Source: Flavobacteriaceae bacterium (GTDB lineage Bacteria > Bacteroidota > Bacteroidia > Flavobacteriales > Flavobacteriaceae). From it: 64,000 nt of DNA. The position numbers and the translations under genes are program-made. Numbering within the stretch: position 1 is the first letter of the stretch; each line of letters begins with the position of its first letter. The stretch spans positions 33,146-97,145 of the forward strand of contig JBFKFP010000001.1 in assembly GCA_041618535.1 (NCBI GenBank). Direction: 5' to 3'. Below, one piece after another: positions 1-64,000 of the stretch. Below the pieces are notes generated by a model, which saw only the letters and a program-made list of their open reading frames with translations, was not told where the DNA came from and did not search any database.

Positions 1-371
1 ACGCCTCTCAAAATTACGCTAGGGTCTTATCCATATTGAATACCACCAGCAGGATAAATGCTCAGTTGAAGAAATCAAACCACTTCGGGACACTAACCTG
101 GGATGCTGATGACCCGAAGATAGTTCAGCTCATCGACATTCCAAAGCAAGCTCCTCTTCAAGAAGGAGATACCATAATTACAGGAGGACGTTCAGCCATT
201 TTCCCGAAGGGCATCCCTATCGGGATCGTTCAGCGCTTCGAGTTGGACGAGACGCAGAATTATTACACTGTACATATCGAACTGTTTAATGATATGACTG
301 ATGTGGGGCATGTTCATGTTATCAATAACAAAGAACGGGAAGAGATACAAACACTCGATGACCTGCCATGA
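1..371 (+). CDS. mreC: Rod shape-determining protein MreC, C-terminal part (5' end upstream of window)
   Basis: Frame is open from base 3 to the stop at 371. MreC-like C-terminal sequence (GDTIITGG..FPKGIPIG). It is followed by mreD-mrdA-rodA with ATGA overlaps. Confidence 0.85.
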   Translation, partial: ASQNYARVLSILNTTSRINAQLKKSNHFGTLTWDADDPKIVQLIDIPKQAPLQEGDTIITGGRSAIFPKGIPIGIVQRFELDETQNYYTVHIELFNDMTDVGHVHVINNKEREEIQTLDDLP

Positions 372-871
372 ACAATACCACCCAAAATATAATCCGCTTT
401 ATCTCGTTGGTGCTAATCCAGGTACTTATTCTGAATAACATCAATTTTCTCGGGTATGTTAACCCTTATATTTACATACTTTTTATTCTATTATACCCCA
501 TACAAAACAACAGGCTGCTATTCATTTTCCTGAGTTTCCTCTTGGGTCTGTGTGTCGATATTTTTCTGGATTCAGGTGGGGTTCATGCAGCAGCTTGTGT
601 AACCATTGCCTATCTCAGACCTGTTTTTCTCAAGTTCGCCTTCGGAATGACATACGAACACCAGACGGTAAAGATCGGACATTCTGAGATCGGGCAGAGG
701 ATAACCTACATCAGTACACTCACATTACTTCATCATCTCCTGTTATTTACATTAGAGGTTTTTAACAGTGGAAAAATACTTCTGATTTTGAAAAAGACGT
801 TATTCTCAAGTATCTTTACGGTTATCCTATGTGTTTTAATAACCATACTGTTTAGCCAAAAATCTAAATGA
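368..871 (+). CDS. mreD: Rod shape-determining protein MreD (polytopic membrane protein)
   Basis: 167-aa hydrophobic protein lying between mreC and PBP2. It has 4-nt overlaps on both sides, the canonical position for mreD. Confidence 0.75.
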   Translation: MNNTTQNIIRFISLVLIQVLILNNINFLGYVNPYIYILFILLYPIQNNRLLFIFLSFLLGLCVDIFLDSGGVHAAACVTIAYLRPVFLKFAFGMTYEHQTVKIGHSEIGQRITYISTLTLLHHLLLFTLEVFNSGKILLILKKTLFSSIFTVILCVLITILFSQKSK

Positions 872-2730
872 GACGATTTCTACTGTTTTTTTCGGTATTG
901 CTTGTGGGCTTTATTTTTATCGGGCGACTTTTTTACCTGCAAGTCTACAATACTGAAACCTACACCATAGACGAGGACAACGCTATCCGTAAGGTATTTC
1001 ATTACCCTAAGCGAGGCTATGTCTATGACCGAAAGGGTAAATTGCTGGTGGCGAACCAACCGTCTTATGATGTTATGGTTATTCCAAGGGAAGTTGAACA
1101 GTTGGATACTACCGAGTTCTGCTCCCTTCTTAAAATAGGTAAGGAAGATTTAAAAAAATCATATAATCGGGCTTACCGGTATTCACCGAGGTTCCAATCG
1201 GTTTTCCTGGCTCATTTATCCAAAGAGGATTACGCGGTGCTTTCGGAAAAAATGAGAAAATTCAAGGGCTTTTATATTCAGAAACGATCACTTCGTGATT
1301 ACCAAACCTCTATTGGAGCCAACGTGCTGGGCTTTATTGCAGAAGTTACCCCGAACCAGATCAAGAAAGATCCCTACTATAAGATGGGTGATCTAATAGG
1401 AAAGCAGGGGATCGAACTTTCCTATGAGAATGAATTAAGGGGAACCAAAGGGGTCAAGTATATTCAGAAAGATCGTTTTAACCGTGACATCGGTCCCTTT
1501 AAAGAAGGGTATCACGATATAACCCCTGTACCCGGAAAGGATATTTATGTCACCATAGACGCTGAATTACAGGAATATGGCGAGCGATTAATGCAGAATA
1601 AAAGGGGAGGGATCGTAGCCATTGAGCCATCAACCGGGGAAATCCTGGCATTGGTGTCAGCTCCTACCTATAATCCTAACCTGCTGGTTGGCAGACAGCG
1701 ATCACGGAATTACACAGAACTGTATAATGATACCATAAACAGACCTCTTATTGATCGTGGTCTACTGAGAATGCATGAACCCGGATCTCCCTTTAAGACC
1801 CTGATAGCCCTAACCGCATTGGAAGAGGGTGTAATTGATGAGAATACGACAATAACCTGCAGGGGTGGTTACGTCTACGGAAGAAACAACCGAAAAATGG
1901 GATGCCATTGCGGAAGTGGTGCGAGAAACCTGAATACGGGCATATCCAGGTCCTGCAATTCCTATTTCGCTAACGCCTTCAGAAAAACAATAGAAAAATA
2001 TGATGACGCCCACGAGGCCATGGATATATGGAGTGATCATATCAAGAGCTTCGGTCTGGGAAATTTCCTGGGTTATGATCTTTCAATCGGCAAGAAGGGC
2101 AACATCCCTGACGGAGAATATTATGACAAGTGGTATCCTGATTTTAAGTGGGGTGCCACTACCATCATCTCCAATGCAATTGGCCAGGGAGAGGTTTTGG
2201 TAACACCTATTCAATTGGCTAACATGACGACGGCAATCGCTAATCGCGGGTATTACTACACCCCGCATATTATAAAAAGCATTGAAGGTTCAACAATAGA
2301 CGAAAAATACACCACAAAGCGTGAAACCACTATCGCAAGAGAACATTTTGATCCGGTTGTACAGGGCATGTTCGACGTTTATAACAAAGGAACTGCAAGC
2401 TTTCTGCGGGTTCCGGACATAGAAATATGCGGGAAGACTGGAACCGCCGAAAACTTCACAAAAATTGACGGTGTCAGGACACAGCTTACCGATCATTCTA
2501 TTTTCGTCGCTTTTGCCCCAAAGGACAATCCCCAGATTGCCATGGCGGTTTTCGTCGAGAACGGATATTATGGTGCGAGATGGGCTGGCCGCATCGCCAG
2601 CCTGATGATCGAGAAATATATCAAAGGTGAAGTGAGCCTGAAGTATATGGAAAAAATGGTTCTTGAAAAGAATCTTGAAGAAGAGTATATGAAACCATAC
2701 AGCGGGCAACCGTTTAGCATAAACCAATAA
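868..2730 (+). CDS. mrdA: Penicillin-binding protein 2 (elongasome transpeptidase)
   Basis: 620 aa with an N-terminal TM anchor. Transpeptidase motifs are SPFK (SxxK), SCN (SxN) and KTGTAE (KTG). Sits in the mre/rodA context. Confidence 0.9.
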   Translation: MRRFLLFFSVLLVGFIFIGRLFYLQVYNTETYTIDEDNAIRKVFHYPKRGYVYDRKGKLLVANQPSYDVMVIPREVEQLDTTEFCSLLKIGKEDLKKSYNRAYRYSPRFQSVFLAHLSKEDYAVLSEKMRKFKGFYIQKRSLRDYQTSIGANVLGFIAEVTPNQIKKDPYYKMGDLIGKQGIELSYENELRGTKGVKYIQKDRFNRDIGPFKEGYHDITPVPGKDIYVTIDAELQEYGERLMQNKRGGIVAIEPSTGEILALVSAPTYNPNLLVGRQRSRNYTELYNDTINRPLIDRGLLRMHEPGSPFKTLIALTALEEGVIDENTTITCRGGYVYGRNNRKMGCHCGSGARNLNTGISRSCNSYFANAFRKTIEKYDDAHEAMDIWSDHIKSFGLGNFLGYDLSIGKKGNIPDGEYYDKWYPDFKWGATTIISNAIGQGEVLVTPIQLANMTTAIANRGYYYTPHIIKSIEGSTIDEKYTTKRETTIAREHFDPVVQGMFDVYNKGTASFLRVPDIEICGKTGTAENFTKIDGVRTQLTDHSIFVAFAPKDNPQIAMAVFVENGYYGARWAGRIASLMIEKYIKGEVSLKYMEKMVLEKNLEEEYMKPYSGQPFSINQ

Positions 2731-2732
2731 GG

Positions 2733-4013
2733 ATGAGCCCGGGAAGATCCAAATCGATGCGACTGGATTGGATCAGTATCCTTCTGTTCTCTCTGCTTGT
2801 TGGCTTTGGTTATCTGAACATACTCTCCGCATCATCCTCCGGAGAGATCACCAGTTATTTCGATTTTACGAAACCTTACGGAAAACAGCTGATCTTTATA
2901 ATTTTCAGTCTCGTACTGGTCATTTTAATCCTAGCTCTTGAGGCTAAATTCTATGAGCGGTTTTCCAGCCTTATTTACCTGATTTCCATCGTTTCCCTGC
3001 TCGGCTTATTTATTTTCGGAAAGAACGTGAACGGTGCCACTTCATGGTATGCTTTTGGCGGAATGACCTTTCAGCCCGGTGAATTCGCCAAATTCGCCAC
3101 GGCACTGGCTGTGGCTAAATATATTAGTGATCTTCAAACCAATATACTCGAAATAAAACACCAACTGAGGACCCTGTTGATAATTGTAATTCCTGCATCA
3201 TTGATCTTATTACAGAACGATGCCGGAAGTACCATAGTTTATGGGGCTTTTTTCTTTGTCTTCTTTCGGGAAGGCATACCAAAATTATATCTGATGATCG
3301 CCCTTGCCCTGGCCATTGTCGGCATCTCAACCTTGAAATTCGGCCTGATTTACACGGGCATTGGTTCTTCGCTTTTAATCTTTGGCATGTATTACCTTTT
3401 TGTAAAACGCAGGCGCAGGATTTTGCAGCCAATAAGCATGGTACTGTTCAGCCTGATCGTGGCATTCGGGGTACAATTCTTCTATTCAAGTATTCTGCAA
3501 CCGCATCAGCAGGACAGGATAAGCGTTTGGCTAAGGTTAGAAAAAGATCCGGAAAAGCTCGAAGCCATGAAGCGGGATATATCGTATAATCTGCACGAAT
3601 CTGAAAAAGCCATCAGTAGTGGAGGGTTAACGGGCAAAGGTTTTATGGAGGGCACCAGGACAATCGGGAACTTCGTCCCTGAACAGCACACCGATTACAT
3701 ATTCAGTACCGTAGGGGAAGAATGGGGATTCCTTGGCAGCGCCCTCGTGATAGTCATTTTCGTTCTTCTGATCGTAAGACTTGTATTGCGGGCAGAGATT
3801 CAGAAATCGCAATTCAGCCGTGTCTATGGATATTCAGTAGCTTCTATCCTGTTCGTTCATTTTCTGATAAATATCGGGATGGTCATGGGGTTACTGCCAA
3901 CTATTGGTATACCGCTTCCATTTTTCAGTTATGGTGGTTCTTCATTATGGGGGTTTACAATCCTGTTGTTCATATTTCTGAAGCTGGATGCGAACAGGCT
4001 GAATGAATGGTGA
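2733..4013 (+). CDS. rodA: SEDS-family peptidoglycan polymerase RodA
   Basis: 426-aa polytopic membrane protein with an FtsW/RodA/SpoVE-like C-terminus (GLLPTIGIPLPFFSYGGSS), immediately after mrdA. Confidence 0.9.
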   Translation: MSPGRSKSMRLDWISILLFSLLVGFGYLNILSASSSGEITSYFDFTKPYGKQLIFIIFSLVLVILILALEAKFYERFSSLIYLISIVSLLGLFIFGKNVNGATSWYAFGGMTFQPGEFAKFATALAVAKYISDLQTNILEIKHQLRTLLIIVIPASLILLQNDAGSTIVYGAFFFVFFREGIPKLYLMIALALAIVGISTLKFGLIYTGIGSSLLIFGMYYLFVKRRRRILQPISMVLFSLIVAFGVQFFYSSILQPHQQDRISVWLRLEKDPEKLEAMKRDISYNLHESEKAISSGGLTGKGFMEGTRTIGNFVPEQHTDYIFSTVGEEWGFLGSALVIVIFVLLIVRLVLRAEIQKSQFSRVYGYSVASILFVHFLINIGMVMGLLPTIGIPLPFFSYGGSSLWGFTILLFIFLKLDANRLNEW

Positions 4014-5276
4014 TCAGCCTGCGATTTCCTTTAAGGCAAAAACCAGTTTATCCAATTCCGAAGTAAGGGTAAAAACATTTGGAGTTATTCTGCAACCCTT
4101 CACATTGGCAGAATCTATAGCTACAGTAAAGATCCCATAGTCTTCCAGGAGTTGCCTGGCCAGATCGGCGGGCGGGACTCCCTCAACTCCAACATTGGCA
4201 ATCCCACAGGCCCTCTGAGGGTCGGAGGGTGTATTCAAAATGATCTTGGGATGTTCCCTTACAACTGATGTCCAATAAGTCTGAAGATACCTTAAACGGT
4301 TCTCCTTCCGCTCCGCTCCCAGCAAATTAAGGTAGTCTATCGCGTTCTCAATACTCAGATCATGATAAACGGGATGTGTGCCTGTGTGGTTCAGCCGGGA
4401 GATATCGCCCGGTTCCCTCCTGCTTTCGGCCAGCAGGGGCCAAAGGGTATCAATATGCTCATCCCTTACATATAACAGGCCTGTTCCAAGGGGAACCGCA
4501 AGCCACTTATGTAAACTTGAACCATAATAATCACAATTAAGATCTTCAATCCTGAACTGAAAATGCCCTATACAATGAGCCCCGTCCACCATCACCTTAA
4601 CACCTTTATCATGAGCCATATCACATATCTTTTTTACAGGCAGGATCTGGCCCGTGATATTGATCATATGGCAAACCATGAGAAGTTTGGTGTTCGGACC
4701 TATGGCATCGGCGTACAATTCTACGATCTCCTCGTCAGATTCAGGATGATTCGGAACCGAAACCTCGATAATATCTATTCCAAAGCGATCTGAAACCTGC
4801 CTGAACATATCACGCATCGCTCCATAATCCTGGGCAGCCATAACAGCCTGGTCCCCTGGTTTCCAGTCCTGACCCTTAATGACCATGTCGAGGGATTCGG
4901 TGGTATTTCTTGTTATGATAAGGTTTTCGGAACGACATCCCGCTACGTCGGCCAGTTTTTCAGCCATCCTAGCTTTGTTCTCCCACTGTATCGTTCTCAT
5001 ATAGTAGGATCCCTCATAATTAATTTTTCTGGCATGGTCAATCATGGCGTTCAGAGTGGGAGTTGGTATTATATTGTAATAACCGCTTTCAAGATTGATA
5101 TATTCGGGTTTTAACTTATAATCCCGCCTTATCTTCATCCAGAAATCCTCATTCCCGACAATTTCCTTTATCTCCAATTCTGGAGTGGATTCTAAAAGAT
5201 CTATCAGGGCACTCGAATAAAGGGGTGCAGCCAGTGTTCCCAATGACAGGGTTTTAAGAAATTGCCGTTTTCTCAT
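4014..5276 (-). CDS. Class V (cysteine desulfurase / isopenicillin-N epimerase-like) PLP-dependent enzyme with Tat-like signal peptide
   Basis: 420 aa with the PLP-lysine motif SSLHKW. The N-terminus MRKRQFLKTLSLGTLAAP resembles the Tat consensus (R-R-x-F-L-K) with KR in place of RR. Confidence 0.7.
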   Translation of the reverse strand: MRKRQFLKTLSLGTLAAPLYSSALIDLLESTPELEIKEIVGNEDFWMKIRRDYKLKPEYINLESGYYNIIPTPTLNAMIDHARKINYEGSYYMRTIQWENKARMAEKLADVAGCRSENLIITRNTTESLDMVIKGQDWKPGDQAVMAAQDYGAMRDMFRQVSDRFGIDIIEVSVPNHPESDEEIVELYADAIGPNTKLLMVCHMINITGQILPVKKICDMAHDKGVKVMVDGAHCIGHFQFRIEDLNCDYYGSSLHKWLAVPLGTGLLYVRDEHIDTLWPLLAESRREPGDISRLNHTGTHPVYHDLSIENAIDYLNLLGAERKENRLRYLQTYWTSVVREHPKIILNTPSDPQRACGIANVGVEGVPPADLARQLLEDYGIFTVAIDSANVKGCRITPNVFTLTSELDKLVFALKEIAG

Positions 5277-5433
5277 ACCTATGGTATTTAGCTGTAATAT
5301 AATTATTTTTCAGGTAGAACGGATTTGAATAACCCACTGAAATGACGCGAAACTTTCGTATCTTTATAGTTGGGGCCTTAGCGGACAAAACAAAAGGTTC
5401 TTATTCTACATGCTGCCTTGTTATTAAAATGAT

Positions 5434-5829
5434 ATGATTATGGCAGTCTCACTTCCCTCAGCCAGATTAAGCGCAAGAATAATCGCCTTGATGGCCATAG
5501 CATTCATAAGTTTGTTTGCCCTGGACAGCTTTGGTTCGGGCAAGCCGTTTTGGAATCAGATACTGGCATTTTTAATACACCTGATCCCTTCATTTTTCTT
5601 ATTGATCATCTTTATTATAGCCTGTAAGTGGGAACATATAGGTGGCATCATGTTTATTCTGATAGGCATAGCAAATGCGCCGTGGATTTACAAGAACAAT
5701 TATGCCATGAATCACTCGGCAGGGTTAAGCATACTGATCGTATTAATGCTGCTATCACCCTTCATCATATCGGGGATACTGTTCCTTGTGAGTTATTTCC
5801 GTTCGCGGAAAGCCAGAGGCGCCCTATAA
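5434..5829 (+). CDS. Small integral membrane protein, function unknown
   Basis: 131 aa with about four hydrophobic helices. No recognisable motif. Confidence 0.5.
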   Translation: MIMAVSLPSARLSARIIALMAIAFISLFALDSFGSGKPFWNQILAFLIHLIPSFFLLIIFIIACKWEHIGGIMFILIGIANAPWIYKNNYAMNHSAGLSILIVLMLLSPFIISGILFLVSYFRSRKARGAL

Positions 5830-5830
5830 A

Positions 5831-6169
5831 TCAATTTGATTTCAGGTTGAGTTTCTCAGCAAAGTAGTCGCAGAAATCCTTCATGGTCTCAGTCATCTTC
5901 TCGTCCTGGGTAGCCCTGTTGAAGGTATTTGTCATACTTAAAAGAGTTTGATGAAAGAAGATTTTCATATCATCTACGGGCATATCTTTGGTCCAGAGAT
6001 CGATCCTCAGGGTTTCACGCGACTTTGGGTCCCAGACAGACAACATTACGGCCTTTGCCTCTTCATTGATAATTCCGCCGTCCTCGGCAGACCAGCTCAA
6101 TTGCTCAGGAATACGATTCTCATCCAACTCAACCTTTAATATGATTTCCGATTTGTGTTTTACTGCCAT
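5831..6169 (-). CDS. gldC: Gliding motility protein GldC
   Basis: 112-aa soluble protein. Its start overlaps the gldB stop (TAATG). Size and gldB-gldC arrangement next to nadE match the Flavobacterium pattern. Confidence 0.75.
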   Translation of the reverse strand: MAVKHKSEIILKVELDENRIPEQLSWSAEDGGIINEEAKAVMLSVWDPKSRETLRIDLWTKDMPVDDMKIFFHQTLLSMTNTFNRATQDEKMTETMKDFCDYFAEKLNLKSN

Positions 6170-7125
6170 TATCGTCGTGGTTTAAAACGTGCACTATTAA
6201 ATATTTCATCTGCATCCTTGTTCATCATCTCCCTGAATCCTGTATCGTTATTATCCATATACGACCTTACGATCTGCCAGCCGATATACTGTCCGAGCCT
6301 TCCCGGAGATTCATTGTCCAGTTCGAGATAAAATTTACTGAAAGGGGCAGGATTGAGAAATCGTGGCGCCAATTTAGGATCGGTATCGTAGAGCAGTTCT
6401 TTTTCTACAAAATATCTCCAGATGTTGCTTTCATTTTCCCTGGCCCATTCCAGCTCATTCTTAGAATACCCGATCTTGTTCTCATCCGTGATAAACGGTA
6501 TGACAACATCTTTAAAATAGAGCAGTTTCCCGTGATACACCATGTCTGCAAGAAAGCTTCGCTGCACTGGTGCGGGAACCATCTTCCTTGCATATGCCTC
6601 AGCCAGGTCAGGCACCATCATTTCCCTCCTCAGGTTATCACTTACATATTGCGGTATACCGCTGTAAAACTCATGTTCACTTCCGAGGTAATTATCAAGC
6701 CCTATGAGGGTAATTGAATCGGTGACTATGATCTTGTTTCTATAGTCGACATCTGAAATCACACTGATAACTCGGGGAACCTTGAATCCGGAAAAATAAT
6801 GGATCATATGTTTATAAAAGAGGCGTATGTCATCTATCTCTGGAAAGGACTCAAAGCTTGCCCTAACTTCTTTATGTAATTGCTGCTGGAGGGAGTCGTT
6901 CAAACGTGCCAGGTAGTTTTCCTTTGTGAAATTACTAGAAAACAGGAATGGGTAATCTGCCATCAACCGATCGATATTCTCAGCTCCACCTTCAGAAAAA
7001 TACATGTCGAAGCGCTCGAGTTCGAGTTCTAGCCCGATCTTTTCGATCTCGGGTTTTACTTCTTCCTTATTCACGCAAGATACCAATGAGAAAGAGAGCA
7101 GCATAATCAGAATGAATGAACGCAT
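6169..7125 (-). CDS. gldB: Gliding motility lipoprotein GldB
   Basis: 318 aa with a lipoprotein signal (LSFSLVSC), directly upstream of the gldC-like gene. Confidence 0.75.
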   Translation of the reverse strand: MRSFILIMLLSFSLVSCVNKEEVKPEIEKIGLELELERFDMYFSEGGAENIDRLMADYPFLFSSNFTKENYLARLNDSLQQQLHKEVRASFESFPEIDDIRLFYKHMIHYFSGFKVPRVISVISDVDYRNKIIVTDSITLIGLDNYLGSEHEFYSGIPQYVSDNLRREMMVPDLAEAYARKMVPAPVQRSFLADMVYHGKLLYFKDVVIPFITDENKIGYSKNELEWARENESNIWRYFVEKELLYDTDPKLAPRFLNPAPFSKFYLELDNESPGRLGQYIGWQIVRSYMDNNDTGFREMMNKDADEIFNSARFKPRR

Positions 7126-7241
7126 GAATTCTTCGTTTGAAAATTAATAACGGACTTGACTTTTATTAATTACGCTATTACTTTAATTTTGTTGGCAAAT
7201 ATACCATTCTCTGGTCATTTTATCTGATATAAATAGCACAC

Positions 7242-8030
7242 ATGAAAACTGAAAAAGTAGTCGATCATATCGTCAGCTGGTTAAAAGATTATTGCAATAA
7301 TGCCAAACTGAATGGCTTTGTAGTTGGTGTTTCAGGAGGAATAGATTCTGCGGTGACTTCAGCCCTGTGTGCGCGCACCGGACTTGATGTTCTTTGCCTG
7401 GAGATGCCTATTCACCAATCACCGGCTCAGGTAGGCAGGGCCTTCAGCCATATTGAATGGTTGATGAAAAATCATCCGAATGTCAGGGTAAATACCATTG
7501 AATTGACCCCTGTTTTCGATAGTCTAGTCGATTCATTTCCCAAGGTGGAAATTGAAGAAGAACGATTTATGGCTCTTGCAAATACCAGGGCCCGGCTAAG
7601 AATGACCTCCTTGTATTATTTCGCCGCACTTAATGGATATCTTGTTGCCGGCACGGGCAACAAGGTCGAGGATTTTGGTGTTGGCTTTTTTACCAAATAT
7701 GGCGATGGTGGAGTAGACCTCAGCCCCATCGCAGATCTTTTGAAATCTGAAGTGTATGAGCTGGGCCGATTTTTGGGGATCAACCAGGATATCATGGATG
7801 CCCCTCCCACAGACGGACTTTGGGGTGATAACCGTACCGATGAAGACCAGATAGGCGCCAGCTATGATGAGCTTGAATGGGCTATGGTTATGGACGATCT
7901 GAAGAAAAAAGCCGAAGATTTTGAAGGTCGGGCCAGGGAAGTATTCAAGATTTATAAACGATTGAACACCATAAATAAGCATAAAATGGTGCCTATCCCC
8001 GTATGTGAAATCCCATCGCATTTGAAATAA
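7242..8030 (+). CDS. nadE: NH3-dependent NAD+ synthetase
   Basis: 262 aa with the PP-loop motif SGGIDS. Typical NadE length and C-terminus. Confidence 0.9.
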   Translation: MKTEKVVDHIVSWLKDYCNNAKLNGFVVGVSGGIDSAVTSALCARTGLDVLCLEMPIHQSPAQVGRAFSHIEWLMKNHPNVRVNTIELTPVFDSLVDSFPKVEIEEERFMALANTRARLRMTSLYYFAALNGYLVAGTGNKVEDFGVGFFTKYGDGGVDLSPIADLLKSEVYELGRFLGINQDIMDAPPTDGLWGDNRTDEDQIGASYDELEWAMVMDDLKKKAEDFEGRAREVFKIYKRLNTINKHKMVPIPVCEIPSHLK

Positions 8031-8163
8031 AGTGCGGAAAATCCTTCAAAAAAGTTAGTCCGAGGAATAAAATTTACTAACTTAGTATATCTCCCTAAGA
8101 CAATAAGTGCAATTCAAACCTGTACTTGTGTTAGCGCTCAATGTTAATTAAACCGCCGTTATC

Positions 8164-8793
8164 ATGATCAATGTATTAGTAGCTGACAATCACCCGATCA
8201 TTCGTACGGGCCTTAAAATGCTCTTCGAGTCCTCTCCGGATATCCAGGTCATCGGGAGCGTGACAACCGGTAAAGAATTATTCGATTTTGTTGGCCGAAC
8301 TCATGTTGATGTCGTTCTTTCTGAGATCGACCTCCCCGAATTAAATGGAATAACTGCCCTGAGAACCCTGAAGAAGGAGTATAATGATGTAAAGGTGATA
8401 ATGTTCAGTGCCCATCCGGAAGAAATCTATGCTGTAAGCACCATTAAGGCAGGAGCCTCGGGTTACCTCACTAAAACGGTCAGCACTCAAACCATAAAAG
8501 ACGCTATTCATAAGGTCTACAACGGTGGCATTTACATCAGTAATGAACTGGCTCAGAGGTTGGCCTTCGATGAACGCGGCAACAAACCAAGTAAGCTTTA
8601 CAAAAAACTTTCCATGAGAGAGATAGAAGTGCTGAAGCTGTTATCTTCAGGCCGAAAGAATAAGGAAATAGCTGCTGAACTTGATATTAATGAAAAAACG
8701 GTAAGCACATACAAAGCAAGGTTGATGAAGAAATTGAATGTAACTAATCTCGTTGACCTCATCAACCAGGCCAGACATCTCGACCTGGGTTAA
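8164..8793 (+). CDS. Two-component response regulator, NarL/LuxR family (orphan)
   Basis: N-terminal receiver domain (VLVADNHP.., D in SEIDLPELNG) and a C-terminal LuxR-type HTH (REIEVLKLL..GRKNKEIAAEL..EKTVSTYKARLMKKL). No histidine kinase is adjacent. Confidence 0.85.
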   Translation: MINVLVADNHPIIRTGLKMLFESSPDIQVIGSVTTGKELFDFVGRTHVDVVLSEIDLPELNGITALRTLKKEYNDVKVIMFSAHPEEIYAVSTIKAGASGYLTKTVSTQTIKDAIHKVYNGGIYISNELAQRLAFDERGNKPSKLYKKLSMREIEVLKLLSSGRKNKEIAAELDINEKTVSTYKARLMKKLNVTNLVDLINQARHLDLG

Positions 8794-8794
8794 A

Positions 8795-10753
8795 TTACAG
8801 TACCCGGTTCAGTTTTCGGCTTAAGAGCATCTTCAGGTTCGAATAGTTCAAAACTTCCTCCAGGACCCCTTTATTCGATTCATTATCAACGGTCTCCTGT
8901 TTGAATTCATTTACTTTCTGGTCTATCAGGAAACATCTCAGGCTGAGTATGGTCTCATTTGCAAGCTGAGCCACACTTTGATCCTTTGCCTTGGGGAAAA
9001 TACTCCTGCTCTCCCAATCGTGAAGGTTATATCTTTCATCATTCATAAGAATAGAGGTCACCTCCGAAGCGATCTCCGGTTCTACTTTATTGATGAAGTC
9101 CTTGAGTTCAAATTCCGGATTTTGATTTAGGGCATCTATTATTCCGTAATACAGTTTTCTGAAGTTCTCATTTGAGAATTCCATCTCATCCTCCTGAAGG
9201 TCGAGATATATCTTTTCGTAAACACGTGTTGTTTGTATAACAGGCTCAAACTCTAACTGACCATCTTCATTGTCTTTTAGTATCAGGTCTTCAAAATCTT
9301 CAATTCGATCACCGTATAATAATAAAATCTCGATGATCTTTCTTTCGAGCTCATATTGAACATCTATCTTCGCCCTCCGGGGCTTCTCCTTAACGAGTTG
9401 AAGCGATTCCTTCCGCTGCTGTTGCTTAAATGCCTGGCCCGCCCGCTCCATATTCTTGGATTCTATCTGTGCCAGTGTTGAAAACAAAACCGATTCACTG
9501 ATATCCATGATCTTGGAACATTCCCTGAGATAAACCTCTCTCTTGATGGCATCAGGGATCTTGGAAATACTGTTAACAATATCCCTTATGGTCTCTGCTT
9601 TTTTAATCGGGTCATTCCGACTTTCCTCAAATAGCAAGGAAGCCTTGAACTGTATAAAATCTGATGCATTTTCCTCAAGGTAAAGAAGAAGTTCCTCAAG
9701 GCTGTTCTTACGTGCAAAACTATCAGGATCCTCACCATCAGGGAAGGCACAAACCCTGACATTCATTCCCTGTTCCAGAATAAGGTCTATTCCTCTTAAA
9801 GAGGCCCTGGTACCAGCCGCGTCTCCGTCAAACAGGACGGTAACATTCCTGGTCAACCGGTTTATAAGCCTGATCTGATCAGGAGTAAGAGCAGTTCCGG
9901 AGGTGGCTACTACATTCTTAATTCCCTTTTGGTAGAATTGGATCACATCTGTGTAACCTTCAACCAGATAACAATTATCCTCCTTCGCTATGCTTTGCTT
10001 GGCATAGTATATTCCATACAGTGCCTTGCTCTTATGGTAAATGTCACTTTCAGGTGAATTAAGATATTTTGCAGCCCGCTTGTCCTGCCCCATTATCCTG
10101 CCCCCAAAACCGAGAACCCGGCCAGACATACTATGAATGGGGAAGATGACCCTTCCTTTAAACCTGTCAATATTGCGTTCGGCCTTCACTATGGTTAAGC
10201 CGGTCTTTTCGAGATACTCAAGTTTGTATCCCTTATCCAGCGCCGACTTTGTAAAAGCATCCCATTCATCTAAGGCATAGCCCAACTGAAAGGTTTTAAT
10301 GGTATCTTCCTCAAATCCCCTTTCCTTGAAATAGCTCAGCCCAATTGCCTTTCCCTTTTCCGATTCTTGTAATATTTCCTGAAAGTAAGAGTTAGCGTAG
10401 TCGGTCACCAGATAAAGGCTTTCACGTTCATCAGCTTTTTGTTTGTCCTCCGTACTCAATTCGGTTTCCTCAACTTCGATATTATATTTCCGGGCGAGGT
10501 ATTTTATGGCTTCGGGATAGGTGAAATGCTCATGCTCCATAAGAAAAGAAACGGCTGTTCCTCCTTTGCCACTGGAAAAATCTTTCCATATCTGCTTGGC
10601 CGGCGATACCATGAAACTGGGAGTGCGCTCATCGGTGAACGGACTTAATCCTTTGAAATTACTGCCCGATTTCCTCAATTGAACAAAATCACCGATAACC
10701 TCCTCAACACGGGCAGCTTCAAATACTTTATCTATGGTGGATTTTGATATCAC
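8795..10753 (-). CDS. dnaG: DNA primase DnaG
   Basis: 652 aa. The N-terminal primase zinc-binding-domain homologue aligns by eye to E. coli DnaG residues about 35-100. TOPRIM region present (EGYTDV, FDGDAAG). Confidence 0.9.
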   Translation of the reverse strand: MISKSTIDKVFEAARVEEVIGDFVQLRKSGSNFKGLSPFTDERTPSFMVSPAKQIWKDFSSGKGGTAVSFLMEHEHFTYPEAIKYLARKYNIEVEETELSTEDKQKADERESLYLVTDYANSYFQEILQESEKGKAIGLSYFKERGFEEDTIKTFQLGYALDEWDAFTKSALDKGYKLEYLEKTGLTIVKAERNIDRFKGRVIFPIHSMSGRVLGFGGRIMGQDKRAAKYLNSPESDIYHKSKALYGIYYAKQSIAKEDNCYLVEGYTDVIQFYQKGIKNVVATSGTALTPDQIRLINRLTRNVTVLFDGDAAGTRASLRGIDLILEQGMNVRVCAFPDGEDPDSFARKNSLEELLLYLEENASDFIQFKASLLFEESRNDPIKKAETIRDIVNSISKIPDAIKREVYLRECSKIMDISESVLFSTLAQIESKNMERAGQAFKQQQRKESLQLVKEKPRRAKIDVQYELERKIIEILLLYGDRIEDFEDLILKDNEDGQLEFEPVIQTTRVYEKIYLDLQEDEMEFSNENFRKLYYGIIDALNQNPEFELKDFINKVEPEIASEVTSILMNDERYNLHDWESRSIFPKAKDQSVAQLANETILSLRCFLIDQKVNEFKQETVDNESNKGVLEEVLNYSNLKMLLSRKLNRVL

Positions 10754-10895
10754 AATAATTATGGAAATAAAATCCCACAGCCGTGGGATAAGACCATAAA
10801 AGTAATTAATTATAAAATGTTATAAAACTCTAAAAATTTATCTGAAAAATAAATGATTGATGTAATTTAACAGTAAAAAATTTAACACGTTTGCT

Positions 10896-12197
10896 ATGAA
10901 AGCTCTACGGCTATCTTTTATGCTGTTACTAATCGTATTCTGGAACTGCTCTAATTCATCAGACGACCTGCCTCCTGTTGGGGAGGAAGAGGAAGAAGAA
11001 GAGGAGGTTGTAAACCTTTCCGACGAGATTGAGGTCTACGATGACACACGATTTCAAAATAATCTGGTATTGGTTATAGAAAATGGCGGAACACAGGCTT
11101 ACCTGGTCAATAAGGAAGGTGAACGACTTTTCACCTGGACATTTGAACGCAACCTGGGCAATGACCTGGAAATACTCGATGATGGTCGGGTTCTGGGAAT
11201 GTTTAAATCAGACAACCCGACAATTACATTAGGAGGTTGGGGTGGCATTGCACAGATCAGACAACCTGATGGAACCATAGATTGGGAATATGAACTCAAC
11301 ACACCTGATGAGATCCTTCATCACGATCCCGAGCTTCTTCCCAATGGAAATATACTAATGCCAGTGTGGGAGCGCATCGATCCTGCTACTGCACAACAAG
11401 CCGGGGTTGATGCTGATTTTGATATCATTATTGAAAAACTAATAGAAGTAGACCCGGATACCGATCAAATTGTCTGGGAATGGCGAAGTTGGGATCATAT
11501 AATTCAGGATTTTGATTCCAATGCTCCAAATTTTGGTGATGTTTCACAAAATCCTCATCGAATAGACATAAACTATAACAAGGCAAATTCTTCGGGAGAC
11601 TGGATGCATGCCAACGGCATTGACTATGACCCCGTAAATGATGTGATTTTCTTCAGCGTCAATTTCTACGATGAGATCTGGGTAATTGATCATAGTACCT
11701 CGACATCGGAAGCCGCCGGGAGCAGCGGTGGAAATTACGGCAAAGGAGGTGATCTTATTTATCGTTTTGGAAATCCTATGGCATATGACAATGCTTTCGG
11801 TCAGGTGTTGTTCGACAGGAATCATTATCCTAACTTCCTGCAGGAGGGAGAGCCGGGAGCAGGAAATATTCTCGTATATGTTAATGGCAACAATATCGGG
11901 CGGTCAACTGTTTATGAACTGCAATTACCTGCAACTTATGATCTAAGTCCGGATACGGATAATGAGCCGGGAATTGTCTGGAGTTTCACCAATGCGGTTC
12001 TGTTCTCCGATAAGATCTCTGGAGCAAGCAGGATGTCTAATGGCAATACCCTGATCTGCGAGGGTGACTATGGTTACTGGGAAATAACGCCGGATGGGGA
12101 AATAGCCTGGAAGTTCAACGGTTCCGGTCTTTTCTGGAGAGGATATGCATACGACCTCGATGATCCCAGGTTAGGCTTCCTTGATATTAGCTTTTAA
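10896..12197 (+). CDS. Secreted/lipoprotein beta-propeller protein, arylsulfotransferase (ASST)-like
   Basis: 433 aa with a signal plus Cys (VFWNC) and a poly-Glu linker. ASST-like segments include WMHANGIDYDP..IWVIDHSTS. Confidence 0.45.
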   Translation: MKALRLSFMLLLIVFWNCSNSSDDLPPVGEEEEEEEEVVNLSDEIEVYDDTRFQNNLVLVIENGGTQAYLVNKEGERLFTWTFERNLGNDLEILDDGRVLGMFKSDNPTITLGGWGGIAQIRQPDGTIDWEYELNTPDEILHHDPELLPNGNILMPVWERIDPATAQQAGVDADFDIIIEKLIEVDPDTDQIVWEWRSWDHIIQDFDSNAPNFGDVSQNPHRIDINYNKANSSGDWMHANGIDYDPVNDVIFFSVNFYDEIWVIDHSTSTSEAAGSSGGNYGKGGDLIYRFGNPMAYDNAFGQVLFDRNHYPNFLQEGEPGAGNILVYVNGNNIGRSTVYELQLPATYDLSPDTDNEPGIVWSFTNAVLFSDKISGASRMSNGNTLICEGDYGYWEITPDGEIAWKFNGSGLFWRGYAYDLDDPRLGFLDISF

Positions 12198-12227
12198 AAA
12201 AACAGCCCCGGAATTCCGGGGCTTTTA
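12196..12227. terminator. Bidirectional intrinsic terminator between convergent genes
   Basis: Perfect palindrome AGCCCCGG-AATT-CCGGGGCT flanked by an A-run upstream and a T-run downstream. Confidence 0.8.
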
Positions 12228-12231
12228 ATTA

Positions 12232-13332
12232 TTAATCAACATCAAACCGCAGTCCGACAGAAATATTATTTTGTTCAATAGCCTGATCTTTAAATATAGG
12301 TGAAAGATCGTATTTGACATATAGGGCTACATCATCAAAAGAAACGTATCCGCTTAGCCCATATACGAATTCAGAAGTATTCCAATCGCCTTTCATTTTG
12401 TCTTTGATTTTGCGCCCGTCCTCCTTATACTTCAGCTTTTGAAGGCTGGCCACGTTAAATCCCGCATATCCTCCAAGACCCATTTTAAACTGGTTTCGGG
12501 TTGAATATCTGAAATAGGAATCTTTGTCAATTCGTTTTGACGGCCCGAATTCAATGTGAACCGGGAAAACGAGGTTGGCGGTGCGGAATTTTGCCTTTTT
12601 AAGATCCAGTGGAAAGGTCTCTAACATGATATCGTCACCATCCCGAACAAGATATTGATTGTCCTTGATATCGAGTTTATTCCACATAAGTGAGAATCCA
12701 TACTTCAACCGAAGTGCATTAGAATTCTCAAACATACGGGTTTTCCAGGCCCAGCCCAGCTCAACAAATCCTGATCCGCCTAATTTATAGGGTGAATCGT
12801 CAATATCCTGGTCATCTATAAGGGCATTGTTGAATCCAATCGCAAATACCAGATCGCTGGTCGTTCTTCTGTCATATTGCCTGGGCTTGTGGTCGCCAGA
12901 CCCGATATAGATATATTTATCTTCCTCATCATCTCCTCCTACCCTGATCGTTATACTGGGATCGTCAGAATCCCAATCTGTGGCTTCGTCCTCATTTCGT
13001 TTAATCAGTTCGATCTTGTTATCGATGATCGCAATTCGATTCTCTATATTGGCTGCATGTTTTTCGGCCACGGCGTTCTTTAGGCGTCCGGCTTCTGCCT
13101 GTGTTATCTCACCTTTATCCAAACGCTGATTTATAGTTTGCACTTCCGCCTTTAAAAACTCTCGTTCCTGAGTTTTTATACGCTCCTTCTCTTTCTGAAG
13201 GATTTCGATCTTATTCGATTTTGCGGTCCGGACCTCCTGTTGGGCATAGCAGGTGAATGTCCCGAACACAATGGCAAGAATGACTAAAAATTTTGTAATT
13301 GTTTGCATAACTGTTCGTTTTTTGAATGACAT
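12232..13332 (-). CDS. Exported protein with N-terminal coiled coil and C-terminal beta-barrel-like domain, function unknown
   Basis: 366 aa with a signal peptide. It has a K/E/Q-rich heptad-like region, then alternating-hydrophobic strands ending in a ..GLRFDVD terminal strand. Downstream of the ECF sigma/anti-sigma pair. The start may be the internal Met at 13308. Confidence 0.5.
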   Translation of the reverse strand: MSFKKRTVMQTITKFLVILAIVFGTFTCYAQQEVRTAKSNKIEILQKEKERIKTQEREFLKAEVQTINQRLDKGEITQAEAGRLKNAVAEKHAANIENRIAIIDNKIELIKRNEDEATDWDSDDPSITIRVGGDDEEDKYIYIGSGDHKPRQYDRRTTSDLVFAIGFNNALIDDQDIDDSPYKLGGSGFVELGWAWKTRMFENSNALRLKYGFSLMWNKLDIKDNQYLVRDGDDIMLETFPLDLKKAKFRTANLVFPVHIEFGPSKRIDKDSYFRYSTRNQFKMGLGGYAGFNVASLQKLKYKEDGRKIKDKMKGDWNTSEFVYGLSGYVSFDDVALYVKYDLSPIFKDQAIEQNNISVGLRFDVD

Positions 13333-13361
13333 AAATGATTTATTTGATTTAAGATTGATGA

Positions 13362-14129
13362 TTAATTGTTTCTTTCAGCTACTGCGGTTTTCACACTTTC
13401 ATAACCGCTAACCAGCGCCTTAAATATGCGATCGCGGAACGATCGGTCAAGGTCGTTCTCCACTTCACCTAGCAAAACATCAGCCTGAATACTTTGATTA
13501 TCCGTTCTGACGGTTTTCACCTTTATGATGTTCTTCATTGCCTTACTCAAAAGCTGGTCCACTTCAGAATCCAACTCATCTGGTCCTGAAAATTCCTCAT
13601 TTGGCATCAGCTCGGCAATCGTCTCCTCTTTAAGGTCAATTCCTGCTTGTGGACTTTCGAAGTCAGGTATCTTTTGTACACTTTTTTCCCGGGCTACGAC
13701 TGCATCTGTTTCGGGAACCGAAATTTTCTTTATCTGCTCCTTGGCTGAGCGAGGCGCCTTGTGCAGAGGCCCGTCCGCTTCTTTTTCATCCATTAACCCA
13801 GAAGCGATCTCCGTCTTGGCATTTTCTTCATCATTCCCGGTTTTTTGATCCGTAGCCTCCATATTTCCAGGTATTTGCCCACCTTCCTCACTCTCGACTA
13901 GCGGGATGACCTCCATAGGGGCCTCATCCTTTTGGCCCCAGTTAATCAATAAAATAATAAGAACTGCTGCTGCCGCCGCCGGGCCCATCCACCATAAAGC
14001 TGATTTTGAGGATTTTGGTTTTTCCTTATCGAGTTTGGCCTCAAGTGAATTCCAGGCATCCTGGCTCGGGGATATTGTCCTCGCCTCCAGCTTATCTTTC
14101 ATTTGTTCTTCGATCTTAAGGGGTGCCAT
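13362..14129 (-). CDS. Putative anti-sigma factor (single-pass membrane protein)
   Basis: 255 aa with one TM segment (WWMGPAAAAAVLIILLI) and a low-complexity acidic periplasmic part. It overlaps the upstream ECF sigma gene by 14 nt. Confidence 0.5.
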   Translation of the reverse strand: MAPLKIEEQMKDKLEARTISPSQDAWNSLEAKLDKEKPKSSKSALWWMGPAAAAAVLIILLINWGQKDEAPMEVIPLVESEEGGQIPGNMEATDQKTGNDEENAKTEIASGLMDEKEADGPLHKAPRSAKEQIKKISVPETDAVVAREKSVQKIPDFESPQAGIDLKEETIAELMPNEEFSGPDELDSEVDQLLSKAMKNIIKVKTVRTDNQSIQADVLLGEVENDLDRSFRDRIFKALVSGYESVKTAVAERNN

Positions 14130-14688
14130 GTCTTTTTAATTTTAGATTCTTAATGTTTTTCCGGAGAAGTTTCCTCGACTTGTACAATTGTGATTTTGAG
14201 GTACTCTCGGAAATGGAGAGCATCTCTGCAATCTCCTTATGCCTGTAACCTTCAATGGCGTACAAAACAAAAACCATTCGGTATCCTTCGGGTAACAGAT
14301 CTATCAGTTCCTGTATAAGTTCCAGATCGAAATCGTTATCCTCGATAGTATCATCCGTAAGATCTTCGGGTAGTTCATCATTAAACAAAATCTTTCTTTT
14401 GGCTCTTAGAAAAGAGATGGATTCCCTGGTCATAATACGACGGATCCACCCTTCAAAACTCCCATCATGCCTGAAGGACCCTATATGAGTAAACACCTTT
14501 AAGAACCCATTAAGCATGACTTCCTCGGCCTCCTGAATATCATTCACATAATAACGGCACACGCTAAGCATTTTAGGGGAATACCGCTCAAAGATCTTGT
14601 GCTGCGCTTCCCGACTGTTTTCTGTCGCGCGTTTAATTAGTTGCTTCTCGCTATTATGAAGTTGAATGACTTTCAAAAGCGGGTTCAT
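14116..14688 (-). CDS. RNA polymerase ECF-type sigma-70 factor
   Basis: 190 aa with a region 2 (..FERYSPKMLSVCRYYV..EAEEVMLNGFLKVF) and a region 4 HTH (YRHKEIAEMLSISESTSKSQLYKSRKLL). Confidence 0.85.
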   Translation of the reverse strand: MNPLLKVIQLHNSEKQLIKRATENSREAQHKIFERYSPKMLSVCRYYVNDIQEAEEVMLNGFLKVFTHIGSFRHDGSFEGWIRRIMTRESISFLRAKRKILFNDELPEDLTDDTIEDNDFDLELIQELIDLLPEGYRMVFVLYAIEGYRHKEIAEMLSISESTSKSQLYKSRKLLRKNIKNLKLKRHGTP

Positions 14689-14742
14689 TTGACCTTCTGA
14701 TTATAAAGACGCAAATATGATGCTAAAGGTTGCCCGGTAGTG

Positions 14743-15720
14743 TTATTTTTTTCGCTCAATCACGTAATTAACCATGAGTTCCAGTGATTTTCGATACTCA
14801 GTCTCGGGAAATTTTTTGAGGATATCCATGGCTTGCTGCTTGAACTCCTGCATTTTGTTGATGGCATAGTCCAATCCGCCGCGCTGTTTTACCAGGCTTA
14901 TGACCTCCTTCACTCGTTTTCTGTCACGATTATGATTCTTGATAGAATTTATCAGCCAGTCGCGTTCTTTTTTAGAAGCCGTATTCATGGTGTGGATTAA
15001 GGGCAATGTCATTTTCTGCTCCTTGATATCTATCCCTGTGGGCTTTCCGATTTTATCCTCACCATAATCAAAAAGGTCATCCTTAATTTGAAAAGCCAGC
15101 CCGATAAGCTCTCCGAATTCACGCATCTGATCGACAACCTGAGAATTGGGTTTCACTGAAGCAGCGCCTAAACTGCAGCAGGCCGCGATCAGGGAGGCCG
15201 TTTTTTTCTTAATTATGCTGTAATACACCTCTTCATCGATATCCAGCAGCCTGGCTTTTTCTATCTGAAGAAGTTCTCCCTCACTCATTTCACGAACAGC
15301 AACGGATATTATTCGGAGCAAGTCGAAATCGTTATTGTCTATACAAAGCAACATTCCCTTCGATAAAAGGAAGTCGCCAACAAGAACGGCGATTTTATTT
15401 TTCCAAAGGGCATTGATAGAAAAGAAGCCTCGTCTTCTGTTGCTGTCATCAACAACATCGTCATGAACCAGTGAGGCTGTATGTATAAGTTCGATTACAG
15501 AGGCTCCCCTGTAGGTACGTTCCGAAACCTCTCCATTATTCAGCATTTTCGCGACCAGGAAAACGAACATGGGTCGCATCTGCTTGCCTTTCCTGTTAAC
15601 GAGGTAATGCGTAATCCTGTTCAGAAGGGCTACGTTGGTTGACATCGAAAGGCGGAACTTTTGCTCGAAAAGATCCATTTCGAAGGCGATGGGTTCCTTT
15701 ATTTCCTCAACTATTTTCAA
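14743..15720 (-). CDS. Polyprenyl diphosphate synthase (IspB-like)
   Basis: 325 aa with two Asp-rich motifs: LVHDDVVDDSNRRRG and FQIKDDLFDYG. Confidence 0.85.
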   Translation of the reverse strand: MKIVEEIKEPIAFEMDLFEQKFRLSMSTNVALLNRITHYLVNRKGKQMRPMFVFLVAKMLNNGEVSERTYRGASVIELIHTASLVHDDVVDDSNRRRGFFSINALWKNKIAVLVGDFLLSKGMLLCIDNNDFDLLRIISVAVREMSEGELLQIEKARLLDIDEEVYYSIIKKKTASLIAACCSLGAASVKPNSQVVDQMREFGELIGLAFQIKDDLFDYGEDKIGKPTGIDIKEQKMTLPLIHTMNTASKKERDWLINSIKNHNRDRKRVKEVISLVKQRGGLDYAINKMQEFKQQAMDILKKFPETEYRKSLELMVNYVIERKK

Positions 15721-15817
15721 ATTGATCTATCGCTAAAAGGATATGCTCGCAAAGTTAAGACAAAAGAAAATTATAGGAGGCTGCCCGATCCTTTAACAGT
15801 GTAAATGTTAACGATAT

Positions 15818-16858
15818 TTAACTCTTATTGGCCAATTGTCCGCATGCCGCGTCTATATCCTTACCCCGGCTTCGCCTGACATTGACCACGATCCTGTTCC
15901 TCTCTAGAGCTGCGGTATATGCGTTAACCGCCTTTTCTGAGGCCTGACTGAAACGATCGTCATCAATAGGGTTATATTCTATGAGATTTACTTTTGAGGG
16001 TACTTTTTTACAGAACTGAACCAGTGCTTTGATGTCCTCATCCCCGTCATTGATCCCTTCCCAAACCACATATTCAAATGTAATGATCCGTTTAGTCTTA
16101 GCATACCAATACTGGAGGGACTCAAGCAACTGTGCCAGCGGAAAGGTCTCGTTAAATGGCATGATGGAGGTCCTGATCTCATCTACTGCCGAATGCAAAG
16201 AAACAGCAAGGTTGAATTTAACTCCCTCATCTGCCATTTTCTTTATCATTTTCGGAATACCCGAGGTTGAAAGGGTTATTCGTTTCGGCGACATATGAAG
16301 TCCTTCTTCCGAAGTAATTTTATCTATCGCTTTCAGAACATTGTTGTAATTCATCAGCGGCTCACCCATGCCCATAAAAACGATATTCGAAAGAGGCCGG
16401 TTGAAATACAATCTACTCTGAGAATCGATGGCTGTTACCTGGTCAACAATTTCGTCAGGGTTAAGGTTTCGCATCCGCTTAAGCCTTGCCGTTGCGCAGA
16501 ATTCACAATTCAGGGAGCATCCCACCTGCGATGACACACAGGCCGTAGTGCGCGACTCTGTCGGAATAAGCACCGATTCAACAACATAGCCATCATGAAG
16601 CCTGACCGCGTTTTTTATTGTTCCATCATTACTGCGCTGCATTTGATCAACTTCCACATGATTGATCACGAAATGCTCATCCAGTAACGCACGTGTTGAC
16701 TTCGAAATATTGGTCATCTCTTCAAACGAATGTGCCGACTTCTGCCACAACCATTCGTAAACCTGGTTGCCCCTGAATGCCTGGTCCCCATTCTCCGTAA
16801 AGAATTCGCGAAGTTGCTCCTTGCTTAAGGCCCTGATGTCTGTTTTTTTCTTTATCAA
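15818..16858 (-). CDS. rlmN: 23S rRNA/tRNA (adenine-C2)-methyltransferase RlmN (radical SAM)
   Basis: 346 aa with the radical-SAM motif CSLNCEFC and a C-terminal DIDAACGQL. The start on the track is a TTG. Confidence 0.9.
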   Translation of the reverse strand: MIKKKTDIRALSKEQLREFFTENGDQAFRGNQVYEWLWQKSAHSFEEMTNISKSTRALLDEHFVINHVEVDQMQRSNDGTIKNAVRLHDGYVVESVLIPTESRTTACVSSQVGCSLNCEFCATARLKRMRNLNPDEIVDQVTAIDSQSRLYFNRPLSNIVFMGMGEPLMNYNNVLKAIDKITSEEGLHMSPKRITLSTSGIPKMIKKMADEGVKFNLAVSLHSAVDEIRTSIMPFNETFPLAQLLESLQYWYAKTKRIITFEYVVWEGINDGDEDIKALVQFCKKVPSKVNLIEYNPIDDDRFSQASEKAVNAYTAALERNRIVVNVRRSRGKDIDAACGQLANKS

Positions 16859-16869
16859 TTCGAAGAGAT

Positions 16870-16891
16870 AAAAAAGCCCCGTTTCCGAGGC
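16870..16891 (-). terminator. Intrinsic terminator after queA
   Basis: Minus strand reads GCCUCG-GAAA-CGGGGC (6 bp, GNRA loop) followed by U6. It lies 9 nt after the queA stop and about 12 nt before the rlmN start. Confidence 0.65.
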
Positions 16892-16899
16892 CTTAAATT

Positions 16900-17949
16900 T
16901 TAAATGATAAGCATGGCATCACCATAACTGTAGAACCTGTAATTCTCTTTTATGGCTTCATCATAAGCTTTCTTAATGAATTCATGTCCGGCAAATGCCG
17001 AGGCCATCATAAGGAGAGTCGATTTCGGCGTATGGAAATTAGTGATCATACAATTGGCAATGCTGAATTCATATGGAGGAAAGATAAATTTATTGGTCCA
17101 TCCTTCAAATTCATTCAGGGTTCCGCTTGATGACACCGAGCTCTCTACGGCTCTCATAACCGTCGTCCCCACTGCACAAATCCGTTTCTTTTTCTCCAAT
17201 GCCTCGTTTATGGTATGAACGGCAAAACGGTCTATCTTGATCTCCTCACTATCCATCTTGTGTTTGGAAAGATCCTCCACCTCAACCGGATTGAATGTAC
17301 CTAATCCCACATGAAGGGTGATCTCTGCGAATTGTACACCTTTTATCTCGAGTCTTTTTAAGAGGTGACGAGAGAAATGCAAGCCTGCTGTTGGAGCAGC
17401 GACTGCGCCTTCATTTTTGGCATAAATGGTTTGATAGCGCTCCTCATCTTCAGGCTCTACATCGCGTTTGATATATTTAGGTAAGGGTGTCTGGCCAAGT
17501 TCTTTCAGCTTTTTTCTGAAATCATGATAGGAACCATCATAAAGGAACCTCAGAGTACGTCCCCTTGATGTGGTGTTGTCAATGACTTCTGCAACAAGGG
17601 TATCATCATCACCAAAATACAGCTTATTTCCGATCCTTATTTTCCTTGCCGGATCTACTAGCACATCCCAGAGGCGCTGGTCAGGATTTAGTTCCCTTAA
17701 CAGGAACACCTCTATCCTGGCACCTGTTTTTTCCTTGTTTCCGAATAACCTCGCAGGAAATACTTTAGTATTGTTAAGGATGATCACATCATCTTCTTCG
17801 AAATAATCAATCAGATCTTTGAAGTGTTTGTGTTCAATGGTTTGTTCGGCCCTGTTTAGAACCATTAGCCTGGCTTCGTCACGATGCTCAGAGGGGTATT
17901 CTGCCAGCAAATCTGCTGGTAGATCAAAACTAAAATGCGATAATTTCAT
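16900..17949 (-). CDS. queA: S-adenosylmethionine:tRNA ribosyltransferase-isomerase
   Basis: 349 aa with the QueA-typical N-terminus ([17 protein letters not shown]) and C-terminus ([11 protein letters not shown]). Confidence 0.9.
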
Positions 17950-18027
17950 TGGATTTTTGCCTGTTTTTTCGAGAGTTGCAAATATACAATCCCAAAACAG
18001 GGGTTGTCAAGTATTTAGGCTATTATT

Positions 18028-19257
18028 TTAACGTTCCCTCACAGAGAGCCCGATTCGCCCCATATCTCTCCAGAAATCCGGATAGGATTTACTGACAACG
18101 CCTGCATCCTCGATAAACAGCTCTGTGACAAGGGCGAGGGGAGCAAAGGCCATGGCCATCCTGTGGTCGTTATAAGTCTTCACCAACTGTTTAGTTTTCA
18201 GCTGTTCAGGAGAATGAAGTTTAAGAGTTCTATCGGTAATCTCAACCCTGCCTCCAAATTTTTCAATCTCCTGCTTCAGAGCTTCGAGCCTATCTGTCTC
18301 TTTTATTTTTAATGTATGAAGGCCGGAAAGGTCGCAATCCAAACCAAGGCCCAGGCAACTAACGGCTATGGTTTGAGCCAGGTCGGGGGTATCAACCAGG
18401 TCAAATGAAACTAAGCGATTTTCCGGGTCAGCTGTCTTCTCGAGGATCAAAACATCCCCGTCAAAACGGGATAATACTCCGAATTTTCTGTAAATAGAAA
18501 CAAGTGCCGAATCCCCCTGGTAACTGTTGTCGCGATAAGAGCGGAGCTTGATCCTGGTGCCGATTGAACTTAAGGCTGCTAATGAGTAGAAATATGAAGC
18601 AGAAGACCAGTCTGATTCTACTGTTACATCTACGGCATTATTCATTTTCCCGTATTCCTCAACCATTATTCTTCCATCTTCGAAAGAACATTTTATACCA
18701 ACTCTTGACAGCAGCTTCTGGGTCATTTTTATATAAGGAACGGAAGTTGGTTTACCCCTTAACTGGATGGTGAGTCCGCCTTTAATCATCGAACCTATCA
18801 GCATTAATGCCGTGATATACTGACTGCTGACTCCTGATTCAAGTTCTACCCAATTTAATTGGAGTTCCCGGCCTTTGATTCTTAAAGGAGGATATTCTTC
18901 CGCTTCCATGTATTTTATGTCCGCTCCAAGTTTACGCAAGGCATCTACCAGTATGCCAATTGGCCTCTGCTTCATCCGGTTTGAGCCTGTTAAAACAACC
19001 TCTCTGCCAGCCGTTGCGGCAAAATAGGCGGTCAGGAACCTCATGGCAGTCCCTGCATGATGAATATCCACTATGTCAGAATCTGATTCCAATGCTTTTT
19101 TCATCAATCTTACGTCATCTGCGTTAGAGAGATTATAAAGCTTTATTCCCGGGATTAGGGACTGCAGTATCAAGAGTCGGTTAGACTCACTTTTGGAACC
19201 CGTAAGGACGAATTCAGTACCATTAACCAGGTTGGATTGAGAAAGATGAACCTCCAT
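18028..19257 (-). CDS. aroA: 3-phosphoshikimate 1-carboxyvinyltransferase (EPSP synthase)
   Basis: 409 aa with motifs GSKSESNR, AGTAMRFL and DHRMAMAFAPLAL. Confidence 0.9.
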   Translation of the reverse strand: MEVHLSQSNLVNGTEFVLTGSKSESNRLLILQSLIPGIKLYNLSNADDVRLMKKALESDSDIVDIHHAGTAMRFLTAYFAATAGREVVLTGSNRMKQRPIGILVDALRKLGADIKYMEAEEYPPLRIKGRELQLNWVELESGVSSQYITALMLIGSMIKGGLTIQLRGKPTSVPYIKMTQKLLSRVGIKCSFEDGRIMVEEYGKMNNAVDVTVESDWSSASYFYSLAALSSIGTRIKLRSYRDNSYQGDSALVSIYRKFGVLSRFDGDVLILEKTADPENRLVSFDLVDTPDLAQTIAVSCLGLGLDCDLSGLHTLKIKETDRLEALKQEIEKFGGRVEITDRTLKLHSPEQLKTKQLVKTYNDHRMAMAFAPLALVTELFIEDAGVVSKSYPDFWRDMGRIGLSVRER

Positions 19258-19584
19258 TTATTTCAGCTTTTCATTTCCATGATGCCTGTCATGGTCGCGT
19301 TTCGCCTTTAATGTCAGCTTTCGTTCGAACGCTTGTTGAAGATCGACTCCAGTCTGATTGGCAAGGCAGAGAACAACAAAAAGTACATCGGCCAATTCCT
19401 CACCCAGATCTTTTTCTTTATCACTGTCTTTTTCAGACTGCTCCCCGTAACGACGAGCAATGATTCTGGCTACCTCACCTACTTCTTCAGTTAACTGAGC
19501 CATGTTGGTCAATTCATTAAAGTACCTCACACCATGTGTTTTTATCCATTGATCTACGGCATGTTGGGCATTCGATATATCCAT
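19258..19584 (-). CDS. MazG-type nucleotide pyrophosphohydrolase domain protein
   Basis: About 108 aa with the EExxE..E/D helical motif (LTEEVGEVARI...LGEELADVLF). The ATG at 19584 is preferred because the track start at 19611 overlaps dtd. Confidence 0.75.
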   Translation of the reverse strand: MDISNAQHAVDQWIKTHGVRYFNELTNMAQLTEEVGEVARIIARRYGEQSEKDSDKEKDLGEELADVLFVVLCLANQTGVDLQQAFERKLTLKAKRDHDRHHGNEKLK

Positions 19585-19588
19585 GTTT

Positions 19589-20041
19589 TTATTCTTTGTT
19601 CTTAGTATCAATTATAATGGTCACAGGGCCGTCATTAACAAGACCTACTTTCATATCCGCACCAAACTCCCCGGAGTGAACCGGCTTCCTTAAAACGGCT
19701 TCCAGATAGGCTTTAAATTTTTCATACAGCGGAATGGCCACATCGGGTTTTGCAGCCCTGATATAACTTGGCCTGTTTCCCTTTTTAGTACTGGCATGGA
19801 GGGTAAACTGGCTAACTACCACTATCTCTCCATTCACATCTAACAAGGATTTGTTCATGACCTCGTTCTCATCTGGAAAAATACGAAGATTGATTATCTT
19901 ATTCACCAGCCACTGAATATCTTCCTGACCATCCTCATTCACTATGCCAAGCAATACGAGCAATCCCGTACCGATTTCAGCTGCATTCCGCCCGGCAATT
20001 TTTACATGGCATTCCGATACTCTTTGAACAACTGCGCGCAT
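19589..20041 (-). CDS. dtd: D-aminoacyl-tRNA deacylase
   Basis: 150 aa with the Dtd signature SQFTL and the C-terminal NDGPVT motif. Confidence 0.9.
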   Translation of the reverse strand: MRAVVQRVSECHVKIAGRNAAEIGTGLLVLLGIVNEDGQEDIQWLVNKIINLRIFPDENEVMNKSLLDVNGEIVVVSQFTLHASTKKGNRPSYIRAAKPDVAIPLYEKFKAYLEAVLRKPVHSGEFGADMKVGLVNDGPVTIIIDTKNKE

Positions 20042-20043
20042 AC

Positions 20044-20997
20044 CTATTCCCTGTAATTTTCCTCCTCCCCCTCAAGGATCTGAAGATAGCTCCTGTACCT
20101 CGAATAGGCTACTTCATCGTTTTCAAGAGCCTCCTTAACCGCGCATTTGGGTTCATGCATGTGGAGGCAGTTATTGAATTTGCATTGCTCCTTTAAACGG
20201 AAGAACTCCGGGAAATAATCTCCGACCTCATCCTCGTCCATATCTACCACCCCGAAACCACGTATTCCCGGGGTATCTATTATCTTGGCATCGAAACTCA
20301 GATCGAACATCTCTGCGAATGTGGTGGTGTGCTGCCCCTGCAGATGCTGCTCAGAGATGGCCCGGGTCTTTAAATTCAATCCGGGTTCAAGCGCATTGAT
20401 CAGGGTAGATTTACCAACTCCTGAATTCCCTGAAAACATGTTGACTTTACCGATCATCAGCTCCTTCACTTTATCAATATTCTTTCCGGTAGCAGCTGAT
20501 ATGCCAATACACTCATAACCGATCTTTCTGTAAACAGATGCGAGGTACCTGCCCTCCAGCATATCCTCTTCATCATACATATCCATCTTGTTAAAGAGCA
20601 AGATCGTTTTTATTGAATAAGCTTCAGCGGTAACAAGAAACCGATCGATAAAACTTGTAAAGGTCACGGGGCTCTTGATGGTGATCAACAGAAAAACCTG
20701 GTCGATATTACTGGCGATAATATGTGTTTGAGCTGACAGCTTTACCGACTTTCTTACGATATAATTTTTGCGTTCCTGTATACGTTTGATGATCCCCGTT
20801 TCTTTATCGCTTTTGTCCTCCAGCTCAAATTCCACGAAATCACCCACTGCAATTGGATTGGTGCTTTTGATTTCCTCGATCCTGAACTTGCCTTTTATAC
20901 GGCAATCATAGACCTTACCATTCAATGTTTTGACGGTATACCAGCTACCTGTGGATTTATAAACTTGACCGGTCATCAGATTCCAAAAGTAAGTCAA
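20044..20997 (-). CDS. rsgA: Ribosome small-subunit-dependent GTPase A
   Basis: Circularly permuted GTPase motifs (NKMD, then GNSGVGKS) and a C-terminal zinc knuckle (CKFNNCLHMHEPKCAV). The probable true start is the Met at 20976. Confidence 0.9.
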   Translation of the reverse strand: MTYFWNLMTGQVYKSTGSWYTVKTLNGKVYDCRIKGKFRIEEIKSTNPIAVGDFVEFELEDKSDKETGIIKRIQERKNYIVRKSVKLSAQTHIIASNIDQVFLLITIKSPVTFTSFIDRFLVTAEAYSIKTILLFNKMDMYDEEDMLEGRYLASVYRKIGYECIGISAATGKNIDKVKELMIGKVNMFSGNSGVGKSTLINALEPGLNLKTRAISEQHLQGQHTTTFAEMFDLSFDAKIIDTPGIRGFGVVDMDEDEVGDYFPEFFRLKEQCKFNNCLHMHEPKCAVKEALENDEVAYSRYRSYLQILEGEEENYRE

Positions 20998-21060
20998 AAA
21001 ATAATGACGCAGGTTATCTATTAATATCTATATTCGCTTATCAAAAATATTAAATCAACC

Positions 21061-21711
21061 ATGAAGAACATTTTTCTAATCGTGATGGCTTGTCTCTTTT
21101 GCTCAACCATCAATGGACAAACCAACCTATATGTTAATCCGGAGTTCGAAGCAATAGCCCTGGAACATAAAATTATTGCCGTTGTACCTTTTAAAACCCA
21201 GGTCACGCTCCGACCCAAGCAAATGAAAGACATGACGCCTGAGCAACTCGACAGGCTTGAAAAAGCGGAGGGAGAGGGCATTCAAACAGCTATGTACTCG
21301 TGGTTTTTAAAACGAAAGAAGCGCGGCAAACTCCAATCTATCGAAGTTCAGGATCCAAAGGTTACCACAGCGATGCTTGGCAAAATGGATATCTCATATG
21401 ACAACATAACAAACTACACGCCGAAGGAATTGGCTGAGATCCTGGAAGTTGATGCAGTGATCTCCGGCGAATTCGAAACGAATAAACCTATGTCTGAAGG
21501 AGCCTCTGCCGTTCTTGGATTGCTCGTTGGGTTTTGGGGCAGCACTAATAATGCAGTTGTCAATATGAGTGTACATAATGCAGCCGATGGCGTACTTCTA
21601 TGGAATTATAACAAGAAAGTAACCGGAAGTATCGGGAGCAGCCCGGAAGACCTTATCAATGTCCTTATGAGAAAAGCCTCACGCCGATTAGCCTATACAA
21701 AAGCTGATTAG
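21061..21711 (+). CDS. Secreted protein, function unknown
   Basis: 216 aa with an N-terminal signal peptide. No recognised motif. Confidence 0.5.
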   Translation: MKNIFLIVMACLFCSTINGQTNLYVNPEFEAIALEHKIIAVVPFKTQVTLRPKQMKDMTPEQLDRLEKAEGEGIQTAMYSWFLKRKKRGKLQSIEVQDPKVTTAMLGKMDISYDNITNYTPKELAEILEVDAVISGEFETNKPMSEGASAVLGLLVGFWGSTNNAVVNMSVHNAADGVLLWNYNKKVTGSIGSSPEDLINVLMRKASRRLAYTKAD

Positions 21712-21736
21712 CTCAAAAAAAGTAAAGATTGATAAA

Positions 21737-21759
21737 AGCTCGCTTCGGCGGGCTTTTTT
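21737..21759 (+). terminator. Intrinsic terminator
   Basis: AGCTCGC-TTCG-GCGGGCT hairpin (7 bp, UUCG loop) followed by T6. Confidence 0.8.
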
Positions 21760-21887
21760 AATTCATGTTCAATTCCGAATTTTAAAATTCGGGGTTTAAA
21801 ATATTTATCAGGATTTCATTAAATTTAAGGGAAAGAAAAATTGATTTCAGAATTGGATTTGTCTGAAGTTACCTAAAAATTTAAGCT

Positions 21888-22637
21888 ATGAAAAAAATAT
21901 GCTTCCTCAGCCTTCTTGCATTCGGTACGATTCTTAATTCAGGTGCCCAAACAGATACGGTTGTCAGCAGTCATGAAAATGAATGGCAATTCGAAGTTAC
22001 TCCCTATGTCTGGATAGCAGGATTCAGGGCGGTGACCGATTTCAGGCAGGGACTTAGTACCCAGGTTGAAGCCGACTTTTCAAAAATCCGCGAAAAACTT
22101 GAGTTAACCGGTTCTTTGCATGCTGAAGTTTCAAATGGCCGATTCTTTTTTATGGGAGACCTGATCTATTTCAGATCAGATAAAGGTGGTTTCCTTGATA
22201 CTGAGCCCACACAAACCCGATTGTTCATAGATCAATGGGCAGCAGAACTAGGAGGAGGATACAATTTTGTGAATAATGATAATGCCTTCCTGGTAGACGG
22301 ACTCATCGGCTGGCGGAATTTTAATATCGACAGCAGGTTAACGATAGACAGCCAGGAGGAATTTGACCGAAAGCTTATTGCAAACGATTTATTCGTGGGA
22401 GCAAGAATGAAAATTTACCAAGACCGGTGGAGTTTCATTTTGAGAGGGGATATGGGAGGATTCGGATGGGGTTCTGATTTGAGCTGGCGAATCGATGCGC
22501 TTGGCGGCTACCAGTTCAGTGAGCTTTTTACATTTAAATTTGGGTTACAAGCCTTGAGCATCGATTACAGGAAAGATACTTACGGTCTGGAAATGCTAAC
22601 AACTGGCCTGACCTTTGGTGGTGAAATCAATTTTTGA
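21888..22637 (+). CDS. Putative outer-membrane beta-barrel protein, function unknown
   Basis: 249 aa with a signal peptide, alternating aromatic/hydrophobic strands and a C-terminal ..FGGEINF. Confidence 0.5.
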   Translation: MKKICFLSLLAFGTILNSGAQTDTVVSSHENEWQFEVTPYVWIAGFRAVTDFRQGLSTQVEADFSKIREKLELTGSLHAEVSNGRFFFMGDLIYFRSDKGGFLDTEPTQTRLFIDQWAAELGGGYNFVNNDNAFLVDGLIGWRNFNIDSRLTIDSQEEFDRKLIANDLFVGARMKIYQDRWSFILRGDMGGFGWGSDLSWRIDALGGYQFSELFTFKFGLQALSIDYRKDTYGLEMLTTGLTFGGEINF

Positions 22638-22654
22638 TATCCCCTGAAAAAAAT

Positions 22655-22684
22655 ACAAAAAACCCGCCGAAGCGGGCTTTTTTA
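22655..22684. terminator. Bidirectional intrinsic terminator between convergent genes
   Basis: CCCGC-CGAA-GCGGG hairpin flanked by A6 and T6. On the minus strand the loop reads UUCG. Confidence 0.7.
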
Positions 22685-23767
22685 TCAGTCGTTAATAATT
22701 TTTTCCTGGTGATTGATAGACTCCTGGTGAATGGCCTTGAACATCCGAAGAACAAATTCTTCACTAAGGTTTTTCTCTTCACCCTCAAGGATCATCTTCC
22801 CGAGGATTTCATTCCACCGTTTGGTTTGCAGAACCGCCACGTTGTACTCTTTTTTCAAATTTCCTATATCGTCTGCAACAGTCATGCGTTTCCCCAGCAT
22901 CTCGATTAGCTGGTGATCAATAACATCGATCTTGGTTCTAAGCGTATTGATCCTGTTGTTGAATTCGGCTTCATCACCCGATTCTTTTCTTACCCTTAAA
23001 TCCTCCATATATTGAATCATTGATTCAGGGGTGATCTGCTGTGCCGCATCGCTCCAGGCATTATCCGGATCATGATGGGTTTCAACCATCAAACCATCAT
23101 AATTCAGGTCAAGAGCGGTTTGGCAGAGATCAAAAATAATATCTCTCTTCCCGGCAATATGCGAGGGATCAAGCAATAAAGGAAGATCGGGGAATCGATT
23201 CTGAAGGTCGATCGCCAACTGCCACTCCGGGTTGTTCCTGTAGCGCGTTTTCTCGTAGGTTGAGAAACCACGGTGGATAACCCCTATATTCTTGATATCG
23301 GCCTTATAAATTCGCTCAACAGCTCCAAGCCACAATGAAAGGTCAGGATTCACCGGATTCTTGATCAGGACCGGCTTATCGGTACCTCTCAGGGCATCGG
23401 CTATTTCCTGGACAATAAACGGACTAACAGTAGTTCTCGCCCCTATCCAGAAAATGTCCACATCGTGTTGCATGGCCAGGTCAACGTGATTCGCATTGGC
23501 AACCTCGGTTGTTATCAGCAACCCGGTTTCCTCTTTTGCACGTTGTAACCATTTCAATCCAAGGGCTCCAACACCTTCAAAATTACCCGGGCGCGTCCTG
23601 GGTTTCCATATTCCCGCACGAAAAACGGTCGCATCGCTATCCTTGAGCTTGTGGGCTATGGTCAGCACCTGTTCTTCTGTTTCAGCACTACACGGACCGG
23701 CGATCACCAACGGATGGGAAAGTCCCATGCCGTCGAGCCAATTTCGGAGTTCTTTCTTATTTTCCAT
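22685..23767 (-). CDS. Bifunctional 3-deoxy-7-phosphoheptulonate (DAHP) synthase type I-beta / chorismate mutase
   Basis: 360 aa. The N-terminal about 265 aa is a KDO8P/DAHP synthase-like barrel (IAGPCS..E, KPRT, DPSH). The C-terminal about 90 aa is an AroQ-type chorismate mutase helix bundle (R..ID.ID..L..LL..R). Confidence 0.85.
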   Translation of the reverse strand: MENKKELRNWLDGMGLSHPLVIAGPCSAETEEQVLTIAHKLKDSDATVFRAGIWKPRTRPGNFEGVGALGLKWLQRAKEETGLLITTEVANANHVDLAMQHDVDIFWIGARTTVSPFIVQEIADALRGTDKPVLIKNPVNPDLSLWLGAVERIYKADIKNIGVIHRGFSTYEKTRYRNNPEWQLAIDLQNRFPDLPLLLDPSHIAGKRDIIFDLCQTALDLNYDGLMVETHHDPDNAWSDAAQQITPESMIQYMEDLRVRKESGDEAEFNNRINTLRTKIDVIDHQLIEMLGKRMTVADDIGNLKKEYNVAVLQTKRWNEILGKMILEGEEKNLSEEFVLRMFKAIHQESINHQEKIIND

Positions 23768-23772
23768 AACAA

Positions 23773-24627
23773 CTATTCTTCTATTCCTTTTAAAATCTGT
23801 TTTATATAATTTGTGTTAGCCATTTCTTCATAAATTCTTTCGAATTCCCCGGCCTCCATCAGTTTCTTGAAATTTTCAAGATTGCAAATGTACTCATTTA
23901 AAGTCTCAATTACATTGGTTTTATTCTGCCTGAAAATCGGGGTCCACATATCGGGTGAACTTTTCGCCAGTCTAACTGTGCTTTCGAAACCGCTTCCTGC
24001 CATGTCAAAAATGTCGCGTTCATTCTTTTCTTTTTCGATCACAGTCTTTCCAAGCATGAAGGAGCTGATATGTGACAAATGGGAAACGTAAGCGATATGT
24101 TTATCGTGGGCTTTGGGTTTCATATATCGTATACGCATTCCCATATGCTGAAAGACGTTCAAGGCTTTCTCCTGAAGCTTGAATGCGGTTTCCTCTACCT
24201 CACAAATGATATTGGTCTTACCAGCGAACAAGCCCCGAACCGCCGCTTGCGGACCACTGAATTCTGTTCCTGCAATAGGATGTGTAGCAAGGAAATTCCG
24301 TCTCTTGTGGTGTTCACTAACCACTTTGCATATATCTTCTTTGGTAGAGCCCACATCAAGCACAACTGCTTCATCCGGAATTCGATTTAAAATTTCAGGA
24401 AGAAACTCTACAGCTGCATCAACCGGTATGGCCAGTATGACAAACTCAGCGTTGGCCAGGTCTTCAATTTCAAATTGTTTGTCGATGATTCCGAGGTCGA
24501 GGGCTTGTTTGACATGATCGGGTTTTGAATCGATCCCATATACCCTGAGTTCGGGATACAAAGCCTTTATATCCAGGGCCATGCTTCCTCCAATCAATCC
24601 AACTCCTATGACATGCAAGCTATTCAT
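23773..24627 (-). CDS. tyrA: Prephenate (or arogenate) dehydrogenase
   Basis: 284 aa with an N-terminal Rossmann motif (VIGVGLIGGS) and the HPIAG motif. Lies in the aromatic operon. Confidence 0.85.
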   Translation of the reverse strand: MNSLHVIGVGLIGGSMALDIKALYPELRVYGIDSKPDHVKQALDLGIIDKQFEIEDLANAEFVILAIPVDAAVEFLPEILNRIPDEAVVLDVGSTKEDICKVVSEHHKRRNFLATHPIAGTEFSGPQAAVRGLFAGKTNIICEVEETAFKLQEKALNVFQHMGMRIRYMKPKAHDKHIAYVSHLSHISSFMLGKTVIEKEKNERDIFDMAGSGFESTVRLAKSSPDMWTPIFRQNKTNVIETLNEYICNLENFKKLMEAGEFERIYEEMANTNYIKQILKGIEE

Positions 24628-25770
24628 TTATTTGATCCTGTTTAAAGCTTCTTCAATCTGCTCTTCGGGAGCGCAGAGTGAAAAGCGGATAAAACCCTCT
24701 CCATTGCTTCCGAATATCGAACCCGGAGCGATGAAAATATGATGATTCTTCAGAATCAAATCTACATACTCCTCAGACTTGAAGTATTCAGGCAACTTAG
24801 CCCAGACAAACATTCCTGCAGAATGCCTGTCGAAGGTACATTTCATTTTTTCAGCCATTTGCCAGATCATGTTACGCCTTTTCTCATATACGCTGTTCAG
24901 ACTACTATACCACACTTTCGAGCACTGCAATGCTTCAATTGCACCCTTCTGAACACCATAAAACATTCCGGAATCCATATTGCTCTTTACCTGCAAGACA
25001 TTCCTGATATGATCCTCATTACCCACAACCATTCCTACACGCCATCCTGCCATATTGAAGGTCTTACTGAGGGAATTTAACTCTATGCAGCTTTCCTTGG
25101 CCCGATTCACTTTAAGCAGGCTCCTTGGAGAATCGGTTAAAAGGAAACTATATGGATTATCATTGACAAGAAGAATATCATTGTGCTTCGCAAAAGCCAC
25201 CAACTCTGTCAGTGTTTTATAATCGGCCTGGGCGCCTGTTGGCATATGGGGATAGTTGATCCACATCAACTTGACCCGGGAAAGATCGGACTGCTGCAGG
25301 GCCATAATATCGGGCAGCCAATTGTTATCCTGGTTCAGGTCATAATATACCGGGGTTGCTCCCAATAATTTAGTTACCGCGCTGTAGGTGGGGTAACCCG
25401 GGTTAGGAACAAGGGCCTGATCACCAGGATTCAGATAAGCCATCGAAATGTGCATGATGCCCTCCTTACTTCCCATCAATGGGAGGATTTCGGTATTCGC
25501 ACTAAGGTTTACCCCATAATGCTCCTTGTAAAATCCTGCCATGGCGGCACGTAATTCAGGTAATCCCTGGTAGCTCTGGTAACGATGGGCATTATCATGG
25601 TCGAGGCTGGACTCAAGAGCCATAATCACCCGCTGTGGCGGTTGAAGATCTGGGCTGCCAATCCCCAGGTTGACCACAGGAATCCCGTTCGCCATCATGA
25701 GGTTGATCTCTCTCATCTTTCTGGAGAAGTAATATTCCTGAACACTTTTTAACCGATCTGAGGGAATCAT
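24628..25770 (-). CDS. Class I/II PLP aminotransferase (aromatic / prephenate aminotransferase candidate)
   Basis: 380 aa with the PLP-Lys motif SLSKTF and NPGYPTY. Embedded between pheA and tyrA with a 4-nt overlap to pheA. Confidence 0.75.
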   Translation of the reverse strand: MIPSDRLKSVQEYYFSRKMREINLMMANGIPVVNLGIGSPDLQPPQRVIMALESSLDHDNAHRYQSYQGLPELRAAMAGFYKEHYGVNLSANTEILPLMGSKEGIMHISMAYLNPGDQALVPNPGYPTYSAVTKLLGATPVYYDLNQDNNWLPDIMALQQSDLSRVKLMWINYPHMPTGAQADYKTLTELVAFAKHNDILLVNDNPYSFLLTDSPRSLLKVNRAKESCIELNSLSKTFNMAGWRVGMVVGNEDHIRNVLQVKSNMDSGMFYGVQKGAIEALQCSKVWYSSLNSVYEKRRNMIWQMAEKMKCTFDRHSAGMFVWAKLPEYFKSEEYVDLILKNHHIFIAPGSIFGSNGEGFIRFSLCAPEEQIEEALNRIK

Positions 25771-26597
25771 AATAACTTCGCATTTTTATATTCTCCAAGC
25801 ACTTTGAAATGCTCGGCCATAATGTTTAATAGTGACTTGGCCTTTTTGTGATCCTCATAGGAATCAAAGGTCACATCTACAAAAAAGGCATATTTCCACG
25901 GGGTTTCAATTTTCGGCAGGGATTGTATCTTCGTTAAATTAAGCTTACAATCACTCATCACATTCAATACTGTTGCCAGGCTGCCCCGTTTATGGTCTAA
26001 CTCGAATTTAAGTGAGGCTTTATCGATTTCCGATTCAGGGATTTCATGATTCTCCCTTTTTACAATTACAAATCGCGTTTCATTATGCCTGATGGTCTGG
26101 ATGCTTCTCGCCAAAATATCCAGTTCAAAAAGCTTTGCAGCCAAGTCACTTCCTATTGCTGCAACTCCACTTTTATTCGTATTTCTGATCCTCATGGCCA
26201 CCTCTGCGGTATCCTTGTCCTCCACCAGTTTTATATGAGGATATTGCCTGAAAAACTCCTTGCACTGGAGCAAGGCCATGGGATGCGAATACACTTCCCT
26301 GATATCTTCAATCGACTGGCCGGGAAGCGCCATGAGGTTATGCTGGATATCAAGGTAATATTCACCAACCACGTATAGATGATGCTGGTCGATAAGGGCG
26401 TAATTCGGAATTATGGACCCGACGATAGAATTTTCAATTGCCATAATCACAGCGTCTGTGTCATTCCCAATCAAACTCTCAACCGCGCGGTCAAAAGTTA
26501 AACACTCCAGAATGTCGACCTTGTCGTCAAAATAGTTTTTGGCGACTATATGATGGAATGATCCCTTAACTCCCTGTATGGCCACTTTCCTAATCAT
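25767..26597 (-). CDS. pheA: Prephenate dehydratase (PDT + ACT domains, no chorismate mutase domain)
   Basis: About 276 aa with a PDT domain (VAIQGVKGSFH), the TRF motif (ETRFVIV) and an ACT domain. The ATG at 26597 is preferred over the TTG at 26603 given on the track. Confidence 0.85.
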   Translation of the reverse strand: MIRKVAIQGVKGSFHHIVAKNYFDDKVDILECLTFDRAVESLIGNDTDAVIMAIENSIVGSIIPNYALIDQHHLYVVGEYYLDIQHNLMALPGQSIEDIREVYSHPMALLQCKEFFRQYPHIKLVEDKDTAEVAMRIRNTNKSGVAAIGSDLAAKLFELDILARSIQTIRHNETRFVIVKRENHEIPESEIDKASLKFELDHKRGSLATVLNVMSDCKLNLTKIQSLPKIETPWKYAFFVDVTFDSYEDHKKAKSLLNIMAEHFKVLGEYKNAKLL

Positions 26598-26604
26598 AGG
26601 CAAT

Positions 26605-26632
26605 AAAAAAAAGTCCCGAAAGATCGAGACTT
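26605..26632 (-). terminator. Attenuator terminator immediately upstream of pheA
   Basis: Minus strand reads AAGUCUCGA-UCUU-UCGGGACUU (9 bp including one G-U) followed by U8. It ends 7 nt before the pheA ATG. Confidence 0.75.
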
Positions 26633-26675
26633 GATTTATATTTCATTTAAATATCACATAGCAAGCCTCTTTCCT

Positions 26676-26732
26676 TTAACTAAAAAAGAAATAAAACCAG
26701 CTGTAATATGCGAAATTTACTAGTGTTCTCAT
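26676..26732 (-). CDS. Leader peptide of the aromatic amino-acid operon (18 aa, MRTLVNFAYYSWFYFFFS)
   Basis: ATG..TAA mini-ORF absent from the ORF track. Nine of its last 12 codons are Phe (5), Tyr (3) or Trp (1). It lies 43 nt upstream of the terminator hairpin, and alternative pairings are visible (see finding). Confidence 0.65.
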   Translation of the reverse strand: MRTLVNFAYYSWFYFFFS

Positions 26733-26838
26733 TATTGTCTGGCTAAAGTAGTTAATTCTATGAAAAAACAAAATCCAATGATATTTTTTTTCTAAAACTG
26801 CTAAAGGAAATATGTATTTTTGGGGAAATTCAGCAAAA

Positions 26839-27741
26839 ATGTCTATACAGGTTGAGGGTATAACAAAGAATTACGGCAGTCAGAAGGCATTAGATGATGT
26901 TTCCTTTTCAATTGGAAAAAATGAAATCGTCGGCTTTCTCGGACCCAATGGAGCGGGGAAATCTACGATGATGAAAATATTGACCACCTATCTCAAAGCT
27001 GATTCCGGCCTGGCACGGGTGAATGATTTCGATGTCAATTCCGATCAAAAAAAGGTGCAGCAGAAAATAGGATACCTGCCCGAGCACAATCCTCTTTACC
27101 TGGATATGTACGTTCGTGAATATCTAGGGTTCAGCTGCGATATCTATGGTGTTGATAAATCACGGATCGAAGAGGTGTTAGGCCTGACCGGACTAAAAAG
27201 TGAGTCGCATAAAACCATTCAGCAACTGTCAAAAGGATATCGTCAGCGCGTGGGATTGGCTAATGCCTTGCTGCACGATCCTGAGGTCTTGATCCTGGAC
27301 GAGCCAACTACAGGGCTTGATCCCAACCAGATACTCGAGATCAGGGACCTTATAAGAAGTATTGGAAAATCGAAAACTGTTTTCCTGTCAACACATATCA
27401 TGCAAGAAGTGGAAGCGATGTGTGATCGAGTCATCATTATTAACAAAGGTGAGATTGTGGCTGATTCCAATCTGGCAGACCTCAAGGGTGACGAGGCACA
27501 GGTAATAGTAGTTGAGTTCGATTACAGGGTAGAAGAGCAGTTCCTGAAAAACCTGCCCAAAGCAAAAACTGTCAGAAATACCCACGATTTTATTTATGAG
27601 ATCACGTTTAAAGGGGATAAGGATATGCGCTCATCGGTCTTTGATTTTGCCCACGACAACAAATTAAAAATCCTTCAGCTTTACCAGAAAAATAAAAGCC
27701 TGGAAGAGCTTTTTATTCAACTTACCGGCGATCAATCCTGA
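26839..27741 (+). CDS. gldA: Gliding-motility-associated ABC transporter ATP-binding protein GldA
   Basis: Walker A GPNGAGKST, signature LSKGYRQR and Walker B LILDEP. The N-terminus MSIQVEGITKNYG.. closely resembles flavobacterial GldA as I remember it. The Met at 26839 is preferred over 26812. Confidence 0.6.
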   Translation: MSIQVEGITKNYGSQKALDDVSFSIGKNEIVGFLGPNGAGKSTMMKILTTYLKADSGLARVNDFDVNSDQKKVQQKIGYLPEHNPLYLDMYVREYLGFSCDIYGVDKSRIEEVLGLTGLKSESHKTIQQLSKGYRQRVGLANALLHDPEVLILDEPTTGLDPNQILEIRDLIRSIGKSKTVFLSTHIMQEVEAMCDRVIIINKGEIVADSNLADLKGDEAQVIVVEFDYRVEEQFLKNLPKAKTVRNTHDFIYEITFKGDKDMRSSVFDFAHDNKLKILQLYQKNKSLEELFIQLTGDQS

Positions 27742-28484
27742 AAGATCAATTGCCCGGTATAAAATTCCTGAACATCTACTAATGGCGGAAGGTTTATTGA
27801 AATCAAATCTCCGGTGCTCCTTAATTCCCCGCTAAGCGATTGAACAGGGTTAACGATCATATCATTGCTCCCACGGTGAAATACCTGAACCCTCTGAGCC
27901 TCCAGGCCGGCTCCCTCAAAACGGCCGTCACCGGAAAAGAAGCCTATCGAGAGCTGATCCACAGTTCCGTTGAGGTAAAAACTCGAGATATTGTTAGAAA
28001 CAACCTGAATCCTGTTGCAGTTCAGGCTCAGCCTGAAATCGCCAACATTAAAACTGTCCGGATCATTAAAATCCTCTGAATTAAGCACGAGGTTTTCAAA
28101 GTTAAGGGTCTGTAAAGATCTTACCTCGTATTGTGAAGAGTTTCGGATTTCCGAAAGGTCGGGCGTGGTTATATATACTTTGGTCAGGCCATAATCCCTC
28201 ACAAAATTGCAGCTGTTTTTATCTGAAAGCTGAAGCTGATCTCCGGTAACTTTTATTTCAATATCGCCAACCAAATTCTCACCGGTCTCAACCCGCACGC
28301 TGTGATTATCGGCCTGACTGATAAATAATTGAATATCCCGATTCACAATCACCCGTTCAAAGAAAGGGGTTTCAACCTCAAATTCAATGGTCGGGCCAGC
28401 TGTCTGAATGCAATCCCAGGCATTCTCCTTATCGCAGCCAAACAATAAAAATATCATCGATATAATCAAAAATCTTCTCCTCAT
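27732..28484 (-). CDS. Lipoprotein with DUF2807-like (putative adhesin head, beta-helix) domain
   Basis: 250 aa with the lipobox LLFGC. Repetitive beta-strand pattern (V.V..G.N.V...I...V.GD.L.L). Confidence 0.5.
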   Translation of the reverse strand: MRRRFLIISMIFLLFGCDKENAWDCIQTAGPTIEFEVETPFFERVIVNRDIQLFISQADNHSVRVETGENLVGDIEIKVTGDQLQLSDKNSCNFVRDYGLTKVYITTPDLSEIRNSSQYEVRSLQTLNFENLVLNSEDFNDPDSFNVGDFRLSLNCNRIQVVSNNISSFYLNGTVDQLSIGFFSGDGRFEGAGLEAQRVQVFHRGSNDMIVNPVQSLSGELRSTGDLISINLPPLVDVQEFYTGQLIFQD

Positions 28485-29575
28485 AACCTTACACCTATTC
28501 CAAATTCAACTGCTTCCGCCTTGGCGGCATGAGATTTCAGCGTTACAGCGGCGAACCACTTATTGCTGAAATAATAATTCAGGCCTATTCTCTGGTACGT
28601 CCTTCCCTCAAAATCAAAGGGATAATAGATATAGTAACCAAGCTGAGTAATCAGGCTTAATCTATTGATAAAAAGCTCATGACCTATAAAAACTCCAACC
28701 CTTTTATAATCGGTATCACGATCAACACCATTTTCTGGAAAGGCCACCGCAGAATATCGAATAAGTTCTTTCAGAAAGTTTGAGAAAAATAAGTCACCTC
28801 CCAGTTGAAATGCGCTTTTATGGTTAACTCTCTTATCGGCATATGCTGAAAAGATGTAGAATGGAAATTGCCCGCTGCCAACTACATCACTCTCATTTAC
28901 CCCACTTCTGAGCACTAAATTATAACGAACAGCTTCTGTAAATTTCTCATCTGCCGAAAGATCATAAACATATTCCTTTTCAGCAGAATTCAGATCGTAG
29001 ATGATCCCGATGTTCGCCGTGATTGAATTGACACTGGTATTTGGTGCTTTAACATTGGCGTTGGAATAGTGAATCATGCTTAGCCCTGCCTGGAAGCCGA
29101 ACCTGTCAAAAATCCTTTCGAGCCTGTAATTCACCATGGCATAAGTGCTGCTCATAATCTTTGATCCAAAAGCATTATTCCTTGGGTTTTCAAGCTTGTT
29201 GTACGGATTGGTGGTCAGTGCTAACCCCTGCCCGATCCTGAACATCAGTTTACGGTTCAGAAAATAAAAATTGAAATGGCCATAAAGACCAAAATTCTTA
29301 CCAAGCTCCTTCGTTTTCAGGTTTTGATAACTCGCAGAAATTCCAAAATCGGGGTAATTAAATCGCTGGTGCCATGCCTGTTCACCGAAAGTCTTTTTAT
29401 TCCAACTTAAAATGAGTCCTTCAGGATGCCCGGTAATCAGGTGTAAAATACCATCGTTATGCAATGCAATGTTACCTTTGAAATAGTTGACTTCGATACT
29501 GCTATGAATCTCCTCATTCTGAGACATAACATGCTGAATGACGCATAGCAGCACGACTGATAAGAAATATCGCAT
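28481..29575 (-). CDS. Outer-membrane acyloxyacyl hydrolase / PagL-like lipid A deacylase family protein
   Basis: 364 aa with a signal peptide and a beta-barrel strand pattern. It resembles the flavobacterial family annotated as acyloxyacyl hydrolase; this is from memory only. Confidence 0.4.
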   Translation of the reverse strand: MRYFLSVVLLCVIQHVMSQNEEIHSSIEVNYFKGNIALHNDGILHLITGHPEGLILSWNKKTFGEQAWHQRFNYPDFGISASYQNLKTKELGKNFGLYGHFNFYFLNRKLMFRIGQGLALTTNPYNKLENPRNNAFGSKIMSSTYAMVNYRLERIFDRFGFQAGLSMIHYSNANVKAPNTSVNSITANIGIIYDLNSAEKEYVYDLSADEKFTEAVRYNLVLRSGVNESDVVGSGQFPFYIFSAYADKRVNHKSAFQLGGDLFFSNFLKELIRYSAVAFPENGVDRDTDYKRVGVFIGHELFINRLSLITQLGYYIYYPFDFEGRTYQRIGLNYYFSNKWFAAVTLKSHAAKAEAVEFGIGVRL

Positions 29576-29610
29576 TCTGATGATTTACGGGGCTAAATTT
29601 AATACTTTAA

Positions 29611-30567
29611 TCAAAACACTTCCTTTGCGATCGCCTTGATATTGTCACTTCTTCCCATGGAATAATAATGCAGGACAGGAATTCCTGCAGCTTTTAGTTC
29701 TTTTGACTGGGCCACGCACCATTCAATTCCCAATTGGCGAACAGCATTGTTATCAGCACATTTTACAACCTCCATGATCAGCTCCTGAGGAAGGTCTACA
29801 TTGAACCGATGAGGAATAAGGTTGAGTTGTTTCCTGGTTGCAATAGGCTTTAAGCCGGGAATAATAGGTACGGTGATCCCAGCCCCCCTGCACTTCTCAA
29901 CAAAATCAAAATATTTCTTGTTATTGAAGAACATTTGAGTCACGATGTATCTCGCCCCTTTTTTGATCTTCTTTTTTAAGAAATGTATATCGCTATCGAG
30001 GCTTGGTGCTTCAAGGTGCTTCTCAGGGTAACCTGCAACGCCGATGCAGAAGTCTGTTTTGGAAGTATTCAGTAATTCCTCGTCCAGGTAATGTCCCTGG
30101 TTCAGGTCCTGGATCTGGGAAACCAGGTCACTTGCATATTGATTTCCGTCCTTTTCCGGCCTGAAGTAAGTCTCACTTTTCACAGGATCACCTCTCAGGG
30201 CCATCACATTCTGAATTCCGAGAAAATCAAGGTCGATCAGGAAATTTTCGGTATCCTCTTTCGTAAACCCGCCACAAAGGATATGAGGAATAGCATCTAC
30301 CTGGTATTTGTTCTGAATAGCCGCACAGATACCAACAGTTCCAGGCCGTTTCTTCACTACCTGTTTCCTCAGCAGTCCGTTGTCGAGCTCCTTATACACA
30401 TATTCCTCGCGATGATAGGTTACGTCAATAAAAGGGGGATTGAATTCCATCAACGGATCGATATTGTCAAAAATTGACTGGATATGCTGCCCTTTCAGGG
30501 GCGGGAGAATCTCAAAAGAGAAAAGTGTACTCCCGTTCGCCTGTTCAATATGTTCGGTTACTTTCAT
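29611..30567 (-). CDS. metF: 5,10-methylenetetrahydrofolate reductase
   Basis: 318 aa with MetF-like motifs (FSFEILPP, ITVPIIPGLKPI). It is the last gene of the met operon. Confidence 0.9.
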   Translation of the reverse strand: MKVTEHIEQANGSTLFSFEILPPLKGQHIQSIFDNIDPLMEFNPPFIDVTYHREEYVYKELDNGLLRKQVVKKRPGTVGICAAIQNKYQVDAIPHILCGGFTKEDTENFLIDLDFLGIQNVMALRGDPVKSETYFRPEKDGNQYASDLVSQIQDLNQGHYLDEELLNTSKTDFCIGVAGYPEKHLEAPSLDSDIHFLKKKIKKGARYIVTQMFFNNKKYFDFVEKCRGAGITVPIIPGLKPIATRKQLNLIPHRFNVDLPQELIMEVVKCADNNAVRQLGIEWCVAQSKELKAAGIPVLHYYSMGRSDNIKAIAKEVF

Positions 30568-30573
30568 AGTTTT

Positions 30574-33252
30574 TTACTCGCTTAAATTCGGATTGAGCCA
30601 CTTCCTGGCTTCCTCTGTACTGATCTGCCTTCGTTTTGCATAGTCCTTGAGTTGGTCTTCTTTGATCTTACCCAGCCCGAAATATTTGGATTCAGGATGT
30701 GCAAAATAATATCCACTTACGCTGGCAGCCGGCCACATAGCCAGGCTTTCCGTGAGCTTTACCCCGATACGTTCTTCCACATCAAGCAATTTCCAGATTG
30801 TTTGCTTTTCAAGATGATCGGGGCATGCCGGATAACCGGGAGCCGGTCGTATTCCCTTATAATGTTCACGAATAAGTTCTTCATTCGTAAAAGTCTCTTC
30901 TGATGCATAACCCCAGGCCTCCTTGCGTATGAACTCATGAAGGTATTCAGCAAATGCTTCCGCCAACCGGTCTGCCAAGGCTTTGATCATTATGGAATGA
31001 TAATCGTCATGGTCTTCTTCAAATTTTGCTGCTATTTCATCTGTTCCAAATCCGGTCGTCACACAGAAGCATCCCACGTAATCCTCAAGGCCCGTTTCTT
31101 TCGGGGCAACAAAATCGGAAAGTGCCATGTTTGGGACACCTGCCTTCTTTTTTAACTGTTGCCTCAGACTGAGGAATCTCTCAACCTCTTCGGAGTCTTC
31201 GTTGTAAACACAGATGTCATCCCCTTCCGAATTAGATCTGAATATTCCATATACAGCTTTGGCCATAAGCATTTTTTTATCGATCACCCCGTCTAAAAGC
31301 GTTCTGGCATCAGAATATAATTCCGTGGCCTGAGCTCCAACAACCTCGTCCTCCAGGATATCAGGAAAGCGTCCGTACAGGTCCCAACTCCTGAAAAAGG
31401 GCGTCCAGTCGATGTACGCCTTCAGTTTTTCCAGATCGAGATCGTCTATTTGAAAAACCCCTGTCTTTTTTGGTTTTGCCGGATTATAATTATCCCAGTT
31501 GAGTTTTAACCTGTTGGCCCTCGCATCTTGAATACTGAGATAGGATTTCTGTTTGCCACGTTTCAGAAACTGTATTCTGAACTTATCATATTCCTCACGT
31601 ATCTGTTCCTTATAAGTGGCATTGTCCCTTTGAAGAAGGTTCCCCACTATGGTAACAGCACGAGAGGCATCGTTTACATGAACCACAGTGTTGGAATAGT
31701 TAGGTGCTATTTTCACGGCCGCATGGGCCCTTGAGGTTGTGGCACCACCTATTAAAAGAGGAATATCCATGCCCTTGCTCTCCATTTCCTTCGACACATA
31801 AACCATTTCATCAAGGGATGGAGTGATAAGTCCGCTTAGACCGATGATATCAACTTTTTCTTTTTTTGCGGTTTCAATAATTATTTCGGGAGGAACCATG
31901 ACTCCGAGATCGATTATCTCATAGTTGTTACAGCCAAGAACCACGCTTACGATGTTCTTTCCTATATCATGAACATCTCCTTTTACGGTTGCCATGAGGA
32001 CTTTTCCGGCAGAGCGGGCTGAGCCATCCTTCTCTGCTTCGATATATGGCTGCAGATAGGCCACAGCCCTTTTCATGACACGGGCCGATTTGACAACCTG
32101 GGGCAAAAACATCTTCCCACTGCCAAATAAGTCGCCAACCACATTCATCCCGCGCATCAAATGGCCTTCAATGACCTCTATAGGTCTTGAAACCAATTGC
32201 CTGGCCTCTTCAACATCCTCTAAGATGAACTGATCCAGCCCTTTTACGAGGGCGTGGGTAATACGCTCGTCCAATGATGATTTCCTCCATTCAAGTTTTT
32301 CACTTTGCACCTCTTTCTTCTGATCCCTGACAGTCTCTGCGAATTCTAGGAGTCGTTCTGTCGCATCATCACGGCGGTCGAGCAAAACATCCTCCACCCT
32401 ATCAAGAAGATCCTTTGGGATTTCATCATAGACCTCAAGCAAGGCAGGATTTACAATTCCCATATTCATTCCATGCTGGATGGCATGATATAAAAAAGCT
32501 GAGTGCATAGCCTCCCTTACAGCATTATTACCGCGGAATGAAAAGGACACATTACTAACTCCTCCTGAAACCGAGGCGCAGGGTAGGTTTTCACGGATCC
32601 ATCTGGTTGCCTTAAAGAAATCGACTGCATTTTTCCGATGCTCCTCCATGCCGGTGGCTACTGGAAAAATGTTAGGGTCAAAAATGATGTCCTGGGGTGG
32701 AAAACCCACCTGGTCGACCAAAATTCTGTATGAGCGCTCGCAAATCTCAATTCGACGTTCATAGGTGTCAGCCTGACCTTTTTCGTCAAAGGCCATTACG
32801 ATAACCGCAGCCCCATAACGCCTGATCAATTTAGCCTGACGCTTAAATTCTTCTTCACCTTCCTTTAGACTGATGGAATTGACAACGCATTTACCCTGAA
32901 CCACCTTTAGCCCGGCTTCTATGATCTCCCATTTAGAACTGTCGATCATAATTGGGATCCTGGCTATATCAGGTTCAGAAGCTATCAAGTTCAGGAAGGT
33001 GGTCATCGCCTGTACTCCATCCAGCATGCCTTCATCCATATTCACATCGAGTATCTGGGCGCCGCCATCCACCTGGTGTCGCGCCACCTCAAGGGCGTCA
33101 GAAAACTTTTCCTCCTTGATCAGTCGAAGAAACTTGCGTGATCCCGTGACATTCGTCCGTTCACCGATATTGATAAAATTGCTTTCAGGGGTTACGATCA
33201 GGGGTTCCAGCCCGGATAAACTAAGAAAATGGTTACAGGCTGGTGTTTTCAT
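30574..33252 (-). CDS. metH: Cobalamin-dependent methionine synthase, pterin-binding + B12-binding + reactivation domains
   Basis: 892 aa. It starts at the pterin domain ([17 protein letters not shown]), carries the B12 motif [11 protein letters not shown], and has the AdoMet-binding reactivation domain at the C-terminus. Confidence 0.9.
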
Positions 33253-34253
33253 TGAACGAGTACATTCAATTTCCGGGGTTCAACATCCTTGCACATATCG
33301 GCAATCACTTTGATATGATCTGGTGTGGTACCACAGCAACCCCCGATAATGTTAACCAGGCCTTCTTCCAGATACTCCCTGATCAAATCCCCCATCTCAA
33401 CCGGAGATTGATCGTACTTGCCAAAGGCATTCGGAAGGCCTGCATTTGGATGAGCCGAGGTGTAAAAATCGGTTTTCACGGACAAACGTTTTACATACGG
33501 CTTCAATTGTTCCGCCCCCAGCGCACAATTAAAACCGATACTCAACAATGGTAAATGAGAAATCGAGATCAGGAAGGCCTCTACCGTCTGACCCGATAAA
33601 GTTCTCCCGGAAGCATCTGTAATCGTGCCGGATACCATAACAGGAATTGTGCTTTTTCGTTCTTCCTTTACCTCATCTATAGCGAATAATGCTGCTTTAG
33701 CATTAAGTGTGTCAAAAATAGTCTCAACAAGAAGAATATCCACACCCCCATCAATAAGAGCCTCGGTTTGCTCCTTGTAGGCAATCCTTAGCTGATCAAA
33801 GTTTATAGCTCTGAATTCGGGCCTGTTCACGTCTGGAGACAAACTGGCCGTACGATTGGTGGGCCCGATGCTTCCGGCTACAAAACGCGGATTTGTCGGG
33901 TTTTGAATATTGAATTCATCAGTAACCTCCTTAGCCAGCCGGGCCGATTCAAAATTCAACTCGTATACCAGGTCCTCCATTTCATAATCAGCCATGGCGA
34001 TAGATGTTCCGGAGAAAGTGTTTGTTTCTATGATATCTGCTCCCGCCTCAAGATATTGCCGGTGAATGGATTTTATCGCATCTGGCTGGGTTAGAGAGAG
34101 TAAATCATTGTTTCCTTTTAATGACAGATGAAAATCTTTGAATCGCTCGCCTCTGTAATCCTCTTCTTCGAAATTGTACCGCTGCAACATGGTTCCCATG
34201 GCACCATCAAGAACAAGAATTTTAGTTTTTAATTTTTCGTATATACTATACAT
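33249..34253 (-). CDS. metH: Homocysteine S-methyltransferase domain protein (N-terminal module of split MetH)
   Basis: 334 aa with the zinc/Hcy-binding motifs ([16 protein letters not shown]). Its stop overlaps the next ORF's ATG (ATGA). Confidence 0.85.
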
Positions 34254-35427
34254 GTTTTAAAGCCTGGTCCAGGTCATTTATGATATCTTCAATATGTTCC
34301 AAACCGACCGAGACCCTGACGAGTCCGTCGGTAATTCCAACTTCCAATCGATCATTCTCCTCCAATTTACTATGCGTTGTGGATGCGGGGTGTGTTACAA
34401 TTGTCCGGCAATCACCGAGGTTAGCTGTTAGCGAAGCTAATTTAATATTATTCAGAAATTTCCTTCCTGCCTGTATTCCACCTTTTATCTCAAATGCCAG
34501 AATGCTTCCTCCTTTTTTCATTTGATTGTGTGCTATATCATATTTTGGGTGGGACCTGAGGAATGGATACCGGACCTTTGATACCGAATCGTGCGACTCA
34601 AGGAATTCAGCCAACTTCAAGGCGTTGTCACAATGCCTGTCAACCCTGACATGCAAGGTTTCGAGGCTTTTTGATAGTATCCAGGCATTGAAAGGAGATA
34701 GAGCCGGGCCTGTATTCCTCGAAAAAAGATAGATTTCATCAATAAGCTCGGCCCTTCCAACCACCGCACCTCCGAGCACCCTTCCCTGGCCGTCTATCAA
34801 TTTGGTGGCAGAATGAAGAACCAGGTCAGCACCATACTTGATAGGCTGCTGCAGATAGGGTGTCGCAAAACAGTTATCGATTATCAGGATCAGGCTATGC
34901 CTTGATGCGATCTCTGAAAGATAGGAAAGGTCCAGGATATCAACTGCCGGATTGGTTGGTGTTTCGGCATATAAGATTTTAGTGTTCGGTTGAATCAATT
35001 CCTCGATAGTATGGGGTTCATCAACCTTGAAATAAGAGGTGGAAATATTCCATTTCGGCAAATATTTCATAAACAAGGTATGCGTTGATCCGAATACCGA
35101 GCGCGCAGAAACTATATGATCTCCTGAATTCAGAAGGCAGGCAAAGGTTGAGAAAATTGCTGCCATCCCCGTGGCAAATGCAAAGCCTGATTCTGCACCT
35201 TCCATGATGCACAGCTTATCGATAAACTCTGATGTATTAGGATTAGTAAACCGGCTGTAGGTATTGCGCTGTACCTCATCTGCGAACGCGGCCCTCATCT
35301 CTTCGGCATCCTCAAAAACGAAACTCGAGGTCAGAAATAAGGGATTTGAATGTTCCTGATACGGAGTCCTCTCTAATTGAGCCCGAATAGCGCCTGTTTC
35401 AAAATGAAATTTTTCTTTTTCGGCCAT
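34246..35427 (-). CDS. Trans-sulfuration family PLP enzyme (O-succinyl/acetyl-homoserine sulfhydrylase, MetZ-like)
   Basis: 393 aa with the Cys/Met-metabolism PLP motif (HSATKLIDG) and YSRFTNPNT. Confidence 0.8.
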   Translation of the reverse strand: MAEKEKFHFETGAIRAQLERTPYQEHSNPLFLTSSFVFEDAEEMRAAFADEVQRNTYSRFTNPNTSEFIDKLCIMEGAESGFAFATGMAAIFSTFACLLNSGDHIVSARSVFGSTHTLFMKYLPKWNISTSYFKVDEPHTIEELIQPNTKILYAETPTNPAVDILDLSYLSEIASRHSLILIIDNCFATPYLQQPIKYGADLVLHSATKLIDGQGRVLGGAVVGRAELIDEIYLFSRNTGPALSPFNAWILSKSLETLHVRVDRHCDNALKLAEFLESHDSVSKVRYPFLRSHPKYDIAHNQMKKGGSILAFEIKGGIQAGRKFLNNIKLASLTANLGDCRTIVTHPASTTHSKLEENDRLEVGITDGLVRVSVGLEHIEDIINDLDQALKHV

Positions 35428-35444
35428 ATTGAATTATAATTGCC

Positions 35445-36461
35445 TCAACTTGCTTTTAGTTTCTCATGTGCAGGCTTCGCTTCCCGCGCCTTGAACACAG
35501 GCTCAAGAATGCCGGCCAATTGCTCATATTCAATTAAAAATGCATCATGACCGTGAATAGATTTGATCTCATTAAAGGTTACATCATCCCTAAACCGGGA
35601 CAGGCTCGTAAATGTACTCCGGTTCTCATTGGCCTTGAACAATAAATCGGAGTTGATGGACACTATGTGAATCTCGGATTCAATGCTTTGCGCTACTCTC
35701 ATGAATGTATTGTTCCCCTGGGTAATGTCGATGGTCTTCAGCAGTTGATTCATAATTTTATAAGCCTGAAGATAAAATCTTTCATCTATCTTCCTGGCGT
35801 GATGTTTCAGCCAGCTTTCAACATTGTATAAACCCGATTCTTTTTTAGTTCGTCTAAACTTTTGTTTGAACGACTCCGGTGTTCTGTACAGGGTCATGGC
35901 ATGCTGACGGGCATCCGCAAGACCGTTCACTGAATTATTCAGGATATTGTCCTGGATAAAACAATTGGCTATAAGCCAATCTGTAGATTTCCAGTCGCAG
36001 GCTATAGGTATAATCTTCTCGATGAGCTTAGGTCTAAGGGCAGAAAGTTCCCATACAAGTCCGCCACCAACCGATCCACCTATAGCCGCATAAAGCTTAT
36101 CGATGTTTAAATAATCAAGGCCAAGTGCGAATATGGCTGCTATATCTCTTGCGATATAGTTCCTGTAGTCCTCTATCAGGTTCTCTTTCTTTCCGTCAAA
36201 ACCATTTCCCGGCACATTAAATGCCAGGACGGTGAATCTTTGGGTATCGATACATTTTCCATTCCCTATAAGGTCTTTCCACCAGCCGTCTTCACCAGCT
36301 ACATTTGAATTTCCTGTTAGTGCGTGAATAACCAGCACAACTGGAGCCTCACCAAGCTTCCTGCCGAAGGTCTGGTAGGATAATTCCAAAGAAATCGTCC
36401 TACCAGCTGCGGTCCTGAAATTCTTTATCTCTATAAAGGATAAGGCCTTCATAAGGTTCAT
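35445..36461 (-). CDS. metX: Homoserine O-acetyltransferase
   Basis: Alpha/beta hydrolase with the nucleophile motif GGSVGG and a MetX-like N-terminus. The internal Met at 36461 is preferred because the track start at 36548 overlaps metY by 74 nt. Confidence 0.85.
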   Translation of the reverse strand: MNLMKALSFIEIKNFRTAAGRTISLELSYQTFGRKLGEAPVVLVIHALTGNSNVAGEDGWWKDLIGNGKCIDTQRFTVLAFNVPGNGFDGKKENLIEDYRNYIARDIAAIFALGLDYLNIDKLYAAIGGSVGGGLVWELSALRPKLIEKIIPIACDWKSTDWLIANCFIQDNILNNSVNGLADARQHAMTLYRTPESFKQKFRRTKKESGLYNVESWLKHHARKIDERFYLQAYKIMNQLLKTIDITQGNNTFMRVAQSIESEIHIVSINSDLLFKANENRSTFTSLSRFRDDVTFNEIKSIHGHDAFLIEYEQLAGILEPVFKAREAKPAHEKLKAS

Positions 36462-36474
36462 GTTTATAATGTGG

Positions 36475-37767
36475 TTACACCTTGATGGTCTCTTTAACCT
36501 TATCAAAAGCCTGCCTGAGGTCCAGTTTAAGATCTTCAATATTCTCAAGACCTACTGATAACCTGATGAGGTCTTTTGATACGCCGGTTGACAACTGATC
36601 CTCATCACTTAGTTGCTGGTGGGTGGTACTGGCAGGGTGGATGATCAATGACTTCGTATCACCGATATTGGCCAAAAGAGAAAATAGCTCGGTTGTATCG
36701 ACAATAGTCTTTGCACTTTCATAGCCACCTACTACCCCAAAAGTCAAAATTCCACTCTGACCCTCTGGCAGGTACTTATCGGCAAGTTCCTTGTAATTAC
36801 TGCTTTCCAATCCCGGATAATTCACCCAGGCAACCTCTTTCTGCTCTTCTAACCACTTCGCCAATTCCAGGGCATTCTCACTATGTTTTTTGATTCTCAC
36901 CTCCAGGGTTTCGAGTCCCTGAATGATCTGAAATGCATTAAACGGACTAAGTGCTCCACCGTAATCACGCAGGCCTTCAATACGGACCTTGGCAATAAAG
37001 GCTGCTGCCTCAAGTGCCTCTGCATAAACCAGTCCGTGATAACCTGGTGAAGGTTCGGTGAATTCCGGGAATTTACCATTGGCCCAGTCAAATGTACCGG
37101 CATCGATGATAGCCCCTCCCAAAGCTGTTCCATTGCCATTTATATATTTGGTGAGAGAGTGAATAACGATATTCGCTCCGTATTTTATCGGATTCAGCAG
37201 ATATGGAGTCGCGACGGTATTATCAACGATCAATGGCACCTTGAATTCCCTTGCTTTTTCTGCGATAGCTTCTATATCCAGAACATCAAGTTTGGGGTTA
37301 CCAAGTGATTCAATGAAGAACACCCGGGTATTTTCTCTGGCTGCCTTTAAAAAATTCTCCGGGTCTGAAGGGTCAACAAAAGTAGTGGTAATACCATGTC
37401 TCGGAAGCGTTACATCCAGTAAATTGTAGCTTCCGCCATAAAGGCTGTTTGACGCTACTATATGATCGCCTGCTCTCAGCAAGGTCAACAAAGTTGTGGA
37501 GGTTGCAGCTGTACCTGAGGCAGTAACCACTGCAGCAATTCCACCCTCAAGAGCAGCCAGCCGTTGCTCCAGGATGTCGTTGGTAGGATTGTTAATCCGG
37601 GTGTAAATGTTTCCGGTTTCCGCCAGGGAAAACAAATTGGCAGCATGTTCGGAGTCGTTAAATACGTAGGCGGTCGATTGGTAGATCGGCACCGCTCTTG
37701 TTCCGGTGTTAGAGGTAACGTCGTGCCCTGAATGCAGAGCTTTTGTGGCAAATTTTTGAGTACTCAT
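36475..37767 (-). CDS. metY: O-acetylhomoserine aminocarboxypropyltransferase (sulfhydrylase)
   Basis: 430 aa with the PLP motif HSLTKYINGNG and YTRINNPT. It is the first gene after the SAM riboswitch. Confidence 0.9.
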   Translation of the reverse strand: MSTQKFATKALHSGHDVTSNTGTRAVPIYQSTAYVFNDSEHAANLFSLAETGNIYTRINNPTNDILEQRLAALEGGIAAVVTASGTAATSTTLLTLLRAGDHIVASNSLYGGSYNLLDVTLPRHGITTTFVDPSDPENFLKAARENTRVFFIESLGNPKLDVLDIEAIAEKAREFKVPLIVDNTVATPYLLNPIKYGANIVIHSLTKYINGNGTALGGAIIDAGTFDWANGKFPEFTEPSPGYHGLVYAEALEAAAFIAKVRIEGLRDYGGALSPFNAFQIIQGLETLEVRIKKHSENALELAKWLEEQKEVAWVNYPGLESSNYKELADKYLPEGQSGILTFGVVGGYESAKTIVDTTELFSLLANIGDTKSLIIHPASTTHQQLSDEDQLSTGVSKDLIRLSVGLENIEDLKLDLRQAFDKVKETIKV

Positions 37768-37850
37768 TTTTCTAATTTTTTGAGTTAATAATTAATTAAA
37801 CCAAAAGTCAAGTGCCTTTTTTGAGGCATTCTTATTAGAAAAATGTTATT

Positions 37851-37882
37851 AAGAAATAAACGAAACCACGAATGGATTTCGC
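37851..37882 (-). terminator. Expression-platform terminator of the SAM-I riboswitch
   Basis: Minus strand reads CGAAA(U)CCA-UUCG-UGGUUUCG (8 bp, one bulge) followed by UUUAUUUCUU. It starts 5 nt after the P1 3' strand. Confidence 0.7.
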
Positions 37883-37886
37883 TTGA

Positions 37887-37989
37887 GTTATCTATCCGGA
37901 AATTAATCCAGTAGAATTTAGCACCTTCTTTAAAGCTAAAGGGTTGCTAAGGCTTCACAGGGTCTATTCCCTCCACCTTTCTTGATAAC
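37887..37989 (-). promoter_or_regulatory. SAM-I (S-box) riboswitch aptamer
   Basis: The minus strand reads GUUAUCAAGAAAGGUGGAGGGAAUAGACCCUGUGAAGCCUUAGCAACC...AAGGUGCUAAAUUCUACUGG...CCGGAUAGAUAAC. This matches the S-box core (AUCAAGAG.GG.GGAGGGA..GGCCC.AUGAAGCC..GCAACC....GGUGCUAA.UCC....AGAU). P1 is GUUAUC/GAUAAC. Confidence 0.9.
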
Positions 37990-38064
37990 ATTTCAATAAG
38001 TTTTTGAACTTTCTGACCCCAATATTCGTAAAGATAATCCAGAAAAACAAATTTTATTTTTTAT

Positions 38065-39609
38065 TCAACTGTTCAGCAATTCAAATTTTTCCCTGATAAT
38101 CTCACCAACAGATTTGTTTTTTATCTTGCTTTCAAGCCATGAAATAATATCGAGATAGAGAAAAGCCCGGCGCTCATATGGATGATCTTCATAATCTCTC
38201 AGTTTGACCAGTAATTTATCGAATTCACCCTTGAGTTCATGCGGATAGATATCCCCTAAACGCCTTAAGAACTTGATCATTTCCTTTTGAACCTCATAAA
38301 GATCTTCCATCTTCAAAAGGAATTTATAGGTACTCCTGATAAGGGAATCGAGGTGATAATCCAAACCGGCCTCATAATGGGCAACCAAATTGAGAACTCT
38401 TGAAAAACAGAGAAGGTCCTCACGCATGGACAGGGATTTATTGGAGATAATCTTGTCGAGATATTCTATGCATTTACGGTTTTCACCCACCCCGAAATAA
38501 AGGCTGGCAATCTTGTAATAAAACACCATGACGTGATGCTCGTCAATCCTGTTGCCGAAGGTCTTTAGACCTTTTAGAACCTCGTCAACCAGCTTTAGCC
38601 CCTCTTCAAAGGAACCCTCCATAAAATGAAGATTGATCTTATTGGCATAGATATATAAAAAGATGAGGCCATCAAGGTTATCGTCGCGAGGAAAGTCCTT
38701 ATCGGAGGTGATGTCTTCCAGGTCTTTAAGCGCCTTTTTAAATCTTGAATGGTCTTTTATAAAAAACAATGCCTCAAGCAGATATTGATTTCCTCTGAGG
38801 AAGAAAACCGGGTTAAGGCTGATCATCTCCGGCTGGGTATAGAAGAGATCGACCCAACGGCGAGAATACTTATAACAGGACAGGAAATCCTGGGTCAGGA
38901 AACTATACCATAAATACGATTTATATAACCAAAGCTTTTCCCTGAAACCCAGTTCAGCGATATCATATTCAGGCAGCCTGCTTTTGAAATAGTGGGTGAT
39001 TTCCTTAAACTCCCTGTCATTCTTGACATAACCCGTCTTTAAAAAATGCCCGTATAACTGAAGCGACAGGTTCGACAACTTACTGGCTATCAAATTCTGC
39101 TGGCTTAAAACCTTCGCCTGTACGGTGAGTTCATCTGCACGGTTGCTGATACTTCTTGTGATGTACTGCGACTCAATCACCTTTTCCAGTTCTATGATTT
39201 CATAGGCAATATTCTTCTCCTCGTGAGCAATGGCCACATTTTTGGCTTTATCCAATATTTTCAGACTCTGCTTGTATAATCCTTTATGGTACAAGATGGT
39301 GGCAAAGTCCAGTTGCTCCCTGATCTGAATACGCACATTCTGACGGGATGGATTTAATCTGAGGCTGATAAGGATTTGTTTATACAGATGGGCCTTTAAA
39401 TTGGACAGCTGTCTTTTTTTAACAAAACCTTTTTTCAGAATAAAGTCCTCATCATAGGCTGACAACTTATCCAGGATGTTGAAAAGAGTAAGGAATTTTG
39501 AATCCTCATTTACGCCCAGACGACCCACATATAACTTGAATTGTCGCTTTTCCGATTTGGAGAGTGACTTTATCAGTACAAACAAATTATCTTTGGGCTC
39601 CTTAGTCAT
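38065..39609 (-). CDS. All-helical repeat (TPR-like) protein, function unknown
   Basis: 514 aa with no signal peptide or TM segment. It has a basic N-terminus (SKSEKRQFKLYVGR) followed by repeated helical hairpin-like segments. Confidence 0.5.
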   Translation of the reverse strand: MTKEPKDNLFVLIKSLSKSEKRQFKLYVGRLGVNEDSKFLTLFNILDKLSAYDEDFILKKGFVKKRQLSNLKAHLYKQILISLRLNPSRQNVRIQIREQLDFATILYHKGLYKQSLKILDKAKNVAIAHEEKNIAYEIIELEKVIESQYITRSISNRADELTVQAKVLSQQNLIASKLSNLSLQLYGHFLKTGYVKNDREFKEITHYFKSRLPEYDIAELGFREKLWLYKSYLWYSFLTQDFLSCYKYSRRWVDLFYTQPEMISLNPVFFLRGNQYLLEALFFIKDHSRFKKALKDLEDITSDKDFPRDDNLDGLIFLYIYANKINLHFMEGSFEEGLKLVDEVLKGLKTFGNRIDEHHVMVFYYKIASLYFGVGENRKCIEYLDKIISNKSLSMREDLLCFSRVLNLVAHYEAGLDYHLDSLIRSTYKFLLKMEDLYEVQKEMIKFLRRLGDIYPHELKGEFDKLLVKLRDYEDHPYERRAFLYLDIISWLESKIKNKSVGEIIREKFELLNS

Positions 39610-39759
39610 AGTGCTATTATATTAGCTATAGAATTGATTTTCAGTTTTTTAACCACTTATACTTAACGCTTAACGTCGTAATGAAAATAGGAGGTCGGAA
39701 CCTAACTAGAATTCCAAAATATAAATTCGTATCTACAATACGAAAAAACCCACGAATAA

Positions 39760-40938
39760 ATGTCGTTTTCTAAAGTTGAAATTTTCGATACAACCCTGAG
39801 AGATGGTGAACAAGTCCCTGGTTGTAAACTAAATACCGAACAGAAGTTAATCATCGCCGAAAAGCTTGATCTGCTTGGCGTAGATGTGATGGAGGCCGGG
39901 TTTCCTGTTTCGAGTCCGGGTGACTTCAAATCGGTGCAGGAGATCGCTAAAGTAGTAAAGAATGCTACTGTCTGTGGCCTGTCCCGATCAGTCGAGAATG
40001 ACATCAAGGTGGCAGCAGAGGCGCTAGTACACGCAAGGAAACCGAGGATCCATACCGGTATCGGGACTTCAGACTCACATATTAAGTATAAATTCAGGTC
40101 GAATCGAGAGGATATTCTTGAAAGGGCATACAAGGCTGTTAAGTATGCCAAATCCTTTGTCGAGGATGTTGAGTTCTATGCTGAAGACGCAGGGCGGACA
40201 GAAAATGAGTACCTGGCCCGCGTTTGCGAGGCGGCGATCAAAGCCGGGGCCACTGTTTTGAATATCCCGGATACTACCGGATATTGCCTGCCTCACGAAT
40301 ATGGCGCAAAGATAAAATACCTCAAGGAAAACGTGAAAGGAATTGAAAAGGCCATACTCTCCTGTCATTGTCATAATGACCTCGGACTTGCGACTGCCAA
40401 TTCCATTGAAGGCGTAATAAATGGAGCACGCCAGATTGAGTGCACCATAAACGGCATTGGAGAACGCGCAGGAAACACCGCCCTTGAGGAAGTTGTAATG
40501 ATCATCAAGCAGCATCCATACCTCGAGCTGGAAACCAATATCAAAACAGAGATGTTATACGGCATGAGTCAGCTCGTTTCTGAATCCATGGGTATTTATA
40601 CCCAGCCAAACAAAGCGATAGTAGGAGCCAATGCCTTCGCTCATAGTTCCGGTATTCACCAGGACGGGGTAATTAAAAAGCGTGAGACCTACGAGATCAT
40701 AGACCCGAAAGAAGTTGGGGTCACAGAATCAGCTATTGTTCTGACGGCAAGAAGCGGAAGAGCGGCTCTGGCCTACAGGGCGAAAAAGATCGGATATGAG
40801 TTAACCAAACTCCAGCTTGATGAGGTTTATGCCAATTTCCTGTCTTATGCCGATCGGAAAAAGGAGATTCAGGACGAGGATATACATCAAATTATTGAAA
40901 CAAGTAAAGTTTACAAGGAAATCGTTTCTCATTCATGA
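39760..40938 (+). CDS. leuA: 2-isopropylmalate synthase, short form lacking the C-terminal regulatory domain
   Basis: 392 aa with the HMGL-like barrel motifs ([22 protein letters not shown]). It ends about 120 aa earlier than E. coli-type LeuA and overlaps leuC by 4 nt. Confidence 0.85.
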
Positions 40939-42317
40939 GTAAAACCTTATTTGATAAAGTTTGGGATGCCCATGTGGTGGAGAAGATTGAGGGCGGACCT
41001 GAGATTCTCTACATCGATAAACATTTAATACATGAGGTTACCAGCCCGCAAGCCTTCAAAGAACTTGAAGACCGGGTAATCCCTGTTTTCAGACCGGAGC
41101 AGATAGTAGCTACTGCCGATCACAATACACCAACGCTTAATCAGCATCTGCCTATAAAGGATGCCCTATCCAGGAAACAGGTTGAGCAGCTGTCAGAGAA
41201 CTGCAAAAAACATGGGATAACTCTCTATTCCCTGGGCCACCAATATAATGGAATTGTTCATGTCATGGCGCCTGAATTGGGAATCACTCAGCCTGGCATG
41301 ACCATGGTCTGTGGTGATAGCCATACTTCTACCCATGGCGCTTTCGGAACGATCGCCTTTGGGATAGGCACCAGCCAGGTAGCCCAGGTATTTGCCAGCC
41401 AGTGCCTTCTCCTAAAGAAACCCAAGAGTCTCAGGATAACCGTTAACGGGAAACTTAAAAAGGGTGTTCTTCCCAAGGATGTCATCCTCTATATCATTGC
41501 AAAACTCGGGACTAATGTTGGAACCGGTTATTTCTGTGAATACGCCGGTGAGGTGTTCCGCGATATGAGTATGGAGGGCCGGATGACCGTTTGTAATATG
41601 AGTATCGAAATGGGTGCCCGCGGTGGAATGATAGCTCCCGATGAGGTCACCTTCGAATACATGAAAGGGCGGCCATACGCCCCCAAAGGTGAAGATTGGG
41701 ACCGAAAATTGACTTTCTGGAAATCACTTCCCTCAGACCATGATGCGATATTTGATAAGGAATACGAATTTGATGCGGCCGATATCGGCCCTATGATAAC
41801 CTACGGAACAAATCCCGGAATGGGAATCAAGATAAATGAACGCATTCCTGAGGTTAATTCCCCTTCCTTTAAAAAGGCTCTTAATTATATGAATTTTCAA
41901 CCCGGGGAATATCTTCTGGACAAGCCGATAAACTTTGTTTTCATCGGAAGTTGTACCAATTCCAGGATCGAAGATTTTCGCATTGCTGCAAGCTACATCA
42001 AAGGCAAACGCAAAGCGGCGAACGTAACGGCATGGCTGGTTCCGGGCAGTAAACAGGTTGAAGCTCAGATCGTGGAGGAAGGATTAAAGGATATTTTTAT
42101 GGATGCAGGATTCGAGCTCAGGCAACCGGGTTGTTCAGCCTGCCTGGCTATGAACGATGACAAAATTCCTCAGGGCGAATATTGCGTCTCTACTTCCAAC
42201 AGGAATTTTGAAGGCCGTCAGGGTCAGGGAGCAAGAACTATATTAGCTAGTCCGCTCGTGGCTGCAGCTACAGCCGTTGAAGGTAAGATAATAGATATTA
42301 CTAAGCATCTGAATTAA
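40935..42317 (+). CDS. leuC: 3-isopropylmalate dehydratase large subunit
   Basis: 460 aa aconitase-family protein with Fe-S Cys ligands ([15 protein letters not shown]). Confidence 0.92.
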
Positions 42318-42907
42318 TGGAGAAATTCATCAAATTGGTTTCAACCGCAATTCCATTACCCATCGAAAACATCGACACCGATCAAATCATTCCTGCCCGC
42401 TTTTTAAAAGCAACAGACCGTTCAGGTTTTGGGGAAAATGTTTTTCGAGACTGGCGATTTCAAAAAAATGGAGATGTCAATCCTGAATTTGTACTGAATG
42501 ATCCGAAATATAAAGGTCGGATACTGCTCGCAGGAGATAATTTTGGTTGTGGATCGAGCAGGGAACACGCGGCATGGGCATTAACGGATTATGGTTTTAA
42601 GGTGGTGGTGTCCAGCTTTTTTGCAGACATCTTCAGGGGCAATGCCCTTAACAATGGGCTGCTGCCTGTCCAGGTAACACCCGATTTCCTGAGTTATCTG
42701 ATAGGTTCGGTAACAGAAAACCCAGATCTGGAGCTGGAGGTGAATCTTGAAAATCAAACTATCGGGATAGAAGGAAATGGTGATAAGGAATCCTTTGACA
42801 TAGATCCTTACAAGAAAATGTGCCTCATCAACGGATACGATGACATTGACTATTTATTGAGTAAAAAAACAAATATTGAGGCTTTCGAGAAAGCCAGAAC
42901 CATATAG
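42317..42907 (+). CDS. leuD: 3-isopropylmalate dehydratase small subunit
   Basis: 196 aa with the swivel-domain motif [13 protein letters not shown]. Confidence 0.92.
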
Positions 42908-42908
42908 T

Positions 42909-44027
42909 ATGAAACTAAAGATTGCAGTACTGCCGGGTGACGGGATCGGACCCGAGGTAACAGAACAGGCTATCAAGGCATTAAATGCCATTGCCACAGA
43001 ATTCAATCATAATTTCACTTTTAGTTATGCTGATGTAGGCGCGATCGCTATCGATAAATCAGGTGAACCCCTACCAGATGAAACTTTAAGATTATGTGAG
43101 AATTCAGATGCTGTCCTCTTTGGAGCCATTGGTGATCCTAAATATGATAACGACCCCTCCGCTAAGGTCAGGCCCGAACAAGGATTGCTACAACTCAGAA
43201 AATCACTGGGGCTTTATGCTAATATCAGGCCTGTCAAGGCATATAACAAACTACTTGACAAATCCCCGTTAAAGTCGGAAATCATTAAAGGCACAGACAT
43301 AAGTATTTATCGCGAACTGACCGGGGGTATCTATTTTGGAGAGAAAAAACTCAGCGAGGATGGGAATTTGGCTTCAGATCTCTGCCAATACAGCCGTGAG
43401 GAGATTGAACGTATCACCCATCTTGCGTTTAAAGCTGCCCAGGCAAGGAGAAGTAAGGTAACTCTTGTAGATAAAGCAAATGTCCTGGAAAGCTCCAGGC
43501 TCTGGCGTAAGGTGGTAACGGAATTGTCAAAACAATACACCGATGTGGAGTTGGATTTCATGTTCGTTGATAATGCAGCCATGCAACTTATTCTCAATCC
43601 CAACCAGTTCGATGTTATCCTTACCGAGAACATGTTCGGGGATATTATAAGCGATGAGGCCAGTGTGATAGGCGGATCCATCGGGTTGCTTGCTTCGGCC
43701 AGCGTTGGTGACAAGCATGCTCTTTTTGAGCCAATTCATGGTTCTTATCCTCAGGCAAAAGGTAAGGGGGTCGCAAACCCGGTAGCCTCCATTTTATCGG
43801 CTGCCATGCTCTTAGACCACTTCGATCTTCAGTCGGAGGCCGAGATGATCAGGCGTGCTGTTGAGCGTTCAATCGATCTTAATATTACAACCCCTGATCT
43901 CAATGCAGAGAACAAGCAGGTGACCACCAAATTAATCGGTGATTTTATTGAGGACTTCATTCATCACCCGAATGATTCCAACGTTAATTTTAAAAACATT
44001 CATTTAGGTCAATCCACTATAATTTGA
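42909..44027 (+). CDS. leuB: 3-isopropylmalate dehydrogenase
   Basis: MKLKIAVLPGDGIGPEV N-terminus and the NMFGDIISDEAS motif. The Met at 42909 is preferred over the track start at 42876, which overlaps leuD. Confidence 0.92.
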   Translation: MKLKIAVLPGDGIGPEVTEQAIKALNAIATEFNHNFTFSYADVGAIAIDKSGEPLPDETLRLCENSDAVLFGAIGDPKYDNDPSAKVRPEQGLLQLRKSLGLYANIRPVKAYNKLLDKSPLKSEIIKGTDISIYRELTGGIYFGEKKLSEDGNLASDLCQYSREEIERITHLAFKAAQARRSKVTLVDKANVLESSRLWRKVVTELSKQYTDVELDFMFVDNAAMQLILNPNQFDVILTENMFGDIISDEASVIGGSIGLLASASVGDKHALFEPIHGSYPQAKGKGVANPVASILSAAMLLDHFDLQSEAEMIRRAVERSIDLNITTPDLNAENKQVTTKLIGDFIEDFIHHPNDSNVNFKNIHLGQSTII

Positions 44028-44049
44028 TTTTTTATTTTTGGTTAATCTG

Positions 44050-44078
44050 AAAAGGCGCCATTTTTGGCGTCTTTTTGT
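44050..44078. terminator. Bidirectional intrinsic terminator between leuB and argH
   Basis: GGCGCC-ATTTTT-GGCGTC hairpin (6 bp including one G-T) flanked by an A-run and T5. Confidence 0.7.
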
Positions 44079-45365
44079 TTAATCAGATAACTTCTGCGGA
44101 AATTTTTCGCGGATTTTTTCCAACCCCAGATTGTGAATACTTCCAATATGCGAATGTCTGATCTCGAGGCTGGGTTGGTATTCACCTTTCTGAATTGATT
44201 CAGCGATTAATTTATATGCATCCCGAAACGGCACTCCCTCTTTAACCAGAGCATTGATGGAATCAACAGAGAATAGATTTGCATATTCCGGTGAGTTCGG
44301 ATTCAGATTTTCAACTTCCATTTGCTGAATGGCAAAAATGAAGATATCCAGGATTTCGGTTGTTTCACCTATGGCATGTATTAATGGCCTTTTGAGAAGC
44401 TGAAAGTCGCGATGATAACCGCTGGGTAAATTATTAGTAAGCAAGGAGAGATGGGTCTGTACTGATTGCAATCCATTGCATTTAGCCCTTATAAGTTCAA
44501 ATACATCCGGGTTCTTTTTATGAGGCATTATGCTGCTTCCAGTCGTGAGGCTGTCAGGAAAAGATATAAACCCGAATTCCTGGCTAAGAAAAAGACAGAT
44601 GTCGGTTGCGAATTTATTCAGGGTAAAAGCCAGGCTTGAAATACCATAAGCAACCGCTCTCTCCGTTTTTCCCCGGCTTAATTGAGCCGCAAGGGAATTT
44701 ATCTTCAGGGCCCCAAAGTTAAACAGTTCGGTCGTTTCATTCCTGTCAATGGGGAAAGAGCTGCCATATCCCGCTGCAGACCCCAGTGGATTCTGATCAA
44801 CCATTTTATAGGCGGCCTTCAGCTGGTAGGCATCATCAACCAGCAATTCGGCATAGGCTGAGAGCCAAAGTCCGAATGACGATGGCATAGCCCTTTGAAA
44901 GTGGGTATATCCGGGCATAAAATGATCCTGATAGGTCCTGCTCAAATCCAAAAGAACATCAAACAACCTCTTAACTTTCGTATGAATCAATTCGATATTG
45001 TCCTTTAAATAAAGATGCAGTGCCACCAGAACCTGATCATTACGTGAACGGGCCGTATGGATCTTTTTGCCCACATCTCCAAGCGCTGCGGTGAGTTCGT
45101 GTTCGATCTTGGAATGTACGTCCTCAAAATCCGATTCGATAACAAATGTTCCCTCTTGTATCTGTTTTTTAATCAGTTCCAACCCGCTTACTAATGACTT
45201 CAGTTCTTCATCGCTTATCAATGCTGTTTTATTTAACATTTCAGCATGTGCCAAAGAGGCCATTATATCATATTTGGCCAGGTGTAAATCGATTTCACGG
45301 TCATCACCCACGGTGAATGCTTCAATTCTTTTGTCTATTTCCAGGCCTTTTTCCCAAAGTTTCAT
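44079..45365 (-). CDS. argH: Argininosuccinate lyase
   Basis: 428 aa with fumarate-lyase family motifs (TARSRNDQV, GSSIMPHKKNPD). Confidence 0.92.
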   Translation of the reverse strand: MKLWEKGLEIDKRIEAFTVGDDREIDLHLAKYDIMASLAHAEMLNKTALISDEELKSLVSGLELIKKQIQEGTFVIESDFEDVHSKIEHELTAALGDVGKKIHTARSRNDQVLVALHLYLKDNIELIHTKVKRLFDVLLDLSRTYQDHFMPGYTHFQRAMPSSFGLWLSAYAELLVDDAYQLKAAYKMVDQNPLGSAAGYGSSFPIDRNETTELFNFGALKINSLAAQLSRGKTERAVAYGISSLAFTLNKFATDICLFLSQEFGFISFPDSLTTGSSIMPHKKNPDVFELIRAKCNGLQSVQTHLSLLTNNLPSGYHRDFQLLKRPLIHAIGETTEILDIFIFAIQQMEVENLNPNSPEYANLFSVDSINALVKEGVPFRDAYKLIAESIQKGEYQPSLEIRHSHIGSIHNLGLEKIREKFPQKLSD

Positions 45366-45375
45366 ATGACTTTCT

Positions 45376-46443
45376 TTAAATTATCTTCTTCAATATTTTT
45401 ATATACAGGTCTATTGCTTCTTCGATCTCAGAAAGCAAAATATATTCATCGGCCATATGAGAACGCCTGCTGTCTCCCGGGCCTAACTTAAGCGAGGGAC
45501 AGCTCAACACAGCCTGGTCTGAAAGGGTTGGAGATCCGTAAGTCCTGCGCCCCAGTTCAATCCCGGCCTTTACCAGGTCATGATGCTGTGGAATAGAAGA
45601 GGAACTTAGCCTTAAACTCCTGGCCTTTATAGACTTACAAGGAGCTTTCTCCTTTAAAATGGATTCTATTTCTTCATTGGTATATTTATCATTTACCCTG
45701 ACATCTATTACGAGGTCCAGTTCTGCAGGAATGGCATTATGTTGTTTGCCGGCATTGATCTGGGTAACCGTCATCTTGACATCACCAAGCACAGGTGATT
45801 TACGTTCAAACCTGAAGTTTTTAAACCAATTGAGAACCTCTATACTGTTATATATCACATTGTCATTATTCTCATGTGCTGCATGGCCGGGTGTCCCGCC
45901 AACGATGGCGTCGAATACTACAAGACCTTTTTCGGCAATGGCGAGATGCATTTCTGTGGGCTCTCCGACTATCGCCACGTCAACATGCGGAATTTTATCC
46001 AAAACACTGTTCAATCCACCAGCACCGCTGCTTTCCTCTTCAGCAGATCCGACAAACACTAGGTTATAAGACAGGTCTTTTTTATCGTAAAACCAGGTGA
46101 AAGTGGCAAGCAGGGACACCAATGCTCCACCGGCATCATTGCTCCCCAAGCCAAAAAGCCTGTTGTCGATAATTACAGGCTCAAATGGATCCATGGTGTA
46201 CCCCTTATTGGGCAGTACCGTATCATGATGAGAATTCAGGAGTAAAGTAGGTTTGTTTTCATCAAAAAATGCATTAACTGCCCAGACATTATTTCCCGAT
46301 CTTTTTACCGGTATGTTGTACCTGACAAACCAATTCATCAACAATTCCGCCGTTTTTTCTTCTTCCGAAGAAAATGAGGGTGTTGATATCAAGGACATTA
46401 AAAGTTCAATGGCCTCTTTAGTTAGTTCTTTCCTTTTCATCAA
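45376..46443 (-). CDS. M20-family deacylase (ArgE-like; acetyl- or succinyl-citrulline/ornithine deacylase)
   Basis: 355 aa with M20 metal-ligand motifs (NSHHDTV, GSNDAGG, EEES). Positioned between argB and argH. Confidence 0.75.
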   Translation of the reverse strand: MMKRKELTKEAIELLMSLISTPSFSSEEEKTAELLMNWFVRYNIPVKRSGNNVWAVNAFFDENKPTLLLNSHHDTVLPNKGYTMDPFEPVIIDNRLFGLGSNDAGGALVSLLATFTWFYDKKDLSYNLVFVGSAEEESSGAGGLNSVLDKIPHVDVAIVGEPTEMHLAIAEKGLVVFDAIVGGTPGHAAHENNDNVIYNSIEVLNWFKNFRFERKSPVLGDVKMTVTQINAGKQHNAIPAELDLVIDVRVNDKYTNEEIESILKEKAPCKSIKARSLRLSSSSIPQHHDLVKAGIELGRRTYGSPTLSDQAVLSCPSLKLGPGDSRRSHMADEYILLSEIEEAIDLYIKILKKII

Positions 46444-47222
46444 TGTTCAATAGTTGTAAATAATTTATTTCCGGGCTTCAACAATTTGTGATCTCCTATA
46501 TATATCCTTCTTACATTATGCCGAAGAGCGTGCAGGCAATTGTCCAGCTTAGGGATCATACCATCCGATATCAGTTTCTTTCTCTTGATTTCTTCGTATG
46601 AAGCCGTATTTATTGTCGTGATCACGGATTCAGGATCATTCAAATTTTCCAGAACCCCGGCTTTTTCTGAACAATAGAATAATTCTGTTTCATAAGAAAC
46701 AGCCATTCCCAATGCCAGTTCAGAAGCAACCGTATCAGCATTGGTATTCAGCAAATTTCCTTTCTTATCATGGGTCACAGCACAGAAAACCGGAGTTATT
46801 CCCCAACCTAAAAGTTCTGCAATTAGCTCATTATCAACACTAACAATATCCCCGACAAAGCCGTAATCGATGGCTGAAACGGGCCTTTTCTCAGCCTTAA
46901 TGAGGTTTCCGTCTGCTCCTGTAAATCCCATAGCATTGCAATCCATTGCCTGCAGTTGAGCCACTATGTTCTTGTTGATTTTTCCTGCATATGACATTGT
47001 TATGACATCCAGTGTATCGGCACATGTAATACGTCTTCCTTCATTCATTTTAACCGGTACATTTAATTTCCGGGCCAATTCGGTGGCATGGCGCCCACCA
47101 CCATGTACCAGGACCTTATTTTCCCTGATATGGGAAAAATCGAGAAGAAATTCGTGCAACAATTCCCGATCACTCAATATTGAGCTGCCGATCTTTACTA
47201 TTTTCAATGATTTTGATTTCAT
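46440..47222 (-). CDS. argB: N-acylglutamate kinase
   Basis: 260-aa amino-acid-kinase fold (VKIGSS.., HGGG, NTNADT) in the arg operon. Confidence 0.85.
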   Translation of the reverse strand: MKSKSLKIVKIGSSILSDRELLHEFLLDFSHIRENKVLVHGGGRHATELARKLNVPVKMNEGRRITCADTLDVITMSYAGKINKNIVAQLQAMDCNAMGFTGADGNLIKAEKRPVSAIDYGFVGDIVSVDNELIAELLGWGITPVFCAVTHDKKGNLLNTNADTVASELALGMAVSYETELFYCSEKAGVLENLNDPESVITTINTASYEEIKRKKLISDGMIPKLDNCLHALRHNVRRIYIGDHKLLKPGNKLFTTIEH

Positions 47223-48154
47223 CTTTTCTCCAGCATTTCTTTTAAAACGTATTGTGCAGAATAAATCCTGTTTTCAGATTGATCTATAACCAGTGATTGT
47301 GTTCCGTCGAGCACCGCGTCTTCAACAACCACATTTCGCCGCACAGGCAGGCAATGCATAAATTGGGCCTTCCCGAGTTTATCTGCTGTCATAATCCAGT
47401 CATCAAAACCTTTTACTACTGAACCATAAGGATCACTGGGCGACCAATTCTTCACATAGACGAAATCGGCATCCTCCAATGCTTTTCCCTGATCATTGAA
47501 AACAGGGATCCCATCGGTCAGATCATGACCTAACTCCAAACCCGGTGGATGCGCGATCCTCAGGTCAAATTCCATTCTTTTAACAGCCCTAATAAAAGAC
47601 GAGGGTACAGCTTGAGGCAAGGCTTTTGGATGTGGCGCCCACGTCAAAACTACCTTAGATCTTGATCTTTTGGTATTCTCAACCAAGGTTATTGCATCTG
47701 CAAAGGCCTGGAGAGGATGAGCTGTTGCACCTTCGAGGCTTATCACCGGAACGGTCGCATGTTTCATAAAAGACCTGATAATCTTGTCTTCTTCATCCTC
47801 CTGTTTGTCCTTTAATCCGGGAAATGCCCTTACCCCAATCACATCAGCGTACAATGATATCACTCTCGCGGCTTCCTTTACGTGCTCCGAAGTATTCAAA
47901 TTCATTGTGGATCCATCATCAAATTCCAAGCTCCAGCTATCGGTCACATTCAGAACAGTCACTTCCATCCCGAGGTTGGCAGCGGCTACTTCGGTACTTA
48001 ACCTTGTGCGAAGGCTTGGATTAAAGAACAACATCACCAACCGCTTCCCCTTCCCGAGATCACTGAACTGCCGGGGATTTGATTTTAGCACCAAGGCCTC
48101 GGAAACGGCTTTATAAAGATCGGTTATATCGTCAATACTGGTATAGTGCTTCAT
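47219..48154 (-). CDS. argF': N-acyl-L-ornithine carbamoyltransferase (ArgF' type, acetyl/succinyl-ornithine specific)
   Basis: 311 aa with SLRTR and HCLPVRRN motifs. Overall it is collinear with the Bacteroides/Xanthomonas ArgF' family rather than classical OTCase. Confidence 0.8.
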   Translation of the reverse strand: MKHYTSIDDITDLYKAVSEALVLKSNPRQFSDLGKGKRLVMLFFNPSLRTRLSTEVAAANLGMEVTVLNVTDSWSLEFDDGSTMNLNTSEHVKEAARVISLYADVIGVRAFPGLKDKQEDEEDKIIRSFMKHATVPVISLEGATAHPLQAFADAITLVENTKRSRSKVVLTWAPHPKALPQAVPSSFIRAVKRMEFDLRIAHPPGLELGHDLTDGIPVFNDQGKALEDADFVYVKNWSPSDPYGSVVKGFDDWIMTADKLGKAQFMHCLPVRRNVVVEDAVLDGTQSLVIDQSENRIYSAQYVLKEMLEKR

Positions 48155-49275
48155 AGTATCTCTGTTAATGCGTTAATCAATTCATCCATTTGTTCTTCCT
48201 GAACCGATAATGGTGGCAAAAGCCTTATAAGTTGAGGATCATTAGAGCTACCGGTAAAAATGGAATGATCAAACAAAAGTTTCTTTCTCATCTCCGCAAC
48301 TTCAAAATCGAATTTCAATCCCAGCATCAGACCCCTGCCCTTGACCTCCTTTATACCGGGAATATCGGCCGCTCGATTCCGAAAATAAGCGCCCACCGAC
48401 GCCGCATTCCGGAGAAGGCCCTCAGCCATGAGGACATCTATGACAGATATGGCAGCCGTACATGCCAGGTGGTTACCTCCAAATGTTGTCCCGAGCATAC
48501 CCTTCTTCGGATGGATGTGGTCCCTTATCAGAATACCTCCGACCGGAAAACCATTTCCCATACCCTTTGCCATTGAGATGATGTCCGGTTCAATACCATG
48601 CTTTTGATAAGCAAAGAAATCGCCGGTCCTTCCGAAACCTGATTGAACCTCATCGGCGATTAAGACCGTACCATGTTCCTGACAAAGGCTTTGAATGGAT
48701 CTGTAAAAATCAGAATCGGCCTCATCCAGCCCGCCTATTCCCTGGAGGCACTCCACAATTACCGCGCAGCAGTCTTTTTGTTTTAAAACGGCTTCAGCAG
48801 ATTCAAGGTCACCCAGCTCAATGTGCTTCACCTCATGCCTGTCGTTAAGAGGGGCTACAATTTTAGGATTATCCGTAACCGCTACAGCTGCGGAAGTCCT
48901 TCCGTGAAACCCATTCTTAAAAGCGAGAACCTTGGCCCGTTCAGTAAAAAAGGACGCCAGTTTCAGAGCATTCTCGTTTGCTTCAGCGCCCGAATTACAA
49001 AGAAAGAGCCTGTAATTATTACAGCCCGATATTCCTGATAATTTTTCTGCTAATTCCTCTTGTAACGAATTCAGTACCGCATTGCTGTAAAACCCGATCT
49101 TATCCAGTTGGGCTTTGATCGCCGACACATAGTCGGGATGGGAATGCCCGATTGAGATGACGGCATGACCACCGTACAGATCGAGATATTTTCTCCCGCC
49201 AGCATCATAAATGTAAACATCCCTGGCCTTGACAGGTTCAATAGGATAGACCTTGTAAACATCGAACATCCTCAT
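48151..49275 (-). CDS. argD: Acetyl/succinyl-ornithine aminotransferase
   Basis: 374-aa class III aminotransferase (LIADEVQSGFGRTG, SMAKGMGNGFP). Confidence 0.9.
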   Translation of the reverse strand: MRMFDVYKVYPIEPVKARDVYIYDAGGRKYLDLYGGHAVISIGHSHPDYVSAIKAQLDKIGFYSNAVLNSLQEELAEKLSGISGCNNYRLFLCNSGAEANENALKLASFFTERAKVLAFKNGFHGRTSAAVAVTDNPKIVAPLNDRHEVKHIELGDLESAEAVLKQKDCCAVIVECLQGIGGLDEADSDFYRSIQSLCQEHGTVLIADEVQSGFGRTGDFFAYQKHGIEPDIISMAKGMGNGFPVGGILIRDHIHPKKGMLGTTFGGNHLACTAAISVIDVLMAEGLLRNAASVGAYFRNRAADIPGIKEVKGRGLMLGLKFDFEVAEMRKKLLFDHSIFTGSSNDPQLIRLLPPLSVQEEQMDELINALTEIL

Positions 49276-50072
49276 AATTCAGCATTGTTTAAAGTTTCAA
49301 TCTTCTCATAGCTTGAGACCATCCCCTTTATCAATGCCGAGCTCAAACCCAGGTGCTCCATGGTATTCAGGCCTTCAATGGTACATCCTTTTGGAGTAGT
49401 AACCTTATCGATCTCCTGCTCGGGGTGATGACCGGTCTCAATCAACAATCTGGCAGCCCCCTCACAGGTGAGCATGGCCAGCTGCTGAGCCTTTCCTGCC
49501 TCAAAACCCAATTGTATTGCCGCCTGAGTGGTTGCCCTGATTAATCGCATCCAAAAGGCAATCCCACTGGCACAAACCACGGTTGCAGCCTGCATATCTT
49601 CTTCATCTATAAAAACTGACTGTCCCAGCCTGTTGAAAATAGCTTCCGCTATCTTTATCCTTTGATGACCATTCTTATTGGCCGTCAAACAAGTGATCGA
49701 TCTCCCAACGGAAATAGCCGTATTCGGCATGGCCCTGATAATAAATCTGGTTTCTCCTATAATTCGGCTTATTCGCCGGATCTCAAACCCCGATACGGTG
49801 GATATAATGACATGTTTATCGGTCAGTAATTTGGCAACAGAAATGAGTATATCCTCCAATTGTCCGGGTTGAACAGAAAAGATCAGGATGTCGGAATTCT
49901 TGACCGCTTTTCTATTGTTGGCAGATATTTTTACACCCTTGTATCCCTTAAAATCTTTTATATTCTCGGTATGCCGACAGGTGAGGTACAGGGTGGTGAC
50001 CGCATTGTTTAATATCAATCCTCTTGCGATGGATTTTCCGAGATTTCCTGTTCCGATAATTGCTATTTTCAT
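49272..50072 (-). CDS. proC: Pyrroline-5-carboxylate reductase
   Basis: 266 aa with a Rossmann N-terminus (IAIIGTGNLG) and the C-terminal TTPKGCTIEGL motif. Confidence 0.88.
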   Translation of the reverse strand: MKIAIIGTGNLGKSIARGLILNNAVTTLYLTCRHTENIKDFKGYKGVKISANNRKAVKNSDILIFSVQPGQLEDILISVAKLLTDKHVIISTVSGFEIRRISRIIGETRFIIRAMPNTAISVGRSITCLTANKNGHQRIKIAEAIFNRLGQSVFIDEEDMQAATVVCASGIAFWMRLIRATTQAAIQLGFEAGKAQQLAMLTCEGAARLLIETGHHPEQEIDKVTTPKGCTIEGLNTMEHLGLSSALIKGMVSSYEKIETLNNAEL

Positions 50073-50081
50073 TTTGACTCT

Positions 50082-51059
50082 TTAAAAATAACTCGCCTTA
50101 AGTTTCAAGCCCGTGTCCTCTTCCAGTCCGAACATCAGGTTCAAATTTTGAACAGCCTGTCCCGATGCGCCTTTAATCAGGTTGTCAATTGCACTGCTGA
50201 TGAGCAGTAGCTTCCCATGCTTATGAAGATGGATCCTGCATTGGTTGGTGTTCACAACCTGCTTCAGATGAACATCATTCCGGGAGAGAAGGACAAAGGG
50301 GTGATCTTTGTAAAATGCTTCGAATATTTCATAGGCCTGGTCAAGGGTTCCGTCGTAATCAGTATAGACAGAGGCAAAAATACCCCTCGAAAAATTTCCC
50401 CTGTGGGGAATAAAATTTATCTCACGATCGAAGTCTTGCTGCATTTCGCAAACCGATTGCCTGATCTCATCCAGATGCTGATGGGTAAATGGTTTATAGG
50501 ATGAAAAATTATTGTCTCTCCAGGGAAAATGGGAAGTAGCGGTAGTCGAAGCTCCTGCTCCCGTTGCACCGGTTACCGCGCTAACATGTACATCGGATTT
50601 CAGAATTTTAACTGCCGCTAAGGGTAATAGTGCCAGTTCAATTGCAGTTGCAAAACATCCAGGGTTTGCCACGTACTTAGCCTGTTTTATCTCAGCTTTA
50701 TTCAATTCAGGCAGCCCATATACAAAGGCGGTGTCATGAATTTCATCTTCACCTTTTAGCCTGTAATCATTGCTCAGGTCTACTACTTTCGCCCTTGATT
50801 CCGACCATATGTTTGTTAAAAAGTTTCGCGATTTTCCATGCCCCATACATAAGAAAATAATGTCCACATCATCAGATAACTCATCGGTGAAAACCAGGTC
50901 AAGGTAACCTTCCAGGTCGCTGTGGACAGTCCAGACCGGCTTTCCCGGAATGGATGAACTGTATACATATCGGATATCGGCATAAGGGTGATCCACCAGG
51001 AGTCGCATCAATTCGCCTGATGTATATCCTGACCCACCAATAATTCCCACTTTTATCAT
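50082..51059 (-). CDS. argC: N-acyl-gamma-glutamyl-phosphate reductase
   Basis: 325 aa with GIIGGSGYTSGEL and the active-site NPGCFAT. Confidence 0.9.
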   Translation of the reverse strand: MIKVGIIGGSGYTSGELMRLLVDHPYADIRYVYSSSIPGKPVWTVHSDLEGYLDLVFTDELSDDVDIIFLCMGHGKSRNFLTNIWSESRAKVVDLSNDYRLKGEDEIHDTAFVYGLPELNKAEIKQAKYVANPGCFATAIELALLPLAAVKILKSDVHVSAVTGATGAGASTTATSHFPWRDNNFSSYKPFTHQHLDEIRQSVCEMQQDFDREINFIPHRGNFSRGIFASVYTDYDGTLDQAYEIFEAFYKDHPFVLLSRNDVHLKQVVNTNQCRIHLHKHGKLLLISSAIDNLIKGASGQAVQNLNLMFGLEEDTGLKLKASYF

Positions 51060-52243
51060 GACTTTAATGTTTTATATTGCTGATATATCTTGGTCTGATT
51101 CGAATAAATCTTTATAAATCCTTTTGCGTCATCGGCAGACCAGGCTTTGTTATATTCACCATATTTACCGAAGTCTGATCTCATAAGATCCGTTTCAGAT
51201 TCAACGCCATCCAGGGTGAAATGGTAGGGTTTGAGAGTGACATGGACCGTACCAGAAACAATGGCCTGGCTGCTCTGGAAAAAAGCTTCGATGTCCCGCA
51301 TTACAGGATCTAAGAAAAGGCCTTCATGAAGGTGCATGCCATACCACTGAGCGAGGCTATCCTTATGTTGCAACTGCCATTTTGAAAGGGTGTGTTTTTC
51401 AAGTAAGTGATGTGCCTTAATAAGAATAATTGCAGCAGCTGCCTCAAATCCGACCCTGCCTTTTATTCCAAGGATGGTATCACCTACATGAATATCCCTT
51501 CCGATAGCAAATTTTGATGCGAGCGACTCTATGAATTGTATATTGGTAACAGGGTCGGCATGTTTCCCGTTAACAGCAACGCATTCTCCCTTTTCAAAGG
51601 TAATTTTCATTTCTTCAGAATCAATTCGCTCCAATTGAGAAGGATAGGCATGCTCAGGAAGAGGTTTGTCGGAGGTCAGGGTTTCATCCCCTCCCACGCT
51701 GGTACCCCAAAGCCCTGAATTAATAGAATATTTGGCCTTATTCCATTCGATATCAATGCCATTTTCAATGAGATAAGCAATCTCTTCCTGTCTTGATAAT
51801 TTTTTGTCACGAATGGGCGTGATGATTTCCATCTGCGGAGCGATGGCCTGGAAGATCATATCGAAACGCACCTGGTCGTTTCCTGCTCCCGTGCTTCCAT
51901 GAGCGATGCAATCGGCATTGACAGAACTGGCATATTGAACAATCTCCAGGGCCTGAACAATCCTTTCTGCACTTACCGATAACGGATAAGCATTGTTTTT
52001 CAAGACATTTCCGAATATCAAATACCTGATCACGGAGCGGTAGTACTTGTCCAATGCATCGATATGCCTGAACTCCTTTACTCCCAGCTGCCTTGCTTTT
52101 TTCTCTATTTGCATCATCTCTTCAGAATCAAATCCACCTGTATTCACGCAAACAGCGTGAACCTCATATCCTGACTCTGTCAGATATTTGGCGCAGTAGG
52201 AAGTGTCCAAACCGCCACTGTAGGCCAAAACTAATTTTTTCAT
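51056..52243 (-). CDS. argG: Argininosuccinate synthase
   Basis: 395 aa with the PP-loop AYSGGLDTS. Confidence 0.92.
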   Translation of the reverse strand: MKKLVLAYSGGLDTSYCAKYLTESGYEVHAVCVNTGGFDSEEMMQIEKKARQLGVKEFRHIDALDKYYRSVIRYLIFGNVLKNNAYPLSVSAERIVQALEIVQYASSVNADCIAHGSTGAGNDQVRFDMIFQAIAPQMEIITPIRDKKLSRQEEIAYLIENGIDIEWNKAKYSINSGLWGTSVGGDETLTSDKPLPEHAYPSQLERIDSEEMKITFEKGECVAVNGKHADPVTNIQFIESLASKFAIGRDIHVGDTILGIKGRVGFEAAAAIILIKAHHLLEKHTLSKWQLQHKDSLAQWYGMHLHEGLFLDPVMRDIEAFFQSSQAIVSGTVHVTLKPYHFTLDGVESETDLMRSDFGKYGEYNKAWSADDAKGFIKIYSNQTKIYQQYKTLKS

Positions 52244-52863
52244 GATGTTGATTTTTTTGAAGGCTTTAAAAACAAATTCTGTTTGATCCGCTGCAATCGC
52301 CGAAAAACTTTATCCTGTATCTTTCTCGGTTTCCGCGAATTAAGAGCGGGGTCGAAAAGCATGCCCGTGCAAAGGCACATGCTCTGGTTGGTCCTCTGGA
52401 GCACATCGTAGTTCTTGCAGGTCTGGCAACCATTCCAAAACTGCTGGTCGTCTGTCAACTCAGAGAACGTAACCGGTTTATAGCCCAATTCCGAATTCAT
52501 TTTCATAACCGCCAGTCCGGTTGTGATACTGAACACCTTGGCGCTGGGATATTTCTTTCTTGAGTGGTTGAATACCACTTTTTTAATTCTCTTTGCGAGG
52601 CCCTGGCCCCTGAAATCCGGATGAACGATTAGTCCGCTGTTAGCGACAAATTTCCCATGGCCCCATGTTTCGATATAACAGAATCCTGCAAAAGTATTTC
52701 CGTCTAAAGCGATAACGGCGTTCCCGTTTTCTATCTTGGAAATGATGTATTCAGGTTTCCGCCTGGCAATACCCGTTCCTCTCACCTGGGCAGCCTGCTC
52801 AATGGTGTCGCATATTTGATTAGCGTAACTGATATGTGATTTATCTGCGATTACAACTCTCAT
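52240..52863 (-). CDS. GNAT-family acyltransferase leading the arg operon (candidate N-acyl-glutamate synthase)
   Basis: 207 aa with the GNAT acyl-CoA motif (RGQGLAKRI) and a C-terminal 4-Cys segment (CQTC....CLC). It is the first gene of the operon and overlaps argG by 4 nt. Confidence 0.6.
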   Translation of the reverse strand: MRVVIADKSHISYANQICDTIEQAAQVRGTGIARRKPEYIISKIENGNAVIALDGNTFAGFCYIETWGHGKFVANSGLIVHPDFRGQGLAKRIKKVVFNHSRKKYPSAKVFSITTGLAVMKMNSELGYKPVTFSELTDDQQFWNGCQTCKNYDVLQRTNQSMCLCTGMLFDPALNSRKPRKIQDKVFRRLQRIKQNLFLKPSKKSTS

Positions 52864-53260
52864 TGCACTCGTTATTTTAATTGGTAAAAGATTTGAATTT
52901 CATACAGAACCGGACTCACCTGGGTTCCAAAAATCATAGCACACCCTTACGGGCGACGAGGAGTAATGCGTGCAAGGGGAAATTGAAGCTGATCTTGCTG
53001 CTCTGGAAAGAAAATGATATGATGGAAAATAAATGACATGAAAAAACAATTAAAGGGAAACAAGTTAAGATAGACCTAGAAACGGCGGCGAAGTCCCGGT
53101 CGTACCGGTGACGGAGAATAAATCCTGATATAATTATTTCTTCGTTTCATCTTTGTAAAACTAAAAAAATAAATTTCCCGGACTGCCTAAAAAGTGAAAA
53201 AATATAAAATTTTACGAAATTCTCAATTTTCCAAGTCTTTGACTTTCAAATATGCAACAA

Positions 53261-53290
53261 TAAAAAAAGGAATCCCCTCTCGATTCCTTT
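53261..53290 (-). terminator. Intrinsic terminator ending the DUF1080 operon
   Basis: Minus strand reads AGGAAUC-GAGAGGG-GAUUCCU (7 bp) followed by U7, about 30 nt after the stop at 53317. Confidence 0.85.
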
Positions 53291-53316
53291 TAATAAAAAC
53301 GCAACGGATTTAATTT

Positions 53317-54615
53317 TTACAGTTTTTTGATCTTGATGTTTCTGAACCAAACGGTATCATCATGATCTTGAAGGCCTATTTTTCCTGGTCCTACCGAACC
53401 AAAATTATCGATGTAAGGAGAGAATTTGCTGTTCGCTATCATCTCTTTCCACCTACTCGAACCCAGGTCAAAACTCAATACCATTTTCCCATTCATCCAA
53501 TGCTCAACTTTGCCCTGGTTTTTAACAATTCTAATCGCATTCCATTCATTGGCCCCCTTTGTCCGGCGCTCAGAACAAGGGATCAAATCGTATAAATCCC
53601 CAGATCTGTGTGATCTGATCATTCCGTCCTTCTGTCCCTGATCATGAAGAACCTGCATTTCTGGACTAGAGTTCCAACCCTCATAGTATTCGGGAATTTC
53701 CTGGACCGTGTAAAAAATACCACTGTTCCCATTTTCAGAAATTTTCCATTCCATCCTGAGCTCAAAATTTTCAAAGGCCTCATCAGTCACTATATCCAGG
53801 CCACCGTCACGAGCCTTGTTGATATCGGCATGGTAGAACAGTTTTCCACCAACCTTGTATTCAAAGTACTTGTCGTACCCATTAAATTTCAACATCCCGT
53901 CTTCAACAACCCATCGAGATCCTATCTCACCGGGTTTATTGTAGGTATGCCATCCATCGGTAGATTTACCGTCAAACAGTAATTCCCAGCCTTCCGCAAT
54001 TTCTTCTTCTGTAAGCTGATTCGAGTCCTGTTCTTCTTCATCCGCATCGCTTCCCTTCCACGGTGCGACATCCACTATTGAGGAGTTTTTAAAAAAATGA
54101 TCTGGAATAACTTCATAATCCTCACCATCTCTTGACCATTCGAGGACCAACAGAGGATCGTACTCACAAGGATAGTAGCTGAAATCAAAGACAGAAGGCC
54201 CTTTTTTAAGTTTTCTTCGTCCTGTTATTTCAGATTTGTCATGTTTTCCAAAATCAATAACGAGATCGACATTATTAAGAGAAATTCCAGCCTTGCCAGA
54301 ACTGATCATTCTGAAATAATAATCTCCATCTTCCGGTATTTCAATAACTCCCACACCTTTGACAAAGAAACTGTTCCAGCTGGTGCCGAAATCGGATGCT
54401 GAGTCCATGTTAATATTGTTAAATAAAATTCGCTCTTGCTCTACCTCAGGATCGGTATTTTCATCAATCCATTCGGAATTGATATTGATCAACAGAGCTT
54501 CATATCCCTGGTTCATAGGTTCTTTTTCGTTTGAATATTCAACTTTATCCTCTTTTTCCTTACATCCGAATACCACCCCCAGACTAAAAATCAGCAGTAG
54601 AACATATTTATTCAT
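53317..54615 (-). CDS. Lipoprotein: N-terminal PA14-like domain fused to DUF1080 (3-keto-disaccharide hydrolase-like) domain
   Basis: 432 aa with the lipobox VVFGC. The PA14-like segment is EDGDYYFRMISSGKAGISLNN. The C-terminal DUF1080 hallmarks are LFDGKSTDGW and GLQDHDDTVWFRNIKIK. Confidence 0.7.
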   Translation of the reverse strand: MNKYVLLLIFSLGVVFGCKEKEDKVEYSNEKEPMNQGYEALLININSEWIDENTDPEVEQERILFNNINMDSASDFGTSWNSFFVKGVGVIEIPEDGDYYFRMISSGKAGISLNNVDLVIDFGKHDKSEITGRRKLKKGPSVFDFSYYPCEYDPLLVLEWSRDGEDYEVIPDHFFKNSSIVDVAPWKGSDADEEEQDSNQLTEEEIAEGWELLFDGKSTDGWHTYNKPGEIGSRWVVEDGMLKFNGYDKYFEYKVGGKLFYHADINKARDGGLDIVTDEAFENFELRMEWKISENGNSGIFYTVQEIPEYYEGWNSSPEMQVLHDQGQKDGMIRSHRSGDLYDLIPCSERRTKGANEWNAIRIVKNQGKVEHWMNGKMVLSFDLGSSRWKEMIANSKFSPYIDNFGSVGPGKIGLQDHDDTVWFRNIKIKKL

Positions 54616-54625
54616 TTCAATTCAA

Positions 54626-55390
54626 TTATTTTATCTCTTTTATCTTAATATTTCTGAACCACACCTCGTCACCATGGTCCTGCAACCCGATATGCCCTAA
54701 GGTATATTTTCCAAAACCATTCCAGTCTTTAAATTTTGATCCTGCCACAAGATTTTCCCATTCTTCACCTGACAAGGAAAAGTTAAATGCCTTATTTCCA
54801 TTCATTTCCACCGAGGCCATATTAGAACGATGATCGACTTGCAGAATGCAGGTATTCCATTGATTGTATGGTTTTATCAAAGCGGGATCGCAAGCTATCA
54901 TGTCAAATAAGGAACCCGCAGCATGGGTTCCGTTTGCGGCAGTGCCCTCTTCATTATTGTCATTATCAAGAATTTGAATTTCAGGGCCCGTCAAGTACGG
55001 CTGGGAATAATCATCACTCTCAAAAACGCCCCAAAAAATACCGCTGTTCCCTCCTTTGGAAACCTTCCATTCAAGGGTCAGAATAAAGTTCTCAAACTTT
55101 TTCCTTGATATTATATTATGTGATCCCGGTTTCCCCGGAATAAAATGCATACTGCCATCCTGGATCTCCCAGGAATCTGAAATTTCAGAAGATCCGTATC
55201 CCCTCCATTCATCAAAATCAGTTCCATCAAACAAAATCAACCACTCCTGGTTTGAGTGATCAATTTCAGCGTTTTGGCCCTGACCAACTTCAGCCTTTGG
55301 GTCAAGATTTGGAGATAGTTCTTTCTTGCATGCAAACAATGCAAAAATCGAAAGAAGAGAAATCAATTTAATACGGTGTTTAACTTTCAT
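54626..55390 (-). CDS. DUF1080 (3-keto-disaccharide hydrolase-like) lipoprotein
   Basis: 254 aa with the lipobox ALFAC. Hallmarks are LFDGTDFDEW and GLQDHGDEVWFRNIKIK. Confidence 0.75.
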   Translation of the reverse strand: MKVKHRIKLISLLSIFALFACKKELSPNLDPKAEVGQGQNAEIDHSNQEWLILFDGTDFDEWRGYGSSEISDSWEIQDGSMHFIPGKPGSHNIISRKKFENFILTLEWKVSKGGNSGIFWGVFESDDYSQPYLTGPEIQILDNDNNEEGTAANGTHAAGSLFDMIACDPALIKPYNQWNTCILQVDHRSNMASVEMNGNKAFNFSLSGEEWENLVAGSKFKDWNGFGKYTLGHIGLQDHGDEVWFRNIKIKEIK

Positions 55391-56441
55391 CCAATCCCAA
55401 TATTGATTTTAACTGATCATCGTCCACATCTCCCCCGGCGAAATCGTCAAAGGCCTTTTCGGTGGCCTCGATAATATGGCGTTTTATAAACGGGGCCCCT
55501 TCCCTGGCTCCCTGCTCTGGGCTTTTAATAACACACTCCCATTCCAGAACCGCCCAGACATCACATCCGTATTCGGTCAATTTTGAAAAGATCGTTTTAA
55601 AATCGACCTGCCCGTCACCTGGTGACCGATATCGCCCTGCCCGGTCCCTCCAATCGTTGTAACCTCCAAAAGTTCCTTTCTTTCCCGTTGGATTGAATTC
55701 TGAATCCTTGACATGGAAGGCCTTGATATATTCGTGATAATGATCTATATATTGAATATAGTCGAGCTGTTGAAGAACGAAATGCGATGGATCATATAGG
55801 ATATTCACCGCCTTGTGATTCCCTGTCGCTGCCAAAAATCTTTCGAAAGTATCCCCATCGTGGATATCTTCTACCGGGTGCACCTCATAGCAAACGGCAA
55901 CACCATTATCCTCAAACGCATCCAGTATTGGTTTCCATCTTTTTGCGAGTTCCCTGAAGCCCATGTCGATAAGGCCTTTGGGCTGCTGCGGCCACGGATG
56001 TACGGCAGGCCAGAGCAACGAGCCCGAGAATGTGGCATGCGCTTTAAGTCCGAGTCTCTTACTGGCAACCGCTGCATGTTTCATTTGCTGGACCGCCCAT
56101 TCTGTCCTTCCCTTGTAATTGCCTTTGAGATGATCAGGCGCAAACAGGTCGAACATTATATCATGAGCGGGATGAACTGCAACCAGCTGTCCCTGGATGT
56201 GAGTGGACAATTCGGTGATCTCAAGGCCATAGCTATTGATTTTTCCCTTAAGCTCATCACAATAGGTCTGGCTTTCCGAAGCTTTCTCCAGATCGATAAG
56301 CCGTGAATCAGTGGTAGGGATTTGCACGCCGAGGTAACCCAGGTCACTGGCCCATTTACAAAGGCCATCCAGGGTATTGAAGGGCGGCTGTTCATCCATA
56401 AACTGGGCAAAAAATATGGCGGGTCCTTTAATCGTTCTCAT
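55380..56441 (-). CDS. Xylose-isomerase-like TIM-barrel protein (sugar phosphate isomerase/epimerase family), cytoplasmic
   Basis: 353 aa with no signal peptide. The pattern of conserved E/H/D residues fits the AP-endonuclease-2/IolE-like barrel (YEVHP, LYDPSH, HVKD, EWE). Confidence 0.7.
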   Translation of the reverse strand: MRTIKGPAIFFAQFMDEQPPFNTLDGLCKWASDLGYLGVQIPTTDSRLIDLEKASESQTYCDELKGKINSYGLEITELSTHIQGQLVAVHPAHDIMFDLFAPDHLKGNYKGRTEWAVQQMKHAAVASKRLGLKAHATFSGSLLWPAVHPWPQQPKGLIDMGFRELAKRWKPILDAFEDNGVAVCYEVHPVEDIHDGDTFERFLAATGNHKAVNILYDPSHFVLQQLDYIQYIDHYHEYIKAFHVKDSEFNPTGKKGTFGGYNDWRDRAGRYRSPGDGQVDFKTIFSKLTEYGCDVWAVLEWECVIKSPEQGAREGAPFIKRHIIEATEKAFDDFAGGDVDDDQLKSILGLDES

Positions 56442-56447
56442 AATATG

Positions 56448-57596
56448 TCATTCATCAATATCTATCCAAATATTTCCATTGGCATGCGATTCCACAGCCT
56501 TCTCAATAAAGCTCATGCCTCTTACACCGTCTACGACAGTTGGGAATTCACCATGGTCATAGGGTTCTCCCTTGATAGCCCTTGCAACCCCTTTATATAT
56601 ATTCCCCATGGCATCGAAGATCCCTTCAGGATGTCCGGGCGGCAATTTAGTGCCATCCAGGGAGATCTCGCTGTTATAAGAATGTCCCGGTTTTAGAACC
56701 CTTAACGGTTTCCCGTCTTCCATGAGGTAAAGGTAATTGGGGTTCTCCTGTTCCCATTTCAGTCCTGCCCTGTCGCCATACACCTTGACGGTAAAATTAT
56801 TCTCTTCACCAGTGGCGATCTGGCTGGCACAAATGACTCCTTTTACATCATTTTCACATCTCAACAGCACCGTGCCATCTATATCCATTTTATTATCCTC
56901 GTAGAGATAATTCAGATCGGCAAGAACCTTCCTGATCCTGACCCCTGAGACATATTCTAGCATATCAAAGGCATGTGTTCCTATATCACCAATGCAGCAG
57001 CTGATCCCGGATTTCTCCGGATTTAATCGCCAGGTGCTGGCACGTTTCTCCTGGTCATGGATTATAGGGTTTATCCAACCCTGGTAATATTGAGCATCGA
57101 TCTTCTGCACTTTACCGATCTCCCCTTTCGCTATCATCTCCCTCATCTGCCTGATCATTGGATAACCTGTGTAAGTATAGGTCACGGCAAAAATTGCATT
57201 GGCCATCTTCAAGGTATTTTGAAGATCGATGGCCTCATTGTAATTAAGGGTCATGGGTTTCTCACAAATGACATTAAATCCATTCTCAAGAAGTTTTTTA
57301 GCCATGGGATAATGAAGGAAATTTGGCGTTAGCACAGACACTATCTGCATGCGCTGATCTGAAGGCAGTTTTAGCTCTTCGGTCACAAGCTGATCGAGGT
57401 CGGCATAAACGCGGTTGGTAGGAATTCCTATTTTTTCCGCAAAGGCAATGCTCTCATGATGTTGTGGGTTGAACACCCCGCCCACTAAAGCGTATTTATC
57501 GTACATGGCCGAGGCTACACGGTGCAGTATGCCTATCAGTGAATCGCCACCGCCGCCAAGTATACCAAGTCTTATCTTATTACCCATTCGATGCAA
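56448..57596 (-). CDS. Gfo/Idh/MocA-family NAD(P)-dependent oxidoreductase, cytoplasmic
   Basis: 382 aa with an N-terminal Rossmann fold (IRLGILGGGGDS) and the EKP motif (ICEKPMT). Confidence 0.85.
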   Translation of the reverse strand: MHRMGNKIRLGILGGGGDSLIGILHRVASAMYDKYALVGGVFNPQHHESIAFAEKIGIPTNRVYADLDQLVTEELKLPSDQRMQIVSVLTPNFLHYPMAKKLLENGFNVICEKPMTLNYNEAIDLQNTLKMANAIFAVTYTYTGYPMIRQMREMIAKGEIGKVQKIDAQYYQGWINPIIHDQEKRASTWRLNPEKSGISCCIGDIGTHAFDMLEYVSGVRIRKVLADLNYLYEDNKMDIDGTVLLRCENDVKGVICASQIATGEENNFTVKVYGDRAGLKWEQENPNYLYLMEDGKPLRVLKPGHSYNSEISLDGTKLPPGHPEGIFDAMGNIYKGVARAIKGEPYDHGEFPTVVDGVRGMSFIEKAVESHANGNIWIDIDE

Positions 57597-57597
57597 T

Positions 57598-58827
57598 TTA
57601 GGCGTTATACTCTACTTTTTCGTTCTTAAACAGAATTGCAAACAGCAGCAGGACCACCACAGCAAAGATTGCAGGGAATGTCCATATATCCTGCCATGCA
57701 TGCAGGTTTTCTGAAACCAGGTTCTTATCAGCGATCTTTCCGGCCACCCAAAAACCAATAAGCATACCTACGCCATAAGTGGCCAAGGTAATAAGTCCCT
57801 GTGCAGCGCTTTTAACTTTTTCCCCTGCCTTAGAATCGGTATAGATCTGGCCGGAAACAAAGAAAAAGTCATAGCAAATACCGTGCAGTGCTATTCCGAT
57901 GACAAGCATAAAGAAGAGATCGCCGGCATTCCCGAACGCGAATAGCAAATACCGGATTCCCCATGCGAGCATACCAAATAAAATAGTCTTTTTGAACCCA
58001 TACCTCTTAAAGAAAAACGGCAGCAAAAGCATAAAGCCGACTTCCGAAATCTGTCCTAGTGATGCCCAGGCTGTTGAATTCTCCACCTGCAATTCGGTAA
58101 GAAAAGGACTGATATTCTGATAGTAGAATGCCAGAGGAATACAAATCAGAACTGACGATATAAAGAATACCAGGAAATTCTTATCCTTTAACAGTCCCAG
58201 GGCCTCAAGGCCCAGGATATCGGACAGGCTGGCACTCTCGCCCTTGGTTTTGCTCGGGGGTGTTTTAGGAAGTGTAAAACTAAACACTCCCAGAATTGCG
58301 GAGGCTATGGCCACCATAAAAAATGTGTTCGATAACATTCCCTGAGCAATATTTTCCATAGAATCCCATTTGAAAGCGAAACTGATCAACAGGCCGGCAA
58401 CAATCCATCCAATGGTTCCAAATACGCGCACAACTGGGAACTCCTTGGCGGGATCGCTCATCTGGTTAAATGAGACCGAATTTACCAGGGCCAATGTTGG
58501 CATATACAGGATCATGTATCCCAAAACATAGGGATAAAAGCCCGCAAAGTCCGAAACTTGCGACATCTGGTACATCAGCACTGCTCCAACCAGGTGCAGA
58601 AAACCTAAAATACGCTCCGCATTGAAATACCGGTCTGCGATGAGCCCAATGATAAAAGGCGCTATTATTGCTCCCCAGGACTGGGTGGAATAGGCCATTG
58701 CGGTCTCACCGCCTGTGGCGCTCAGGTTGTTACCCAGGTATGCTCCCATGGTCACAAACCATCCGCCCCATATGAAGAATTCAAGGAACATCATAAGGGA
58801 CAGCTGAAATTGCACAGATCTTTTCAT
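57598..58827 (-). CDS. MFS transporter, nucleoside:H+ symporter (NHS)-like family
   Basis: 409 aa with about 12 TM segments. The N-terminus (QLSLMMFLEFFIWGGWFVTMG) is typical of the NupG/XapB-like family. Confidence 0.7.
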   Translation of the reverse strand: MKRSVQFQLSLMMFLEFFIWGGWFVTMGAYLGNNLSATGGETAMAYSTQSWGAIIAPFIIGLIADRYFNAERILGFLHLVGAVLMYQMSQVSDFAGFYPYVLGYMILYMPTLALVNSVSFNQMSDPAKEFPVVRVFGTIGWIVAGLLISFAFKWDSMENIAQGMLSNTFFMVAIASAILGVFSFTLPKTPPSKTKGESASLSDILGLEALGLLKDKNFLVFFISSVLICIPLAFYYQNISPFLTELQVENSTAWASLGQISEVGFMLLLPFFFKRYGFKKTILFGMLAWGIRYLLFAFGNAGDLFFMLVIGIALHGICYDFFFVSGQIYTDSKAGEKVKSAAQGLITLATYGVGMLIGFWVAGKIADKNLVSENLHAWQDIWTFPAIFAVVVLLLFAILFKNEKVEYNA

Positions 58828-58845
58828 CTAATATAATTGAGTTAG

Positions 58846-59841
58846 TTAGTCTAATTTCTTTGCGGCGCTGATCAAAAGGTCACGGGTTGCGATCAGTCCA
58901 TCTTCCTCGCTTAATCTATCTCCTTCGTATTCCACACCTATGTAACCGCTATAACCGGCCTCTTTCACAATATCAAGCATTCTTAGATAATCTATAGTGG
59001 TTTCGTTACCGTCGGAATCAAAATCATAGGACTTCGCACTCACAGCCTTGGCACTCGGCATCATGAGTTCGATACCTTCATATTTATCTGGGTATGTTTC
59101 TTCACATTCACCCCAATCTTCTCCGTCTTTACGCTTTACGCACCAATTCCCGAAATCCGGAAGGGTTCCGCAATTATCCATATCGACCGTCCTGATAGCT
59201 TCCATAAGTATTGGAGGAACGGATGACAGCCAGCCATGGTTTTCACATAGAACATCGATATTTTTTGTGGCTGCGTATTCAGAAAGTTTTTTCAACCCAT
59301 CTACAACGGTCAATTTCCATATCTCAGGATCATTTGTTCCAAAGGTATTGACCCTTATGGCATGACAACCAAGCTCCGCGGCCGCATCCACCCATTTTTT
59401 GTGATTCTCTACCGCCAGGTTTCGTGCATCTTCATCCGGATCGGCGAGATCCCCTTCATCATCAACCATGATCAGGACATTTCGAATACCTGCAGCCTCG
59501 CTTTCCTGCTTAAGTCGTGCGATGATCTGTCGCAATCCTTCTTCCTTATCTTCATATTTCCCTAGTTCACCACTGTATAATTGAGATACATACTCCACAC
59601 CTTCAAATTCCCAGGACTTAGCCAATTTAGCAAAGTCAAAAGGACTTACTTCCCCATTTTCAATCATTCTGTGAATCGACCACTGCGCCAATGATAATTT
59701 AAAGAAAGGTTCTTTGGTCATCTCCAGTTCAGCTGTAACGTCTTTAACTTCATTTTTTTGTTCCTGCTTACAAGATACTAGAATGATCAACAGGAAAATT
59801 GAGAGTATCTTAAACTTTTTTGAATAATTGTGAATTTTCAT
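58846..59841 (-). CDS. Exported (lipoprotein) xylose-isomerase-like TIM-barrel protein
   Basis: 331 aa with the lipobox ILVSC. Barrel motifs (CHAIRVNTFG, LCENHG, GYIGVEYEG). Confidence 0.7.
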   Translation of the reverse strand: MKIHNYSKKFKILSIFLLIILVSCKQEQKNEVKDVTAELEMTKEPFFKLSLAQWSIHRMIENGEVSPFDFAKLAKSWEFEGVEYVSQLYSGELGKYEDKEEGLRQIIARLKQESEAAGIRNVLIMVDDEGDLADPDEDARNLAVENHKKWVDAAAELGCHAIRVNTFGTNDPEIWKLTVVDGLKKLSEYAATKNIDVLCENHGWLSSVPPILMEAIRTVDMDNCGTLPDFGNWCVKRKDGEDWGECEETYPDKYEGIELMMPSAKAVSAKSYDFDSDGNETTIDYLRMLDIVKEAGYSGYIGVEYEGDRLSEEDGLIATRDLLISAAKKLD

Positions 59842-59965
59842 GGCTTAAAAGTAAGGAATCATATAAAATTTTAAGAAGGGAAATTAAAATTTTACGGATA
59901 AGATAATTACTTTAGTGGGCAATGTGAATAATTTTATCAAAACCTCACTTTCTAAAACGCATTGA

Positions 59966-61693
59966 ATGAATAACTCAAAGGTCAACCTCATTCAGGAGGA
60001 GTATGATGCCATTGTTGTCGGGACCGGGATTTCCGGTGGCTGGGCAGCCAAAGAACTATGTGAAAATGGTTTAAAAACCCTGGTGCTGGAACGCGGACGA
60101 ATGGTTAAACATATAGAAGATTATCCAACCGCAAACCTCGATCCCTGGGACATGCCTAACGGGGGAGCTCCCAGCCGAAAAACGAAGGAGCGCAAATTCA
60201 AACAACACCGCACTGGATATACAACAGATGAACGCTGCCAGCATTTCTTTGTTGATGATATCACACATCCCTACAACGAAGATCGCCGCTTCGATTGGAT
60301 GCGAGGCTACCAGGTGGGGGGTCGATCCCTGGTTTGGGGCCGCCAGAGTTACAGATTGGGCGATATAGATTTTACAGCAAACAAACGGGATGGGATTGCT
60401 GTTGACTGGCCGGTCAGATATGCCGACATAAAACCCTGGTACGACCTTGTTGAAGAATTCATCGGGGTAAGCGGTGAAAATCTAGGATTAAATGAGATCC
60501 TTCCGGATGGAAAATTTCTCAAACCCATGAACTTGAATTGCGTTGAGGAAAAACTCAAAACCACCATTGCTAATGAATATGATGACGGCCGTGTCCTGAC
60601 AATAGGCAGAACAGCTCATATTACTGAAGGCACTAAACCCGGTCTGGGAAGGAGTACCTGCCAATACAGGAACAGGTGCATGAGAGGCTGTCCGTATGGT
60701 GCATATTTCAGCAGTAATTCATCAACATTGCCTACGGCTGATGCAACGGGAAACATGACCCTGAGGCCGAATTCTATCGTATACGAGGTGGTTTACGACG
60801 ACAGCAAGAAACGGGCAACAGGTGTCCGGATCATCGATGCTGAGACCAAAGAAAAAATAGAGTATAAGGCCAAGATTATTTTCCTCTGTGCTTCCGCAAT
60901 TGCTTCAACTTCAATTTTACTTCAGTCTAAATCGGACAGGTTTCCAAACGGACTAGGCAATGATAGTGGAGAATTGGGACATAATATTATGGACCACCAT
61001 TTTCATGTTGGAGCCTCTGCAATTGCTGAAGGATTTGAAGACCGGATTAACAAGGGACGCAGAGCAAATGGCATTTATATTCCACGATTCAGAAATGTTG
61101 GCGGGAAAACCGACCAGAAGAACTTTATAAGAGGTTACGGATACCAGGGCGGTGCCACCAGAGGGAGCACAAGCCAACTTGTAGCTGAAATGCGTTATGG
61201 AGAAGACCTGAAAGAAGCTATCCTGAAGCCTGGTCAGTGGAGAATCAGTCTTTCCGGATTCGGTGAGGCTCTTCCAAATCACAATAACCGCATGTATCTC
61301 GATTATGAAAAGCTGGATGAATGGGGATTACCGACGGTGACCTTTGACGCGGCATTCGGTGAAAATGAAGATAAAATGAGGATTGATATGAGAAACCAGG
61401 CGGTGGAAATGCTCAACAAAGCAGGCTTTAAAAATGTAGTGGGGCATGATGATCGTAAAAAATATGCCATGGGTCTGGGTATCCATGAAATGGGAACAGC
61501 ACGAATGGGGCATGATCCTAAAACTTCGGTTCTTAACAAGTGGAATCAGATACATGCCTGCCCGAATGTATATGTAACAGACGGTTCTTTTATGACCTCG
61601 GCCGGCTGCCAAAACCCGTCTCTTACCTATATGGCATTCACAGCCAGGGCCGCCAACCATGCCGCCGGGGAATTCAAAAAAAAGAACATCTAA
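59966..61693 (+). CDS. GMC-family FAD-dependent oxidoreductase (no signal peptide)
   Basis: 575 aa with an FAD ADP-binding fold (YDAIVVGTGISGG) and the C-terminal GMC catalytic region (HEMGTARMG, NVYVTDGS). Confidence 0.85.
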   Translation: MNNSKVNLIQEEYDAIVVGTGISGGWAAKELCENGLKTLVLERGRMVKHIEDYPTANLDPWDMPNGGAPSRKTKERKFKQHRTGYTTDERCQHFFVDDITHPYNEDRRFDWMRGYQVGGRSLVWGRQSYRLGDIDFTANKRDGIAVDWPVRYADIKPWYDLVEEFIGVSGENLGLNEILPDGKFLKPMNLNCVEEKLKTTIANEYDDGRVLTIGRTAHITEGTKPGLGRSTCQYRNRCMRGCPYGAYFSSNSSTLPTADATGNMTLRPNSIVYEVVYDDSKKRATGVRIIDAETKEKIEYKAKIIFLCASAIASTSILLQSKSDRFPNGLGNDSGELGHNIMDHHFHVGASAIAEGFEDRINKGRRANGIYIPRFRNVGGKTDQKNFIRGYGYQGGATRGSTSQLVAEMRYGEDLKEAILKPGQWRISLSGFGEALPNHNNRMYLDYEKLDEWGLPTVTFDAAFGENEDKMRIDMRNQAVEMLNKAGFKNVVGHDDRKKYAMGLGIHEMGTARMGHDPKTSVLNKWNQIHACPNVYVTDGSFMTSAGCQNPSLTYMAFTARAANHAAGEFKKKNI

Positions 61694-61706
61694 ATAATCA
61701 TCAGTA

Positions 61707-62315
61707 ATGAAAAGAAGAGAAGCACTAAGAAATATAGGACTTACCACGGGATTTGTAATCGCCTCTCCGGGCCTGATCAGCTTACTGCAAAGCTGTAAAT
61801 CTGATATCGATCAATGGGCTCCCACTTTTCTTTCTGTTGAGGAGGGGATGGTCCTGACCCGGTTGGTCGATATCATCCTGCCCAAAACCGATTTACCTTC
61901 CGCCTCAGAGGTGAATGTCCCCCAGTTTATAGACAAGTATCTCGCAGAGGTACTGGAAGACGACGAGCAAGCAATGGCTAAAGAAGCCTTTGGGAATGTC
62001 ATAAATATCATCAAATCTGACTATAACGAAAAAATCGAAAAGGTCACGGATGAAGACTACAAGGACCTGTTAGATAAACATATGCTTATCAGGGGGCAGG
62101 ATGATGAGGAGAGAATGGCCAATCCTAAATCTGAGAAACCCACGAAATCGGAGTTCCTGAACCAGATAAAATGGATGACAGTCAATGCATATAAGACCAC
62201 CGAAGAAATCGGTGAAAATGTTCTGGCCTATGATCCCGTCCCGGCTGCTGACTATTGTGGTGATCTTGACGAACTGACTGGTGGGAAATCATGGTCTTTG
62301 CCGTCAGTATGGTAA
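61707..62315 (+). CDS. Gluconate 2-dehydrogenase subunit-3-like small protein with Tat signal / lipobox
   Basis: 202 aa. The N-terminus MKRREALRNIGLTTGFVIASPGLISLLQSC contains a twin arginine, an h-region and a Cys. It starts 14 nt after the GMC gene. Confidence 0.7.
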   Translation: MKRREALRNIGLTTGFVIASPGLISLLQSCKSDIDQWAPTFLSVEEGMVLTRLVDIILPKTDLPSASEVNVPQFIDKYLAEVLEDDEQAMAKEAFGNVINIIKSDYNEKIEKVTDEDYKDLLDKHMLIRGQDDEERMANPKSEKPTKSEFLNQIKWMTVNAYKTTEEIGENVLAYDPVPAADYCGDLDELTGGKSWSLPSVW

Positions 62316-63097
62316 ACCGTTCAGCTGTTTATACACTTATTGCCGCTCTGGCTCTTATATCATTGTCTTGTAAAGATTCAGGAAATCGTAATGAAAAAAT
62401 AGAGAAATGGGTTGAACTCTTTGATGGAGAGACACTCGATGGATGGCATCCGAAAGTAAGGGGCTATTCACTCAATGACAATCCGTTTAACACATTTAGA
62501 GTTGTTGATGGAGCCCTGAGGGTTTCTTATGACGATTACAAGAGTTTTGACAACCGGTTCGGACACATCTTTTTCAAAAATCCATATTCAGATTACCGGC
62601 TGAAACTTGAATACCGCTTTATCGGTGATCAGGCCCCGGGCGGAGAGAGTTGGGCTACCAAAAACAGTGGCATCATGATCCACTGTCAATCACCGGAAAG
62701 CATGACTCTGGATCAGTCCTTTCCCGTATCACTGGAGGTACAGCTATTGGGAGGAATCGAGAAGGGCGTTGCGCGACCTACAGCTAATTTATGCACCCCT
62801 GGCACTCACGTAAATATGGATGGTGTGCTCGTTACACAACACTGCATCAATTCCAGCTCCGATACCTTTTATGGGGATGAGTGGATAGAAGCGGAAGTAT
62901 TGGTTCTTAACGATTCTCTGATCAAACACTTCATCAACGGGGAAGAGGTCATCTCTTACACAGCACCCGTTATAGGCGGGGAATACAATACGCTTGAAAG
63001 TCGGAGCGGAGAAAAGCTTTCTTCCGGCTATATCTCTCTTCAGAGTGAAAGCCATCCCATTGAATTCAGAAAAATTCGCTTACTCGAACTAAAGTAA
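62309..63097 (+). CDS. DUF1080 (3-keto-disaccharide hydrolase-like) lipoprotein
   Basis: Lipobox ISLSC, with LFDGETLDGW and ISLQSESHPIEFRKIRL. The Met at 62309 is preferred over the track start at 62291. Confidence 0.75.
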   Translation: MVNRSAVYTLIAALALISLSCKDSGNRNEKIEKWVELFDGETLDGWHPKVRGYSLNDNPFNTFRVVDGALRVSYDDYKSFDNRFGHIFFKNPYSDYRLKLEYRFIGDQAPGGESWATKNSGIMIHCQSPESMTLDQSFPVSLEVQLLGGIEKGVARPTANLCTPGTHVNMDGVLVTQHCINSSSDTFYGDEWIEAEVLVLNDSLIKHFINGEEVISYTAPVIGGEYNTLESRSGEKLSSGYISLQSESHPIEFRKIRLLELK

Positions 63098-63105
63098 TAA
63101 CTGGG

Positions 63106-63645
63106 CTACTCAACGATAAATTTTCCACTCATCATGGCATAATGCGCCGGGAAACTACAGATAAAATCGTATTCACCTGGCTCAGAAGGAGCTGTGAACT
63201 CGATAGAGGTGGTTTCTCCTCCTCCGATCATTTTGGTATTTACCAAGACCGCATCCGTATCTTGAGGGATATAGCCGTTATCTCTTTCCGTTGCAGCTTT
63301 CGCAGCAAATTCCTCAACATTGACCCCTTGATTCAGGATGACCACATTGTGCCCCATAACGTTGACATCAAGCTTTCCGATATGACGCAGGGTTAACTTC
63401 ACCTTCTGTCCGGATTTAACACGCAATTCCTTTTTATTAAACTGCATGAGATCATTCCCGGTGATGACAAGGTTTGCCATTTCACTCTCAGAAGGTTTTG
63501 GGGTATCGGCCTTCTTTTCGATCTTTATAGACTTCTTTTCTTCTTCCTTCTTCTCTTCCCCGCCACAGGAAACCAGAGAAAGAGCAAAGAAGAAAACAAA
63601 TAAAATTTTGAGAACTTTCATAGTGTTTATTTTTTGAGTCCCCAA
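63106..63645 (-). CDS. Azurin-like type-1 copper protein (lipoprotein with K/E-rich tether)
   Basis: It aligns by eye to Pseudomonas azurin. VMGHN supplies the Gly/His ligands, and CSFPAHYAMM supplies Cys, His and Met with azurin spacing. Lipobox LVSC. The true start is probably the Met at 63621. Confidence 0.85.
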   Translation of the reverse strand: MGTQKINTMKVLKILFVFFFALSLVSCGGEEKKEEEKKSIKIEKKADTPKPSESEMANLVITGNDLMQFNKKELRVKSGQKVKLTLRHIGKLDVNVMGHNVVILNQGVNVEEFAAKAATERDNGYIPQDTDAVLVNTKMIGGGETTSIEFTAPSEPGEYDFICSFPAHYAMMSGKFIVE

Positions 63646-63667
63646 GATACTAACAATTCTGAAGAAA

Positions 63668-64000
63668 TTAAATCAAAAAATCGAAGAGATCGGGTTTGTC
63701 ATTGAGATAATCACCGAAGAAATGATGAAGCTTCATCTTTGTGATCAAAGGTTCAAGATCATCGGCAGATTTCAGTTCGATCCCGACCACTGCAGCACCG
63801 TTCTCGCGATTGGTTTTCTTGGTGTATTCAAAATGGGTGATATCATCGTCAGGACCAAGGATTTCAGCAACAAATTCCTTCAATGCTCCGGCTCTCTGTG
63901 GGAATTTTACAATAAAATAGTGCTTTAAATTGGCATAAAGTAAGGCCCGTTCCTTGATCTCGGCGGTTCTCGTGATATCGTTATTGCTTCCACTTATGAT
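63668..64000 (-). CDS. ilvA: Threonine ammonia-lyase (biosynthetic), C-terminal part; 5' end beyond window
   Basis: The frame is open to the window edge. The sequence ..SGSNNDITRTAEIKERALLYANLKHYFIVKFPQRAGALKEF.. is typical of the IlvA catalytic/regulatory-domain junction and ACT-like tail. Confidence 0.8.
   Translation of the reverse strand: MISGSNNDITRTAEIKERALLYANLKHYFIVKFPQRAGALKEFVAEILGPDDDITHFEYTKKTNRENGAAVVGIELKSADDLEPLITKMKLHHFFGDYLNDKPDLFDFLI

Follow-up and report, generated by a model that had tools for sequence, protein, structure and literature searches.

The locus studied here lies in a 64-kb stretch of Flavobacteriaceae DNA, referred to below as the window. It comprises a four-gene minus-strand operon and the 5′ segment that separates the first gene of the operon, pheA, from a divergent upstream neighbor, the gliding-motility adenosine triphosphate–binding cassette protein GldA (TIGR03522 equivalog, 448.9 bits versus a cutoff of 402.6). 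The following features were assigned, in the order in which they would be transcribed:

26743..26772, minus strand, predicted Bacteroidota-type promoter of the leader transcript (sequence read and comparison of leaders)
26676..26732, minus strand, leader open reading frame (ORF), pheL-like, MRTLVNFAYYSWFYFFFS plus stop, regulatory codons from TAT at 26708 to TTT at 26682
26682..26698, minus strand, region 1, GGUUUUAUUUCUUUUUU, containing Trp, Phe, and Tyr codons, 5′ strand of the predicted anti-antiterminator (minimum free energy, MFE, folds)
26662..26669, minus strand, region 2, GAGGCUUG, 5′ strand of the antiterminator (folds, duplex energies, covariation)
26638..26654, minus strand, small A/U hairpin AUAUUU-aaaug-AAAUAU within the antiterminator loop (folds)
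26626..26633, minus strand, region 3, CAAGUCUC, pairing with region 2 (antiterminator) or region 4 (terminator) (covariation)
26605..26632, minus strand, intrinsic terminator (attenuator) AAGUCUCGA-ucuu-UCGGGACUU, 9-bp stem and U8 run (hairpin search, folds, covariation)
22685..26597, minus strand, regulated operon of four genes (Pfam and NCBIfam scans)
26597..25767, minus strand, pheA, prephenate dehydratase with an ACT domain (Pfam/NCBIfam)
25770..24628, minus strand, class I/II aminotransferase (Pfam/NCBIfam)
24627..23773, minus strand, tyrA, prephenate dehydrogenase (Pfam/NCBIfam)
23767..22685, minus strand, DAHP synthase (DAHPS) fused to type II chorismate mutase (CM) (Pfam/NCBIfam)

The original prediction for this DNA had proposed a pheA–aminotransferase–tyrA–DAHPS/CM operon, with which the Pfam and NCBIfam scans agree. 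It had also placed an 18-codon mini-ORF rich in Phe, Tyr, and Trp (F/Y/W) codons at 26732..26676 of the minus strand, and both the coordinates and the composition proved correct to the base. As read from the sequence, this ORF starts with an ATG at 26732-26730, ends with a TAA at 26678-26676, and consists of 18 codons and a stop. The codons that follow the ATG are AGA ACA CTA GTA AAT TTC GCA TAT TAC AGC TGG TTT TAT TTC TTT TTT AGT, so that 9 of 12 codons at the 3′ end are aromatic (5 Phe, 3 Tyr, and 1 Trp). When ATG-started ORFs of 8 to 40 codons were collected from both strands of the window, the leader ORF was the sole example in which a stretch of 12 codons contains at least 8 aromatic ones. 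In first-order Markov randomizations of the window, 0.01 ORFs of this kind are expected by chance, and 0 with at least 9 aromatic codons in 12. The leader folds with an energy of −35 kcal/mol (z = −3.1), which was equaled or bettered by 0 of 200 shuffled sequences.

Downstream of the ORF, a hairpin with the arms AAGTCTCGA and TCGGGACTT and a tctt loop occupies 26632..26611 and runs into a U tract at 26612..26605. The hairpin begins 43 nt past the leader stop codon and the U tract ends 7 nt ahead of the pheA ATG (26597); a terminator with this spacing and a U8 run had been described in the original prediction, and all of it is present. The stem contains G and C, and it is the only terminator-like hairpin within 26300..27100. 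A role as the terminator of a preceding gene was considered and ruled out, since the upstream gldA gene is divergent and begins rather than ends there.

The leader transcript is predicted to start from a Bacteroidota-type promoter, with TTTG at −33 (26772..26769) and, after an 18-nt spacer, TACTTTAG as the −7 box (26750..26743). Both elements recur in related leaders: of 74 leaders, 62 have a −7 box of the form TAC(A/T)TTAG 9 to 19 nt upstream of the leader ATG, and 67 have TTG at the −33 position. By analogy with the mapped transcription start site (TSS) of Flavobacterium psychrophilum, 6 nt past the −7 box, transcription in the window would begin near 26737, giving a 5′ untranslated region (UTR) of only ~5 nt. 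No Shine-Dalgarno sequence precedes the leader ORF; with so short a predicted 5′ UTR, initiation on the leader would thus rely on the Shine-Dalgarno–independent mode typical of the phylum.

To estimate how widely the element occurs, we examined the regions upstream of pheA in other genomes. A homologous-protein search with the PheA of the window gave only relatives of at least 76% identity. In a genome survey, one genome per species was scanned with the PheA protein, which gave 80 Flavobacteriaceae loci with 68 to 86% PheA identity from genera that include Winogradskyella, Olleya, Gelidibacter, Lacinutrix, Hanstruepera, Mangrovimonas, and Zhouia. Two of the 80 had too little flank; in the remaining 78 of 78, an F/Y/W-rich ORF followed by a hairpin and a U tract was found upstream of pheA. 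A profile led by a distant PheA then yielded 80 more loci from metagenomes (52 to 79% identity to that protein); these contigs carry no taxonomy and the loci are therefore not assigned to a family. Both the aromatic ORF and the terminator were present in all 76 metagenome loci with enough upstream flank. Overall, the design is shared by 154 of 154 loci with enough flank, representing 152 distinct leaders, and it was also seen in look-ups of named species (Flavobacterium luminosum, Cellulophaga, and Flagellimonas). An uncultured lineage (L161) carries the same four-gene operon with no leader, its pheA starting 11 nt after bshC; the element is thus widespread but not universal. Together with the chance estimates above, these data demonstrate that the leader element is conserved and is not a product of chance.

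Two alternative sets of pairings can be drawn in the leader. In the first, region 1 pairs with the purine tract that follows the ORF and with region 2; the full predicted 1:2 hairpin spans 26719..26648 and is present in the MFE structure of the window. The backward pairing of the purine tract after the stop codon with the run of Phe codons, proposed originally, is thus recovered, and the helix is kept in 90.9% of alignment cells versus 46 to 73% when the strands are slid against each other. In the second set, region 2 pairs forward with region 3, the 5′ arm of the terminator. The antiterminator duplex GAGGCUUG:CAAGUCUC has an energy of −11.4 kcal/mol, and the small A/U hairpin in its loop would bring regions 2 and 3 together; equivalents of this hairpin appear in the folds of three other leaders (L012, L041, and L074). 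Close relatives of the window read ...AGC (TAA|AAA) AGG AAC GAG ACU U... after the aromatic run. Their region 2 consensus, CGAGACUU, is the exact complement of the terminator 5′ arm AAGUCUCG, and the window carries the variant GAGGCUUG.

The close-relative set contains too little variation for a covariation test (only 3 compensatory cells), so the diverse metagenome set was needed; RNAalifold applied to the close-relative alignment returned the terminator only, and the alternative helices were specified by hand. In an unbiased MAFFT alignment of 86 diverse leaders, 97.5% of cells in the terminator stem are paired, 7 of its 9 pairs change on both sides, and 74 cells are compensatory. The antiterminator behaves similarly, with 87.7% of cells paired, 7 of 8 pairs changing on both sides, and 94 compensatory cells. 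In neither case did any of 500 shuffles reach the observed score, and the proportion of paired cells in slid controls was 20 to 55% for the terminator and 24 to 45% for the antiterminator. The columns of region 3 thus covary with two different partners, which is the signature of mutually exclusive helices. The original prediction had proposed aligning the pheA upstream regions of relatives as a check, and the short F/Y/W ORF, the terminator, and covarying alternative stems were indeed found conserved.

Duplex energies agree with the covariation. The segment that follows the aromatic run pairs with the terminator arm of its own leader with a mean energy of −11.3 kcal/mol, compared to −4.9 kcal/mol for shuffled sequences and −7.1 kcal/mol for terminator arms of other types. 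Matched sets of regions 2 and 3 include GAGACU:AGUCUC, GGGACU:AGUCCC, GGGAUU:AAUCCC, and AGGAUUG:CAAUCCU, as well as GAGGCUUU:AAAGCCUC and AGGACUUU:AAAGUCCU in further leaders. The antiterminator originally proposed for the window combined two pairings of the purine tract, one with the terminator 5′ arm and one with UCUUUC, which includes the terminator loop. The former holds, as the covarying duplex described above; the latter is present in the window but is not conserved, because the terminator loops of other genera differ (GAAA, UUA, etc.).

The position of the aromatic run relative to the switch is conserved as well. Across leaders, the distance from the first base of the last aromatic codon to the start of region 2 is 8 to 16 nt. 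In the window, region 2 follows the first base of the last Phe codon by 14 nt and that of the stop codon by 8 nt. The position of the stop codon itself falls into three main classes. Among 77 genome leaders, 19 have what we call the short form, with the stop codon two codons past the run; in the other two main classes it lies ~7 or ~10 codons past it, and in these longer forms the ORF extends through region 2. The leader of the window is of the short form. A single base, TAA versus AAA, separates short from long forms.

The consequences of ribosome position were assessed with a ribosome-mask model, in which the nascent transcript up to the terminator 5′ arm is folded with the part extending to 12 nt past the A-site, an assumed downstream footprint, masked. 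For 151 leaders, the mean modeled probability that region 3 is sequestered, which depends on the assumed 12-nt footprint, was 0.72 to 0.77 with the ribosome within the run. It was 0.71 with the ribosome at the last aromatic codon and fell to 0.41 one codon past the run and to 0.10 two codons past it. For the 77 genome leaders, the corresponding values were 0.98 with a stalled ribosome and 0.05 with a ribosome at the stop codon. It had been proposed that a stalled ribosome frees the purine tract while a ribosome at the stop codon permits termination; the in silico mask agrees with this, switching at the end of the run. In the short form found in the window, a ribosome at the stop codon covers region 2 only partly.

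Equilibrium folding of complete leaders gave a different picture. With the stalled-ribosome mask, the terminator is still favored in most orthologs (mean P of 0.90). The window is an exception (P of 0.03), since an extra pairing between its AAGGA and the terminator loop makes the antiterminator thermodynamically dominant; this pairing is not conserved. Because there was no flip to the antiterminator in most orthologs, the complete-leader model was dropped in favor of the nascent-transcript model. Given that equilibrium folding favors the terminator despite the stall, the switch must be kinetic, like the attenuation decision in the Escherichia coli trp operon. The predicted 1:2 hairpin is weak. 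In ribosome-free nascent transcripts, the antiterminator outcompetes the 1:2 hairpin at equilibrium in 53 of the 77 leaders, and so the arm of the model in which lack of translation leads to termination is not clearly supported.

Taken together, these results suggest that the element is a ribosome-mediated transcription attenuator of the pheA–aminotransferase–tyrA–aroG/CM operon that responds to Phe and Tyr and possibly to Trp. We put the probability of this reading at roughly 0.88. From the conserved design we infer that the leader is translated, and the following course of events can be envisaged. Transcription would start at the Bacteroidota-type promoter a few bases 5′ of the short ORF, and a ribosome would translate MRTLVNFAYYSWFYFFFS while RNA polymerase makes the next ~70 nt. 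When too little tRNA-Phe or tRNA-Tyr (perhaps also tRNA-Trp) is charged, the ribosome would stall in the Y-Y-S-W-F-Y-F-F-F stretch, where it would cover region 1 and leave region 2 (GAGGCUUG) free. Free region 2 would then pair with newly made region 3 (CAAGUCUC, the terminator 5′ arm), no terminator would form, and the operon would be transcribed. When aromatic amino acids are plentiful, the ribosome would reach the stop codon two codons past the last Phe and cover region 2; in many relatives, it would translate straight through region 2. With region 2 covered, regions 3 and 4 would pair and transcription would end at the U8 run, at about 26605, 7 nt before pheA.

The same arrangement of helices could in principle serve an attenuator that binds a protein or a ligand (riboswitch-, T-box-, or TRAP-like), with the ORF an accident of the U-rich pairing strand. 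Nucleotide conservation of the run is indeed very high, even at synonymous sites (68 of 77 leaders have TTC at position −3), which points to constraint at the RNA level, and region 1 does pair with the purine tract that follows the ORF. However, the run also behaves as coding sequence. In 151 of 151 leaders, it is read in frame from an ATG before any stop codon is encountered, which holds for only 3 and 1 leaders (1 to 2%) in the other two frames. Variation at the final four positions of the run is confined to Phe and Tyr codons: each of the 38 variant cells seen among 77 leaders is a TTT/TTC, TAT/TAC, or Phe↔Tyr exchange. TTT→TAT (T→A) changes, which would weaken RNA pairing but keep the residue aromatic, are among the commonest. 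The run ends at a distance from region 2 that varies by a few nucleotides, and no Rfam family matches at threshold. An attenuator that binds a protein or a ligand is therefore a very improbable explanation.

An equally improbable explanation is that the nascent peptide itself is the sensor, arresting the ribosome in a TnaC- or SecM-like manner, with free aromatic amino acids or something else as the signal. An interaction of bulky aromatic stretches with the exit tunnel is plausible, and the motif T-Y-Y-N-W-F-Y-F-F-F shows strong amino acid conservation among the close genera. In the wider set, however, neither the order of the residues nor the nonaromatic residues are kept, and the length of the N-terminal part varies. 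As can be seen from metagenome peptides such as FWNGFYFYFFF, RFYFSNSFYFFF, and TWQAFFYFFYFY, as well as MTKQYFWNGFYFYFFFKRGTGLL, MSNNRFYFSNSFYFFFSRSEDCAMVI, and MKNLNTWQAFFYFFYFYNMKRGFVGVI, leaders of the diverse set are alike only in being rich in aromatic residues, which fits codon sensing rather than a specific arrest peptide or a functional micropeptide. The logic of arrest by a free amino acid would also be inverted, since the free amino acid should turn a biosynthetic operon off, not on.

We also see little chance that the main effect of the hairpin is on pheA translation, through occlusion of the sequence immediately 5′ of the start codon: while the U tract of the window is 7 nt from the pheA ATG and the hairpin ends no more than 30 nt from pheA in 89 of 151 leaders, the hairpin always comes with the U tract typical of intrinsic terminators, lies 40 to 517 nt upstream in many genera, too far for occlusion of the start, and in F. 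psychrophilum the 5′ segment behaves as a separate transcription unit by expression. The longest spacer between terminator and pheA, 517 nt in Gelidibacter (L031), contains no convincing ORF. A secondary translational effect of the hairpin on pheA may exist.

As to which amino acids are sensed by the attenuator, the original prediction held that one peptide senses all three aromatics. Codon content argues for Phe and Tyr, whose codons are near constant: at least two Tyr codons are present in 151 of 151 leaders and at least three Phe codons in 150. The case for Trp is weaker, with a single Trp codon in the leader of the window and at least one in 111 of 151 leaders. The constancy of both Phe and Tyr codons fits the content of the operon and predicts multivalent control. 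A more ambitious reading, to which we would give slightly less than even odds, is that a single leader ORF on an almost leaderless, Shine-Dalgarno–free message is a truly multivalent sensor, with Phe and Tyr joined by Trp as a third input, over an operon that combines the entry to the common pathway with the Phe and Tyr branches. A ribosome that closely follows RNA polymerase is a requirement of leader-peptide attenuation. If the multivalent reading is true, the near-universal presence of the element in Flavobacteriaceae would be genetic evidence for tight transcription-translation coupling in Bacteroidota, and the single-base difference between short and long forms would offer a natural means of tuning basal read-through. 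In a phylum whose translation initiation does not involve Shine-Dalgarno pairing, a conserved attenuator would be a clean reporter for coupling, and it could also help in studying multivalent attenuation.

The mechanism proposed here is a textbook one, and the family has already been flagged in a transcriptome paper, so that a specialist would not be surprised by it. The original prediction was wrong in stating that no equivalent had been described for an aromatic operon: a pheA leader was predicted in F. psychrophilum (THC0290_N_0195, SI D9 and Table S7) by Guérin et al. 2021 (ISME Commun 1:33, PMC9723704). In that study, the TSS of the leader was mapped, expression of the 5′ segment was uncoupled from that of pheA, read-through was reported “under specific conditions,” and transcription of the operon was maximal in minimal nutrient media (PMC9723704). 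The argument made in SI D9 rests on tandem aromatic codons, conditional read-through, and co-expression; the main text adds that other Flavobacteriaceae genera share the pheA 5′ element and that Rfam gives no hit for it (PMC9723704). Coverage of the pheA leader there consists of a one-line prediction and expression profiles, with no antiterminator, covariation, or phylogenetic survey (PMC9723704). No other account of a pheA leader in Bacteroidota came up in our literature search. The “pheA motif” in Weinberg 2010 belongs to Actinobacteria, and a Bacteroides thetaiotaomicron transcriptome paper mentions leader-like small ORFs in general terms only. The pheA leader family has thus been predicted in outline before but is not known to have been dissected. 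New here are the survey of more than 150 leaders, the antiterminator and its covariation, the spacing between the run and region 2, the short and long stop forms, and the finding that Tyr is as constant as Phe.

Judging by its sequence and setting, the window element is the ortholog of the predicted F. psychrophilum pheA leader. The features of the Flavobacteriaceae pheA leader, namely, divergent gldA, pheA followed by the aminotransferase gene, an aromatic short ORF, and an intrinsic terminator, are all found in the window. The F. psychrophilum leader likewise lies between divergent gldA and pheA-aminotransferase and has an F/Y/W-rich ORF (MNTNNTFYSNNSFYFYWNIGRDCYMVI) followed by an intrinsic terminator. 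The design of regions 2 and 3 is also the same, with GGGAUUGU in the 3′ part of the ORF complementary to ACAAUCCC at the terminator 5′ arm. The two leaders differ in the switch sequence (an AAUCCC-type arm in F. psychrophilum versus an AGUCUC-type arm in the window), in the ORF (27 amino acids, reading through region 2, versus 18 amino acids, stopping just before it), and in the 5′ UTR (20 nt versus ~5 nt predicted). Graded intermediates, e.g., the leaders L101, L162 (Flavobacterium-type), and L097, join the two types.

The element is unannotated and absent from Rfam. In an Rfam 15 scan of the whole window at gathering thresholds, no family matched at the leader. The Phe_leader family (RF01859) gave a weak full-length alignment (26.1 bits, E = 0.047), well short of its gathering score of 55. 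Bacteroid-trp (RF01692) gave no match at E ≤ 10 in 26300..27000, and the downstream gene is pheA, not trpE. With more than 150 aligned examples, in which both terminator and antiterminator covary, a family can be defined; it would be a candidate for Rfam and would improve the annotation of Flavobacteriaceae genomes.

Among characterized systems, the E. coli pheL-pheA attenuator has the same layout: a Phe-codon ORF, the pairings 1:2, 2:3, and 3:4, and, immediately ahead of pheA, an intrinsic terminator. The Phe_leader family to which it belongs (RF01859) is gammaproteobacterial, Shine-Dalgarno–dependent, and controls pheA alone. The E. coli pheL peptide relies on Phe codons only. In contrast, the leader family of the window keeps its Tyr codons as constantly as its Phe codons, and tyrA and the first enzyme of the common pathway are also part of the operon. 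The resemblance between the two attenuators is most likely convergent. The Bacteroid-trp leader (RF01692, Weinberg et al. 2010), also found upstream of trpE in F. psychrophilum (PMC9723704), is from the same phylum and likewise has an ORF with cognate codons followed by a terminator; it differs in serving the trp operon and in using Trp codons.

Multivalent leaders are known from E. coli, where thrL senses Thr and Ile and ilvL senses Leu, Val, and Ile. As in the leader studied here, a single ORF mixes the codons of several amino acids; the E. coli operons, which have more than one end product, respond to each of them. The amino acids and the organisms are different, and for the window, multivalence with respect to Phe and Tyr, and perhaps Trp, is suggested by codon content. 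With an ORF rich in codons for the end products, an intrinsic terminator, a mutually exclusive antiterminator, and, in silico, codons placed so that ribosome position can select between them, the window element has the hallmarks of the leader-peptide attenuator class.

Folding of the leader in the window revealed an extra pairing by which the antiterminator is lengthened:

26620-26623 with 26672-26676, leader in the window: terminator loop paired with the AAGGA that follows the stop codon

Here, the loop UCUU and the U following it pair with the AAGGA located immediately 3′ of the leader stop codon. The lengthened antiterminator reaches −15.2 kcal/mol, and it is therefore predicted to outcompete the terminator in the window even at equilibrium. 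This pairing is peculiar to the window; in other genera the loops are GAAA or UUA, and the loop-AAGGA pairing is missing.

Leader ORFs fall into two classes according to the position of the stop codon (columns 72-74 of alignment A1; 26678-26676 in the window). In the short form, to which the leader in the window belongs, the stop lies 2 codons past the aromatic run, whereas in long forms it lies 7 to 10 codons later and the antiterminator strand is translated through. The two forms are separated by one base, TAA versus AAA, and both occur within single genera, e.g., Winogradskyella.

The distance between the attenuator and pheA is 3 to 30 nt in most genera. At four Gelidibacter loci (L020, L031, L034, and L035), 156 to 517 nt of extra DNA separate the two; inspection of the L031 spacer between the terminator and pheA revealed no convincing ORF. 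At L161, a locus from an uncultured lineage, neither a leader nor a terminator was found before the pheA-aminotransferase-tyrA-DAHPS/CM operon (L161 4989-5001). Since pheA starts only 11 nt past bshC at this locus, it appears to be cotranscribed with accA-bshC. The L161 PheA (P0286) is 68% identical to the protein P0135, which is itself 42% identical to PheA of the window.

Other features of the window are as follows:

37885-37991, minus strand: SAM-I riboswitch (Rfam RF00162, 85.2 bits versus a gathering score of 44.4)
21888-22637, plus strand: 249-amino acid ORF at the end of the aromatic operon, in convergent orientation
456, plus strand: second short ORF, MLTLIFTYFLFYYTPYKTTGCYSFS, 7 of 12 codons aromatic
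26842-27741, plus strand: gldA, gliding-motility ABC ATPase (TIGR03522 equivalog)

Apart from the riboswitch, no Rfam family exceeded its threshold anywhere in the window. The 249-amino acid ORF had no match in Pfam or NCBIfam. The aromatic content of the ORF at 456 does not exceed chance, with 0.42 such ORFs expected per window.

The divergent neighbor of the pheA leader is gldA, and both promoters must fit in the ~245-nt region between gldA and pheA. An identical gldA-pheA arrangement is found in Flavobacterium psychrophilum, and in Flagellimonas (L164) a divergent ABC ATPase gene is likewise located upstream of pheA.

Follow-up and report, generated by a model that had tools for sequence, protein, structure and literature searches.

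What might a GMC flavoprotein with its small partner, two TIM-barrel enzymes, a Gfo/Idh/MocA oxidoreductase, an MFS permease, three DUF1080 lipoproteins and an azurin accomplish together, in one divergent cluster of a 64-kb stretch of flavobacterial DNA (the window)? The best reading is a chemistry of oxidation, elimination, hydration and reduction, in which glycosides are split by way of C3 oxidation in place of hydrolysis, and we consider it likely that the cluster is a two-compartment, non-hydrolytic 3-keto-glycoside pathway of marine Flavobacteriaceae for small glucosides or disaccharides. The cluster is conserved and consists of mostly known parts: studies of A. tumefaciens and B. thetaiotaomicron established the four-step 3-keto-glycoside chemistry in 2023-24, and gene clusters like it are on record from Caulobacter and Bacteroidetes. 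To call the system uncharacterised, as the first-pass annotation did, was thus an overstatement, all the more since a hydratase of solved structure is closely orthologous to its cytoplasmic TIM barrel.

All ten open reading frames of that annotation were recovered with their coordinates and strands, and Pfam confirmed every one of its domain calls. The spacings agree as well: 10, -11 (an overlap), 6, 1 and 18 nt in the minus operon, and in the plus operon a 13-nt gap followed by a 25-nt overlap between the small-subunit and DUF1080_c genes, only 7 nt if DUF1080_c starts from the ATG at 62309. The minus operon closes, as claimed, with an intrinsic-terminator-like hairpin (53265..53291, minus strand), whose 10-bp stem AAAAGGAATC...GATTCCTTTT is followed by a T-run. 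The two operons are separated by a divergent intergenic (promoter) region of 124 nt (59842..59965). A block of this region, ATAAGATAATTACTTTAGT, also occurs in two related loci (L003 and L032), and the LacI-type palindrome of relatives was not found there.

Is this an accessory block, as it first appeared to be? Its GC content is that of its surroundings, and the order of arg operon, cluster, azurin and ilv operon is kept in several genera; with synteny conserved in this way, the cluster is no accessory island of recent origin. The statement that the window holds no regulator was not strictly true either, given a LuxR-type response regulator (8164-8793) and an ECF sigma factor (14116-14688), both more than 38 kb from the cluster. 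The claimed lack of glycoside hydrolases and SusC/SusD proteins held for the 40 ORFs scanned (150 aa or longer, located before 46.4 kb), none of which has such a domain; the seven ORFs at 46.4-52.9 kb read as arginine/proline biosynthesis genes.

The cytoplasmic TIM-barrel enzyme (HYD; 55380..56441, minus strand; AP_endonuc_2) is an orthologue of the AtHYD-type 2-hydroxy-3-keto-glucal hydratases. It matches PDB 8ro4, deposited under that name, over the full length (E=1e-160, 64.3% identity); 8ro4 is itself 84% identical to a Rhizobium copy and therefore fits an Agrobacterium/Rhizobium origin. No signal peptide was found on HYD, which is 64-65% identical to alphaproteobacterial copies adjoining a Gfo gene and is present in 63 of the 80 related genomes or loci that were compared. 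The first-pass annotation had also entertained a myo- or scyllo-inositol (cyclitol) route, which would account for weak similarities to IolE, IolG and scyllo-inositol dehydrogenase. The equivalog scores, however, fall far under their cutoffs (61 against 290 for IolE, 55 against 355 for IolG), HYD scores 538 bits to glucal hydratase and 40 to IolE, and Pfam revealed no iolB/C/D/J-like genes in the cluster. We regard an inositol route as scarcely credible.

The adjoining Gfo/Idh/MocA gene (56448..57596, minus strand; GFO_IDH_MocA in Pfam) encodes a cytoplasmic oxidoreductase, predicted to be an NAD(P)H-dependent 3-keto-glucose reductase. Its likely start is the ATG at 57587, which gives 379 aa and matches the call in MAG records; the protein carries EKP at 112 and D-x-G-x-H at 204, and matches PDB 3v5n (5e-85). 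The gene fills the same slot in 67 of the 80 loci, and identity to the proteobacterial Gfo proteins adjoining HYD is only 35-36%. The best NCBIfam match is levoglucosan dehydrogenase, a cytoplasmic, NAD-dependent enzyme of the Gfo type, at 90.7 bits against a cutoff of 650. Could the cluster then serve anhydro or intramolecular sugars (levoglucosan, 1,5-anhydro sugars), with the same chemical logic but no true glycosides? The levoglucosan operon has been called analogous to the A. tumefaciens one (Bitter et al., PMC10628242), but its first oxidation is by an operon-encoded Gfo-type dehydrogenase, with no GMC (PMC10628242), whereas the oxidant predicted from the window is an exported GMC protein. 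Moreover, the match falls far below its cutoff, and the DUF1080 lyases, the PA14 carbohydrate-binding module and the neighbouring trehalases (GH37, adjoining the cluster in 8 loci) point to glycosides. An anhydro-sugar pathway is quite improbable on these grounds.

The first oxidation required by the 3-keto-glycoside pathway would fall to the GMC flavoprotein (59966..61693, plus strand; GMC_oxred_N/C in Pfam), a predicted periplasmic FAD/3Fe-4S glycoside 3-dehydrogenase catalytic subunit. It has the FAD motif GxGxxG at 19, and the three cysteines of C232-x5-C238-x3-C242 line up with those clustered in the large subunit of fructose dehydrogenase (FDH); no signal peptide was found on it. The next gene (61707..62315, plus strand; Gluconate_2-dh3, 4e-24 in Pfam) encodes a small subunit with a Tat signal, having RR at residues 3-4 and LQSC30. 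Among 70 members of this small-subunit family, 68 have the RR pair and 66 the L-x-[SGAT]-C motif; the Tat signal and conserved Cys indicate that the small subunit is probably a Tat-exported lipoprotein anchor. By their sequences, the two proteins belong to the FAD/3Fe-4S "hitchhiker" dehydrogenase class. The allusion to glycoside-3-oxidases in the first-pass annotation did not survive: the GMC groups with the small-subunit dehydrogenases (FDH/GDH/G3DH) and not with the glycoside-3-oxidase/CarA type. The GMC is ~70-85% identical among Flavobacteriaceae and 48% identical to a Croceicoccus GMC adjoining HYD. Because the solved relatives (fructose and glucose dehydrogenases) are only ~30% identical, its C3 regiochemistry is read from context alone.

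What accepts the electrons? No c-type cytochrome gene was found within the 64-kb window, and a candidate acceptor is the azurin lipoprotein (63106..63645, minus strand; likely start ATG 63621), which lies tail-to-tail with DUF1080_c, 8 nt between stops. It has a Copper-bind domain (2e-19), a score to TIGR02695 of 103.8 bits (cutoff 105.1), the ligand motifs MGH99N and C163-x4-H168-x3-M172, and the lipobox LVSC27. Of the 80 loci, 27 have an azurin gene converging on the GMC operon and 21 have a monoheme cytochrome c lipoprotein beside that operon, with zero co-occurrence; with the flanking genes f14, f12 and f13 as reference, both take the same position, and in Aquimarina and Tenacibaculum the cytochrome c gene lies within the operon. 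This pattern is partly phylogenetic. The azurins have at least six different far-side neighbours, and on the near side nearly always a GMC-cluster gene; loci anchored on azurin contain the GMC cluster in only 16 of 35 cases. The azurin possibly stands in for the usual cytochrome c partner of the GMC dehydrogenase. Since ilvA precedes the window copy by ~50 nt on its strand, the azurin may instead serve respiration as a general carrier, or simply be a neighbour kept by synteny. The third DUF1080 lipoprotein, DUF1080_c (62291..63097, plus strand; PF06439 1e-36; lipobox SLSC27), occurs in 20 of the 27 azurin loci and in none of the 21 cytochrome c loci. It is divergent, retaining just four of the eight BT2157 active-site residues (Y to T, K to E, H to E), and its role is uncertain.

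The enzymes that would cleave the oxidized glycoside are exported lipoproteins. The TIM-barrel lipoprotein (58846..59841, minus strand; AP_endonuc_2; lipobox LVSC24), present in 68 of the 80 loci, is a predicted periplasmic 3-keto-glycoside beta-eliminase. A profile search of the PDB placed first 4ovx (2e-96), a xylose isomerase domain protein of Planctomyces limnophilus from structural genomics, which is 45% identical and has the motifs VSAKS, ENHG, PDFGN and EYEG in common with it. The window protein accordingly belongs, by sequence, to a 4ovx-like subfamily without a characterised member; as 4ovx has no assigned function, the match gives a fold and no activity. The structure model (AF2, pLDDT 89.6) also matches 4ovx best (Foldseek TM 0.77/0.94, against ~0.62 for DgpB-C and others), but the ranking fails to discriminate eliminases from sugar epimerases. 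Orthology to AtOGE or BT2156/AL1, the two characterised O-glycoside eliminases, was considered and rejected, neither being among its sequence, profile or structure matches, which counts against the predicted role.

The profile matches that follow 4ovx, the strongest included, are mostly catalytic subunits of C-glycoside deglycosidases (CGDs), the closest characterised relatives; the CGD class comprises 3-keto-glycoside eliminases, which favours the predicted role. Against that role, an invariant S268-A-K270 stands where CGDs have the beta7 His that we take for one of their metal ligands. Might the cluster be a C-deglycosylation system of the CarA/CarBC or DgpA/DgpBC type? A Croceicoccus relative does have a TIM barrel and DUF6379 beside its Gfo-HYD-small-GMC genes, but the tightly packed operons of the window leave no room for a gene for the CGD beta-subunit (DUF6379), similarity to CGDs is weak (E 1e-10 to 1e-5, mostly in the C-terminal third), and the GMC is not an oxidase of the CarA/G3Ox type. 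C-deglycosylation is therefore very improbable.

Elimination in the 3-keto-glycoside pathway may also involve two further lipoproteins of the minus operon, related to the BT2157-type DUF1080 proteins, which act as 3-keto-alpha-glucoside lyases and 2-hydroxy-3-keto-glucal hydratases. DUF1080_b (54626..55390, minus strand; PF06439 3e-41; lipobox LFAC21) is a putative BT2157-like lyase/hydratase that matches the BT2157 structures 8rr2/8tda at 2e-36, keeps six of the eight active-site residues, Q237-x-H239 among them, and is present in 35 of the 80 loci. The PA14-DUF1080 protein (53317..54615, minus strand; PF06439 6e-46, PA14 1e-5; lipobox VFGC18), a predicted periplasmic 3-keto-glycoside lyase or 2-hydroxy-3-keto-glucal hydratase, keeps seven of the eight and has a PA14 module predicted to be carbohydrate-binding; its gene is rare (5 of 80 loci). 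A cytoplasmic hydratase together with periplasmic DUF1080 hydratases in one cluster looks redundant, and this counts against the model.

How firmly do these genes belong together? The neighbourhood comparison for which the first-pass annotation had called showed a conserved core: HYD, Gfo, MFS, exported TIM barrel, GMC and small subunit are linked in about 60-68 of the 80 loci, across genera. In Aquimarina the core forms one co-directional operon, (cyt c)-GMC-small-TIM-MFS-Gfo-HYD-DUF1080, and since this is a single rearranged operon, the linkage outlasts rearrangement. The permease (57598..58827, minus strand; Nuc_H_symport 7e-117; TIGR00889 378, under the cutoff of 446), an NHS-family MFS protein and predicted keto-sugar importer, has its gene placed between those for exported and cytoplasmic enzymes in 60 of the 80 loci; another MFS substitutes for it in four (L002, L037-L039). 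One could suppose that two independent units merely lie side by side, the GMC and small subunit being a general periplasmic sugar/polyol dehydrogenase that feeds respiration in the manner of gluconate, sorbitol or fructose dehydrogenases, as its best solved relatives would suggest, and the minus operon serving to scavenge keto-sugars from the environment. Indeed, Balneola and Fodinibius have loci with nothing of the core but the GMC and small-subunit genes (L041, L047, L063, L070 and L077), and of the transporter, HYD and Gfo modules seen in Rhizobium, those of Rhizobium rhododendri occur without any dehydrogenase. Such independence is nevertheless unlikely: some 60 of the 80 loci keep the core together, Aquimarina unites it in its operon, Croceicoccus has the transporter, HYD and Gfo module together with GMC and small-subunit genes that come directly after Gfo and HYD, and fitness data from Caulobacter tie both halves to lactose use (PMC9007349).

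The 3-keto-glycoside pathway would then run as follows. From homology and context, the GMC, lacking a signal peptide of its own, would cross the membrane with the Tat small subunit, which probably lipid-anchors the complex too. In the periplasm this complex would oxidise the glycoside C3-OH, with electrons leaving via FAD and the 3Fe-4S cluster. The chances are about even that the azurin lipoprotein, replacing the cytochrome c subunit or partner of relatives, takes these electrons and hands them to a terminal oxidase. Elimination of the aglycone may next fall to the exported TIM barrel and to the DUF1080 lipoproteins of BT2157 type, yielding 2-hydroxy-3-keto-glucal, part of it hydrated to 3-keto-glucose; judging from gene position, the NHS-type permease would take up this product. 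In the cytoplasm, HYD would, by strong homology, hydrate the import to 3-keto-glucose, which the Gfo/Idh/MocA enzyme would presumably reduce to glucose. The earlier proposal of periplasmic C3 oxidation and cleavage, uptake and cytoplasmic redox thus stands in outline, since the two-compartment layout is real and the evidence points the same way; where it had isomerisation in the cytoplasm, the present reading has hydration. Our best guess for substrates is trehalose-like disaccharides and other glucosides.

How does the cluster compare with known systems? The A. tumefaciens operon, which encodes GlycDH (a GMC protein), a Gfo reductase, the eliminase AtOGE and the hydratase AtHYD (Bitter et al. 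2023, PMC10628242), is also a subject of Kastner et al. (2024, doi 10.1002/anie.202410681), as cited in PMC13273386. The same four steps, the orthologous hydratase (64% to 8ro4) with a Gfo beside it and a flavoprotein dehydrogenase acting first are common to both. In the window, however, the eliminase candidates are exported lipoproteins (4ovx-like TIM barrel, DUF1080) rather than AtOGE, an NHS-type MFS for uptake links the periplasmic steps to those in the cytoplasm, Gfo identity is no more than ~35%, and the dehydrogenase comes with a Tat small subunit and has an azurin as neighbour.

The lactose/glycoside 3-dehydrogenase LacABC of Caulobacter crescentus, described just as three-component, is encoded in a cluster with DUF1080, a transporter, two 'epimerases' and a reductase; similar clusters occur in the Bacteroidetes genera Pedobacter, Indibacter and Algoriphagus, and for Caulobacter and Pedobacter, measurements of fitness connect dehydrogenases of the LacABC type with the use of glycosides (Price et al. 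2022, PMC9007349). The window cluster has the same set of genes, divided in the same way between periplasm and cytoplasm, a likeness drawn from the description and not from LacA or Pedobacter sequences. The third LacABC component is a cytochrome c, whereas the window has only two dehydrogenase subunits and the adjacent azurin.

With BT2156-2160 and Alistipes AL1-5 (Liu 2021; Nasseri et al. 2024, bioRxiv 10.1101/2024.03.25.586180), the cluster has in common periplasmic DUF1080 lyase/hydratases and a TIM-barrel lyase for 3-keto-glycosides, and presumably a broad alpha/beta scope. The oxidant there is a Tat-exported Gfo/Idh/MocA protein with tightly bound NAD (BT2158 type), whose gene is absent from the window; 22 of the 80 related loci do have a gene for a Tat-exported Gfo/Idh/MocA protein. 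The window cluster is predicted to use a respiratory-chain-linked GMC, and adds a cytoplasmic hydratase. Finally, two FAD dehydrogenases of three subunits, the fructose dehydrogenase of Gluconobacter (PDB 7w2j) and the FAD-GDH of Burkholderia cepacia (PDB 6a2u), likewise have a GMC catalytic subunit with a conserved Cys cluster, which lacks a signal peptide and is exported with a Tat 'hitchhiker' small subunit. The window enzyme differs from them, at ~30% identity, in having no multihaem cytochrome c subunit, in the conserved Cys of its small subunit, which suggests a lipid anchor, and in its likely substrate, predicted to be a glycoside C3-OH.

The ten genes of the cluster, their coordinates and the close spacing within its two operons, all proposed in the first-pass annotation, are reproduced by the ORF list. 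Successive genes of the minus operon (59841 to 53317) are separated by 10, -11, 6, 1 and 18 nt, those of the plus operon (59966-63097) by 13 nt and a short overlap, and the azurin gene (63106-63645, minus strand) lies tail-to-tail with the plus operon across an 8-nt gap. A terminator with a 10-bp stem (53265-53291) follows the minus operon. An HMM search with Pfam confirmed every domain that had been called: a PA14-PF06439 fusion, a further PF06439 protein, two AP_endonuc_2 TIM barrels (a cytoplasmic one at 55380-56441, here called HYD, and an exported one at 58846-59841), a Gfo/Idh/MocA enzyme (Gfo, 56448-57596) and a Nuc_H_symport transporter in the minus operon; GMC N and C domains, Gluconate_2-dh3 and a third PF06439 protein (DUF1080_c, 62291-63097) in the plus operon; and a cupredoxin domain in azurin. 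Lipoboxes and the twin-arginine motif were likewise found at the positions named.

The surroundings are ordinary. Forty ORFs of at least 150 aa, all upstream of 46.4 kb, were scanned and are housekeeping genes, including PBP2/RodA, gldB, nadE, dnaG, queA and aroA and operons for aromatic, methionine and leucine biosynthesis; the seven ORFs at 46.4-52.9 kb, judged from the ORF list, read as arginine/proline biosynthesis genes. The ORF past azurin, which runs off the window end, is the C-terminus of ilvA, and no tRNAs were found in the window. None of the 40 scanned ORFs has a glycoside hydrolase (GH) or SusC/D domain, in line with the original description, but the accompanying statement that the window contains no regulator does not hold strictly: it has a response regulator of the LuxR type and a gene for an ECF sigma factor (14116-14688), both more than 38 kb from the cluster. 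Immediately downstream of the sigma factor gene, a 255-aa ORF may encode the cognate anti-sigma factor. Several ORFs of 167-514 aa gave no Pfam match at E<=1e-8 (38065-39609, 12232-13332 and 13362-14129 on the minus strand; 21061-21711, 21888-22637 and 368-871 on the plus strand). An arylsulfotransferase (ASST)-like protein (PF05935, 1e-15; 10896-12197, plus strand) is encoded amid the housekeeping genes, and an ordinary SAM riboswitch (RF00162, 85 bits; 37885-37991, minus strand) precedes the methionine biosynthesis genes.

The GMC flavoprotein contains PF00732 and PF05199, with the FAD-binding GxGxxG motif as GTGISG at residue 19. Among proteins of solved structure it is closest to the large subunits of fructose dehydrogenase (FDH) and FAD-glucose dehydrogenase (GDH). 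Its C232-x5-C238-x3-C242 can be aligned to the C-C-x4-C-x3-C motif in the large subunit of FDH, a cluster that we take from the structures of FDH and GDH to bind a 3Fe-4S centre. GMC lacks a signal peptide, and a Tat or lipobox motif occurs in none of 88 GMC copies. Directly after it comes the small subunit, a Gluconate_2-dh3 protein (PF13618, 4e-24) whose residues 3-4 are RR, and this pair is found in 79 of 80 related GMC-anchored loci. Within the small-subunit family, the Cys of an L-x-S-C motif (a relaxed lipobox pattern) is conserved in 66 of the 68 members having the RR motif; considering this Cys together with the Tat motif, the small subunit is probably a Tat-exported lipoprotein. The FDH/FAD-GDH relatives, the Cys cluster and the hitchhiker small subunit thus indicate that GMC is a dehydrogenase needing an external electron acceptor, and both this class and the export mode of the pair are assigned on strong homology. 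It does not belong with the CarA-type glycoside 3-oxidases, which use O2. C3 regioselectivity on glycosides, the function of G3DH/LacA, is suggested by linkage to HYD, DUF1080 and TIM-barrel enzymes. Some related loci contain tandem arrangements, either GMC-GMC-small (L006, L009, L012, L020 and L051) or GMC-small-GMC-small (L027), suggesting several substrate specificities with one shared export/anchor partner.

What would accept the electrons? A counterpart to the cytochrome c third subunit of the FDH/FAD-GDH/G3DH/LacABC class was not found, there being no CxxCH ORF of at least 90 aa in the 64-kb window, nor does the window encode any c-type cytochrome. The azurin scores 103.8 bits with TIGR02695, 1.3 below the cutoff of 105.1, and the motifs holding its type-1 copper ligands (His, Cys, His, Met), MGH99N and C163-x4-H168-x3-M172, do not vary across 18 orthologues. 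Of the 80 loci, 27 have the azurin lipoprotein and 21 have a lipoprotein that is a monoheme cytochrome c of class I; the two never share a locus, and the other 32 loci, some of them on contigs that end early, lack both. The cytochrome c gene is first in the Aquimarina operon, co-directional behind the small subunit in Tenacibaculum, and convergent in a group of metagenome-assembled genomes (MAGs), where it takes the place held by azurin in Leeuwenhoekiella relative to the flanking gene families fam23, fam14, fam12 and fam13. Azurin is convergent to the GMC operon in every case, its near-side neighbor almost always being a gene of the GMC cluster and its far side showing at least six different neighbors.

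One reading of this pattern is that azurin replaces cytochrome c as acceptor of the GMC dehydrogenase; the other is that azurin serves respiration in general and its gene simply tends to lie near the cluster. The latter would fit the azurin-anchored metagenome contigs with at least 5 kb downstream, where the GMC cluster is present in 16 and absent in 19 of 35, as well as the location of the window azurin, some 50 nt past the end of ilvA and in the same orientation. The 16 of 35 indicate a linkage that is frequent but not obligate. The azurin, cytochrome c and neither states are interspersed on the GMC neighbor-joining tree, with 14 Fitch changes. A literature search on azurin-linked dehydrogenases in Flavobacteria yielded nothing useful, and we consider replacement of cytochrome c by azurin to have an even chance of being correct.

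The most telling result comes from the cytoplasmic side: HYD matches PDB 8ro4 along residues 1-350 against 1-349 (E=1e-160, 538 bits, 64.3% identity), an entry deposited under the name '2-hydroxy-3-keto-glucal hydratase'. The 84% identity of 8ro4 to a Rhizobium rhododendri protein fits its being AtHYD, the hydratase of the A. tumefaciens operon that also encodes GlycDH, a Gfo reductase and the eliminase AtOGE (Bitter et al. 2023, PMC10628242). HYD is without a signal peptide, and strong homology supports a predicted cytoplasmic hydratase step from 2-hydroxy-3-keto-D-glucal to 3-keto-D-glucose. The Gfo gene lies 6 nt upstream of HYD, and the pairing recurs in Rhizobium, in Croceicoccus and in 62-67 of the 80 Flavobacteriaceae loci. 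The window Gfo has intact EKP and D-x-G-x-H motifs and shares only 35-36% identity with the Gfo encoded next to HYD in Rhizobium and Croceicoccus. In Aquimarina, Leeuwenhoekiella and Robertkochia the slot is filled by another type of Gfo, which shares 46-49% identity with these proteobacterial proteins. The slot between MFS and HYD is indeed occupied by two subfamilies, about 40% versus 62-84% identical to the window Gfo (the difference is seen in L013, L028, L037, L038, L046, L048, L052, L055-L062 and others), in what looks from the sequences like non-orthologous or paralogous replacement; judged by the 46-49% identity, the partner of HYD in proteobacteria resembles the ~40% type more.

Proteobacterial plasmids also contain modules of transporter, HYD and Gfo, as in Rhizobium. 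On the Ti plasmid pTi6.2 of Rhizobium rhododendri (L082, 355329-374381), a sugar ABC transporter and a LacI gene accompany HYD and Gfo, no dehydrogenase or eliminase gene was seen near the module, and the arrangement looks like a stand-alone salvage of glucal or 3-keto-glucose. A block on the Croceicoccus marinus plasmid pCME4A9I (L081) comprises a TIM barrel like that of C-glycoside deglycosidases (CGD), DUF6379, GH3, Gfo, HYD, small subunit, GMC (48% identical to the window GMC) and MFS. It is a proteobacterial hybrid in which C-glycoside-type (the DUF6379 protein being CGD beta-subunit-like), hydrolytic and 3-keto parts are combined.

The exported TIM barrel has the least certain assignment among the cluster parts. 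Among solved structures, only 4ovx, a structural-genomics entry with 45% identity, is close to it. When a 36-sequence profile was compared with the PDB, the strongest matches after 4ovx were catalytic subunits of C-glycoside deglycosidases (E 4e-10 to 1e-5), covering mostly the C-terminal third, with weaker matches to tagatose 3-epimerases and the isomerase Art22. C-glycoside deglycosidases are 3-keto-glycoside beta-eliminases. Foldseek with a confident AF2 model (pLDDT 89.6) gave the same order of matches, with TM scores of about 0.62-0.65 for eliminases and sugar epimerases alike. AtOGE and BT2156/AL1 were absent from the phmmer and profile matches (E<=0.01) and from the top 50 Foldseek matches; PDB 8qvc, considered as a possible AtOGE, proved by Foldseek to be a Deinococcus C-glucosyl deglycosidase. 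The family has an invariant S268-A-K270 in place of the beta7 His, a position that is presumably a metal ligand in the C-glycoside deglycosidases. The protein would represent an uncharacterised family of candidate eliminases.

The three DUF1080 copies each match PF06439 at 127-157 bits and each have a lipobox, and their family membership is assigned on strong homology. Nasseri et al. (bioRxiv 10.1101/2024.03.25.586180) described the channel residues E103, N134, E164, Q166, Y190, K245, Q273 and H275 of BT2157, which we mapped onto the window copies via an alignment to 8tda; with the numbering shifted by 9, every one of the eight was recovered. PA14-DUF1080 keeps seven of the eight, the second minus-operon copy (DUF1080_b) six and DUF1080_c four, with the E103 column falling in a poorly aligned loop. 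The changes in DUF1080_c include Y to T, K to E and H to E. DUF1080 copy number varies across the 80 loci, and the PA14 fusion is rare. DUF1080_c itself occurs in 20 of 27 azurin loci, in none of the 21 cytochrome c loci and in 10 of the 32 with neither. On some azurin-bearing metagenome contigs (L116, L131 at 947-2653, L136/L137 at 10001-11425, and L153), azurin is followed co-directionally by a DUF1080_c-like gene with no GMC within 10 kb, the product being 48-50% identical to that of window 62291-63097.

Is the cluster a single unit, and is it native to these genomes? The GMC protein has more than 8000 homologues and keeps 70-85% identity throughout many genera of marine Flavobacteriaceae, and the window proteins have exact copies in two MAGs. 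The order HYD-Gfo-MFS-exported TIM, divergent from GMC-small, is kept in approximately 60-68 of the 80 loci, and 14 Aquimarina loci have one co-directional operon, (cytochrome c)-GMC-small-TIM-MFS-Gfo-HYD-DUF1080; that the linkage outlives this rearrangement argues for a single functional unit. The block had been described as accessory-looking. However, its GC content is the same as that of the remaining window, and the window's synteny of arg operon, cluster, azurin and ilv operon is common to several genera, so it is not a recent island, and recent horizontal acquisition was rejected. Some neighbors that recur in the 80 loci are absent from the window: a gene for an AraC regulator, placed between the operons (22 loci), a Gfo/Idh/MocA protein exported by Tat (22), a Tat-exported TIM barrel (15) and a GH37 trehalase (8). 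The trehalase gene (Pfam Trehalase, 3e-143) lies a few kb from the GMC operon in L034, L035, L042, L045, L046, L050, L052 and L067, a hint of substrates of the trehalose type or of hydrolysis as a parallel route.

Regulation of the cluster is diverse, with a LacI-type palindrome in some loci and the AraC gene in another 22 instead. The palindrome AAAACGTTTTCG occurs exactly in the divergent intergenic region of 9 of 33 related loci (L016, L049, L053, L064, L067, L068, L069, L076 and L080), with variants in a few more (L001, L025 and L042); extended forms in related divergent promoter regions read CGAAAACGTTTTCG or GAAAACGTTTTA. It is not present in window 59842-59965 and gives no evidence on co-regulation there. 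A sigma-70 promoter scan gave 23 sites versus 21.8 expected, using a consensus from which Bacteroidota promoters differ.

The pathway suggested by gene context would begin in the periplasm, where GMC and the small subunit would oxidise glycosides at C3, and the exported TIM barrel together with the BT2157-like DUF1080 proteins would perform the elimination. The MFS, whose gene sits exactly between the exported and cytoplasmic genes, would import 2-hydroxy-3-keto-glucal or 3-keto-glucose; HYD, on strong homology, would hydrate the 2-hydroxy-3-keto-glucal, and Gfo would reduce the product to glucose. Adjacent trehalases in relatives, the PA14 module and the fact that HYD is 64% identical to a glucose-series enzyme suggest glucosides or disaccharides as substrates. 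A more detailed joint reading, which we offer tentatively and think rather unlikely to hold in full, is that many marine Flavobacteriaceae have a two-subunit, Tat-exported and lipid-anchored glycoside 3-dehydrogenase (GMC plus small subunit) whose dedicated acceptor would be an azurin lipoprotein evolutionarily swapped with a monoheme cytochrome c lipoprotein. The 4ovx-like TIM barrel would then be a third, uncharacterised class of 3-keto-O-glycoside eliminase, the NHS-type MFS would import 2-hydroxy-3-keto-glucal itself, and DUF1080_c would perhaps have a redox-linked role rather than that of a lyase.

Marine Flavobacteriaceae are major degraders of algal carbohydrate. How glycosides are cleaved non-hydrolytically, via a 3-keto intermediate, became clear only in 2021-2024 from work on a plant pathogen and gut Bacteroides, and the cluster would be a respiratory-chain-linked version conserved in many marine genera of the family. 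With neither a GH nor SusC/D it is invisible to annotation based on CAZymes or PULs, and, if active, it would contribute to glycoside turnover in the sea by a route so far left out of account. Candidate enzymes come with it as well: what would be a new family of eliminases, and a GMC dehydrogenase, maybe azurin-coupled, of biosensor interest.

Several known systems were compared and rejected. An NAD-bound periplasmic Gfo oxidant as in BT2156-2160 has no real BT2158 homologue in the window, the sole match being one of 34 bits to the cytoplasmic Gfo; NF058561 scored 24.8 versus a cutoff of 750. A C-glycoside deglycosidase system (DgpBC/CarBC/CGD) is disfavoured by the lack of a DUF6379 beta-subunit ORF or domain and by gene spacing of at most 18 nt; the Croceicoccus locus has this small beta subunit, whereas it is absent beside the window exported TIM. 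The levoglucosan pathway (LgdA/B1/B2/C) fails on the LgdA equivalog NF052479 (90.7 versus a cutoff of 650). Iol-type inositol catabolism fares no better, and with it falls the cyclitol option of the first-pass annotation: the IolE and IolG equivalogs are far below their cutoffs (TIGR04379 61.4 versus 290, TIGR04380 55.2 versus 355), and the cluster has no other iol genes.

The mechanism originally proposed, in which periplasmic oxidation and cleavage precede uptake and cytoplasmic redox chemistry, is essentially right, but calling the system uncharacterised was an overstatement. In Caulobacter, Pedobacter, Indibacter and Algoriphagus, Price et al. 2022 (PMC9007349) had already described clusters of a LacABC-type dehydrogenase, DUF1080, a transporter, two 'epimerases' and a reductase; fitness phenotypes were seen on glycosides that include lactose and salicin. 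The enzymology of the 3-keto route was established by Bitter 2023 (PMC10628242) and Nasseri 2024 (bioRxiv 10.1101/2024.03.25.586180). The window cluster therefore belongs to an already known type, and since most of its logic is predictable from published systems, its value is one of extension and annotation rather than of new principle. It varies from that type in having azurin in the place of cytochrome c, a small subunit that is probably lipid-anchored, an uncharacterised family of candidate eliminases and an NHS-type transporter.
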